Shown here: positions 1-64,000 of the stretch, one piece after another
Layout: each line of letters begins with the position of its first letter
Position numbering within the stretch: position 1 is the first letter of the stretch
Origin: Eledone cirrhosa
Taxonomy: Eukaryota
Assembly: GCA_964016885.1 (NCBI GenBank)
Contig: OZ024742.1
Span: forward strand, 224,874,001 to 224,938,000
Length of the DNA: 64,000 bases
Direction of reading: 5' to 3'
Notes under the pieces: model-generated
The model's input: only the letters and a program-made list of their open reading frames with translations
Told to the model about the DNA's origin: nothing
The model's database searches: none
Made by a program: the position numbers and the translations under genes

Positions 1-663
1 CAAACAAGATAAGAAAAAAATCTTTACATACTTAATTTTATATCCCTACTACGGTTTCATAGTAATACTCCGAGTATTGTGAGAAGCCATCGCGAGACTT
101 TTGTCAGCCAACTTGTGGAAAGATATTCATATTTCTCCAATTAATTTATATATATAGAGAGAGAGAGAGGGGGAGGGGGAGAGAAGGAGGAGATAGATAG
201 GTAATATAATATATCTATATCTATATATATATATGTTCGTGTGCGTGTGTGTGTATACGTATTTATGTATACATATATCTATATATAAATATGTAAAACA
301 TGAAATATATATATATACATATATATATATAAACTAAACATATATATATATAAACACACACAGACACACACAGACACACAAACACACACACATATATATG
401 TATATATATATATATATATATAAACATATATATATATATAGATATAGATATATTATATTACCTATCTATCTCCTCCTTCTCTCCCCCTCCCCCCCTCTCT
501 CTCTCTATATATATATAAATTAATTGGAGAAATATGGATATCTTTCCACAAGTTGGCTGACAAAAGTCTCGCGATGGCTTCTCACAATACTCGGAGTATT
601 ACTATGAAACCGTAGTAGGGATATAAAATTAAGTATGTAAAGATTTTTTTCTTATCTTGTCTG
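1..663. repeat. Fold-back inverted repeat (arms ~1-230 and ~440-663) around a TA/CA spacer
   Basis: caaacaagataagaaaaaaatctttacatac...tttctccaattaattt reappears as its reverse complement at ~515-663; the arms extend inward through GA/TC-rich sequence. Confidence 0.9.
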
Positions 664-678
664 CTTTTCTCAGATATG

Positions 679-736
<58 letters not shown>

Positions 737-783
737 AAAAGAGCAAGGACCCCGACGGCTGGGTTCCTGCCGTTTCGACAGCT

Positions 784-840
<57 letters not shown>

Positions 841-1042
841 CATATACACACACACACACGCACATGCGCGCGTGTGTGTGTATGCGTATATATATATATA
901 TATATATATATAAGCAAGAAAGTGTTGGTAAAATCCAGTACTTCAGTATGCGGATAGGGAGCACTCAACGAAGATAGAAGTTCCGGAGTTATAATAGTGA
1001 CGAAACATAAGTCAATTGCATGAACTCATAATCCTTTATTTA

Positions 1043-1096
1043 CTGCTATATATATTTCGATGATAGCTATTGAATGGCTATGACCTCATCAGGCAG
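1043..1096 (-). ncRNA. Type I hammerhead ribozyme
   Basis: Minus strand reads ctgc-CTGATGA-ggtcatagccattcaatagctatcatc-GAAA-(ta)n-TA-gcag: conserved core plus helices I-III. Confidence 0.8.
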
Positions 1097-1167
1097 TTAG
1101 TCAGTTCTTAGATATGCCAACTCGTCCAAAAGCACAGAGCTGGCATATCTAAGAACTGACTAACTGC

Positions 1168-1223
1168 CTGCCTGATGAGGTCATAGCCATTCAATGGCTA
1201 TCATCGAAATATATATATAGCAG
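1168..1223 (+). ncRNA. Type I hammerhead ribozyme
   Basis: ctgc-CTGATGA(1172)-ggtcatagccattcaatggctatcatc-GAAA(1206)-(ta)n-TA-gcag. Confidence 0.85.
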
Positions 1224-1265
1224 TAAATAAAGGATTATGAGTTCATGCAATTGACTTATGTTTCT

Positions 1266-1347
<82 letters not shown>

Positions 1348-1386
1348 TATATACATATATATATATATACATATATATATACATAC

Positions 1387-1424
<38 letters not shown>

Positions 1425-1525
1425 CCCAGAAAAAAAGAGAGAGAGAAATAAAAAAGGTAAAAAATTTTTTTTTTTTCCTAATAATCGTCCCTTTCTCCCT
1501 GTTTTCATATATATATATATATATA

Positions 1526-1990
1526 TAGTTATGTAATAAACAATATGAGGCAATTATTTCATTTACCAGAGGTTTCTTAAAAGCAAACAAATTTTGCTTT
1601 CAAACATCAGAATGAAAAAATCCTGGTGTATTTATTGGTATTGGATTTTAAAAACAAAAATATAATCTATATGAAAGGGAGGCTGGAAAAGGAAGAAGGA
1701 AAGGAAAAATAAACACACATGCAAACACACACACATACACAATTATATATATACACATTATATGTATATAATTGTGTGTGTGTGTGTGTGTTTGCATGTG
1801 TGTTTATTTTTCCTTTCCTTCTTCCTTTTCCAACCTCACTTTCATATAGATTATATTTTTGTTTTTAAAATCCAATACCAATAAATCCACCAGGATTTTT
1901 TCATTCTGATGTTTGAAAGCAAAATTTGTTTGCTTTTAAGAAACCACTGGTAAATGAAATAATTGCCTTATGTTGTTTATTACATAACTA
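1526..1990. repeat. Fold-back palindrome with ~225-bp arms
   Basis: tagttatgtaataaacaa...acacaattatat (1526-1750) is mirrored at 1765-1990 with few mismatches. Confidence 0.9.
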
Positions 1991-2138
1991 TTAAGCTCTG
2001 TTACTTACATAGAGCACTATTTTTTCCTGGACTTTTCCGACGGAATTACTTCATTCACACATATATATATAGTTAAAACTTAGACGGGAACAAAAACAGA
2101 GAAGCAGTACAAATAAGAGTTTATTAGGTTCACGCTTT

Positions 2139-2251
<113 letters not shown>

Positions 2252-2486
2252 TAAAAAAATAATGAATAAAACAATGAAACAGTTTCTTATATTAAACAAA
2301 AAAAGTTCATTATTTAACGATCGTTTCTAGGATATATATGTGTTAGAATTGGCATGCATATTCAACAGATCTATGTACAAAATTATACAAAATTATACAA
2401 ACTATCAAGATTAAATATACATACCAAACACACATATATGCCGTCTTCAGAAATAATATATATATATATATTTGATATAGAAATGG

Positions 2487-2533
2487 CTTCTACAGGACTA
2501 GAACTGTTTCATTCGGGAGAAATCATCAGGAAT
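2487..2533 (-). ncRNA. Probable type I hammerhead ribozyme
   Basis: Minus strand: ttc-CTGATGA-tttctcccgaat-GAAA-cag-ttctagtc-ctg-TA-gaa; helices I and II are short. Confidence 0.6.
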
Positions 2534-2594
2534 GAAACAATATATATACAAAATTAACTCGAATATCGAGTTTTGAAACGCGAGTGTATTAGAG

Positions 2595-2935
2595 TTCGTA
2601 GGAAAATGGAAAAACTCGGCGTAAGGAAGCTGTTAAACAGCAAAATGCCGTGGAAACAGCATTGGGTAAAACATTACCTAGAAGGATAGAGCTCAGCGGC
2701 TCGAAGTGAGTTGGCTGCAGTGGTCAGTCAAAGCATTGAAATTGCAGGTTGTCTGAAAGCTGATGAGTGTATTTAAATATTTGTGATCGCCTATCCTCCA
2801 TTCTATTTCTTCCTTCCTATCAATTCTTCGAGGCACTGATCTCTATCCTACGAGGTAATATTTTACTCAACGCCTTTTCGACGGAATTTTACTGTTTTAA
2901 CAGCTTCCTTGCGCTGAGTTTTTCCATCTTCCTAC

Positions 2936-2940
<5 letters not shown>
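2595..2940. repeat. Diverged inverted repeat with ~115-bp arms
   Basis: ttcgtaggaaaatggaaaaactcggcgtaaggaagctgttaaa versus ttttaacagcttccttgcgctgagtttttccatcttcctacgaa. Confidence 0.75.
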
Positions 2941-2981
<41 letters not shown>

Positions 2982-3390
2982 CGTATGTTTATTACTCTGA
3001 GCTTCATACAGTATATTATCAAATATACTATACATACTTTCATATATACATCGCTATTTCAGAGCACCAATAATTCCTAAATTTTGCTGGACCAGCAACC
3101 GCTCTGTTTAATTAGCTCTTAAACATCACTGGGGTTCTATGAGAATCCAGCTTCTATAATTCTCGGCAGAACCGAAGGGATATGCAATTTTGACAACCGC
3201 TAATAGCGAGAAACGGCCGTCGATTATTTCCCTTTGCTTTTCACCAAGTACGTGACGTAGTCTCTACTTAAAAACACATAGCGAATGGACTTCAAAATGT
3301 TTTAAAATAAATATACAGAATATTATCAAATATACTATACGTACTTTCATATATATATATGAGCTCCGGCAGTTTCGACACCTAGATCTA

Positions 3391-3432
<42 letters not shown>

Positions 3433-4090
3433 GAGGGTATGTTACAAATTATCTGCACTTTTGCCATAACGTATCTTTATGTTTGTCACACTGCTTTCTG
3501 CTCATGCGTGCTTATAGTTGGTACTATTATGGTCATATGTTCGACGTTTGACCTTGATCGCTCCAGTTTCCGCGCCAGAACGTAAAGGTCATAATTCCAA
3601 GCTGCAAAGCATGGTGTCTAACGCTCTACCTATACTGCCATTCCACTATATATGTGCGCGCGTGTACAAATTTTAAGTAAAATATATATTTGCCGACTTT
3701 ATTCACAGATATTAGTTAAATATCTTATACAGTTACCACTCCATCACCGAACTCTATAAATTATTAATGGAAACATTTTAGCTATTAATTCGTTGTCTCC
3801 AGCATATTTTGCAAACAAATAAATACACATACGCATAGACACATATAGGTATGAATGTATGTATGTATGTATGTAAGTATGTATGCATGTATGTATGTGT
3901 ACGTATGTATGTATATGTGTGTGCGTGTGTGTGTGTCTATGTATGTGAGTGTGTGGGTGGGTGTGTTTTAAGTGTAACTAAGATCGTCAATTGCCTTAAC
4001 CTGAATGCAATTATATCTAAAGCTACACGTGGACTCAAACAAATGCAATCCATAAACTTACAGTCAATTCCAGACACATACACCCACACA

Positions 4091-4166
<76 letters not shown>

Positions 4167-4568
4167 AAGCGAGATCGAATTTCGGCAGTGATCAAAAACA
4201 AAGCGAAACGCAATTTTCGAGATATACGGCAAGTGCTCAATGGCCTAAAAGAAGGCCAGAGCAATAAACATAGGTTATAGAGGCCAAACAAACTGAAAAA
4301 GACGGTCATAGAGCCATCGGCCACCGAAGCCAAAAAAACGAAGCAAGCTAAGCAGGTCAAACGAAAGAATTTACCTGGATCCCTGGAATTGATGGTTTCT
4401 GCGACACCTAAATCAATTATACTGCCTGCTTCCATATTAAGCTTTTGGTATAATGATCGAACAAGGCTGCCACTTCGTCAATATGTATTTTGTTCTCAGC
4501 CAGCGAGTGGGATCCCGGCAGTAGTAACGTGTTGTAGTGATTACCCCACGTGTATTACCCTGCAAGGG

Positions 4569-4612
<44 letters not shown>

Positions 4613-5140
4613 AAAGTATGTGTTCCTACATGTAATTAATACAAACAGGGATACAAGTATAGTCCGACCATATGCCAGTGTGGTTCAATGGGAAGTTAAT
4701 AAATTAACAAGCCAGAACATATAACATCAAGGGAAAGCAATTAAAGAAAAAATTTTAAAATAAATTTTTAAAAATTCACTGTACCTACTATATGTGCCTT
4801 TACCGCGGTTTCAAATCCCAAACGAATAGATAATCCAGGCGGATTTCCATTGAGAATGAGATTATCGTCAGAAGGCATTTCTCTCCCGGAGAATATAAAA
4901 TTCCCGAGTTAAAAATTACAAACTGGCGCCATTCCAAACTTGCCTCAGAATGAGAGCCAATGAATGATAAAGCAGTTTCTTTATTATTATTCTCCTCAAT
5001 GGTAGAGAAACCTATAGTCGTCTGAATGGCTGTTATTTTTAGCAGTACAGGATTCACTTGTCCACCGTGCTCTCGCCTTTACACTACACACGGTACCATG
5101 CCGAAACTGTGTGTGTGTGTGTGTTTATATGTATGTATGT

Positions 5141-5185
<45 letters not shown>

Positions 5186-5458
5186 CATACATATAAACAC
5201 ACACGAAACTGTGTATGGGTGTGTGTTTATAAGTATGTATGTATATATATATGTATATATATGTATATATATATATGTATATCTATATATATATATTGTT
5301 ATACTTTGGGAGGGTCATGCTGCCAATAAGAAACACACGCACCAGTTGCTTTCACTTCAATTTATTATATATTTATAAATTTATAAATTTACAAATTTAC
5401 AAACCTATAAATTTCTGGTTGGTTGGTTGGTTCCACAACCAGATAGTTGTTTATATAT

Positions 5459-5503
5459 AGTCATAGTCCTTTCGTCACACACTCTGTGACCTCTTCAGTG
5501 ACT
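5459..5503 (-). ncRNA. Minimal hammerhead ribozyme in 3' pLTR of copy A
   Basis: agtca-CTGAAGA-g-gtcaca-gagtg-tgtgac-GAAA-ggac-TA-tgact on the minus strand. Confidence 0.88.
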
Positions 5504-5791
5504 GGGGATTCCTTTCTTCGTTTCTGTGCCTTTCCTTTCTTCTATCCTACGCCATTTTGTTTCTGTGTGTGTGTTGTGTGCTCAGTTTGCGCATGCGCCA
5601 CATCCGGGTGTCTGTGTGTGTTTGTGTTCATTTTTCTATTTGTTTATTTATTTATTTATTTATTTATTGTTGGTTGGTTGTTTGTTCTATGTGTGTGTGT
5701 GTTTTCATTTTGTGTGTGTTCTCATTTTGTCCTTAATTGTAAGTTGTTTGTTCTATGTGTGTGTGTGTTTTCGTGTGTTTTCATTTTGTCC

Positions 5792-8700
5792 TTAATTGTA
5801 AGTTGTGATGTTGCTGTTCCACTCATATTTTCTATTTAATTTTGGTTTTAATTCTTTTATGCTTACTGCCTCTGTAATTTGCCTAAACATTGCGTCTTTT
5901 ATGTGTGTGGATTCTATTTTTATTTCTATGCTCTCTCATCTACCCCTGTGTTCTATCTTAGCATGTTGGTAGAGCACAGATGATTCTTTATTATCTTGGA
6001 GGTCTCGCCAGTGTTCATTTATTCGTTCCCCTATACTACGAGCTGTCTCACCTATGTACACTATATTTTTGTTTCTACATTGTCCTTCAGTACATCTTAT
6101 GCTATACACTACATTTCTAGTTTTACAGTTAATATGGGGGCTTATTTTACAGGTTATACATTTCTTATCTATACATGAGGGTCTTTGGAACGGGTATGTC
6201 TTGCTAATAAGTGTTTTTACGGAGGTACCAGGTCTTTCTACTATCTTAATATTGAGATTATGTTTATTTAGGGCCCTTCTAAATTTATAGGCTAGTTCGC
6301 CTCTAGGGGTTGTATTGATGAACATTACACTCTGGTATTTATTGCTATCATACCATGAGTTTATTCTATTGGCCTTGTTCCTAGTTCTTTCTATTCTATT
6401 CCAAAATTTGCTCCTATACAAGGGGCAGGTCCCATTTATGTCATTATTTACCATTTTTTCCCATTTGGTTCTGGCTCCTTTATACACTCTGATTCTATCT
6501 CTCTGATTGTAGCCAGAGAACTGCATACGGTGGATGAAGTGTTGTATGTGTCTCTCTAGTTCTTAGGGGTTACACATGCGGGACACATTTCTCATCACCC
6601 GTACCAAATCCGCAATCAGTATGTTGATTTTGGTATGGTCCGAAATGGCCGAGTTTCGGTGGATCAGATGTTTGGAAGTCATGGGTTTGGCATAGTGGGA
6701 ATGGAGGATTTGTTTTTGGTTGTTAATGGTATCTAACCAGAGCTCTGTGTCTAGTACAGGTAATCGATGGTTGGGGTGTCTACTTGGGTAGTCTATAGTA
6801 ACTCTAATGCTCTGGTGGATGGAGTTTGCTATTTGCTGGATGCTTTCCATTGTGTTTTTCTCTAGTTCCTGACTGTTCTTTAGTGGGGGTGTCTTAACTA
6901 CGATGTTTATATCATCTACGTAGCGGGAGTACATTATCAGGGTTAAGCTGTCTTCTAATTGTTCATTAAGTTTTTGTTTAAGTCTACTGTCCCACCATAC
7001 CATGAATAAGTTAGCTATGTCGCCTGAATGCTAACACCAATGGCTGCTCCTTCCTCTTGGGCATATGTTTTACCATTAAATTTGAACATATGTTCCTTAA
7101 GGGTTAATTTTATGCTGGCCTCTACCGCATGTGCAATCATTTTCTTCAGTTCATCGTGGTTTTCGGGTGTCCGTATGGCTCTGGTCCACCCGTTCCATCT
7201 ATCTGTGTGGGTTTTCTTGGCCATTGAGGTAATGGTAGGTGGTCTGCCTCTTGCTGGTCTTGTAGGGCACAGGTTGCTAAGGTCATAAGTGTCTAGGTAA
7301 CTATTACTATAGGTAAGCTTGAGTAGAAGTCCCAGCTCACTGGTATCAATCCCACGGAACTCAACCTTGCTCTCGCTGATCATTTCTACGCATTTCTCCA
7401 CAGCAAAATCCACGTCAATAGATGGATACAGGGACACAACATCCATACTGCCTATTATGCAGTTTGTTAGGTCCCCAGATCGGTTACCCACGCCGATTCT
7501 GCTGAGGAGGTCCTCCGTGCTGTCACACACATCTGGGGACATCTCAATGATGGGGCGTATGATCAGGGAGAGGAAGTAGGACAGTCTGTAGTTACTAGCA
7601 ATGTTAGCCCCACAGACTGGCCGTGTTGGTGGTCCCGCGACAGGGTCCCAGCCCGTTTTATGGTCTTTTCGAAGCCCATACAACGCCGGCACGTCATTGT
7701 TCCAGGCCTGGAAGTTGTTGGCAGTCCTTTTGTTGGGCTGCATTATATTCGTCCACATCACCATATGGGCATTGAGGGCTTTTTCTCTATCCTCATGCTC
7801 CTGTGGTGTTACCTCTCTTGTGTTAGTGATGTGGGGTTGCATTGCCTGGATGTAGTTTGGCAGGCTGTCAACCGACATTCTGCCAGACTTGTCTGTTGGA
7901 AAACATGCTATCTCTCCATTACGCGAGCGCTGCATGAGCTTACGCAAGCCATTTGCAGATTCTTCTCCCAGTTGCTGGGCCTCTATTCTGTTATGCTTCT
8001 TGCTATACTGTTCTATAATATTTCTAAGTTCGGATTTAGCTATACTAAATTGTGCTTCTGTTTGTTCATCGACCTGCGACGGCAACTGCGTGCGTTTGTT
8101 AAATGGCAAAGTCGTGGCGTGGACTCGTCGTAGGTCGAATGATTTATCGGAGGGGTTATAAAACGGAGAGTTCCAGGCTGCTGCTTTATGTGTACTAGTG
8201 CTATTATTATTGTTAGTTGTGTTGTTTCTATTTCTATTTCCACCAACAGCCTCAGCCTCATGGTTGTTTCTATGTCTCTCATAATTACTCCTGTCTCTTT
8301 CCACTGGCTCAATGTTGTTATCTACCCTATTTTGTGTGTCTGTGTGTTCGTCTTGGTTATTCTCTTTGTCCTTAGTCTCCCATCTCCTTTTCCTTTTAAT
8401 CCTATTACTTTCTCTTATTTCTCTGATTTCTGTGCTACTGTCATTACTTGTTTTCTGTGTCTGTGTGTTTGTTAAGATTGTGGTGGTGGTGAGAGGCATT
8501 GAATGCGTGTGTGTTGTTGTTGTTGATGTGTGTTATTGTTGATGTGTGTTGTTGTTGTCTCCGTGTGTGTGTGTGTTATCGTTGTTGTGTGTGTTGTTAT
8601 TGTTGTTTGTGTCTGCGTGTCTGTTGTTGTTGTATCTGGGTATGTTGCTATTGTTGTTGTTGTTGTTATTGTTGTTTGTGTCTGTGTGTCTGTTGTTGTT

Positions 8701-9480
8701 GGGATGTGTGTTGTATATGTGTGTGCGTATATTGTTGCTTTTGTTTTTGATGCTCCAGCGTAGTTTTGTAAATGATTTTTCTATTTCTGACAGACAACTA
8801 ATCATATTTACCTTCTTGAATGTCGCAAATTTGGGTGGCAGACGTAACACAGACATTTCATTATTATCTATTTCCGTGTTTCCATAAATGTTGGTATTTT
8901 CGTTGTTGAACTCTTCAGATAATGAGGTGTCGGCCATGTTGATACCGTCAATTTTGTCGGGATATCTATTGGTATACTCTATAGTATCCCGATTTAGCTT
9001 TGCCTGTTTAAGCCACTTTAGTTTTCTGTTAAAGTGCTTATCACATTCTTGAGTAATGTACTGTTCTTCGGGGCGTATAAGGCTTATAAATGTTAGTTTT
9101 TCTGCTGGTGTGGTGATTTTAGCTATTTCTTGTATTAGGTTACGCTTTAGTTTTTCTTGATGACTTAATTCTCTATAGATCTTCTTTTTTATGTTTAGAA
9201 TTAAAGTTCGTTTTAGCCTATCTGCTTGTTTTTTGGTGAGTTGTAATCTTCTAACGTCGGTATTGATGGTGTTGGTGTAGATTCTAGAAGTGGTGCACAG
9301 TTTTATGAAGCGTAGTTGTCGAGATGTTATGGTTTTTCGTAGACAACAGAACATGGTGGTTTTCAGTATCTTGTTAGCCTGGCTAAGGCTTACGATATTT
9401 CGTTTCTGAATTTGTTTAGCAAGATTCTTTATCTGAAATCGTGTGTTGAAACCGATATTGTTATACTTTGAGAGGGTCAT
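5792..9480 (-). pseudogene. Disrupted Penelope-like RT + GIY-YIG ORF
   Basis: Starts MTLSKYNNIGF (ATG 9480). Motifs SMDVVSLYPSI, YSRYVDDI, LPVLD, VVY..YIGET. Broken by a frameshift/stop near 8533, a 1-nt deletion near 7027, a TAA at 6563 and a TGA at 5936. Confidence 0.9.
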
Positions 9481-9620
9481 GCTGCCAATAAGAAACACAC
9501 GCACCAGTTGCTTTCACTTCAATTTATTATATATTTATAAATTTATAAATTTACAAATTTACAAACCTATAAATTTCTGGTTGGTTGGTTGGTTCCACAA
9601 CCAGATAGTTGTTTATATAT

Positions 9621-9665
9621 AGTCATAGTCCTTTCGTCACACACTCTGTGACCTCTTCAGTGACT
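9621..9665 (-). ncRNA. Minimal hammerhead ribozyme in 5' pLTR of copy A
   Basis: Same sequence as the 5459-5503 motif. Confidence 0.88.
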
Positions 9666-9845
9666 GGGGATTCCTTTCTTCGTTTCTGTGCCTTTTTTTT
9701 CTTCTATCCTACGCCATTTTGTTTCTGTGTGTGTGTGTTGTGTGCGATAACACACACACACACGGAGACAACAACAACACACATCAACAACAACACACAT
9801 CAACAACAACACACATCAACAACAACAACAACACACACGCATTCA

Positions 9846-12410
9846 ATGCCTCTCACCACCACCACAATCTTAACAAACACACAGACACAGAAAACAAGTA
9901 ATGACAGTAGCACAGAAATCAGAGAAATAAGAGAAAGTAATAGGATTAAAAGGAAAAGGAGATGGGAGACTAAGGACAAAGAGAATAACCAAGACGAACA
10001 CACAGACACACAAAATAGGGTAGATAACAACATTGAGCCAGTGGAAAGAGACAGGAGTAATTATGAGAGACATAGAAACAATCATGAGGCTGAGGCTGTT
10101 GGTGGAAATAGAAATAGAAACAACACAACTAACAATAATAATAGCACTAGTACACATAAAGCAGCAGCCTGGAACTCTCCGTTTTATAACCCCTCCGATA
10201 AATCATTCGACCTACGACGAGTCCACGCCACGACTTTGCCATTTAACAAACGCACGCAGTTGCCGTCGCAGGTCGATGAACAAACAGAAGCACAATTTAG
10301 TATAGCTAAATCCGAACTTAGAAATATTATAGAACAGTATAGCAAGAAGCATAATAGAATAGAGGCCCAGCAACTGGGAGAAGAATCTGCAAATGGCTTG
10401 CGTAAGCTCATGCAGCGCTCGCGTAATGGAGAGATAGCATGTTTTCCAACAGACAAGTCTGGCAGAATGTCGGTTGACAGCCTGCCAAACTACATCCAGG
10501 CAATGCAACCCCACATCACTAACACAAGAGAGGTAACACCACAGGAGCATGAGGATAGAGAAAAAGCCCTTAATGCCCATATGGTGATGTGGACGAATAT
10601 AATGCAGCCCAACAAAAGGACTGCCAATAACTTCCAGGCCTGGAACAATGACGTGCCGGCGTTGTATGGGCTTCGAAAAGACCATAAAACGGGCTGGGAC
10701 CCTGTCGCGGGACCACCAACACGGCCAGTCTGTGGGGCTAACATTGCTAGTAACTACAGACTGTCCTACTTCCTCTCCCTGATCATACGCCCCATCATTG
10801 AGATATCCCCAGATGTGTGTGACAGCACGGAGGACCTCCTCAGCAGAATCGGCGTGGGTAACCGATCTGGGGACCTAACAAACTGCATAATAGGCAGTAT
10901 GGATGTTGTGTCCCTGTATCCATCTATTGACGTGGATTTTGCTGTGGAGAAATGCGTAGAAATGATCAGCGAGAGCAAGGTTGAGTTCCGTGGGATTGAT
11001 ACCAGTGAGCTGGGACTTCTACTCAAGCTTACCTATAGTAATAGTTACCTAGACACTTATGACCTTAGCAACCTGTGCCCTACAAGACCAGCAAGAGGCA
11101 GACCACCTACCATTACCTCAATGGCCAAGAAAACCCACACAGATAGATGGAACGGGTGGACCAGAGCCATACGGACACCCGAAAACCACGATGAACTGAA
11201 GAAAATGATTGCACATGCGGTAGAGGCCAGCATAAAATTAACCCTTAAGGAACATATGTTCAAATTTAATGGTAAAACATATGCCCAAGAGGAAGGAGCA
11301 GCCATTGGTGTTAGCATTGCAGGCGACATAGCTAACTTATTCATGGTATGGTGGGACAGTAGACTTAAACAAAAACTTAATGAACAATTAGAAGACAGCT
11401 TAACCCTGATAATGTACTCCCGCTACGTAGATGATATAAACATTGTAGTTAAGACACCCCCACTAAAGAACAGTCAGGAACTAGAGAAAAACACAATGGA
11501 AAGCATCCAGCAAATAGCAAACTCCATCCACCAGAGCATTAGAGTTACTATAGACTACCCAGGTAGACACCCCAACCATCGATTACCTGTACTAGACACA
11601 GAGCTCTGGTTAGATACCATTAACAACCAAAAACAAATCCTCCATTCCCACTATGCCAAACCCATGACTTCCAAACATCTGATCCACCGAAACTCGGCCA
11701 TTTCGGACCATACCAAAATCAACATACTGATTGCGGATTTGGTACGGGTGATGAGAAATGTGTCCCGCATGTGCAACCCCGAAGAACTAGAGAGACACAT
11801 ACAACACTTCATCCACCGTATGCAGTTCTCTGGCTACAATCAGAGAGATAGAATCAGAGTGTATAAAGGAGCCAGAACCAAATGGGAAAAAATGGTAAAT
11901 AATGACATAAATGGGACCTGCCCCTTGTATAGGAGCAAATTTTGGAATAGAATAGAAAGAACTAGGAACAAGGCCAATAGAATAAACTCATGGTATGATA
12001 GCAATAAATACCAGAGTGTAATGTTCATCAATACAACCCCTAGAGGCGAACTAGCCTACAAATTTAGAAGGGCCCTAAATAAACATAATCTCAATATTAA
12101 GATAGTAGAAAGACCTGGTACCTCCGTAAAAACACTTATTAGCAAGACATACCCGTTCCAAAGACCCTCATGTATAGATAAGAAATGTATAACCTGTAAA
12201 ATAAGCCCCCATATTAACTGTAAAACTAGAAATGTAGTGTATAGCATAAGATGTACTGAAGGACAATGTAGAAACAAAAATATAGTGTACATAGGTGAGA
12301 CAGCTCGTAGTATAGGGGAACGAATAAATGAACACTGGCGAGACCTCCAAGATAATAAAGAATCATCTGTGCTCTACCAACATGCTAAGATAGAACACAG
12401 GGGTAGATGA
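9846..12410 (+). CDS. Penelope-like reverse transcriptase + GIY-YIG endonuclease (Neptune-like Cys linker), truncated at the N-terminus and by an in-frame TGA
   Basis: LYGLRKDHK..PTRPV, SMDVVSLYPSI, QEEGAAIG..ANLFM, YSRYVDDI, CIDKKCITC, NVVYSIRC..YIGETARSIGERINEH. The frame continues 47 codons past the TGA to a TAA ending at 12554. Confidence 0.9.
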   Translation: MPLTTTTILTNTQTQKTSNDSSTEIREIRESNRIKRKRRWETKDKENNQDEHTDTQNRVDNNIEPVERDRSNYERHRNNHEAEAVGGNRNRNNTTNNNNSTSTHKAAAWNSPFYNPSDKSFDLRRVHATTLPFNKRTQLPSQVDEQTEAQFSIAKSELRNIIEQYSKKHNRIEAQQLGEESANGLRKLMQRSRNGEIACFPTDKSGRMSVDSLPNYIQAMQPHITNTREVTPQEHEDREKALNAHMVMWTNIMQPNKRTANNFQAWNNDVPALYGLRKDHKTGWDPVAGPPTRPVCGANIASNYRLSYFLSLIIRPIIEISPDVCDSTEDLLSRIGVGNRSGDLTNCIIGSMDVVSLYPSIDVDFAVEKCVEMISESKVEFRGIDTSELGLLLKLTYSNSYLDTYDLSNLCPTRPARGRPPTITSMAKKTHTDRWNGWTRAIRTPENHDELKKMIAHAVEASIKLTLKEHMFKFNGKTYAQEEGAAIGVSIAGDIANLFMVWWDSRLKQKLNEQLEDSLTLIMYSRYVDDINIVVKTPPLKNSQELEKNTMESIQQIANSIHQSIRVTIDYPGRHPNHRLPVLDTELWLDTINNQKQILHSHYAKPMTSKHLIHRNSAISDHTKINILIADLVRVMRNVSRMCNPEELERHIQHFIHRMQFSGYNQRDRIRVYKGARTKWEKMVNNDINGTCPLYRSKFWNRIERTRNKANRINSWYDSNKYQSVMFINTTPRGELAYKFRRALNKHNLNIKIVERPGTSVKTLISKTYPFQRPSCIDKKCITCKISPHINCKTRNVVYSIRCTEGQCRNKNIVYIGETARSIGERINEHWRDLQDNKESSVLYQHAKIEHRGR

Positions 12411-12764
12411 GAGAGCATAGAAATAAAAATAGAATCCACACACAGAAAAGACGCAATGTTTAGGCAAATTACAGAGGCAGTAAGCATAAAAGAATTAAAA
12501 CCAAAATTAAATAGAAAATATGAGTGGAACAGCAACATCACAACTTACAATTAAGGACAAAATGAAAACACACGAAAACACACACACACATAGAACAAAC
12601 AACCAACCAACAATAAATAAATAAATAAATAGAAAAATGAACACAAACACACACAGACACCCGTATGTGGCGCATGCGCAAACTGAGCACACAACACACA
12701 CACAGAAACAAAATGGCGTAGGATAGAAGAAAGGAAAGGCACAGAAACGAAGAAAGGAATCCCC

Positions 12765-12809
12765 AGTCACTGAAGAGGTCACAGAGTGTGTGACGAAAGG
12801 ACTATGACT
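12765..12809 (+). ncRNA. Minimal hammerhead ribozyme in 3' pLTR of copy B
   Basis: agtca-CTGAAGA(12770)-g-gtcaca-gagtg-tgtgac-GAAA(12795)-ggac-TA-tgact. Confidence 0.88.
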
Positions 12810-13221
12810 ATATATAAACAACTATCTGGTTGTGGAACCAACCAACCAGAAATTTATAGGTTTGTAAATTTGTAAATTTATAAATTTATAAATATATAAT
12901 AAATTGAAGTGAAAGCAACTGGTGCGTGTGTTTCTTATTGGCAGCATGACCCTCCCAAAGTATAACAATATCGGTTTCAACACACGATTTCAGATAAAGA
13001 ATCTTGCTAAACAAATTCAGAAACGAAATATATATATATATATATTACATATATATATATACATACATACTCACAAACACACACACACAGTTTCGTGTGT
13101 GTGTTTATATGTATGTATGTATATATATATATACGTAGGAGGTGAGTTTTATTGTAGTACAATAAAGCAATGCAGATATCGGATAAGAAGCACTCTACAG
13201 TTTGTAGGACTGGAGTATACA

Positions 13222-13567
13222 TAATATATAAGATCAAAAGATGGTTAAAAGAGTTCCATGTATTTTATTATGCGCATTTCAAAAACAAATATCATCATGC
13301 AATAACATTTGTGTTTTCATCAGATAAAATAAGAAGACATGATATGAAGGTTAAAAACACTTGTGGATAGTGCAGTTTTAAATCAACATATGTTGATTTA
13401 AAGTTCATATGTTGATTTAAAACTGCACTATCCACAAGTGTTTTTAACCTTCATATCATGTCTTTTTATTTTATCTGATGAAAACACAAATGTTATTGCA
13501 TGATGATATTTGTTTTTGAAATGCGCATAATAAAATACATGGAACTCTTTTAACCATCTTTTGATCT

Positions 13568-13577
<10 letters not shown>
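13222..13577. repeat. Fold-back palindrome with ~170-bp arms
   Basis: The same peptide [19 protein letters not shown] is read on both strands; centre ~13400; abuts (TA)n. Confidence 0.92.
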
Positions 13578-13632
<55 letters not shown>

Positions 13633-13651
13633 CATACATACATATAAACAA

Positions 13652-13692
<41 letters not shown>

Positions 13693-13743
13693 CACACAAA
13701 TATATATATATTTTGTTTTCTGATATATATATATATATATATA

Positions 13744-13798
<55 letters not shown>

Positions 13799-13805
13799 AT
13801 ATATA

Positions 13806-13886
<81 letters not shown>

Positions 13887-13970
13887 GTATATATGTATAT
13901 ATTTATATATATATATATGTATGTTTTATATATATATATATATATGTTTACATGTATGTATGTATGTATG

Positions 13971-14024
<54 letters not shown>

Positions 14025-14080
14025 CATATATATATATGTATATATATATATGTTTATATATGTATATATATGTATATATT

Positions 14081-14113
<33 letters not shown>

Positions 14114-14226
14114 CTATATATATATGTATATATATATATATATATATATACATACATATATATATATATATATAAATATAAATATATACATATATATATA
14201 CATATATATATGTATATATACATACA

Positions 14227-14257
<31 letters not shown>

Positions 14258-14280
14258 GTATATATATATGTATATATTTA

Positions 14281-14343
<63 letters not shown>

Positions 14344-14368
14344 ATATATATATATACACATGTATGTG

Positions 14369-14446
<78 letters not shown>

Positions 14447-14456
14447 TATATGTATG

Positions 14457-14524
<68 letters not shown>

Positions 14525-14660
14525 TATATGTATGTATGTATGTATATATATATATATATATTTGTTTGTGTAATGAAACTAAATAGTAATAGAATATAAT
14601 ATGTGTAAATATAATTATATATGTGTGTGCGTGTGTATGTATATATATATGTGTGTGTGT
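13578..14660. repeat. ~1.1-kb degenerate (TA)n microsatellite
   Basis: Direct reading; it is the source of the YIYI ORFs. Confidence 0.97.
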
Positions 14661-15144
14661 GTTGTCAAATTTCTCATTTATCATCGTCATATTTTTTTAA
14701 TACACAGCTATCCAAAATTAGTTGCTACATTATTACTATTTATAATTATTGTTGTTCTTCGACAGTTTCATGCGAGTTTCTACTGCATCACCTGGTGCAA
14801 CATCATGTTCTTGAGATGTATGCAGCATTGTGTATTCTTAGTGTTACGGAGGGGGGTAGAGGAGACAGTATAGACACCTCATGTTAGTGGACTGTGTCAG
14901 TTTTTTTTATGGGGGTTTAACTTGTAGTTTCTTGTGTTATTTTTAGTGTTTGTCCTGTTGTGTATGCTGTGTCTAATGTGAATTGTGTTGTTTTATTGAG
15001 CAGAGAATATGTTGAGTGCGTCGTGTTTTATTATATTAGAAGCTGTGCTATTGAATCGACCATGTATTGTGTATGATGCGAACTGCTCCTACAGTATGTA
15101 GTGTTGTGAAACCTGGTATAGCTTCTATGTTTTTTCTTTCGTTG

Positions 15145-15600
15145 GTTTGGCAGTATCGGTAGAGCGTCAGACACCATGCTTTGCACCATAGACTTATGGT
15201 CCTTTACGTTCTGAGTTCAAATCCACCGAGGTTAACTTTGCCTTTCATCCTCACGGGATCGATAAAATAAAGCACCAGTAACGTACTGTGTGACGGATCA
15301 CACCTATGCAGGTTTGGCTGGCCTCCTCCAAGCTATATCTCGTTGGAGGTGTCCTGGGTAATTTAATGATAGGGACCCCAGTCCTATCATCTCATTTCTA
15401 CAGCTGAGGAAACTGAAATAAAGTGATTTGCTCAAGGAAACAACACATCACCCGGTCTGAGAATTGAACTCACAACCTTTCGATTGCAAGTCCAATGCTC
15501 TAACCACTAAGTCATGCGCCTTCGCGTACTGGGGTCGATTTAATTAACCTTCCCCTCCCCCAACTTACTGGCCTTGTGCCTATACTAGAAATCATTATTA
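15145..15600 (+). mobile_element. tRNA-derived SINE (family 1) interrupted by a second SINE
   Basis: Box A tggcagtatcgg, box B gagttcaaatcc, core ttgcctttcatcc..gataaaataaag, tail ggccttgtgcc..agaaatcattatta. Confidence 0.85.
15289..15524 (-). mobile_element. tRNA-derived SINE (family 2, CORE-like) nested with a 7-bp TSD
   Basis: Minus strand head tgacttagtggttagagc..gagttcaattc, then ccttgagcaaatcactt; TSD cgtactg at 15282 and 15525. Confidence 0.75.
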
Positions 15601-15610
15601 GTTATAGCCT

Positions 15611-16037
15611 AGGGCGGTGGATTGGCAGTATCGGTAGAGGGTCGGACGCCATGCTTTCCAGCATAGTTACATCCCTTTACGATCTGAGTTCAAATCCCGC
15701 CGAGGTTGACTTTGCCTTTCATCCTTACGGGGTCGATAAAATAAAGTACCAGTAATACACTGGAGTAATTGCTGGCCTTGTGCCAAAAGTGGTGAATTGG
15801 CAGTATCGGTAGAGGGTTGGACGCCATGCTTTCTAGCATAGTTACGTACCTTTGCGGTCTGAGTTCAAATCCCATCGCGTGGATTGGCAGTATCGGTAGA
15901 GGGTCGGACGCCATGCTTTGACGCAAAGAGTTACGGCCTTTGCCATTCTGAGTTCAAATCCCATCGAGGTTAATGTTGCCTTTCATCCTTCCGGGTTCGA
16001 TAAAATAAAGTACCAGTAATCTACTGGGTAATTGCTG
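15611..16037 (+). mobile_element. Three tandem family-1 SINE copies (15611-15790, 15791-15878 truncated, 15879-16037)
   Basis: Repeated ttggcagtatcggtagaggg..gagttcaaatccc heads and gcctttcatcc cores. Confidence 0.88.
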
Positions 16038-16412
16038 GAAAGTCAGGGTGGAGAGACAAGTGCTGTCTTCTAGGAAGTTTGTTGAAAGGTGGGTAAAAGT
16101 GGCGAGTCTGGTCTGAGTGAACGGGCACGCTCTGAGTATGCGGCTGTAGACTAAGGAGTGGAAAACTGAGAGAGGGCTCTTGCCCTGGTAGTCAGGGTGG
16201 CCGTGGTCTTTTGTGTGGTTTTCGCAACGAGTGACCCTCGGAAGTTTCCCCCCTGTTGGGGAATTTTTTGCTGTTTGAATTTTTTTGATATTTCTATCTT
16301 CTTGTTATAACCTTTTTTTACACTGACAAAACCCACTTTGTATCGTCCTGTACCGTTCTGTGCCATCTGTAATGTTTTTCTTCATATTAGCCCTTGTGGC
16401 CAATAAAGAAAC

Positions 16413-16452
<40 letters not shown>
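16038..16452 (+). mobile_element. Tx1-clade LINE 3' fragment (P0) with (ATT)n tail
   Basis: Encodes KVRVERQVLSSRKFVERWVKVA like the ORF2 ends below; ends cccttgtggccAATAAAgaaacc(att)n. Confidence 0.85.
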
Positions 16453-16669
16453 GAATGCTATGGTTGACGGAGGCTCGGCTCTGTAAGGTATTGTAAATTT
16501 TGAACGCTATAACAATTGTAAATTGTTTAAAACTTTAACCAACTTGTAGACAAAAACACCCTCCTCCTCGTGAGAGGGGTCTTTCTGCCCGTTATTTGGC
16601 CCTTCGGGGTTAAATAACTGCTTATTGGGGTTTTGTGCCCAATATTTATTTTAAACAAAAAAAAACAAC

Positions 16670-18238
16670 ATGGCTACGAAAAAGAATTTTCATAGGTCAC
16701 TCCCACTCATTCCGTCTTCTTCTTCCTCAATCGTCACTACAGCAAAGAGAAGATTGTCTCTCTCCCTCCCTTCTTTAAATGTGTCTCTCTCTCCCTCCAT
16801 TCTCTTTCGCAAGCGACGACAGAAAAGAAAAGTCTCGTGCAAAGCGTGCAAGATTTCTCCATGACGACGACGACAACGACGAAAAAGGTGTGCGGGAAAT
16901 ACGAAAACCCATTTCATTCGTCTGACGTCAGGAATAATAGCAGTAGCAGCCGTAATAACAACAGCAACAGTGACAATGAAAACAACAGTAGCAGCCGCAA
17001 CAGCATCAGCAGCAGCATAAACAACAACAGCATTAGCAGCAGCAACAACAACAACAACCACAGCAACAGCGGCGGCGGCAGTAGTCGTAGTACCTGCAGC
17101 AACAACAAAAGTAACAGCAGCTCTGACGACAACAACAACAACAACAACAACAGCAGCAAAGAAAAACCAATCTCGTTTGCAGGTATCGCAAAGAACCTGG
17201 AAACCATCCTCATAACAAATGAGGAATTAGAGGAAGCGAAGAAGATGGTGACAAAGAATGGACACAGAGCAATCTGCAAGGCAGCGGAAAATTTTTTCGA
17301 AACCCAACAGCACTGTACGGTCACGTACCGTACAACAAGTACAAAATCCCGTAGGGTTGAAAGAGCCACAGAGGCTCAAATACAAAAAGCCTTGGGGTCT
17401 GTGTGGCAGCGGAAAACGCACATCACCCGAGGCAAGAAATATGCCACCGTAGACGTACTTTTTGCCACACCCCAGGAGGCAAAGGCTCAATCCTTAGTGA
17501 CCATAAGTAGCGAGGAAATGGTGTTGGTGCCCTCCTACTGCGGGCAAAAATTGTGAGGGTCAAACTGACCCACGTCCCCCCCCCCCCCCCCCCGGGATGG
17601 CCCCTTCTTCGCTGGCCGCGTCTGTCCTCGTCGGAATCGAGGACAAAACAACTGTACTGCAAGTACAGAATAAAGTAAGAGAAGATTGGATCGGCACCTC
17701 CATTGAGATGTTAATCCAAACCAACCAGGAGTGCATCGAAGCTATCCCGGATGTGATAGACTTCGATAACGGCACTCAACTGCCCATAAGTGTTGAGGGC
17801 AAACGCCCGAAATGCTTTCGTTGTGGATCGAAGACTCACCTCAGGGCCTTCTGCAACGAGAAGACCCTGAGAAAGGAGAAAACCCCCCTCCTTCCGAAAC
17901 CGGCTCCACGGCTACCAGTAACAGGACAAGCGGCAACCAGGAACGATAGGTCCGTGGCACCCATACTCACGCCACGGAAATCAAAAACAGCAGCAGCAGT
18001 GGAAGTATTAACAACAACAACAACAGCAATACCAAATGCAGCTGCAACAGAGACTCCAGTGCAAACATCACCAACAACAACAAGTGAAAGAGTGGAGCTG
18101 GTACCCCTCCCCGACCTCACAGAATCAGACATGGAGTGTGAGGTGGGAGAGGGATGGCAAAAGGTCGTAAGAAGGCACAAACGCAGAAGCAGCGCATCGT
18201 CGCCTTTGAAAAGGGAGGAAAGAAATGAAAAAGGGTAA
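16670..18238 (+). pseudogene. P1 ORF1 (gag-like, CCHC knuckle), frameshifted
   Basis: VEGKRPKCFRCGSKTHLRAFC; break at a poly-C run near 17576-17593; may extend to ~18700. Confidence 0.8.
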
Positions 18239-18736
18239 AGTCTACTGCAAAGAGACTCACAGCAGCAACACCACCAACACCATCACCACCCACACTAGCA
18301 CCACCATCACCACCGGCGACAAAATAGCAGAACCACACCCCACCCCCAGAAAAACAAATGCACGGCAATAAATACACACAACAAGAAACTAATGACTTAC
18401 ATAATTGAACACACAGACATTTCACAACACGACTACATAATACCAGCACCAATCAAAACGCCAACTAACATAAGACTGCTAAAAATAGCACAGAAACAAT
18501 ACACAAACATTAAAACAAAATTCCCCAACGCAGTTGGTGATTTCAGAGACCTAGGAGGAACTATCAACCGAAGAGTATATTCGGACATACTCATAGAAGA
18601 GCCGACGACCAGCCGAAGGGATGATTCAACGGTCCCTTCACCAGACGATCAAGTGAAAAGGGATGGAAAAAACCATCCCTCCTCTACGAAAAGTACGGTA
18701 AGTGGTCTTTCCCATCTTTTCCACTCTATTTTAAAC

Positions 18737-21700
18737 ATGACCTCACTCAGAATAGGCAGCATAAATGCGCGTGGCTTGGGGTCGTCATGGTAGCAGGATC
18801 ACCTCCTCAACGACCTCAGGTCACTAAACATAGATGTAGTGGCCATCAGCGAGACCAGAATCTCCGAAGCACGGTCCTTCGCACCGATCTTCGGCAGCTA
18901 CGATGTGTACGCATCTCCCAGCCGTCCTGGATCGGGGGGGGGGGGGTTGCTGTGCTTTTTCGGTGAGGTTTGGATCTCGCCATACGGGCCATCTTCCTGG
19001 ACCCAGAGGGTAAGTTGGTGGTGCTGGACGTGACCAGCGGAGACGGGCAAGCTTTCAGGCTAGTGGCCGTCTATGCCCCGACAGGAGCAGGGCGGCCTGA
19101 TTTCTTCCGGCGTCTGGAGACCTTTCTTGGAACTGCCGCTCTTTAGTGTTAGTGGGCGACTGGAACGGGATCTTAGATGCACGCTGGGACTGTATCGGAT
19201 TGGCGGATAGGGGTGGAGGGCGCAAGAGCCTCACCAACCTGCTCAGGCGTTTTGAACTGTCTGACAGGTACCGATTGGATTTCCCGAATGTGCCAGTGTG
19301 GACTTGGACAAATCGCATAGGGTCATCCAGATCATATCTAGATAGAGTATTTTGTAGGGAAATAGTTACGTCTAGCATAGGCTGTCCACAATTCAAGATA
19401 GTCAGCTACACGGACCACAAATTCGTGATCTGTGTGCTTGACATAGATAGGCTTCATTGACGAGGACCCGGCTACTGGAAGCTAAACGCGTCCTTACCAG
19501 CGCGCAAGGCCTACAGAGACCGGATTAGAGAACTAGTTAAGCGGGCGTTGACGGGGGCCATCGTCAACAACAAGTGGTGGTTTGCTCTGAAAAGAGCGAT
19601 TAGAATAGAATCGATTAGGTTTAGTAAGGCTTTAGCAATAGAGAAAAATAGAGCAGAGGGAGAACTAGTTAGAAAATTAGACGAGGCGCTTAGCAAAGGC
19701 ATTGCGACCGACGTGCTTGCGGCAAAATTGGCCCTTGACCAATTCTTCAATGCAAAGCACGAAGGCTGCGTTGTCAGATCTAGGGTGCGTGCTCTCAGAC
19801 ACGAGGGGACGAAAGCCGTTCAATGTGCCCGAGTGGCGGAGGCGCGACGTGGCAACACAGCCACGATCCGGTCTTTGGTGGACCACGACGGGCGCATGCT
19901 ACTCGATCCCGGGCAAATGTGTGAAGCTTTTCAGCGACACTTCGCTCAACTGTTCGGGGGAAGTGGCGGGCCGAATCGAGGGATGGACTTTAGTGTCTAC
20001 CTTTAGTGTCTACCTTTAGTGTCTACCTTTAGTGTCTGCGGCTCTCGGCCACTGAGGCGGGGTGTTGCGAAAAGCCGATAACAGCCGCTGAAGTAAGGGA
20101 GGCAATGACTGGCTGCACAAGGGGTAAATCGCCTGGTTTGGATGGTCTGCCCTATGAACTTTACGTACAAATGCCAGACTTGTTTGGAGGCCTCTTGGCG
20201 GACGTCTACTGCAACTGGCAACAGAACGGGAGAATTCCCAGCTCTGTGAGCCGAGGAGCGGTGGCGCTGCTGAGAATGGATCCGAACAAGGGGGATAACA
20301 TAGATAATTTTAGGCCCATAACTCTGCTAAACACAGAGTTCAAGATTTTGGCCAAGGTGCTAGCAAAGAGGTTGGCGCTTGTCGTTGGTGGTCTGGTGGG
20401 AGAGGCGCAGATATGCGCCATTCCCGACAGATCCATCCACGACAACCTCCACCTCATGCGATACATCGTAGAGAGGGTAGCTAGGGAACCTGGCACGGGT
20501 GGGTCTTTGATCAATTTAGATCAGTCGAAAGCCTTCGATAGGGTCGACCATCGTTACCTAGCGGCAGTCCTGAGGGCGGCTGGCTTTGGGCCCGTCTTCA
20601 GAGGCTGGATCGCTGCCATGCACAGCGACATCTGCTCTGTAGTGAGAGTGAACGGTCACCTTTCGGAACCGTTCAACATCATGCGCTTGGTCCGCGAAGG
20701 ATGTCCCCTCTCGTCCCTATTGTACGTATTGACTCTCGAGCCATTACTGCACAAACTGGAGACGTTGAGGGGGGTCCCGCGCGAACTAGGATGCGGAAGA
20801 TCCGTGTCAGCATATGCGGACGATGTCACCGTAGTGGTGTCGAACGCCAAACACATCGAGGCGATCGGCACTACACTGAGTGAATACGAAGCGGTGACAG
20901 GAGCAATGATCAACCAGGAAAAGTCAGTGGGCCTGCAGCTCGGCACCTGGAGAGGCAGGTCCATGCCGTCCAATAGCGTCGTCGGGCGCTGGATGGACGG
21001 ACCGGTTAAATTGCTAGGGGTCTGGTTCGGTCCAGACCTCCAGACGGACAAAAATTGGGACCGGGTGACGAGCAGGGTGGCTTCTCTCACCCAGAAATGG
21101 GCCGAGAGGAAGCTATCCCTGAAAGGTCGAGCGGAGGTGGCTAACGCGTACATCGCGTCCGTCATCTACTACCGCCTGACCGTCGTACCTTGTCCTAAGC
21201 CCCGCCTGACTGCGCTGGAGCGTTTGCTCTTTCGCTTTTTGTGGAAGGGACGCGCTCCGATGGTCACTCGGTCCATCTGCTGTCAACACCCGCTACGTGG
21301 AGGGCTGGGCATGCCGTGGCTGATGATGCGCAGACACGCGCTCAGGCTACGACATCTCCACCTCTTCCTCGACGGTGATCAGGTGTGGTCGCCGTTTGCT
21401 AGACACGTCTATCCCCAGCTCGTCGCCTTGACGGAGCTGCAGTCCTGGGTCAAGCGAAGACCGAGAGGGAGCGCTTGGAGACTGGAATGTCTTCAGGCGC
21501 TCACAGCCCTCGACCAATCTGGCAATGTGATCGGTGGAAACTCCACCTTGGCGTTCTATAGAGGATTAGTGGAGGGGAAGAGCGACGACGTACTTGGAGA
21601 AACTCTAGGCGCCTACGAATATCAACTAGCCAATCTCTTCGGAAGGACTTTCGGGCCGGGGCCTATGGACAACTTCCAGAAATCCCTGGCCTGGCAGTGC

Positions 21701-22162
21701 TACCGGGGAGCTTTGCCAGTTCGGGATAAACTCTACAGGCATGGAGGTGCCGTCAGCCGGGCATGTCCGAGATGCGCGCAGGGCGACGAAACCGTCCTGC
21801 ACGCAGTCGTCCAGTGTCCGAGCATTGCTGACTTGTGGGTTTATGTCGAACACCTGCTGTCACGTGTAGGAGGGATCCAGCTATCAGCTGAGTCCATCGT
21901 AAGGATTTCCCCGCCCTCTTCCTTTAGCCAGGAAAGGCAGGCAGTTTTTATCTGTCTGGTGGCCATGGCGAAAGAGATAGTATGGTGGACACGTTTGAAA
22001 GGGCTGAAGACGAGCACTTACCTCTTCGGTGATGCCCTGATTAACTTTTTCAAATTTCATTTGAAAAGGAAAATCAGGGTAGAGAGGGAAGTGCTCTCTT
22101 CCCAGCATTTTGTTGAAAGATGGGTGAGAGAAGCAAGTATGGCCCGAGTGAATATACTCTGA
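18737..22162 (+). pseudogene. P1 ORF2 (APE endonuclease + RT), disrupted
   Basis: SINARGL, ISETR, GDWN, SYLDR, TDHK; KSPGLDG, FRPITLLN, LDQSKAFD, EGCPLS, AYADD, CPRC..ETVLH; several stops and frameshifts upstream of 20105. Confidence 0.92.
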
Positions 22163-22417
22163 GTATGTGTCTGTAAATTAAAGGTGGAAAACTGGGAGAG
22201 GGCACTTGCCCTGGTGATCAGGTTCACTGTGGTCTTTTAATGGGCTTTCTCCACAAATGTCCCTCGGAAGTCTCCCCCCTATTGGGGAATTTTTCTTTGT
22301 TATTTTATTACATCCTCTGTTTTTTACACGCAGAAATGCCCATTTGTACCGTCCTGTATTGTCCTGTACTGTCCTTAATGTCTACTTTATGTAAACCCTT
22401 GTGGTTAATAAAGAAAA

Positions 22418-22481
<64 letters not shown>

Positions 22482-22482
22482 G

Positions 22483-25400
22483 GTCTAAGCGGACGTATTT
22501 TGCTCGCTCACAGTGAGTCGCTTTATTTGCCTGTTAAAATTATTTGTTGTTAAATATTTCTTGTTGTGTAAGGGATATAAGCCCTTAGACTTTGCCCCGT
22601 GAAGGGGAAAGTATAATATTTGAGCCTTTTGGCCCAAATATTTGAACTCTTTTTACATGTTAAAAAATTTACGAAGAAAAAAAAAACATGGCTGAGCCAC
22701 GCCTCCCAGCGATATGTCGGCTGTCGTGCGACAACGACGTAGAAGTTGAAAGGAGCGCTACAGCGAAATTAACACAAATTGATAACACAAATACCACCAC
22801 AAACAAGGTAAACAAAGACACCAATGATACCAATAAGAACTCTAATTTTGAAAAAATGGACAGTAACAGCGACAACGAAAATACAGATAACAAAAAAAAT
22901 ATAACAATACAACAACAATATCAACACCACTAACATGAAAACAAATATCGACAACACCAACAGCAACAATACCAACTGCACCGAGAACAACGGTGGTAAC
23001 AAAGACAACAATGATAACAGCGACAGTGCTAACAACAACACCAACAAGAACAACGACAACGACCACAACACCCGCAACGAAAACAAGAAGAACACTTTCG
23101 CTGCGGCAGCAGCCAAAAAGAGGCCATGCTTCAATATGGACCTCTCAAACAAAGATGAAAAGTTTGCCCAGGCATGGAAGCTCATCAAGCAAGAGCAAAC
23201 CTGGGCCAACTTAAGTAAGTGTCCCGGTAGAAGCTATTGAGGCAGTGGAGCGCAGAACGGTGCATTATAGATGCATCTCAGCACAAACCAAAAGGGCAGC
23301 TTTAATCCCACAAGAAGATGTCGAAGTCGCGCTGAGATGCATCAGACAAGACACCGAATACATAGAGAGGGGCAGACAGTACGGCACCATTTCGGTGTTG
23401 TTCAAGTCAGAAGCCCTTGATATGAAACACGCTATGACTCCTTGCAAAACCAGCAAGGTCATAATGTACCCCTCCCACATGGGAAAAAGAACGCCCGTCT
23501 CCGCATTCCCAGAATCCCACCAGGACTTGACATGTGGTGGCTTCTGGGATGTGTGATTGTGGAGGAGACGGATAGCGTCCCTATAGAAGTGACCAGAACG
23601 GCCAGAGAGGACTCGTCCGGGATTGACCTGGAGATCCTTCTCCAGATCAGGCCCGAGAATGTGAAGACAATCCCGGACCACATCCGCCTTCAGAATGGGA
23701 CGGTCATTCACATTATGACCGAAGGCAAACGGCCACAGTGTTTTGTTTGAGGGGGAAAACCCATTTGCGAGCCTTCTGCCCTCAACTACTGAAAGAGGCA
23801 ATGGGTCGAAAGGCTCCACTGCTGCGGACGCCGGGGCGAGAACCACAACCAACACCAGCACCGGCAAAACCACCAACAACAACACCAATAGAAAGACCAC
23901 CACCCACGCAAACATCTCTCCAATAACACCAACATCAACACCACCATCACCATCACCAGAATCCCCCAAACGCAAACAACCTGAACAGACGCAAGAACAA
24001 ATATACACACAAACATCTGAAACCACAGACACCGCACTCACAACAAACACAGATACAACCGAAACAACACCACCAAAACCATCACCACCACAGCCACGCA
24101 AACAAATAAAATCACACCAAAAAAAGATACAAAACTTCGTGCTCGTCAGGAGGGCCAACAAGGAACTGATGGCCCTCGTAGCACGAAGTGAAAATATATA
24201 AAAAGAGGGGGAAATTTTTAAATCGAGCACATTTCGCGTGCCGGAAGATTTGGTTCTGGTGCGAATGTCGCTCGATATATTCAAATAAATACGAGACATC
24301 TTTCCTCGGGACGTGGGAACCCCGAACGTAAAACCCACTTCAAGACTTTTAAAGGGGTTCCCAAAAGAAACCCCACTAACTATGGAGGTCGAACAACGCG
24401 ACCTTCACAAGAGCCCGGAAGGTAAGTAAACCTTCCTCTCTCGCTTTTTAACCTGCCAACATGGCCGTATTAAGAGTAGGATGTTTAAATGTTCGAGGCC
24501 TGGGATCGTCCTGGAAGCAGGGTCACCTGCTTAACGACCTCAGGTCTATAGAAATGTATGTAATTGCCGTCAGCGAGACCAAGATTTCCGACACGCGCGC
24601 ACTAGCCCCCCTTTTCGACGACTATCAGATCTTTGTATCTGTTAGCCGGCCGAGAATGGGAGGCGGGATGGCAGTGCTGTTTAGGAAAGGCCTGGATCTC
24701 GAGGTAAGGTCGATCTTCCGGGACACGGACGGGAAGTTGGTGGTCCTGGACGTGAACAATAATGAAGGTGGTGCCTTTAGACTGGTGGCCGTCTATGCTC
24801 CTACTGGGGCATGACAGCCGGACTTCTTTAGACGCCTGGAAGCCTTTCTGGGTACGTCTCGCCCTTTACTGTTAGCGGGGGACTGGAACGGCATCTTAGA
24901 CGCACGCTGGGACTGTGTGGGAGTATCCGATAGGAGCGGGGGTTCAAAAGCCTCAAGAACCTGATCAGCCAGTTCCAACTGTCTGACAGGTACCAACTAG
25001 ATTTCCCTAATGCGCCAGTGTGGACCTGGGCTAACCGCATAGGGTCATCTAGATCGTATATAGACAGGATATTCATTAGGAAAATAGACAGAAATAGTGT
25101 AGGCTTTCCACGTTTTAAAACGGTCGCCTATTCAGATCACAAGTTTGTGATCTGTATGGGCGACCTAGATAAGACGCGTGGGTTAGGACCCGGTTAGTGG
25201 AAGCTAAACATGTCATTTCCGGCACGTAAGGCTTACAGGGACCAGGTCAACAATTTAGTTAAGAAAAAATTGACAATAATAGATGGTGGGGGGGCTCTCA
25301 AAAGAGAGATTAGAGTAATGTCGATAGAGTTTAGCAAAGAAGTAGCGTTAGAGAAAAATAGAAAGGAGGGGGAGTTGGTAGATAAGTTAGATGAGGCATT

Positions 25401-28088
25401 GCAACTGATGTGGTAGTGGCGAGAATGGCATTAGACCATTTCTTCAATACGAAACACGAAGGTTGCATTGTCAGAGCTAAGGCGCGTGCTCTGAGAAACG
25501 AGGGAACCTAAGCTGTTTGATGGGCCCGCGTGGCAGAGGCGCAGTGTGGTAATAAAACCACGATTCGGTCTTTGACGGACCGAGCCGGGCACGAGCTGAG
25601 CGATTCCAAGAGGATGTGTGAGGCCTTTCGCCAACATTTTGCTCGATTGTTCGTGGGAAGTGGCGGATCAGAGATGGTTGCGGACTTCAGTCCCTACCTC
25701 GATAGCTTGCCGCAACTCTCGACGGCTGACGCTGGGTGCTGCGAAAGGCCAATTACTTCAGCCGAGATTCAGGATGCCCTTGTCGGCTGCATGAGGCGCA
25801 AGTCACCCGGTTTGGATGGTCTTCCCTACGAGCTTTACGTAAATATGCCAGACTTTTTCTCCAATCTCATCGAAGCCCTCTACTGCAACTGGCAGTAAAA
25901 CGGGAGTATTCCCAGTTCTGTGAGCCGGGCGTAGTGACGCTGATAAGGAAAGACGAGAACAAGAGGGACACGTTAGACAATTTCAGGCCTATAACTCTGC
26001 TCAACACAGAGTTTAAAACTTTGGCCAGGTTGTTAGCGAAGAGGTTGGCGCTTATCGTCGGGGATTTGGTGGGGTAGGCGCAAACTTACGCAATCCCAAC
26101 CAGGTCCATACACGACAACCTCCACCTAATGCGATACATCATAGAGAGGGTAGGGTGTAAACCTAGCTTCGGTGGGGCTCTGATCAATTTAGATCAATCG
26201 AAAGCATTCGATAGGGTCGACCATCGGTACCTGGAGGCTGTCCTCAAGGCGGCTGGCTTCGGCCCCGTCTTCAGAAGCTGGATCGCTGCAATGCACAGCG
26301 GCACCTGCTCGATGGTCAAAATTAATGGCCACCTCTCGGAACCGTTTCAGGTCTCCCGATCGGTCCGTCAAGGGTGCCCTCTCTCCTCCCTTCTGCAGGG
26401 CATCCCACTCGAACCGGGACGCAGAAAGGCTGTGTCGGCTTATGCGGACAACATCACCGTGATGGTGTCGGACACCTCAGAAATCGAGGTGGTCGGCAAC
26501 TTATTGGAGGAATATGAAAGGTTGACGGGAGCAAATCTTAACCCGGAAAGTCAGCGGGCTTGCAACTCGGCACCTGGAGAGGCAAGTCCATGCCGTCCAA
26601 CAGCGTCGTTAGGCGCTGCACGGACGGACCGGTAAAGTTGCTAGGGGTTTGGTTCGGGCCAGACCTCCAGGTGGATAAGAATTGGGATGAGGTGACGGGC
26701 AGTATAGCCTGTCTCACCCAGAAATGGGCTGGGATGAAGCTATCACTGAAAGGTCGGGCGGAGGTGGCGAACGCGTACATCGCGTCCGTTATCTACTACC
26801 GTCTGACCGTCGTCCCTTGCCCCCGTTCGCGCCTCGCCATCTTGGAGCGGCTCCTCTTCAAATTCTTGTGGAGGGGTCCATCTGCTGCCAGCACCCTCTA
26901 CGTGGAGGGCTGGGCATGCCGTGGCTAATGATGCGCAGGCACGCGCTGAGGCTGCGGCATCTCCAGATATTCTGCCTAAACGGTGAACAGGTGTAGTCGT
27001 CGTTTGTCAGACGGGCCTTTCCGCAGCTCGTTTCTTTGACTGACAAGAAGAGACCGAGACTGGGTGACTGGCATCTGGAATGTTGCCAGGCACTCACTGC
27101 CCTCTACCAGGCGGGCAATGCGGTCAGTGGAACTTCCACTCTCGAGTTCTATAGAGGATTAGTGGTGGGCAAGTGCGACGACGCACTCGGAGAAGCTCTG
27201 GGAGTCAACGAAGTCGAACTAACCAGTCTGTACCGGAGGACTTTCGAGCCGGGGTCGATGGATAATTTCCAAAATTCACTCGCTTGACAGTACTACCGAG
27301 GGAGCACTGCCGGTTCGAGATAAACTCTACAGGCACGGAAGTGCTGTCAGACGGACCTGCCCGAGATGCACGCAGAGCGACGAAACCGTTCTGCACGCAC
27401 TCGTCCAGTGTCCGTGCATTACTGACTTGTGGAGTTATGTTGAACAGCTGTTGTCGCGTGTAGAACGGATCCGGCTATCGGCCGAGTCCATAGTGAAGAT
27501 CGACCCGCCGCCTTCTTTTGACCAGGAAGGGCAGGCAATTTTCCTCTGTCTGGTGTCAGTAGCGAAAGAGGTTGTATGGTGGACGAGGTTGAAAGGACTG
27601 AAGACAGACACTTTTCTCTTCGGCCAATCCCTCATCAACTTATTTAAGTTTCACTTGGAAAGGAAGGTGAGGGTGGAGAGAGAAGTGCTGCCCCCCAGTA
27701 CATTTGCTGAAAGGTGGGTGAATGTGGCGAGAAGGGTCCGTGTGAGTGGGCCTACTCTGGTCATGCGGCTGTAGGTAGGTAAATTTGAGGAGGAGAGGGG
27801 TGCCCTTCCAGGGTGCTCTCGAAGCGTCGGGTCGTTCAGGACTGGTGGGGTACCTGAGTGAAACCTAGGTGGTCATCCCCCCCCCCCTCCTATTGGGGAA
27901 TTTTTTCTTGCTGTAATTTTATTGTTACTTTATTGCTACTTTGTTATTGTTACTTTGTTATAGTTATTCATATTATTTACTCGATTTTTCTGTAAAACTC
28001 CACTGTCCCAGTCTTTTGTATTGTCCCCTATATGTCGGCCCTTGTGGCCAATAAATGAGACCATTATTATTATTATTATTATTATTAT
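22483..28088 (+). mobile_element. Full-length decayed Tx1-clade LINE (P2) with (ATT)n tail
   Basis: ORF1 remnants 22688-24430 (TEGKRPQCF/CLRGKTHLRAFC); ORF2 remnants 24461-27774; ends cccttgtggccAATAAA then (att)n. Confidence 0.92.
24461..27774 (+). pseudogene. P2 ORF2 (APE + RT), multiply disrupted
   Basis: CLNVRGL, VSETK, KSPGLDG, LDQSKAFD, QGCPLS, AYADN; many stops, frameshifts and small deletions. Confidence 0.9.
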
Positions 28089-28089
28089 T

Positions 28090-28282
28090 TAGGGCGGTGG
28101 ATTGGTAGTATCGGTAGAGGGTCGGACGTCATGCTTTGACGCATAGAATTACGGCCCTTTCCATTCTGAGTTCAAATCCCATCGAGGTCAACTTTGCCTT
28201 TCATCCTTACGGGGTCGATAAAATAAAGTACCAGTAATGCACTGGGATAATTGCTAGCCTTGTGCCAAAAGTAAAAATAATT
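28090..28282 (+). mobile_element. Family-1 tRNA-derived SINE
   Basis: Full consensus head, core and tail. Confidence 0.88.
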
Positions 28283-31200
28283 ATTCTTTGAGTCTCAGTC
28301 ATTGATGTTATTTAACTGGAAAGTTTGTTGAAATGAATATCAAGCCGCTACCCTCAGCCTCAGATATCCAGCAAGCATGCCTTTTGAAGTGTTCCAAAAA
28401 GCGGGGCTGGACTAATCTTCTTTAACCATCCTTGGAAACTCTTTGAAATAGTATCTAGTGCGCCTATGACAATCGGGACGACCTTGACTTCATGGCAGTT
28501 CCAAATCCTTTTTACCTCCCCACTTTAAGTCCTGGTATCGGTTAATTTTCTCCCTCTCCTTTTCTTGCACTCTCGTTTCAAATGGGCAGGCTACATTTAC
28601 AATCAGGCACGATCTTTTTTCCTTGTCCAAAACCACCAGGTCAGGCCTATTGTGTTCTAATTTCTTGTCCGTCTGTATCCTAAAATCTCATAGCACCTTC
28701 ACCTGATCGTTTTCTATCACCGACTCTGGCTTATGCTCATACCACTTCTCAGAATGTGGTAAATTATTTACTTTGCATAGATGGCAGTGGATTACCCTGT
28801 CTATCACATCATGTCTCCAGCCTTTATAACATCTGGAACAAAGACACAGCCATTGAGGAAATGAATGCTGACGGGCTAGAACAAGATTTGGTTGATATCC
28901 TGAACTTAGTGGTAGATGAAATGAACAATGATAGTGGAAAACCTATGAACCTAAGATTTGTAGACAGGAAAAAGTTAAAAGAAACAACAGCTAAGGTAAA
29001 TAAAGTCATCCCATACCTTGAGGCAAGGAGCCTTCACCAATGCAACAATATCCTCAAAGCAACCCAAATGCGGTGAGGAGATTACTTGGCATAAAAACGA
29101 GAGGAAACAACAAACAAGAAAGACCAGAACCTTGGTGGAAGAAACGACTGAATGGTCAAATCAAGGAAATGAGAAAAGACATTGAAAAGTTTGAGTCATT
29201 ACTGAATGGGACATTACAAAACATAGACACTAAAGATAGATTGGAAATAAAATACAAAACTAGGGGGAAATAGCTAAATATTATCATAGAGGAACTGAAG
29301 CAACGCATTGTAGCAAAAAGTGCAAAGATTAGGCGGTATGAGAACAGAGTCATTCAGTATAGACAGAACCGCATGTTTGACAACAACCAGAAGATGTTTG
29401 GACAGCTTGAAGGGAAAGAAAGAGGCAACGACGTGATCCCTGAGGCGGAACAGACTAAGACATTCTGGAGAGGAATATGGGAGCAGGATGTTGAACATAA
29501 TGGTCAGGCAGTGTGGATTGAGACAGTTCAAAAGGAGATTAGTAAACAGGCGCACCAACAACCTGATTTGAATATCACAGTTGAAACTCTTAAAGGGCAG
29601 GCCAAAAAACTAACCAACTGGAAATCACCAGGCCCAGATGGTGTGCAAGGATATTGCATAAAAAATATAACATCCCTCCACCCAAAACTGACAGCCATGT
29701 TCAATGACTGCTTGATGTCGGGTGAGGTACCAGAGTGCTTGACAAAAGGTACCACAGTTCTGGTAATGAAAGACCGAATCAAGGGTAATGATGTTACCAA
29801 CTAAAGGCCCATCACATGTCTGTCCGTAATGTGGAAACTGTTAACAAGCATTGTGTCTGAGGAAATCTACCATCACCTCCACATAAACAACTTGCTACCG
29901 GACGAACAGAAAGGATGCCGGAACAAAAGACCCCGTGGTACAAAAGACCAGTTACTTATTGATAAGATGGTAATGAGAAATTGCAAGAGGAGGCACACTG
30001 GTCTTGCCATGGGATTACAAAAAGGCATTCGACATGGTACCTCATTCTTGGATAACCAAAAGTCTAGAGATCTTCAAGGTGGCAGATAACATCAGACAGT
30101 TGTTGAGCAAAAGTATGAAGTCCTGGGAAACAGAGCTAACATCGGGTGGAGAATCCTTGGGAGGCGTGAAGATCAAGAGAGGTATCTTCCAGGGAGATAG
30201 TTTGTCCCCTCTGTTGTTTGTCCTTGCCCTGATACCCCTGACCGTTATATTGAGAAAAGTGAGAGCAGGATACAAGTTGGGAAAAGGAGAGCTTACCATC
30301 AATCACGTCCTCTTCATGGACGATCTTAAACTCTTTGGGAAGAGTGAGAAGGATTTTGATGTACTTGTTGACCCTGTCCGTATTTTCAGCAATGATATAT
30401 GTATGGAATTTGGTATTAATAAGTGTGGAGTCCTAGTGATGAAGAGGGGTAAATTGAGCAGAACCAACGGAATCCAGGTACCAACAGGTGAGATGATAAA
30501 GGAAATTGACACTGAGGAGGGATACAAATATTTAGGTGTTCTGAAGGCAGATGACATCAAGAACAAAAAAATGAAGGAATTGATAAGATCTGAGTACATA
30601 AGGAGAGTAAGGAGCGTATTAAAATCACATCTAAATAGTAGGAATGTCATAATCATTGTTCATTTCATCTACCACTAAGTTTGGGATATCAACCAAATCT
30701 TGTTCTAGCCCGTCAGCATTCATTTCCTCAATGGCCGTATCTTTGTTCCAGATGTTATTTATTTCAGCATTCAGATCATTATCTGCTTCGAATGCTTCCT
30801 CAGGTCTCTCAACCTCTTCACCATCATTTCCCACTGGCTCGTTTGCCTGACATACTCCACTCTCCATTTCCAACTAAATCTCTCTGCTCAGTTCCTCCAG
30901 TTCCAACTCGTTTATCCATCCATTAGTTCTTATTACCCGAGCCTGTCCGGCCAATTTTTGTTCATCTAATTTAACTAGACCAATCTCGTTCCAGATGTTA
31001 TGCATCCGTTTCCTATAGCCTTTTTCCATGGGATTACTCTTCAGGTAGCATTTCATGACAGTTCTATTCAATTCTTTCGTCCAGTTGGTTCTTGTTCCTT
31101 TCCTTCTTCTTCTTCCTCCAACACCAGCAGTATTTGGATGACAGCCAGGTCCCTGCTGCTGGGCCAGGGAGCACTTGCTGGGTGAGAGTCTTTCACATGA

Positions 31201-31330
31201 CGTTCCAGTCTCCTTTTCATCGTTATTCGAACTGTTCGACATTTAAACGCTCATATCGAGGATTGATGAATGTATGGTTACATAACCACCGGTGATTTCA
31301 TCCGCTGACTGTATAATATCAAAGCATTTA
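28283..31330 (-). mobile_element. R4/Dong-type non-LTR retrotransposon (RT + restriction-like endonuclease) with inverted centre
   Basis: Minus 31242-30652: N-terminus (WTKELNRTVMKCY..GYRKRMHNIW). Plus 28826-30651: RT ([37 protein letters not shown]). Minus 28820-28310: RHD..KWYEHKP..NRPDLVVLDK..VVPIVIGAL. Confidence 0.82.
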
Positions 31331-31538
31331 TTTATAAAGTGGGTATTTCCGCATTTAATAGTGGTACCGGTTTCAGCATTATATGCTTTTTCAACGAGGG
31401 AAGTGTAAAGTGCATTTAAATTGCATATTTATACGAATAATAATAAAGCGGAGAAGAAAATTATTAGTTTTTACATACATATTTAGAGAGGAAAGTTCAT
31501 GTTTCTGTCCGAGGTTCTCTTTCGCTCCCTACCCCCTT

Positions 31539-31627
<89 letters not shown>

Positions 31628-31743
31628 CATCGCCACGCCGGTTTCGTAAATTAGAGCCATTCCAAAGCTTAAAAACGGTTATAAATTGTTTGCACGAGAA
31701 GTGGTCGTTTGATGTTGATGAAGTACCAGTCAAATACTGGAAA

Positions 31744-31823
<80 letters not shown>

Positions 31824-32374
31824 CCTCTCTCTTTCTTTCTCTCTCTCTCTCTCTCTCTCTCCCCTCTCTCTCTGTGGTGACATGGAGATGGATAGTCACC
31901 ATGAGGTTTAAATGTCAAGACACGCCAAGTATTAAGAAACCATAGATTAATGGGGGGGGGGAGACGACTCGTTTGCAGGCATATACATACACTTTAGTAC
32001 ACCCACCTTCACAAACATTCATTTAAACACACATAAACATATGCGTATAGAGATGCACACTCACATGCATACGTACGTAGATGTATACATGCGCACAAGC
32101 ATCCATACATAAGTACGTCGTACATACGTACGCATATACATGTGTATGAAAGCTTATGCACACGTACGTAAATTCATACGTATAAACATACTAACACAGA
32201 AATATAGATATATGCATACCTATAAATACACCTCCGTCGATTGCGACGACGAGTGTGCAAGTTGATTCAATCAACGGGACAACCAGCTCATGTAATTAGT
32301 GTGAAAGTGGCTGAGCATTCTATAAACATATATATGTATCCTTAACTCAATTTTCAGTGCTATACAGCGTGTAG

Positions 32375-32650
32375 TGGTGGCACGTGTGTCTAGTGGTAAA
32401 GGTGTTGGACTTACGATTATAACGTCATGGATTCGATTCCTGGATTGTGTGTTGTGTTCTTGAGCAAAACACTTCATTTCACGTTGCTCCAGTATCTCAG
32501 CTGAAAATGAGTACCAGCAATAGCTAGGGGTTTAACCCTACGATGGACTGGCGTTCAGTCCAGGGGGAGTCTCGTACTCTAAGTCGCTTCACGCCATGAA
32601 ACCGGGATAAGCACCGGCCAAATGAGCCTTCTGCCTTAAGACAGACTTTA
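32375..32650 (+). mobile_element. Family-2 (CORE-like) tRNA-derived SINE
   Basis: tctagtggtaaaggtgttggact..gattcgattcc, then ttcttgagcaaaacacttc; an inverse copy lies at ~60285-60460. Confidence 0.7.
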
Positions 32651-32927
32651 GACTTTATATAGTATGTCAATAAAGCCTTACTGCTTCAATTCTAAAGGTC
32701 ATTCTGCATTTTATATTACCCCTTCACCTAGTAAATATCCTTCTCTTCCCTTTTTTTCTTATTTAATCTATAATTACTTGTCAGAGTTCATTTCAACCCA
32801 CTATAGGTATGCACGTATATATTTTTGTATTTATATGTATACATAATTTTGGGGCGTGTATATGTGTATATAAGTGCATATTTATAATGAATTTAACTAA
32901 AAACCTAACATGCCAACCTCATTTGAA

Positions 32928-33140
32928 TAATGATTTCTACTGTAGGCACAAGACCAGCAATTTGGGGAAGGGGAAAGTCGATTAAATCGACCCCAGTGCA
33001 TTACTGGTACGTTATTTTATCGACCCCGTAAGGATGAAGGGCAAAGCTAACTTCAGAGGTATTTGAACTCAGAAGCTAAAGGGCCGTAACTCTATGCCAC
33101 AAAGCATGTTGTCCGATGCTCTACCGATACTGCCAACACG
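32928..33140 (-). mobile_element. Family-1 SINE (long variant)
   Basis: Reverse complement of the consensus, including ttttatcgaccccgtaaggatgaa and ctctaccgatactgccaa. Confidence 0.85.
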
Positions 33141-33764
33141 TCCTTTGGGCCTGACACGGACTTACTCACATTTAATTAAATTAATCTTAAGATAAAATAA
33201 CAAATTTTGGTTGAGCATTATGATGTTACAATTTGAGACCTATACCGATTACACTGTATACACCGTAATCATAAGTGTAATGATATGCGCGGCCATTTAT
33301 GAATTATAGTATATATGTATATATAGGAATATTCTTTTGCTGGTGTGATTCATATTAAGAATCTGCACAGTCGAAAGCACTTTCCTAAACCAACACCGTT
33401 TATTACACGGTGATCCTTAATCATTAAGTAACGTAATTATAAATAGCCATGCTCTAACGCAGGATATAAATTAAACAGACTACTTTACGCCAAAATACAC
33501 CGCCCCGTAAATATTACACCATTGTCCTGATTTGAACTTGCCGCATACGTGCATACCCAGCATGCCGTCATTATCAAGCCATTTTATGTTTTCTACTCCT
33601 GATTTTCTGTTATATTAGAGTAAATAACTTGATTAATAATAATTAGGTACTTACCTATTGCACAAGTATTAATGCAAAACTACTTAATTACTAAAAACAA
33701 AATATGTTTTCGCTCTAACATGGCGGATACATATATGTATTCGTGAGTGAATAATAGTATTATT

Positions 33765-34100
33765 ATAATAATTGTTTCTACTAATGGCACAAGGCCAGCA
33801 ATTATTCCAGTACATTACTGGTACTTTATTCTATAATATTATAATATTATTATAATAATTGTTTCTACTAATGGCACAAGGCCAGCAATTATCCCAGTAC
33901 ATTACTGCTACTTTATTCTATAATATTATAATAATATTATAATTGTTTCTACTTTTGGCACAAGGCCAGCAATTATCCCAGTACATTACTGGTACTTTAT
34001 TTTATCGACGGGATTGGAATTCAGACCGTAAAGGGCCGTAACTCTATGCTGCAATGGTTGCGGACTGATGCTCTACCGATACTGCCAATCCACCACCCTT
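33765..34100 (-). mobile_element. Family-1 SINE with triplicated 3' tail
   Basis: aattgtttctac..ggcacaaggccagcaatta..tactttatt occurs three times at ~85-bp spacing; head at ~34010-34100. Confidence 0.85.
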
Positions 34101-34424
34101 ATAATATTGATAATATTATTATAATGATATTATTAATATTCGGTTCGTTTGCAAGCAAAAAGCCTCATAACACCATGTGTGTTTTCTAGACGACTGACGT
34201 CATCCGTTTGTTCCAGCGGTAGCAGATAGATAATAGTCTTCAACCGTAAAAATGTTAATCTTCGGAAGACTATTTCAATTGTTTTGAATTCCTTACCTGC
34301 TGTAAACATTAAGCATGCATTGAGATTTTCTCACCTTACCAAAATTAGTAGTGGAATGTCCCATTATAATCATATATACATATATACATACATATATATA
34401 TATATATATACATACATACATAGA

Positions 34425-35490
<1,066 letters not shown>

Positions 35491-35653
35491 GTATATACAT
35501 ACATATGCCTATATATATATATCATACACAAAACGCCAGCATTAACAGTTTTCCAAGAGATGCCAAATGAAGGGACCTGTTATTTCTATCTAAAGACATT
35601 TTTTCAAATTCCACCCCACCCGTCCCTTCAATATATCTTATTTCTCATTCTTT

Positions 35654-35687
35654 CTTCTGATGAAGGACTAGCGTCCGAAACGTTAAG
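35654..35687 (+). ncRNA. Minimal hammerhead ribozyme
   Basis: ctt-CTGATGA-a-ggac-tagc-gtcc-GAAA-cg-TT-aag. Confidence 0.75.
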
Positions 35688-35804
35688 CCCCTCTACCTGC
35701 TATTTCAAGCGTTAACCTAATATATTCCTTCCATATACTGTACCGATTGTGTTGTTATTTCTGTTTTTCTTTTAAATACATATATATATATATATATATA
35801 TATA

Positions 35805-35951
<147 letters not shown>

Positions 35952-36147
35952 ACAGAGTGTGTGTATGTGCGTGTGTGTGGTGTGTGCGTGGATGCATGTT
36001 AATGATGCTACACAAAAGACACAAGGAAGGTGATTGGCAGAACTAAACAGGTAGACAAATGACTAATTATTAAATAAATAAATAAAATGAATAAATAAAT
36101 AAATAAAAACAAATGAGAAAGAGAGTAGTAGAGGAAATGAGAGTAGT

Positions 36148-36210
36148 AGTGCTGATGATGCTGTCCTGCACCAGAGTGAAACGCTGATGCTATTCAGTTC
36201 AGTGTATTTC
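36148..36210 (+). ncRNA. Possible decayed hammerhead
   Basis: CTGATGA(36152)..GAAA(36178)-cgctga..tcagtg-TA; good helix III but poor helix I. Confidence 0.4.
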
Positions 36211-36422
36211 AAGAAAGTAGATGTCACTCATTGTAGCCATCTTTATTGTGTGCTAGCGTGACAGAATGTATATCAACGGATCAGGTGGCCGCTTATGTTC
36301 TTGTTGTTGTTCTTGTTTTCGTTGTTTTGTTTGACGGTTTTAAGATTGTAGCCCCATCCCGCCAAATTAGGAAGTGTTCACCTGTCCATCTTAGCCTACA
36401 ACATTGGCTAACAGAAACATAC

Positions 36423-36516
<94 letters not shown>

Positions 36517-36605
36517 TATATATATATGTGCGTGTGTGTGTGTGTGCGTGTGCGAGTGTCTGTGCGTGTGTGTGAGTGTGTGTGCGTGTGTTTATGTATG
36601 TATAT

Positions 36606-36648
<43 letters not shown>

Positions 36649-36914
36649 GCACATGTGTACAATGAGATAACGAACATGTGTGTAAGTTGGTGGCGATGAA
36701 GGGGATAATCAATTACAAATTTACCCGAAACTTATATGTACTTCTGATGAATCACCCACCTCTCTCTTATATATATATGTGTGTGTGTGTGTGTGTTGTT
36801 GTTTTTGCCGACAATAAGTAAGTGACATAGTCACTACTTTAAAACTAATAGTGAATGGTCTTCAAAATGTTTTAATTAAACATACAGTATATTGCCAAAT
36901 ATACTATACATACA

Positions 36915-37107
<193 letters not shown>

Positions 37108-37419
37108 AAAACAAAATTTGTTTTCGCTCTTAACATGGTGGATACTTAAATGAATTCGTGAGTAAATAACAATAATATTATAATAATATCACAATATCAT
37201 TAATATTCGGTTTGTTTGCAAATAAACAGCCTTTAGACACCATGTGAGTTTTCTAGAGGAACAACTTCATCCTTTTGTACGAAGGGTAGCCGAGAGAAAA
37301 CAAACGACAATATTGTTTCGGGGTGTTTTGCTCCTTATCAAGATTGTGTATTCTCTTCTCTGCTATTCACTGAAACTGTTCAGATACATAGTATTCTCAA
37401 ATGTATGCATCGGCTGATT

Positions 37420-38770
37420 AGCCTCATTTGCATACTGTTATTCATCTAGAAAACACACCTATACCAACGTATCCGATGTTTCCTTTGCGGGTCCATCTAC
37501 ATCAGACAAATATGCCGCTATTTGGTGGACCGATTCGCCGAACATGTAATGACACTCCTGTTACTCGTCACTTCCGTTCCACCAACCACTCTACCCACCA
37601 CCTCACTATCTCAGGCCTCATTTTACACCACGGATCCACAACTACTCGCACCAAGACCGAACAGAACTTAATTTTCCTTCTTGGAACTACTTTTCTCAAT
37701 ACCCCACTCCATCCAGTTTCCGTAAACTCCCTTTATTCTTGCTCGCACACAGAAACACACGCCAATACATACATACAACTCCAGCCATCACACAATACAT
37801 ACCCACATTTACAACATCCATATACATACCACCAAAAACACATCTTCCTCTGCATACATGTTACCATCAAAATCTTACACTTTCTGATGCATCCACAAGT
37901 ATGTGCACCGGCCCGTACACACCACTGACACACATATTCCAGGGCTCACGCTTGAGGGTGCATGTGTGCTTGTAACTCTTGCACACGCGTCTGTGATTGC
38001 GTGGCGCCGTTGGTGTTAAAGGTTTCCTAACATTTACTCCACCTCCACCACTTCCCGGCTCTATTCACCCCCACGCACACAGTGACATCACACTTTGTAG
38101 CTTAGCTGTTTTCTGTTGCACTACCATATCGCCGTACGCGACTCTAAGCAGCTTCTCTTATGACCATACCACGTGAACATTCATATTCGCTACCACCTCT
38201 TTTTATACATATCCCCTTTCGACTGCTACTATGTGTGTGTATGTGCGTATATGTAGAAATTCATATACATTCCTTTACATCCTCCTATGTTGGTCAGTTC
38301 ACGTGCACACGCTCACTCATACATCCTACCTCTCACAAGAGCCAGCCTTTCAAGTTCCAACGCCCGTCCTTCAAACATACGAACACACATACACGCGCGC
38401 AAACACACAAGCACATACATACACGTACGCATTCACATACACATAAACACACGCATATGTCCCCCCCCCCCCCATATATACAACGATTACCTCCCTTTCT
38501 AAACCTCTCTAACGCGTAAGATTCCCTTAACAGAAAATCTCCAAAATGACTGACTGAATACTTTTTTCCCCTTTTTCTCTTTTTTCCCGTTCTTTCATCT
38601 TCTCACTCTTTACCTTTCTATTTTATCTCTATTTCTAACTCTATCTTCTGATGAAGGACTAGTGTCCGAAACGTTAAGAATCTTTTCCTTCTATTTTAAG
38701 CCTTAATCTAATATATTTCTTCAATATACTGTGTCGTTTGTTTTGCTATTTTTGTTTGCTTTTTACATAC
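37420..38770 (+). mobile_element. Decayed Penelope-like (Neptune-type) 3' fragment: GIY-YIG remnant, 3'UTR and hammerhead pLTR
   Basis: From 37468 reads RIRCFLCGSIYIRQICRYLVDRFAEH, then in another frame PVTRHFRSTNHS..RTKTEQNLIFLLGT; 38630-38770 resembles 35640-35775. Confidence 0.7.
38644..38679 (+). ncRNA. Minimal hammerhead ribozyme
   Basis: tctt-CTGATGA-a-ggac-tagt-gtcc-GAAA-cg-TT-aaga. Confidence 0.8.
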
Positions 38771-38789
38771 ATATATGTACACACACATA

Positions 38790-38830
<41 letters not shown>

Positions 38831-38836
38831 ACATAT

Positions 38837-38908
<72 letters not shown>

Positions 38909-39133
38909 GTATAGTGGTAGCTATGGTGCTATGCCAAAATTAGCACTCGATATTCATCAGAGTAGAGTGATAAAATTTGCTCCGGACATAACACCCGTGT
39001 CTGAAAGAACCCGCAGAAGTAGAATTAGCCAAATCCATACAAGGACCATGACTCGAGCTACATGCCGGCGAAACATTTGTAACACGAAATAAACTAAGTC
39101 CAGATGCATCACTGATTTTTCGTTTTCTTTATA

Positions 39134-39168
<35 letters not shown>

Positions 39169-39177
39169 TATAAATAT

Positions 39178-39263
<86 letters not shown>

Positions 39264-39302
39264 TATATATATATACACACAAATAATATAAATATATATA
39301 TA

Positions 39303-39360
<58 letters not shown>

Positions 39361-39365
39361 ACACA

Positions 39366-39410
<45 letters not shown>

Positions 39411-39732
39411 AATAATATATATATATATATGAAATACTGTTGGCTTCACGCTCACAATAATTTCTATACTTTCGTTTATATATATATATATATATATATA
39501 TAAATTTTGAGTACATGTTGGTTGTTTACCGACACCTCACCATGCAGAATGGAGCACTCGACGAAGTACGCAGGCTGGTTTGTTTACTCCGGAGTAATAT
39601 AAAATAATTAAGTCAAATCATGATTCCAGTTCTTCAGAGAAATAACAACGCAACCAGGAGCTGGACATATCGGAGTATTGACGGAGTAAAACACACTTAA
39701 CATGTGTGCCCGTCTCTACCACACCAATTCGG

Positions 39733-39787
39733 ACTGCCTGAAGACGTCACAGCCAATGATGGCTGTCACCGAAATATATATAGCAGT
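39733..39787 (+). ncRNA. Type I hammerhead ribozyme (same family as 1168)
   Basis: actgc-CTGAAGA-cgtcacagcca-atga-tggctgtcacc-GAAA-tatata-TA-gcagt. Confidence 0.82.
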
Positions 39788-39848
39788 ATATCTATAATTT
39801 ATAATAAACGAAGCCAAATTTTACCCATTTGACTTAATTACTTTATAT

Positions 39849-39941
<93 letters not shown>

Positions 39942-40061
39942 AAAATGGAACGGGAACAAAACAGAGAAGCAGTACGAACAAAGGTTTATTAGTTTTACGC
40001 TCTTGAATATTTACCCTCTTGAATATTAACAAAATTAGACATTCGTGTGATCAAGTATATT

Positions 40062-40120
40062 TTATTATACATATTTCAGAGGTACTGAGCTATCTTCAAC
40101 AGTACGTCCTCATCAGATAA
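40062..40120 (-). ncRNA. Type I hammerhead ribozyme
   Basis: Minus strand: ttat-CTGATGA-ggacgtactg..cagtacctct-GAAA-tatgta-TA-ataa; enclosed by a short inverted repeat (~40022-40050 / 40170-40198). Confidence 0.7.
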
Positions 40121-40301
40121 AATAAGATGATGCATGACATACCCTGACTAAGTAGATGGTTAAGATTCAGTCACACGAATGTCCATTTTTGTTAATATTT
40201 TAAATTAATATTAATAACTCCGGAAAACCATAACTGTGGAGTGCTTCCAATCTATTGTAAAACTCATTCTTTGATTTATTCATTGAACCTAGTTTAACCT
40301 T

Positions 40302-40345
<44 letters not shown>

Positions 40346-40734
40346 TTATATAAAAGCCCTCTCTTAACGTGTATGCACGACCTTAAGTTGCGAGATCCAA
40401 TTATAGCTGCCACTGTGTAGTGGAGAGCGGTTCTAAACTGGCCTCTCTCGTCAGACGTAGTAACAAATTTAAAGGAAAAACAAACTTTACTGTATGATTA
40501 ATGCCCATAGTTTGTAAAGAGTTCCACTCAAATACAAAGGGGAGTAACTCCCAAATTCACAACTGCTCTGTATCTTTCTACTTCTCCTGCCCTCAATCTA
40601 CTTTCTATACTTCCACTTCTTCCTGTCCTCAAATTGTTTTTTATATTTCCAGCTTGTGTTTCCACTTTTCCTAGCTTCAATCAGCGATTTTTTTTAACAT
40701 TAAAACCTGTTGCCATCCGTGGTTTAAAAAAGGG

Positions 40735-40736
40735 TC

Positions 40737-40769
<33 letters not shown>

Positions 40770-40830
40770 TCTCTCTCGTCTCTCTCTCTCTCTCTCTCTC
40801 CCTCTCTCTCTCTCTCTTTCTCTCTCACTC

Positions 40831-40928
<98 letters not shown>

Positions 40929-40950
40929 CTCTATCTCTCTCTCTCTCTCT
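40735..40950. repeat. (CT)n microsatellite
   Basis: Direct reading. Confidence 0.97.
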
Positions 40951-40974
40951 ACTGCGTGAGTAGCCTTCTATCTC

Positions 40975-43900
40975 CATCACTATCATCACTATCATCATCA
41001 ACAGCCACTACTACCATCTACTACCACCACCATAATCACTATATCTATTTTCACCACTTCCACCGGCAACACCACTACCTACACCACAACAACCACCACC
41101 ACTTCCGCCATCCCTATTATCACTTCCACCACCAATACAACTACCATACGTACACTACCATACCACTACTACCACCACCACCTCCACCAGCAACACCACT
41201 ACCAACACCACTGCAACAAGCACATCAACCACAACAACCACCACAACCACCACCACCACCACCACCACCAACACAACTACCATACGTACACTACTACCAC
41301 CACCACCTCCACCAGCAACACCACTACCAACACCACTACAACCACCGTCACCACTTACTACCACCACCACCTCCACCAGCAAAACCACTACCAACACCAC
41401 TGCAACAAGCACATCAACCACAACAACCACCACAACCACCACCACCACCACCACCACCAACACAACTACCATACGTACACTACTACCACCACCACCTCCA
41501 CCAGCAACACCACTACCAACACCACTACAACCACCGCCACCACTACTACCACCACCACCCCCACCAGCAACACCAATACCAACACCACTACAACCACCGC
41601 CACCACTACTACCACCACCACCCCCACCAGCAACACCACTACCAACACCACTACAACCACCGCCACCACTACTACCACCACCACCCCCACCAGCAACACC
41701 ACTACCAACACCACTACAACCACCGCCACCACTACTACCACCACCACCCCCACCAGCAACACCACTACCAACACCACTACAACCACCGCCACCACTACTA
41801 CCACCACCACCCCCACCAGCAACACCACTACCAACACCACTACAACCACCGCCACCACTACTACCACCACCACCCCCACCAGCAACACCACTACCAACAC
41901 CACTACAACCACCGCCACCACTACTACCCCCCCCCCCCCCACCAGCAACACCAATACCAACACCACTACAACCACCAACACCAGTACTACCACCGCAACC
42001 ACTACTACCACCACCACCCCCACCAGCAACACCACTACCAACACCACTACAACCACCGCCACCACTACTACCACCACCACCCCCACCAGCAACACCAATA
42101 CCAACACCACTACAACCACCGCCACCACTACTACCACCACCACCTCCACCAGCAAAACCACTACCAACACCACTACAACCACCGTCACCCACACAAGCAA
42201 CACCGCTACCAACACCACTACAACCACCACTACTACCACCACCACCTCCACAGCAACACCACTACAACCACCGCCACCACTACTACCACCACCACCCCCA
42301 CCAGCAACACCAATACCAACACCACTACAACCACCGCCACCACTACTACCACCACCACCTCCACCAGCAACACCGCTACCCACACCACTACAACCACCAC
42401 TACTACCACCACCACCTCCACAGCAACACCACTACAACCACCGCCACCACTACTACCACCGCCACCTCCACCAGCAACACCACTACCAACACCACAACAA
42501 CCACCGCCACCACTACTACCACCACCACCCACACCACAAGACCACTACCAACACCACTACAACCACCGCCACCATCGCCACCACGCCATCACTACTGTCA
42601 CTACCACCAACAACAATGCCACCATTTTCCCTCTCTTCCGTCAGGGTAACATGTAGAGTTTGACAGATTCATTAGGGCAGTATGGTCTACCTTATTTTAG
42701 TTAACGAGTCGTCAAGGCCTTGCTATTTACTTAGCCCCCCCCCCCCTCCCCCAACCAACAACCACCATTGCCATACCCAACACGACTATCATGACCACCA
42801 CTACCACCATCACCACCACTACCACCATCACCAACACTACCAACATCAACACCACTACCACCATCAATACGACTATTATCACCACCACTACCACCATCAC
42901 AATCACTACCATCATTACCACCACTGCCACCACCACCACAATCCACACCACTACTACCATCACCACAACAACAACCACCACCACTACCATCACCACAACA
43001 ACCACCACCACTACCATCACCACAACAACAACCACCACCTCTACCATCACCACGACAACAACCACCATTACCATCACCACACCAACAACCACCACCACTA
43101 CCATCACAACGACAACAACCACCACCACTACCACCACAACAACAACCACCACCACTACCATCACCAAAACAACAACCACCACCACTACCATCACCACAAC
43201 AACAACCACCACCACTACCATCACCAAAACAACAACCACCACCACTACCATCACCACCACCACTACCATCATCACAACAACCACCACTACTACCATCACC
43301 ACAACAACAACCACCACCACTACCATCACCACTACCATCACCACAACAACCACCACCACTACCATCACCACAACAACCACCACCACTACCATCACCACAA
43401 CAACCACCACCACTACCATCACCACAACAACCACCACCACTACCATCACCACAACAACAACCACCACCACTACCATCACCACAACAACAACTACCACCAC
43501 TACCATCACCACAACAACCACCACCACAACAACCACCACCACTACCACCACAACAACAACCACCACCACTACTATCACCACAACAACCACCACCACTACC
43601 ATCACCACAACAACATCCACCACCACTACCAGCACAACAACAACCACCACCACTACCATCACCACAACCACCACCACCACTACCACCACAACAACAACCA
43701 CCACCCCTCCCACCACAACAACAACAACCACCACTACCATCACCACAACAACAACCACCACCACTACCATCACCACAACAACCACCACCACTACCACCAC
43801 AACAACAACCACCACCACTACCATCACCACAACAACAGTCACCACCACTACCATCACCACAACAACCACCACCACCACTACCATCACCACAACAACAACA

Positions 43901-44010
43901 ACCACCGCTACCATCACCACCACTACCATCACCACAACAACAACCACCACCACTACCATCACCACAACAACAACCACCACCATTACCATCACCACAACAA
44001 CCTCCGCCGT
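40975..44010. repeat. (ACC/AAC/ACT)n low-complexity array, including a 63-bp-unit minisatellite at ~41480-42180
   Basis: The unit translates as HHYYHHHPHQQHHYQHHYNHR (21 codons); a second block at 42760-44010 has shorter units. Confidence 0.93.
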
Positions 44011-44084
44011 CACCTTTGAAAAAAAAAGGTACGCTCGAGATTTTGATTATTTTCTGACAAGAAGTTAATGAATTCATTGGGAGA

Positions 44085-44520
44085 GAGATGTGGAGAAAGA
44101 GGGGTGAGCCAGAGACTTATAGAGGGAGGAAAAGGAGAGATGTGGAGAGATAGAGGGAGAAGAGACAGAGGCTTATAGAAGGAGAAAGCGGGAGGAAATG
44201 GAGAGAGAGAGAAGGGGGGGACAGAGACTTATAGAAGGAGAGGGGGGGACAGAGACTTATAGAAGGAGAGGGGGGGGGATAGAAGAAGATTGATGGAGAG
44301 AGAGAGAGAAGAGACAGAGGCTTATAGAAGGAGAAAGGAGGGCGAGAGAGAAGGGGAGAGGCTTATAGAAGGAGAAAGGGAAAGGGAGTGGAGAGAGACA
44401 GGGAGGGGCTTATAGAAGGAGAAAGGGGGAGGGAATAGAGAAAGAGAGATGTGAAGAGAGAAAGAGAACAGACAGAGGTTTATAGAAGGGGAAAGAGAGA
44501 GGGAATAAAGAGAGGATGCG
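44085..44520. repeat. Purine-rich degenerate minisatellite
   Basis: Recurring core agaggcttatagaaggaga. Confidence 0.8.
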
Positions 44521-45372
44521 GTTTTATGAATGTTGGAAGTTTTGGAGAAGGGATATGTGGTGAAGTGTAAAAGAGGGATGGATGAACGGATGGCTGGCTG
44601 GTTGGCTGTTTGGTTGGTTGGGAAAGAGGGAAGGGATGAGGAATAAGTCATCAAATAAATCAACAGGAAATGTAGCTGCTCCACTTGTTAACCTCAACAT
44701 GAAGAGCTGCAAAGTTTCACCTGGAAAACCTTCCCCAAATTGTACACCTATGTTGTTATATTTTAGTATAGTAATTGAGATAAGGCGGCGAGTCGTTAGA
44801 ACATCAGTTTTCGTTCGTGATCCTCTTCGACTTTCATCCTTCCGAGATCGATAAAGCTTTGAGGGTAACTCTGCCTACAATCTCGTGAAACAACTTTCAG
44901 ACGAGGACCAAAGCTCTAAAGGCAATATCATGCAACGGAAAGGAGTTCCAGCTGGATCTGGTCGAGGTGGAACAAAAACTTCCCCCATACCGTTTGAGAG
45001 GCACCGTGTTCGTATTTTAACGCATGCTAAGGGAATTAACTCTGAGTCAGTCGTGGTCAAGGTCAAATTAAACTATGGCCGGAGCCTTAGACTTTCGGGT
45101 CCTCTCTAACTATTCAAGTTTTTACCCGCTGCAAGAAAACAATGACGGGCTCCTAGTTCGTGATGTCAATAAACTTCAGTATAGTCAACCCTGGTTAAGG
45201 TATTGGTTTTCCCAATCAAAAAATTGCGGCTTCGCCCTAGGTCATTGTGTCCTTGAGCAAGACATTTCATTTCATGTTGCTCCAATTCACTCATCTAGAA
45301 ATGAGTACCACCAGCAGCTAGTGTACATGTATATTCTAATAAATATGTGTAGACATTTTTTGAGACACCCTG

Positions 45373-45420
<48 letters not shown>

Positions 45421-45847
45421 AATTACATGAATCAAAGTTCAGTTTAAATCATTTATTTGCTTACAATTGTTTCCTCCAAACCGAGGTTTGGATTCTTCGG
45501 AGCAACTATTTAGTGATTTTTACATACTTGACCTCCTTTTCAACACAAGAGACATATAAAAACATATGTATATATTGACCCACAGGAGGAAACAATTGTA
45601 AGCAAATAAATGATTTAAACTGAACTTTGATTCATGTAATTTCTATATAACTGCTCTGTAAAACAACTGATGTTATTACATTGAGCTATTTATCTTATTG
45701 GTAATAAGATAGTAATGAATTACTGTCTTTCACTATTTAGGGTTTAAAATATATATAACTATATAAGGTTTTATTATATACATAACTAGTATCCTTAATA
45801 CTATATATATATATATATATAAACGTAATCTGAGTGTTTTGAATATT

Positions 45848-46033
45848 AATAATTGTTTCTACATTTGGCACAAGGCCAGCAATTACCCAGTGCATTACTG
45901 GTACTTTATTTTATCGACCCCGTAAGGATGAACGGCAAAGTTAACCTCGACGGGATTTGAACTCAGACCGTAAAGGGACGTAACTATGCTGGAAAGCATG
46001 GCGTCCGACCCTCTACCGATACTGCCAATCCAC
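45848..46033 (-). mobile_element. Family-1 SINE
   Basis: Near-consensus reverse complement. Confidence 0.9.
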
Positions 46034-46229
46034 ATTCGATTCGTTTGGAATTATGCAAACAGCCCCTTTAAGCCATGTCAGTAGAATGACCTTGTCATTC
46101 TTGCTCTTGTGTTGCCATGCAAACAGAACTGCAGACACTAATGTTTCTAGGTATTACCCTTCATCAGTACAGCTCACTGTTCACCTGCCAACTCTCAGAG
46201 CTAATGAAAATATATGATATTTTCTGAAA

Positions 46230-46357
46230 TATACAGTGACTGATTGGCCTGATTTGCATCTTAGCAGACTGGTTGATCAGTCAGATCTGCATATTAGCAG
46301 ATCCACTGATCAGCCAGATTTGCATATCAGCAGATTGGCCAATCAGTTTCCTGTATA
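46230..46357. mobile_element. Small MITE-like element with three 33-bp internal repeats
   Basis: Ends tatacagtgactgattggcc / ggccaatcagtttcctgtata; units start at 46241, 46274 and 46307. Confidence 0.5.
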
Positions 46358-46534
46358 CGAGCGATTAATGGTCGGCTTTGCCATATTCAAATAAAAAAAA
46401 ATTCGCTCTACATGGCTGAATACAATAAATGTAATATGAGTTTGAAAATGAGGATTTTTTCAAAATGAAAAAAAAAAAACGAGATGCGCTACACGAGTGA
46501 AAGTATAATTTGAAAAATATATATATGTGTGTAT

Positions 46535-46604
<70 letters not shown>

Positions 46605-46660
46605 ATCTGTTAATATATACATTTACATATGTGTTTGTGCTATTTCTGTTTGAGTGACAT

Positions 46661-47004
46661 TAGATAGATATGTTTCTTTATTTGCCACAAGGGCGCACAA
46701 AAAATGGGACATTACAGGACATGACAGCGGGGGGGTTACATAAAAGTCGTGTAAACTTGAACATTAATAAATAACAATAAACTATATATAAAATAAAATA
46801 ACAAAAGAAATCCCCAATAGAGAGGGGGAGGTGTTACTGCTGGGTTGTTTTACATCCCGTAAATAGAACAACCCCCAATTCCAGGAACACGTCTTCCCTC
46901 TTTTGTCTTCTTCAACCTATAGGTTTATATACAGAGAAGGCGCATTCACTTGGGCCACTTTCGCCACATTCACCCACCTTTCAGCGAATTTACTGGGGTG
47001 CAGC

Positions 47005-47103
<99 letters not shown>

Positions 47104-47140
47104 CTCTCACCTTCCTTCTGAAGTGGTATTTAAAAAGGGG
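46661..47140 (-). mobile_element. Tx1-clade LINE 3' fragment (M1) between GATA repeats
   Basis: ORF2 C-terminus (FKYHFRRKVRVE..RWVNVAKVA) plus 3'UTR ending cccttgtggcaAATAAAg; an internal (CT)n expansion; (GATA)n at 47150-47208. Confidence 0.85.
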
Positions 47141-47155
47141 ACAGATATATAGATT

Positions 47156-47209
<54 letters not shown>

Positions 47210-47874
47210 GAAACAGAAATTCCTATTTGTATTCTGTGCTAGTTAGATGTAAAATCTAAAATGCGGTATAAACCGTTTATTTACAGAAAGTCTTTACATT
47301 CTTGGGACTTTGTTTTCTCACCCTTCGGATTAAAGGAACAACATGTAAATCTCCTTGTTTGTTAACCGGTAAGGGTTTGGATTAGAAGAAACATTATCGC
47401 CACTGGATGTTACATTCTTGAGCTAGCTGTCGGTTTTGATAGTTTTGGTAATGATATTCTGCATGATGGAGGTTATTGATGAAGGGTTGTGTGACAGACG
47501 GATTAATGCTGTTACAAATTTAAGTGTATGTCATGTGTATGGGACACTGATGTAGACAGACAGATAGATAGATTGAGAGATATGTTTCTAGAAACGTAGA
47601 TAGACAGACATAAACAGATAAGACAGATAGATAAACAGCTAGATAGATAGATAGATAGATTTCTTTATTTACCATAAAGGCATAAAAAGAAGGGACAAAT
47701 ACAAAGGGGGAGTTTACATATAATCGAGTAAAAAGGGTGTAACATGAAAATAATCGAAAATAACCTCAAAAGGGAGGGGACGTGATGGGGGTTGCACACA
47801 CCCCCGAAAAAGTGTGCAATCCTTTGCCCGGGGAGCACATGGAGAAGGTGCTCCCCTCTCCTTTACTTCTTTAC

Positions 47875-50800
47875 CTACAGGATGGTATACAGAGAAGGCC
47901 CATTTACACGAGCCATTCTCGCCACTATCACCCACCTTTCATAAAACTGCCTGTGGCCAAGCACCTCTCTCTCCATTCTTATTCTTCTTCCGAAGTGATA
48001 TCGGAAGAAGTAGACCAGACTATGGCCAGAGAGGAAGTTGCCTGACCTCAGACCTTTCAATCGTGTCCACCAAACAACCTCTTTCAACATGGCTATTACG
48101 CACAGAAAAACCGCCTTTGCTTCCTTTGTGAAGAGGGGAGGCGGTTTGATTGTCATCACGGACTCGGCGGTCAATTTAATCGGCGCCACCCGCGACAGCA
48201 GTCGTTCGGCGTAGCCCCACAGATCAGCCACGCCCGGACATTGCACCAATGCGTGCGCAACGGTTTCTTCGTGACGCACGCATCTAGGGAAAATCTTTTT
48301 TGAGGGATCCCTTCCCGGGCGCCCGTGTCTGTAGAGCCTCTCTCGAACGGGTAGAGCCCCCCGGTAGCACTGCCAAGCCAGTGACTTCTGGAAGTTGTCC
48401 ATTGGTCCTGGGCCGAAAGTCCTACCGAACAGGCTGGCCAGTTCGTCTTCTTCCATGTCCAGCGACTCTCCAAGGGTGTCATCGCCCCTGCTAGCCACCA
48501 GCCCTCTATAGAATGATGAGGTGGATTCTCCACCGATGGCCTGGCCCGCTTGCCAGAGAGCCCTGAGCGCCTGAGCACACTCAGTGTGCCAGTCTCCCAG
48601 TTTTCCGGATCTTTGCTTGACCCAGGACTGTAGCTCGGTGAGCGAGACGAGTCTCGGAAAGGCTCGTTTCACGAACGGAGCCCACACCGGTTGACCAGTG
48701 AGGAATACCTGTAGGTGCCGTAGCCTTAATGCGTGCCTACGCATCATCAACCACGGCATCCCCAGCCCTCCTTTCGAAGGTTGTTGGCAGCAGATGGATC
48801 TTCTCACCATAGGAGGACGCTTCTTCCAAAGAAATTGGAAGAGCATGCGTTCCATGGTGGTGAGTGTTTCCTTAGGGCAAGGCACGACAGTCAGGCGGTA
48901 GTAAGTGACGGACGCTATGTAAATGTTCGCCACCTCCGCCCGGCCTTTTAGGGACAGCTTACACTTGGCCCATTTCTGGGTTAGTGCAAACACCTTGTTC
49001 GTAACCTCGTTCCAGTTCTTTTCCACCTGGAGGTCCGGTCCAAACCAGACCCCAAGCAACTTTACCGGGCCCTCCGTCCAGTGTCCGACGACACCGTCAG
49101 GAGGCATCGGTCTGCCTCTCCACGTTCCGAGTTGCAGCCCGATGGATTTTTCCCGGTTCAGTTTCGCTCCTGACAACCTTTCGTACTCCTCCAGTAAGGT
49201 ACCGATCGCCTCGATCTCCGAGTCGGTTGATACCATTACTGTTACGTCATCGGCGTAGGCCGACACCGCTTTGCTCAATCCTGGTTCCAGGGGGATACCC
49301 TGCAACAACTCCAACTTCCTCAGTAAATACGTACAGAAGGGAGGAGAGAGGGCACCCCTGTCGAATGGATCGTGTGATTTCGAACGGCTTCGAAAGGTAG
49401 CCGTTCACCTTGATCCTAGAACAGATGTGGTTGCTATGTAGGGCAGTGATCCAGCCTCTGAAAACAGGACCGAACCCAGCCGCCGCTAGCACCGCATCCA
49501 GGTAACCATGGTCGACCCTATCGAAGGCCTTAGACTGATCCAAGTTGATCAGGGCCCCACCGAAGCAAGGTTTGTTGCCAACCCTCTCTATGATGTATCG
49601 CATGAGGTGGAGGTTATCGTGAATGGACCTGGATGGGATAGCACATGTCTGCGCATCTCCCACCAGGCCACCCACGACAAGCGCCAACCTCTTTGCTAAC
49701 ACCTTGGCCAAAATCTTTAACTCTGTGTTTAGCAGGGTTATGGGCCGAAAATTATTTATATTATCCCCCTTGTTCTCGTCCTTCCTCACCAGCGTGACTA
49801 CGCCCTTGGCTACAGAACAAGGAATTCTCCCGTTCTGCTGCCAATTGCAGTAGACCGCTTCGAGGAGTTCGGAGAAGACCGGCATTGCTAAATAAAGTTC
49901 GTAAGGTATACCATCGAGACCTGGAGATTTGCGTCTGCTGCATTGGCTCAGCGCATCTCCGATCGCATCAGCCGAGATTGGTCCCTCGCAGGACTCTGCC
50001 TCTTCGTTCGAGAGACGCGGCAGGCCGTCGAGGTATGGACCGAAATCCACGCCTCCGCCCGGACCCTCGCCTCCCCCGAACAATCGGGCAAAGTGCCTTT
50101 GAAAGGCCTCGCACATCTGCTTAGGCTCCCGGATCACCCGTCCATCTTCGTCTTGCAACGACCGGATGGTGGATCGATTTCCACTCTTAGCTTCTGTCAC
50201 GCGGGCCCATCCAACGGCTTTGGCCCCCTCATTACCTAGAGCACGTATTTTACTTCGAATGACGCAGCTTTCGTGCTTTGCATCGAAAAACTGGTTCAAG
50301 GCCGTCCTCGATGCCAGCACTCTGGCCACATCTTCGCTCTTGATTGCCTCTTCTAATTTACCTGTTAATTCTTTCTCGTTTCTATTCCTATCGGCAGCTA
50401 ACATCTTGCTATAACTTATTGATTCTGTTCTAATTTCTCTTTTGAGAGATGCCCACCATCGGTTGTTGACGATTGCACCCGTCAACCTCTCCTTAACTAA
50501 TCTGCTAATCCGGTTTCTGTAAGTCTCTTTTGCCGGTAAAGACAAATTAAGTTTCCAGTAACCGGGACCCTGTCTATGTGTTTTCTCGAGATTGACCACG
50601 CAGGTCACTAATTTGTGATCCGTGTAGCCAACCGTGCGCATTTCTGGACAGCTTAATATGTCCCTTTCCTTACTTCTAACTAAGAATCTATCTAAGTACG
50701 ATCTAGATTGACCACTGTGGTTTCTCCAAGTCCAGGTAGGCACAGTTGGAAAATCTAGTCGATATCTATCGACCAAGTTAAAACGGTCGAGTAACCCCTT

Positions 50801-51295
50801 GAGGCTGTTACACCCCCCTCTATTAGGACATGCTCCTGCATAGTCCCAACGTGCATCCAGGATGTCATTCCAATCCCCCGCTAGAAGCAGGGAACGTGAC
50901 GTTCCCAGAAAAGTCTCCAAACGCTGGAAGAAGTCGGGCCGTTCAGCTCCGAAAGGGGAGTAGACGGCGACCAGTCTCAAGGCCGCACTTTCACTACTGC
51001 CAACGTCTAGCACCAACAAACGACCCTCCGGGTCCGAGTGCACAACCTGTACGGCAAGACCCAGGTGTTTTTGCAGCAGTACGACAACCCCACCCCCACC
51101 TCCAGGTTGACAGAGAGATGCATGCACCTCAAAGTCATCGAAGGTGGGGGCCAGCTGCCGCACGACGCTGATTCGAGTCTCACAGATAACCATTACATTT
51201 ATACTACATGACCTGAGGTCATTTAGAAGCTTTGCTTGCTTCCAAGTTGAGCCCAGGCCACGTGCATTCAAACATCCTACTCTTAACACATCCAT
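47875..51295 (-). pseudogene. M2 ORF2 (APE + RT) split by one ~14-nt deletion near 49325
   Basis: ORFs of 682 and 479 aa; CLNARGL, GDWN, SYLDR, TDHK, QGCPLS, AYADD; comparison with M3 shows LTLEP is lost. Confidence 0.93.
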
Positions 51296-51328
51296 GTGGG
51301 CGGCAGAGCCAAAGGAGAGTGTAGAGAC

Positions 51329-53229
51329 CTACCTTTCCGCTTCCCGGGGTTCGGGTTGCACGACTTCCATGGGGTCGGGGGTGTTGGGTGAAGGGGTGTC
51401 TTGTGGTGGTGTGGGGTCGTCAGTGTGTGGTGGGGTTGGGGTGTTTGGAGTTGTGTTGGGGAGGGGAAGGGGAGGGGGAAAGCTTTTTAGTAGGACGCGG
51501 TTTATGGGTTTGACAGAGGGTGGTCCTACGTCCTCCTTAAAATCCTTTTTTAGTTTTTGGTAGAGGTTCATTGGGATCTTTATTAGTTTTAAATGTGGGT
51601 AGTTTTCTGACGAAACAAAGTTTACACCTTCGGTTTGTACCGAAGGATTATTGTTTATGAGTTCATTTAATTTATTATTGTTTCTGTTGATGTAAGTATA
51701 GTGTAATGTCTTTTTTTCCGATGGTGTGAGTGTTTCGAAGAGGGGAGGGGCAGGTTTGGTTTTGTTTGTTGCTGGAGGGGTGTTTTCTGTTTTGTTGGAT
51801 TGTGTTGAGATTTGGGTGGGGGTTGTTTGTCCTTGTGTGTTTTGCACATGTTTTCTTTTTTTCCTTTTAATCTGTCTGAAGGACTCCGTTTCTTCCTCCG
51901 AATTCGTTGGGTTATCTTCAGTGTTGGAGGGAAGAGGTATGTTTGCTGGTAATGTTTCCGTGTTGGTTTTCTTTGTGGGGGAGATGGATGTCACTATGTT
52001 AGACTGTATTGTGTGTTGTGTCTGCGGTGGTTGTGTTGTTTTATTGAGTGAGAGGTTGGGTGGGCCTGTATTTTGTTTTGGGGTAATGTGTTGTGACTGT
52101 TTGTGTTGTGGTGGTGTTGTGGTTTTACTGAGGGACGGGTTGGGTGGGACTGAGTTTTGTTGTTTGTTTATCTGTTGTGGTGGTGGTGGTGGAGCTGGTG
52201 TTGGTAGCAGGGTTTTCTTTTTGTTGAGTTGGGGACAAGCGGCCTTCAGGTGCCCTCTGCCTGCACAGATATGGCAGGACGGCCTTCTCCCCTCCACGCT
52301 AATGTTTATATACCCGTGGTCCTCTAATAGGATTCTGTCGGGTATTTGGGCGATGCGTTCAGGCTTCATTTGTACTACCAGCTCTATACCTGTTCCACTG
52401 AACGCATTGCCTGTGGTTTTCCCAATGGAAATCACGTTGTCATTCACTGGATCGATGAAGCCAGCTATGAGCCAGCAGTAGTCCACATCTGGCATCATTG
52501 CATCCAGCCATATGCGTTGAGTTCTTTTCCCCATATAAGATGGATAAAAGGTGAAATTTTTTGAACGAATCGGTACAAAGCACATTTTTTTGCCGCCGAT
52601 TCGTTCTTCATGATAATTGCTAGGCTTCCATACAGTCTGTCTTTTCTTATGAAAGTGGTTTCATTAAGTACTTCTGTGAGTACTGTTTTGATATCTGCTT
52701 GAGAAGGCTGTTCAGGTTTGTTTGTACTGTTGTTGATGGTCCGAAACTTGACCGTTCGGCTTTCAATGTCTTTCGTGAATTCTTGAGGCATTTTTACCGA
52801 TAAAATACCATTCTCTCCTTCACTTATGTATTGTTTGGCGTCCGTGATCCTTCGTACCACATCTGAAATGTTTTCCGCTATATAAGTCAAAGATTTCTTT
52901 GTTTTCTGTGCAAATGAAATCTTGTCGTCTGCTTTGTTTTCTGATATGGTGTTATTTTCAAATGTTATTTTTGTGTTTGTTGTGTCTTTGTTTGTGTTAT
53001 TAATATTGTCATGCAATTTTTCAAATTTTTTTTTTTCGTTGTTGGAATCCAAGTCCAGATATGTGTTTTCGTCATTTTTTTTTTTTTCCGCAGATTCGTC
53101 TGTTTTTATTTTAATTTTTCCTTCCTTCTCTATGACGTTAGTTGGGAAGGAAGGGGGGACTAAAGCGTGCGAGCTTACAACTCTTACCGCTGTCCCCCCA
53201 CCACTATTTTCGTTCGCTGCGTTTAACAT
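51329..53229 (-). pseudogene. M2 ORF1 (CCHC knuckle) with one frameshift near 52590
   Basis: VEGRRPSCHICAGRGHLKAAC; ORFs of 244 and 418 aa; YPSYMGKR motif resembles P1/P2 ORF1. Confidence 0.85.
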
Positions 53230-53452
53230 TTCTGTTAGACGATTGAAATTTTTTACACAAAATTTTTTAAAACAGGTTTTTCACCTCTAGGAGGGGTAAA
53301 GATGAGCTGACCCACCGCCTGACAGTTCAGACGGAGGGTCAAGCTACACAATTGTATCAAAATTAAGTTTGAACTCACAAAATTTCCTCAATAAATTTGA
53401 ACAAAACTTCTGTGCGAAGTGAATGACATCCACACTGTAGAACAGACGACAG

Positions 53453-56400
53453 CTAGATTAATTAATAGATAGATATATTTCTTTTATTTGCCACTAGGGC
53501 ATCAAAAGTGGGACAAGTACAAAGGGGGGAGTTTACACAAAAAGGCGTCCTCAATAAGGAGAAGGCAATAACAAAATATAAAAATAAAATAAGATATAAC
53601 AAAAAATAAAATTTTTAACAAAGTCCTCAATAGAGAGGAGGCGCCTTGGGGGGTCGCACACACCCCCGAAAAAAGTGTGCAACCCTTCTCCTCAGGAGCA
53701 CAGAGAAGGGGTGCTCCCTTGGTCTTTCATCTTCCTCACCTATAGTCTGATGTAGAGTGAAGGCCCATTCACACGGGCCATTCTCGCCACTTTCACCCAT
53801 CTTTCATAGAAACGGCTGGGGTGCAGCACCTCTCTCTCCATCCTGATCCTTCTTCCGAAATGATATCGGAAGAAACGGACCAGTTGTTGGCCAGAGAGAA
53901 AGGTGCCCGACCTCAGTCCTTTCAGACGCGTCCACCATACAACCTCTTTCGCCATGGCTATTACGCACAGAAACACCGCCTCTGCTTCATCTTTGAAGGG
54001 GGGAGGCGGCTTGATCATTACAATAGACTCGGTGGTCAACCGGATCGGTCCCACCCTTGACAGCAGTTGTTCGACATAGCCCCACAGATCGGCTACGCCC
54101 GAGCAGTGTACTAATGCGTGTGCAACGGTTTCCTCGTCGCACACGCATCTGGGACAGATCTTTTTGGCGGGGTCCCTACCCGGGCGCCCGTGTCTGTAGA
54201 GCCTTTCTCGAACGGGTAAAGCCCCTCGGTAGCACTGCCAGGCCAGGGACTTCTGGAAGTTGTCCATAGGTCCCGGGCTGAATGTCCTACCGAACAGGCT
54301 GGCCAGTTCGTCCTCCTCCATGTCTAGGGCTTCTCCGAGGGCGTCGTCGCACCTGCTGCGTACCAGCCCTCTATAGAATGTTGCGGTGGAGTCTCCACTG
54401 ATAACCGGATCCGCCTGCCAGAGGGCGGTGAGCGCCTGGGCACACTCAGTGTGCCAGGCGCCCAGTTTTCTCGGTCTTTGCTTGACCCAGGATTGCAGCT
54501 CGGTGAGTGAGACGAGTCTGGGAAAGGTTCGTCTCACAAACGAGGCCCACACCGGCTGTCCGGTGAGGAATACGTAGAGGTGCCGTAGCCTTAATGCGTG
54601 TTTACGCATCATTAGCCACGGCATGCCCAGCCCTCCTTTCGAAGGGTGTTGACAGCAGATGGATCTCCTCACCATAGGAGCCCGCCTCTTCCAAAGGAAT
54701 TGGAAGAGCGCGCGCTCCATCTTGGTGAGGGTTTCCCTTGGGCAGGGCACTACGGTCAGGCGGTAGTAGATGACGGACGCTATGTAGGTGTTCGCCACCT
54801 CCGCCCGACCTTTCAGGGATAGTTTGCAACTGGCCCACTTCTGGGTCAGTGCAAACACCCTGTTCGTAACCTCCGCCCAGTTTTTCTCCACCTGGAGGTC
54901 CGGTCCGAACCAGACCCCGAGCAACTTCACCGGGCCCTCCGTCCAGCGTCCGACGACGCCATCGGAGGGCATCGGTCTGCCCCTCCACGTGCCGAGTTGC
55001 AAACCGATCGACTTGTCCCGGTTCAGCTTAGCCCCTGTGAACTTTTCGTACTCCTCCAGTAAGGTGCCGACCGCCTCGATTTCGGAGGCCGTCGACACCA
55101 TTACTGTCACGTCATCGGCGTAGGCCGACACCGCTTTCCGCAATCCCGGTTCCAAAGGGATGCCCTGCAACAACTCCAACTTCCGCAGTAGTGGCTCGAG
55201 AGTCAACACATACAGAAGGGAGGAGAGAGGGCACCCTTGTCGGATGGACCGCGCGATTTTGAACGGCTCCGAGAGGTAGCCGTTCACCTTGACCCTAGAG
55301 CAGATGCGGCTGCTGTGCATAGCAGTGATCCAGCCCCTGAAAACGGGTCCGAAGCCTGCCGCCGCTAGCACCGCATCCAGGTAACCATGGTCGACCCTAT
55401 CGAACGCCTTAGATTGATCCAAGTTGATCAGAGCCCCACCAAAGCCGGGTTCGTTCCCAACCCTCTCTATGATGTATCGCATGAGGTGGAGGTTGTCATG
55501 GATGGACCTGGACGGGATAGCGCATGTCTGCGCATCTCCCACCAGGTTGCCCACGACAAGCGCCAACCTCTTTGCTAGCACCTTGGCCAAAATCTGTAAC
55601 TCTGTATTTAGCAGAGTTATGGGCCTGAAGTTACTTATTTCGTCCCCCTTGTTCTCGTCCTTCCTCACTAGCGTGACTACGCCCTTGGTCACAGTACAGG
55701 GAATTCTCCCGTTCTGTTGCCAGTTGCAGTAGACCGCCTCGAGGAGATCGGGGAACAAGTCCGGCATAGCTAGATATAATTCGTAAGGAAGACCATCGAG
55801 ACCCGGGGATTTGCGTTTGCCGCATTGGCCCAGCACGTCCTCTATCTCAGCGGCCGAAATCGGCTCCTCGCAAGACTTCGCCTCCCTGTCCGAGAGGCGC
55901 GGCAGGCCGTCGAGGTATGGACCGAAGTCCACGTTTCCAACCGGCTCCCCGCCCCTCCCGAACAGTCGGGCAAAGTGCCTTTGAAAGGCCTCACACATCT
56001 GCTTAGGCTCAAGAATCGCCCGTCCATCCAGGTCTCGCAAAGACCGGATGGTGGATTTAGTTCCACTGTTGGCCTCTGTCACGCGGGCCCAGCTAACAGC
56101 TTTGGCCCCCTCGTTCCCTAGAGCACGTATTTTACTTCGGACAACGCAGCCTTCGTGCTTCGCGTCGAAAAACTGGCTCAAAGCCGTTCTCGACGCTAGC
56201 ACTCTGGCCACGTCGCCGCTTCTAATTGCCTCTTCTACTCTATCTATTAGCTCCCTTTCCTTCCTATTCCTATCCGCAGCTAGAACCTTACTAAATTCAA
56301 TCGAGACTACTCTAATCTCTCTCTTTAGAGATACCCACCACCTGCTGTTGACGATCGCTCCAGTCAACCGTTCCTTAACTAACGTACTAATCCGATTCCT

Positions 56401-56625
56401 GTAGGCTCTACTTGCCGGCAAGGACAAGTTGAGCTTCCAGTAACCGGGGCCCTGTCTATGCGTTCTATCAAGGTTGACCATGCAGGTCACCAACTTGTGG
56501 TCTGAATAGCCAACCATGAGCATTTCTGGACAACTTAAAAAGTCCCTGTCCTTATTTCTAACTAAAAATCTATCTAGGTACGATCTAGATGATCCGCTGC
56601 GATTTGACCAAGACCAGGTTGGCAA
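53453..56625 (-). mobile_element. 5'-truncated Tx1-clade LINE (M3)
   Basis: Truncated inside the APE domain at PTWSWSN; flanked by GATA repeats at ~53455-53475 and 56626-56649. Confidence 0.93.
53740..56625 (-). CDS. M3 ORF2, uninterrupted from the APE C-terminus through RT to the stop codon
   Basis: About 960 open codons: SYLDR, SDHK, GPGYWKLN, LDQSKAFD, QGCPLS, AYADD, CPRC..ETVAH..C. Confidence 0.9.
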   Translation of the reverse strand: MPTWSWSNRSGSSRSYLDRFLVRNKDRDFLSCPEMLMVGYSDHKLVTCMVNLDRTHRQGPGYWKLNLSLPASRAYRNRISTLVKERLTGAIVNSRWWVSLKREIRVVSIEFSKVLAADRNRKERELIDRVEEAIRSGDVARVLASRTALSQFFDAKHEGCVVRSKIRALGNEGAKAVSWARVTEANSGTKSTIRSLRDLDGRAILEPKQMCEAFQRHFARLFGRGGEPVGNVDFGPYLDGLPRLSDREAKSCEEPISAAEIEDVLGQCGKRKSPGLDGLPYELYLAMPDLFPDLLEAVYCNWQQNGRIPCTVTKGVVTLVRKDENKGDEISNFRPITLLNTELQILAKVLAKRLALVVGNLVGDAQTCAIPSRSIHDNLHLMRYIIERVGNEPGFGGALINLDQSKAFDRVDHGYLDAVLAAAGFGPVFRGWITAMHSSRICSRVKVNGYLSEPFKIARSIRQGCPLSSLLYVLTLEPLLRKLELLQGIPLEPGLRKAVSAYADDVTVMVSTASEIEAVGTLLEEYEKFTGAKLNRDKSIGLQLGTWRGRPMPSDGVVGRWTEGPVKLLGVWFGPDLQVEKNWAEVTNRVFALTQKWASCKLSLKGRAEVANTYIASVIYYRLTVVPCPRETLTKMERALFQFLWKRRAPMVRRSICCQHPSKGGLGMPWLMMRKHALRLRHLYVFLTGQPVWASFVRRTFPRLVSLTELQSWVKQRPRKLGAWHTECAQALTALWQADPVISGDSTATFYRGLVRSRCDDALGEALDMEEDELASLFGRTFSPGPMDNFQKSLAWQCYRGALPVRERLYRHGRPGRDPAKKICPRCVCDEETVAHALVHCSGVADLWGYVEQLLSRVGPIRLTTESIVMIKPPPPFKDEAEAVFLCVIAMAKEVVWWTRLKGLRSGTFLSGQQLVRFFRYHFGRRIRMEREVLHPSRFYERWVKVARMARVNGPSLYIRL

Positions 56626-58668
56626 GATAGATAGATAGATAGATAGATATCTTTCTTTATTTGCCACAGGGGCGTACAAAAATTGGACATTACAAAACGT
56701 GACGGCGGGGGTTTTACATAAAATCTTTAATAATTGTTTCTACTTTTAGCACAAGGCCAGCAATTAACCAGTGTATTACTGGTACTTTGTTTTATCGTCC
56801 CCGTAAGGATGAAAGGCAAAGTTAACCTTGGCGGGATTTGAACTCAGACCGTAAAGGGACGAAACTCTATGCTTCAAAGCATGGTGTCCGACTCTCTACC
56901 GATACTGCCAATCCAGATGAATAACAATAAACTATATATAAAATAAAACCATTGAAATCCACATTAGGGGGGAACGCTACTGTGGGGTTGTTTTACACCC
57001 CGTGGACAGAACAACCCTCAACACCAGGAACACGTTTTGTAGGTGTTCCCGTCTTTCCTCTGTTTATCTTCCTCAACCTACAGGTTTATATAGTGAAGGC
57101 CCATTCACTCGGTCCATTTTCGCCTCATTCATCCACCTTTCGGCGAATATTTTGAGAGAGAGGTGCTACACCCCTCTCTCCACTCTCACCTTCCTTCTGA
57201 AGTGGTACTTAAAGAAGGGGATGAGTTGTCCGGAGAGAAAGGTGTTTGCCCTCAGTCCTTTTAACCTCGTCCACCATATTACCTCTTTCGCCATAGCCAC
57301 CAGACAGAGGAAAACCGCTTCTCTATCATTCTTAAATGAAGGCGGCGGGGACTCGGCTGACAACTGGATGCGTCCCACACGTGACAGTAGCTGTTCAACA
57401 TAATTCCACAGGTCGGTCACCCCTGGGCACTGAACAATTGCGTTCAGAATGTTTTCGATGTCCTGCTCGCATCTTGGACAGGTCCTTTTGGCAGGATCTC
57501 TGCCAGGGCGTCCATGACTGTAGATTTTGTCTCGAACTGTTAGAGCTCCTCGGTAGCACTGCCAGGCCAGAGACCTCTGGAAGTTATCCATAGGCCCTGG
57601 ACAGAAAGTCCTCCCGAACAGACTGGCCAGTTCGTCCTCCTCGATGCTTAGAGTTTCCCCGACGACGTCCCCTATAGAATGTTGAAGTGGAGTGTCAGCT
57701 GATTGCCGTTTCCGCTTGGTAGTGGGCTGTGAGTGCCTGAAGGCACTCGAGGTGCCAGGCGCCCATTTTCGGTCTTCGCTTGACCCAGGACTGCAGCTCT
57801 GTTAGTGAGAGAAGTTGTGGAAGAGCTCGTCTCACAAATGACAGGAATCGCCGGTCAGGAATACCTGGAGATGACGTAGCCTCAGCGCGTGTTTGCCCAG
57901 CCTTCCGTTATAAGGGTGTTGACAGCAGATGGATCTCCTCACCAATGGAGCCTGTTTCTTCCAGAGGAACTTGAAGAGTAGGCGTTCCATTTTGGTGAGG
58001 TATTCGCGGGGACAAGGCACGACTGTCAAGCGGTAGTAGATGACGGACGCTATGTAAGTGTTCGCCACCTCCGCTTGACCTTTCAAGGAGAGTTTGCACT
58101 CAGCCCACTTCTGGGTGAGTGCAAACACCTTCACCGTGACCTCGTTCCAGTTCTTGTCCACCTGGAGGTCTGGACCAAACCAGACCCTGAGCAATTTCAC
58201 CGGTCCTTCCGTCCAGCATCCAACGACACTGTCGGAAGGCATGGGTTTGCCTCTCCATGTGCCGAGTTGCAAACCGACAGACTTGTTTGGGTTTAGTCTT
58301 GCTCCTGTCAACGTTTCGTATTCTGTAATAGGTTCCGATTACCCCGATTTCCGAGGTTTTCGACACCATTACGGTTACGTCGTCGGCACAGGCCGACGCT
58401 GCTTTCCGCAGCCCTGGTTCGATCGGGATGCCCTGCAACAGCTCCAACTTCCGCAGTAATGGCTCGAGAGTCGTGGTAGGCCATCGAGGTAGGAACTGAA
58501 GTCCATCACCTCGCTCGACGTACCACTTTGCCCAAACAGTTGTGCAAATGCTGCTGGAAGGCCGTGCACATCTGCTTGGATTCAAGTAGAATGCGTCCAT
58601 CTTTGTCTTGAAAAGACCGAATTGTGGATTTGTTGCCACTTTTCGCCTCTGCCACTCGGACCCAGCTA
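56626..58668 (-). mobile_element. Decayed, internally deleted Tx1-clade LINE (M4) with a SINE in its 3'UTR
   Basis: Fragments ACADDV, GLQLGTW, MDNFQRSLAWQCY; GATA repeats at 56626-56649 and 58670-58688. Confidence 0.88.
56728..56915 (-). mobile_element. Family-1 SINE nested in M4
   Basis: Reverse-complement consensus. Confidence 0.88.
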
Positions 58669-58855
58669 AATAGATAGATAGATAGATTATTGATGCTGTT
58701 TTTTCTTCAAACCACAATCAGTACCACCATTACTATTGCCAATATCACCACCATTATCACCATTATCATTACTGTCATCATAATTGTCACCATAATTATC
58801 ACAAAGATTACTGAAAAAAGTGTTTATTATTTTTTCAATTCACATTCGCATTTCT

Positions 58856-58885
<30 letters not shown>

Positions 58886-58890
<5 letters not shown>

Positions 58891-59262
58891 TTGCGAGGTT
58901 TTTGATATGAAATCGTGTGTCGAAACAAATATTGTTATACTTGGGAGGGTCATATTTGTGTAATATTGCCAGAATTAATAAGATGGCATAGAAAATACAA
59001 TGCAACGGGAGGAAACAATAGCACCACTGACGATGTTGCAGATGTGCAACGAAAGAACTTTGATAAACTATATATATGTGTTTGTGTCTATATTGCATCT
59101 GTATCATTTTTGACCGTTGGTCAGTCAATGGCAACATTGAGGACCGAATAAATTAGATTACCGATATAAAAGACACAGAAGCGAAAAGCGAAAACCAACC
59201 AAACAGTGAGTGTGTTCTGTTATTAATTCTGGCAATATTATACAAATATGATCCTCCCCACA
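58886..59262. mobile_element. Solo pLTR remnant of a Penelope family related to A/B, with inverted end
   Basis: Minus strand PKYNNICFDTRFHIKNLAK matches PKYNNIGFNTRFQIKNLAK; 58942-58981 is inverted at 59221-59260; both ends lie in (TA)n. Confidence 0.75.
59023..59064 (+). ncRNA. Minimal hammerhead (weak helix I)
   Basis: ca-CTGACGA-t-gttgca-gatg-tgcaac-GAAA-gaac-TT-tg. Confidence 0.65.
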
Positions 59263-59447
59263 TATATATATATATGTATATACATATATATATATATATA
59301 TAATGTGTATATTTATATACCCATTGGCACAGTCTCGGTTACACACTATATATACAGATATAATTTTATAGTACACTTCGACTGCTTGACCCACTTCTTA
59401 ATATATATCTTAATTAACTACCAACAACAGCGTTAATTATATACAAA

Positions 59448-59542
59448 TTAATTGTTTCTACTTTTGGCACAAGGCCAGCAATTACCCAGTACATTAATGG
59501 TACTTTATTTTATCGACCCCGTATGGATGAAAGGCAAAGTTA
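59448..59542 (-). mobile_element. 5'-truncated family-1 SINE
   Basis: Tail and core only; flanking direct repeat ttatatacaaattaat. Confidence 0.8.
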
Positions 59543-59642
59543 TATACAAATTAATACGTCCATTTCAGAATACTACTATGAGCGAATGGGTATATAACCC
59601 ATCGAATTCATGTTTCCTTGTGGTTGTTTAGATGACATAAAG

Positions 59643-59687
59643 ACTTTCTGATGATGACCCAACTAGGTCCGAAAATCGATTAAAGGT
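59643..59687 (+). ncRNA. Type I hammerhead ribozyme
   Basis: acttt-CTGATGA-t-gacc-caacta-ggtc-c-GAAA-atcgat-TA-aaggt; palindromic helix III AATCGATT. Confidence 0.82.
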
Positions 59688-59801
59688 GTATATCATTTTA
59701 TCAATTTACAGGGAAATTCGTATTTCTGGAATATTTACATGTCTGTATATTTAAAAATATGTATATCTATGTACACATTGGCCTATTTTCGGTTACCCAT
59801 T

Positions 59802-59907
<106 letters not shown>

Positions 59908-59931
59908 TGAGAGAAATACTATATATATATA

Positions 59932-60256
59932 TATATACTACTAAAACTCTATGATTGCATGCTTGCTTGTCTGTAATGTAATACAGCCAAAAGGGGGCAT
60001 AATGGGAAAATATTTTGAAAGGAATACAAATGGAATAAAACAAGTTTTGCGTAAATCGAGCACAAGTTCCCGAGATATGTGGTTTTATGGGTACCTTCAT
60101 AAAAAGCCAAAACGGGGCATAATGGGAAACCTTCATAATGGGAATACAAACGGAATAAAACAAATTTCGCATAAATCGGAACACAAGTTCCCGAGATACG
60201 CGTTTTGTTTTCGGGTCCTTGAACTATTGCTGACCCAACGGGTCACGGGTAGTTTG
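59932..60256 (+). mobile_element. Candidate non-autonomous Helitron-like element with two ~120-bp internal repeats
   Basis: Starts in (TA)n with tatactactaaaa; repeats at ~59986 and ~60106; subterminal hairpin tgaccc-aac-gggtca. Confidence 0.45.
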
Positions 60257-60284
60257 TATTTAATAAAAAAAATGTTTAAGGCTC

Positions 60285-60785
60285 GTTAGACCGGTGCTTA
60301 TCCCGGTTTCATGGCTTGAAGTGACTGAGAGTACAAGTCTTCCTCCTGGACAGGACACCAGTCCACCGTAGAGTTTAACCTCCATCTATTGCTGGTACTC
60401 ATTTTCAGCTGAGTATACTGGAGCAACGTGAAATGGAACACAACACGCAACACAGTCCAGGAAAAGTGGACATCCGTCGGTTTGGGCGATGTGTGTTCCA
60501 GTTGTTATATCAATAGAATAGCCTGTTCATGAAATTAAAGTGTGAGTGGCTGAGCATTACATAGACGTGTTTACAGTGTATGTAGTTCTCGGGGAGATTC
60601 AGCATGATACAGTATGTGTGCGTGACATGGCTGGCTCTTTAAATTAATGGTACAACTCATTTTTGTCATCTGGTTGAATTAGAACAATGTAAAACAATGT
60701 GTCTTGCTGAAGGATATACCGCAGTACTCGATTCAAGATTGGAACTCGTTACGGCCGGGAGCTTAATACCCTAACCACTAAGCTA
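60285..60785 (-). mobile_element. Family-2-type SINE remnants
   Basis: 60285-60460 is the reverse complement of parts of 32440-32620; 60470-60600 resembles 32232-32370; ends with ctaaccacta (head). Confidence 0.6.
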
Positions 60786-61081
60786 CGAAAAAAGCGCATG
60801 TATAAAACGCTGGCACGCACCAAAACAATAAATACATTGACAGAACATTGATAGATATTTCAGTAAACACACAAATTATACTGTTTTTATAGTTTTTTCT
60901 ACGTGTCTTATGACACATCAACAACGACCAAAGTTACGTGAGATCTTAAATACGTCTTAATTTGTTTCCCTGTTTCCAAATTTAGCAACGTTTTGTGTTT
61001 TTATATGTTCATTCTATCTTCCAGTATATACATATATATATATAAACACACATAAACACACATACACACATATATATATAA

Positions 61082-61114
<33 letters not shown>

Positions 61115-61158
61115 CGTATATGCACACATGCATATACGTGTGTGTGTATGAGTGTATT

Positions 61159-61195
<37 letters not shown>

Positions 61196-61451
61196 CTATA
61201 CGCGGTCTTTTTAGCAAAATATCTAATGACACTCAGTGTCTGGGGAATTGTCAGTATTTCTAGAGTGATTGAGAGTAACTGAGAAAAATAAGGCCCTGTT
61301 ATTCTTGTCTACTATTTTTATTCATAAGTTTAACCCCTTTTAAGGCGGCGAAGTGGTAGAATCGTTAAGGCGTCAAACTGAAAATGCCTTGGTATTTGCT
61401 CAAATCCTACGGAGCTCAACTTTGCCTTCATGCTTCCGAGATCGATAATGG

Positions 61452-61662
61452 TTTCTTATATAGGCACAAGGCCAGCAATTTTGGTGGAGGGGAAAGTCGA
61501 TTAAATCGACCTCAGTACGTGACTGGTACTTTATTTTATTGACCCCGTAAGGATGAAAGGCAACATTAACCTCGGCGCGATTTGAACTTAGATCATAAAG
61601 GGCCGTAACTCTATACTGCAAAGCATGGCGTCCGACCCTCTACCGATACTGCCAATCCACCA
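61452..61662 (-). mobile_element. Family-1 SINE (long variant) inserted into an older SINE, 16-bp TSD
   Basis: TSD ccgagatcgataatgg at 61436 and 61663. Confidence 0.88.
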
Positions 61663-62287
61663 CCGAGATCGATAATGGACGTGAAATCAATCTTTTTGTT
61701 ACCATATTTCTAATGAAAGACACTGCCTACCATCCTGGTACCGAAGTAGATTCTTACTCTTTCTCTCTCTCTCTCTCAGAAATCGACTGTGTTCAGGTTA
61801 AAAATACCAGGGCTGTGTCCTACGATTATGCTAAGGCGACACGTTAATTTCACATGCAGGCTGTTCCATTGTTCAGACAACTGAAACACTAGCCGGTGAA
61901 GCTGGAGGATGTCTAACAAGATATTTACCTATAGACGGTGAGAGAGGTTAGAGCGTCGGATTAAATACTCTGGTAATTATTCACTGCACTTTGAGTTCAA
62001 ATATCGCTGGTGCTTTTACTTTGTCTTTCACCCTTTCGGGTTCAATAAATCTATGGAGTGGTGGAGTAGTGAATTGGTGGAATAGTTAAAATGTTAGATG
62101 GGGCGCTTTGCAATATCTGATCCGGCTCAGAACGTTCTAAGTTCAATTCCCGCTTCTTACTGTCAATTGTGACAGTATCAACAACGGAAACACCAATTGA
62201 AACATGGTTTCTTTGCTCAAATCTGACGATCAGCTCCTTTCTCATTATTTCCTTTCTTTTGTATATATTTATCTAAAAATATTCCAT

Positions 62288-62452
62288 TATAATTGTTTCT
62301 ACTTTTGGCACAAGGCCAGCAATTATCCCAGTTTATTACTGGTACTTTATTTTATCGACCCCGTAAGGATGAAAGGCAAAGTTAACCTCGGCGGGATTTG
62401 AACTCAGTCCGTAAAGGGACGTAACTGTGCTGCAAAGCATGGCACCCGACCC
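62288..62452 (-). mobile_element. Family-1 SINE, slightly 5'-truncated
   Basis: Reverse-complement consensus. Confidence 0.85.
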
Positions 62453-62454
62453 TT

Positions 62455-62889
62455 TCACTTAAAAACCTTTGTTAAGTTACGTTGCAAACACCAGATAAAT
62501 AATGAGAAAGTTAGTTAAATCACTAAATCTTTTCTAATTCTTGATCGGAGCGGTCCGTCTGAGGAGGGAGCCCCGCGGGGTTGGATGGCTGTTGCAGCGA
62601 GTGCCACTGGCCATCATCCTGGGGAATGCTTTTGCCATCTTGTCCGCGCGGCGCCGCACTTCTGCCCTGTGGTCCTAGGCCCAAAGCCCAACCACCCTCC
62701 CCCTTCTTCTCTCCTTTCTCTTCTGCGACACCAGAGTTCTTGCCACCCCATCTCCTTACCGTTCTTTTTCTTCTTTCTTTCTATCCTTTTTTTTCTATAT
62801 TTCCTTATTCTTTCTTTCCTTTACCCCCCCCCCCCCCCCCGCCTCCCCTCTGTATTGAAAATGAACATTTCTATCTCCAAAAAAAAAAG
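62455..62889 (+). mobile_element. Possible LINE 3' fragment ending in poly(A)
   Basis: GC-rich block, pyrimidine tract, then an A run at ~62879-62888; no diagnostic protein motif. Confidence 0.3.
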
Positions 62890-62977
62890 TTCTTGATTAT
62901 ATTCAAAATGTTTGAAAATTATAGGCAGTGTATTTCATTAGAAATATGGTAACGAAACTGATTTCCTGTCCATTATC

Positions 62978-64000
62978 GTTAGTGTTATTGATGTTGGTGG
63001 TGATGGTAGTGGTGGTGTTGTGCTTATCATAGCTGGTTGTGTTAGTGTTATTGATGTTGGTGGTGATGGTGGTGGTGGTGTTGTGCTTATCATAGCTGGT
63101 TGTGTTAGTGTTATTGATGTTGGTGGTGATGGTGGTGGTGGTGTTGTGCTTATCATAGCTGGTTGTGTTAGTGTTATTGATGTTGGTGGTGATGGTGGTG
63201 GTGGTGTTGTGCTTATCATAGCTGGTTGTGTTAGTGTTATTGATGTTGGTGGTGATGGTGGTGGTGGTGTTGTGCTTATCATAGCTGGTTGTGTTAGTGT
63301 TATTGATGTTGGTGGTGATGGTGGTGGTGGTGTTGTGCTTATCATAGCTGGTTGTGTTAGTGTTATTGATGTTGGTGGTGATGGTGGTGGTGGTGTTGTG
63401 CTTATCATAGCTGGTTGTGTTAGTGTTATTGATGTTGGTGGTGATGGTGGTGGTGGTGTTGTGCTTATCATAGCTGGTTGTGTTAGTGTTATTGATGTTG
63501 GTGGTGATGGTGGTGGTGGTGTTGTGCTTATCATAGCTGGTTGTGTTAGTGTTATTGATGTTGGTGGTGATGGTGGTGGTGGTGTTGTGCTTATCATAGC
63601 TGGTTGTGTTAGTGTTATTGATGTTGGTGGTGATGGTGGTGGTGGTGTTGTGCTTATCATAGCTGGTTGTGTTAGTGTTATTGATGTTGGTGGTGATGGT
63701 GGTGGTGGTGTTGTGCTTATCATAGCTGGTTGTGTTAGTGTTATTGATGTTGGTGGTGATGGTGGTGGTGGTGTTGTGCTTATCATAGCTGGTTGTGTTA
63801 GTGTTATTGATGTTGGTGGTGATGGTGGTGGTGGTGTTGTGCTTATCATAGCTGGTTGTGTTAGTGTTATTGATGTTGGTGGTGATGGTGGTGGTGGTGT
63901 TGTGCTTATCATAGCTGGTTGTGTTAGTGTTATTGATGTTGGTGGTGATGGTGGTGGTGGTGTTGTGCTTATCATAGCTGGTTGTGTTAGTGTTATTGAT
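62978..64000. repeat. Homogeneous 63-bp minisatellite (at least 16 copies, runs off the window)
   Basis: Unit gttagtgttattgatgttggtggtgatggtggtggtggtgttgtgcttatcatagctggttgt; one minus frame is open (MISTTPPPPSPPTSITLTQPA). Confidence 0.97.

Follow-up and report, generated by a model that had tools for sequence, protein, structure and literature searches.

Stacked LINEs of a likely Tx1 lineage insert at a short word, mostly within (TCTA)n, while their relatives insert in (ATT)n

Elements of the Tx1 clade have two open reading frames, the first of which (ORF1) carries a CCHC knuckle. Among APE elements, sequence-specific insertion is attributed only to the Tx1 and R1 clades in the available portions of two accounts (PMC13295347, PMC4640811). 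Several Tx1 families occupy microsatellites: Kibi inserts in (TC)n and Koshi in (TTC)n in teleost fish, and crocodilian families target (TTCC)n or (TTTC)n, according to the passages drawn on here (PMC4494074, PMC3812793). Other microsatellite-specific non-LTR elements described in the same excerpts are Dong in (TAA)n, Waldo in (ACAY)n and Mino in (AC)n (PMC3812793). How APE-type LINEs choose or change such targets is there termed poorly understood (PMC3812793), and loop grafting between distant enzymes has given partial answers only, as far as the excerpted account goes (PMC1950540). A 2026 annotation of O. vulgaris counts 13 L1-Tx1 families as recently active, and the word 'target' is absent from the text of that source available to us (PMC13282606). 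A GATA or TCTA target is named in neither PMC4494074 nor PMC3812793 in the parts available, the former having no occurrence of 'GATA' and the latter two, in a mutation-rate table. No GATA-specific Tx1 element was found in the literature searched, a scope separate from Repbase, Dfam and fuller Tx1 target lists.

The window, by which we mean the whole 64,000-nt stretch of DNA analysed, belongs to a 3.0-Gb animal genome and is rich in AT and in microsatellites. An earlier note, made from the letters alone, had described four elements (M1-M4) as lying on the minus strand with GATA-type repeats on both sides, including the 5' truncation points of M1, M3 and M4. This holds for all four: each is bounded at its two ends by (TCTA)n as read on its sense strand, and the three truncation points are no exception (Table 1). 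M4, M3 and M2 follow one another in head-to-tail order with repeat gaps of 25 nt and 15 nt, and M1 sits 400 nt beyond this stack; since one array is common to M4 and M3 and another to M3 and M2, the arrays number six, not eight. Nine of the 16 GATA-type runs of at least 8 nt on the window's plus strand, and every run of at least 12 nt, lie at or just behind an end of M1-M4. No clear target-site duplication was seen in the flanks of M1, and the insertion order among M2-M4 is not readable from their junctions.

Table 1. Elements, repeats and element parts, in window positions.
Feature	Position	Strand	Basis or details
(TCTA)n at M4 5' truncation point	58670..58685	-	sequence
M4, decayed 5'-truncated TCTA-clade LINE	56650..58667	-	internal deletion of ~680 nt near 58463; RPGR insert at 57510-57499
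SINE copy inside M4 3' UTR	56727..56918	-	
(TCTA)6 common to M4 3' end and M3 5' truncation point	56625..56649	-	
M3, 5'-truncated within APE domain	53476..56624	-	ORF2 frame of 960 aa (56624-53740) covering RT and a zf-RVT-like region; RPGR insert at 54186-54175
Short TCTA run, M3 3' end to M2 5' end	53461..53475	-	
M2, full-length 5.8-kb element of a young family	47658..53460	-	3' UTR terminates in AATAAA plus 6 nt; no poly(A)
M2 ORF1	53229-51329	-	frameshifted; preceded by 5' UTR; CCHC knuckle at 52276-52235
M2 ORF2	51295-47875	-	frameshift near 49300; APE, RT, zf-RVT-like end
M2 APE endonuclease domain	50576..51295	-	hairpin loop T189-S199 at 50731-50699, S194 at the tip
M2 insert RPGR (4 aa)	48310..48321	-	before first Cys pair of C-terminal zinc-binding region
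(TCTA)n and decayed TCTA/TCTG array behind M2	47553..47657	-	
(TCTA)n array at M1 5' truncation point	47143..47209	-	
M1, 3' fragment	46671..47141	-	ORF2 end and 3' UTR; (GA)n expansion at 47007-47101
Short TCTA run behind M1	46661..46670	-	
P0, 3' fragment of ATT-group relative	16037..16413	+	(ATT)n-bounded
P1, full-length ATT-group relative; comparison element	16453..22418	+	between (ATT)13 and (ATT)21
P2, full-length decayed ATT-group relative; comparison element	22482..28062	+	(ATT)n-bounded; followed by (ATT)9

M1-M4 represent four separate families, with ORF2 identities of 84% between M2 and M3 and 66% between M4 and M2. Their identity to P1 and P2 is 64-68% in ORF2 and 54-60% in the APE domain; calling them close sisters with closely similar ORF2, as the earlier note did, was an overstatement at about 60% endonuclease identity. 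The M2 ORF2 begins with an APE domain (PF03372) followed by an RT (PF00078), and its nearest solved structure by sequence is human L1 ORF2p (E 1.9e-46, vs E 4e-20 for R2), L1 and R2 being the only solved LINE proteins available for the comparison. The N-terminal APE followed by RT, the duplications and the 5' truncation are those of an L1-group APE-type element. The 3' poly(A) of the narrow-sense vertebrate L1 clade is absent, and both the M2 and P1 families show sequence-specific insertion, a Tx1-clade trait. Both M2 and P1 also carry the ORF1 knuckle, as CX2CX4HX4C. The nearest RT matches are unnamed turtle, fish and argonaut proteins, the closest named one being from Argonauta hians (67% over the RT), by which the host reads as octopod-like, and no match named Tx1 was returned by protein searches with these elements. 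By analogy of these traits, the M1-M4 lineage likely belongs to the Tx1 clade.

All seven window elements end in a common 17-nt motif that includes AATAAA and has 41,204 matches in the genome, compared with 123 when the motif is reversed. The first 100 matches on one contig, each with 6.6 kb of upstream sequence, served as an unselected sample; an ORF2 chain was obtained from 80 of these, 71 entered a tree, and 91 of the 100 could be assigned to a group, the other nine (short remnants or chance matches) being dropped before counting. Element boundaries were called with a repeat-masked procedure. Narrower end patterns gave 1,563 matches genome-wide for M2-type ends (a pattern that misses ends with G at one far position), 9,161 for P1-type ends and 810 for M4/M1-type ends, the last mostly TATCT-led among the 100 matches listed. 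The M2 family is young, as its best matches are 99-100% identical, and an ORF2 frame of at least 1,140 aa is retained in 15 of 40 fetched loci.

Flanking repeats follow these families closely. Across the genome, M2-type 3' ends run into TATCTAT in 1,364 cases and into ATTATTA in one (L341, a P1-like end), while P1-type ends run into ATTATTA in 8,152 and into TATCTAT in one, which bears out the partition of (ATT)n and (TCTA)n among relatives that had been proposed. At full-length 5' ends, a TCTA word lay within 25 nt in 30 of 30 M2-family copies (ATT in none) and an ATT word in 28 of 30 P1-family copies (TCTA in none); in both sets the window copy itself and some tandem neighbours are counted, and one P1-family miss (L239) was not oriented. 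The background per 25 nt, from 200 kb in 20 evenly placed stretches, is 0.84% for the TCTA word and 1.19% for the ATT word.

Among the 91 assigned copies, 33 of the 38 in the ATT group had ATT as their 3' flank and 33 of the 45 in the TCTA clade had TCTA; all eight copies of a satellite family described below had a minisatellite there, and no 3' end crossed over between ATT and TCTA. Most of the misses have (TA)n, (TC)n or some other short repeat at this end, or the run is very short. The 5' truncation points of the same copies were TCTA in 15 of 21 for the TCTA clade and ATT in 7 of 15 for the ATT group, again with none crossed; some of those without the repeat (6/21 and 8/15, respectively) are internal deletions or later insertions. 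A (TCTG)n-flanked type was seen at two loci only (L135 and L159). Poly(A) tails were found at none of 100 M2-type or 100 P1-type ends among the matches listed, where (TC)n follows few M2-type ends. The target word TATCTAT of the M2-type ends differs from (TC)n, (TTC)n, (TTCC)n and (TTTC)n.

Target-site duplications define the site more narrowly. They could be read past pure repeat in 7 of 20 full-length M2-family copies. We also hand-picked 33 loci for unusual 3' flanks, 20 from the M2 family and 13 from the P1 family. In the former, duplications of 13-21 nt were present in 16 of 20, seven of them 19 nt long; 15 of the 16 were exact and one had a single mismatch. Of the remaining four copies, one had a partial duplication and three none. 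The duplication begins right after AATAAA plus 6 nt, with neither repeat units nor poly(A) added. At L355, L359, L360 and L185 only TC/TATCT is present (the slash marks the start of the duplication) in otherwise unrelated DNA. The M2-family site is thus this short word and not the whole array: the GATA specificity claimed earlier stands in that the repeat is targeted, with the correction that the actual site is a 7-nt word found most often within (TCTA)n. At 4 of 6 hand-picked non-array sites (exceptions L348 and L353) the two bases before the duplication are still TC, vs 57 of 970 (5.9%) in the background (p 1.6e-4). RNA cannot pair on the side of the nick where this TC is found, and its conservation therefore points to the endonuclease. 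In the P1 family, only 1 of the 13 picked copies had a readable duplication (L365, 16 nt, at TT/ATT).

Relationships were estimated with FastTree on 30 rows and with a more careful tree with outgroups on 15 rows. In the latter the TCTA clade is monophyletic (support 99/100), and in the ORF2 tree of the 71 sampled rows the ATT-flanked and TCTA-flanked copies separate fully, so that flank type follows ORF2 phylogeny, a check that the earlier note had set and that its reading thereby passes. Whole-ORF2 and RT FastTree runs place the TCTA clade next to the P2 group, and a single clade of the ATT rows plus P0001 is rejected (p-AU 0.006); APE-only and C-terminal trees instead return a monophyletic ATT group (0.87 and 0.84). 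The TCTA clade probably arose within the ATT group, with the direction of change from ATT to TCTA, and the direction is no firmer than probable because the AU test depends heavily on one argonaut protein of unassigned target that sits on a long branch. An insert before the C-terminal Cys motif, which the earlier note took as diagnostic, is indeed present as RPGR in M2-M4 and absent from P1 and P2, and it tracks the ATT/TCTA split in all well-covered sampled rows (four rows are garbled or gapped there). From its absence in the outgroups, P0001 and the argonaut protein, it reads as a derived mark of the TCTA clade. The insert is not supported as a specificity determinant: it lies far from the APE domain, and the family that targets the minisatellite carries its own version (SLGR), so it marks the clade and not the target.

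The APE domain holds candidate residues. Its catalytic E, D, N, D and D are invariant in 52 rows, and the M2 model (pLDDT 92.8) matches the fold of the L1 endonuclease (TM 0.82), with S194 within the hairpin loop. Aligned with L1, M2 has T189 and S199 at the anchor positions T192 and S202, and residue 194 at the tip position P197. Grafting this loop alters L1 nicking, as the cited excerpt reports (PMC1950540). The loop comparison that the earlier note had proposed gave Ile at the tip in 15 of 17 ATT-group rows (one Val, one gap) and Ser in all 19 rows of the TCTA clade and minisatellite family. The tip alone is insufficient as determinant and cannot be the whole cause, since the minisatellite family keeps S194 despite its different target. 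Clade-diagnostic residues number 10 of 235 in APE vs 14 of 910 elsewhere (p 0.018), in elements whose APE evolves faster than RT anyway. Because the ATT/TCTA split is a single branch, every diagnostic residue is confounded with ancestry; the comparison thus names ten APE residues as candidates, not causes, and I194S is likely one contributor among them rather than the sole cause.

Nested within the TCTA clade is a family with 273 3' ends (L091, L109-L114 and L142 among its copies), of which all 100 among the matches listed run into the same minisatellite unit. Its bodies are 98-99% identical and the units flanking dispersed copies only 73-82%, which identifies the unit as older target DNA. The unit contains TC/TATAT, near the clade's word TC/TATCT. 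Specificity of more than 20 nt from an APE that keeps S194 and is 77-79% identical to that of the TCTA families suggests a second targeting layer, most simply pairing with read-through RNA. In the passages cited, R1Bm RNA must carry downstream target sequence, and SART1 is more accurate with a target-like RNA end (PMC7265360).

Taken together, the M1-M4 clade inserts one-way and tail-less at TC/TATCT with a duplication of about 19 nt, and we consider it rather probable that its specificity is set by APE and derives from an (ATT)n ancestor. The APE would cut within the GATA strand, either at AGAT^AGA or, given one ambiguous base, at AGATA^GA. The element RNA would extend a few bases beyond AATAAA into the target repeat, and these read-through bases would pair with the freed 3' end of the nicked strand, where reverse transcription would begin at the exact element end. 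A second nick some 19 nt away would yield the duplication. The target word would be copied by each insertion, and new copies would land beside old ones; since each insertion duplicates the word, stacks such as that at M1-M4 would follow. A bolder extension, which we put forward tentatively and think doubtful, is that at least two switches occurred in one young radiation (ATT to TCTA to minisatellite), the first brought about by a handful of APE residues, the hairpin tip for instance, and the second by target bases at the RNA 3' end, giving a two-layer, partly RNA-programmable code for APE-LINEs.

Choice could alternatively lie mainly with the RNA, a loose T^A-step endonuclease opening sites of which only those that pair with target bases at the RNA 3' end would prime, and each lineage inheriting the target of its founder's landing site. 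We regard this as unlikely, albeit credible. The position of AATAAA only 6-7 nt before the junction, the missing poly(A) and the exact junctions all fit it, as do the RNA-end effects in R1Bm and SART1, in the passages cited (PMC7265360), and the minisatellite family, which reaches a target of more than 20 nt in 100 of 100 ends among the matches listed with an APE so close to that of the TCTA families. It fares less well with the bases conserved upstream of the duplication at 4 of 6 non-array sites, with the excess of diagnostic changes in APE, and with M2 copies that reach odd sites, yet share one word at 1,364 ends and have in no case moved to ATT. A much less likely account, at very low probability, is that the repeat is a tail made by the element, as in CR1 and RTE elements, and that copies stacked on older ones account for the 5' repeats. 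Many 5' flanks are indeed the 3' end of another copy, and nearly all M2 ends among the matches listed start T(C/A)TATCT, a few bases of which may be element-encoded. However, most 5' arrays lie within unrelated DNA, and duplications run from the element end into unique DNA without extra units (L353, L355, L359 and L360). Because the duplications reach into unique DNA, the repeat is a target, as first proposed, and not a tail; the element-made tail is largely refuted. Random insertion with copies persisting in or merely found near microsatellites, as put forward for Drosophila Waldo in the excerpt cited (PMC3812793), suits a very microsatellite-rich genome but is refuted by the genome-wide junction counts and left with next to no probability by the fixed strand and phase, the family-specific repeat (one cross-over in >1,300 and >8,100 ends), the ~99% identity of targeted copies and the minority share of flanks held by (TA)n, which is ~45 times commoner in the background than (TCTA)3+ (508 vs 11).

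Across this genome, tens of thousands of sites in GATA and ATT arrays have been broken up and duplicated by these families. Three target types occur in intact, recently active families whose endonucleases differ by 21-40%, with hundreds to thousands of junctions each. With such intact near relatives at different targets, swaps of APE, loop and RNA end among them become feasible, and their main value is likely as an experimental set for target switching.

Compared with known systems, the elements resemble human LINE-1 ORF2p and its endonuclease (PDB 8sxt, 1vyb, 7n8s) in fold and in duplications under ~21 nt, and the T^A nick of LINE-1 is one of the two readings of the nick position here. They are unlike LINE-1 in lacking poly(A), in an ORF1 that has a CCHC knuckle but no Pfam match, and in their strict repeat target. 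Dong shares its TAA/ATT repeat with the P group, and Waldo and Mino differ from the present elements in belonging to the R1 clade. Dong is an R4-clade element with a restriction-like endonuclease. It appears as Dong-R4 in the portion of the O. vulgaris annotation cited (PMC13282606). The hairpin between the anchors has 9 residues, as in L1, vs 11 in Tx1L according to the excerpt available (PMC1950540). Tx1L of Xenopus (in Tx1D) and the crocodilian Tx1-Mar aim at another repeat, in the passages cited (PMC4494074), in parallel to the minisatellite family, which differs from them in being nested within a microsatellite-targeting clade. The closest likeness is to Kibi, Koshi and the crocodilian Tx1 families, in that each APE-type family holds one microsatellite class and related families divide related repeats. 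Compared by description only, Kibi and Koshi differ in their pyrimidine tracts, whereas the targets here are the AT-rich (TCTA)n and (ATT)n, and the host is an octopod-like mollusc. Within the literature searched, the targets are new for a kind of element already known, and the partitioning of targets in this LINE radiation is real and well supported.

A frequent landing site of the TCTA clade, the LINEs targeting (TCTA)n/(GATA)n, is a dispersed repeat that itself bears a TCTA array, since in five insertions at unlinked loci the array is preceded, on its upstream side, by the same stretch of non-LINE DNA (genomic copies L036/L243, L046/L252, L054, L089 and L349). Two copies of the clade, L135 and L159, are located within (TCTG)n-rich arrays, and the former carries Tyr at position 193 of the hairpin loop of the APE endonuclease (M2 numbering).

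Nested within the TCTA clade is a family with a third type of target (L091, L109-L114 and L142), represented by 273 3' ends across the genome (G000). Its insertion site is one position of a ~60-72 nt minisatellite, which is in turn part of a dispersed repeat. At L142, one donor-type unit is found on the 5' side, whereas the unit on the 3' side is diverged, as though a minisatellite unit had travelled with the element.

The ATT-group LINEs, relatives that target (ATT)n, are often located in the tail of a very abundant SINE, or have this SINE directly behind them. The final 30 nt of the SINE bear a loose likeness to the LINE 3' end (GGCCTTGTGCC...GAAAC-ATT). The nearest outgroups, the ORF2 proteins P0003, P0011, P0025 and P0138 (~40% identical), belong to clusters of 350-730 members on ENA contigs and represent another young, high-copy family.

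SINE copies, other repeats and open reading frames in the window
Feature	Position	Remarks
SINE, ~190 nt	15591-16038, 28093-28285, 45846-46035, 56727-56918 and others	ATT at end
RT gene with C-terminal nuclease-like part, two 2.9-kb copies	5690-8581, 9745-12655	mutually inverted
(ACC)-rich low-complexity array, 2.8 kb	41162-43995	several frames open
Minisatellite, 63-nt unit	62978-64000	99% matches; three frames open; continues past window end
Palindromic (self-complementary), MITE-like stretches, 170-660 nt	1-663, 990-1277, 1525-1991, 13216-13582, 34532-34819, 45418-45644	

The (ACC)-rich array could encode a Thr/Pro-rich, mucin-like exon. The two copies of the RT gene, which has an ORF of 933 aa at 9609-12410, are 98% identical and may represent a Penelope-like element.
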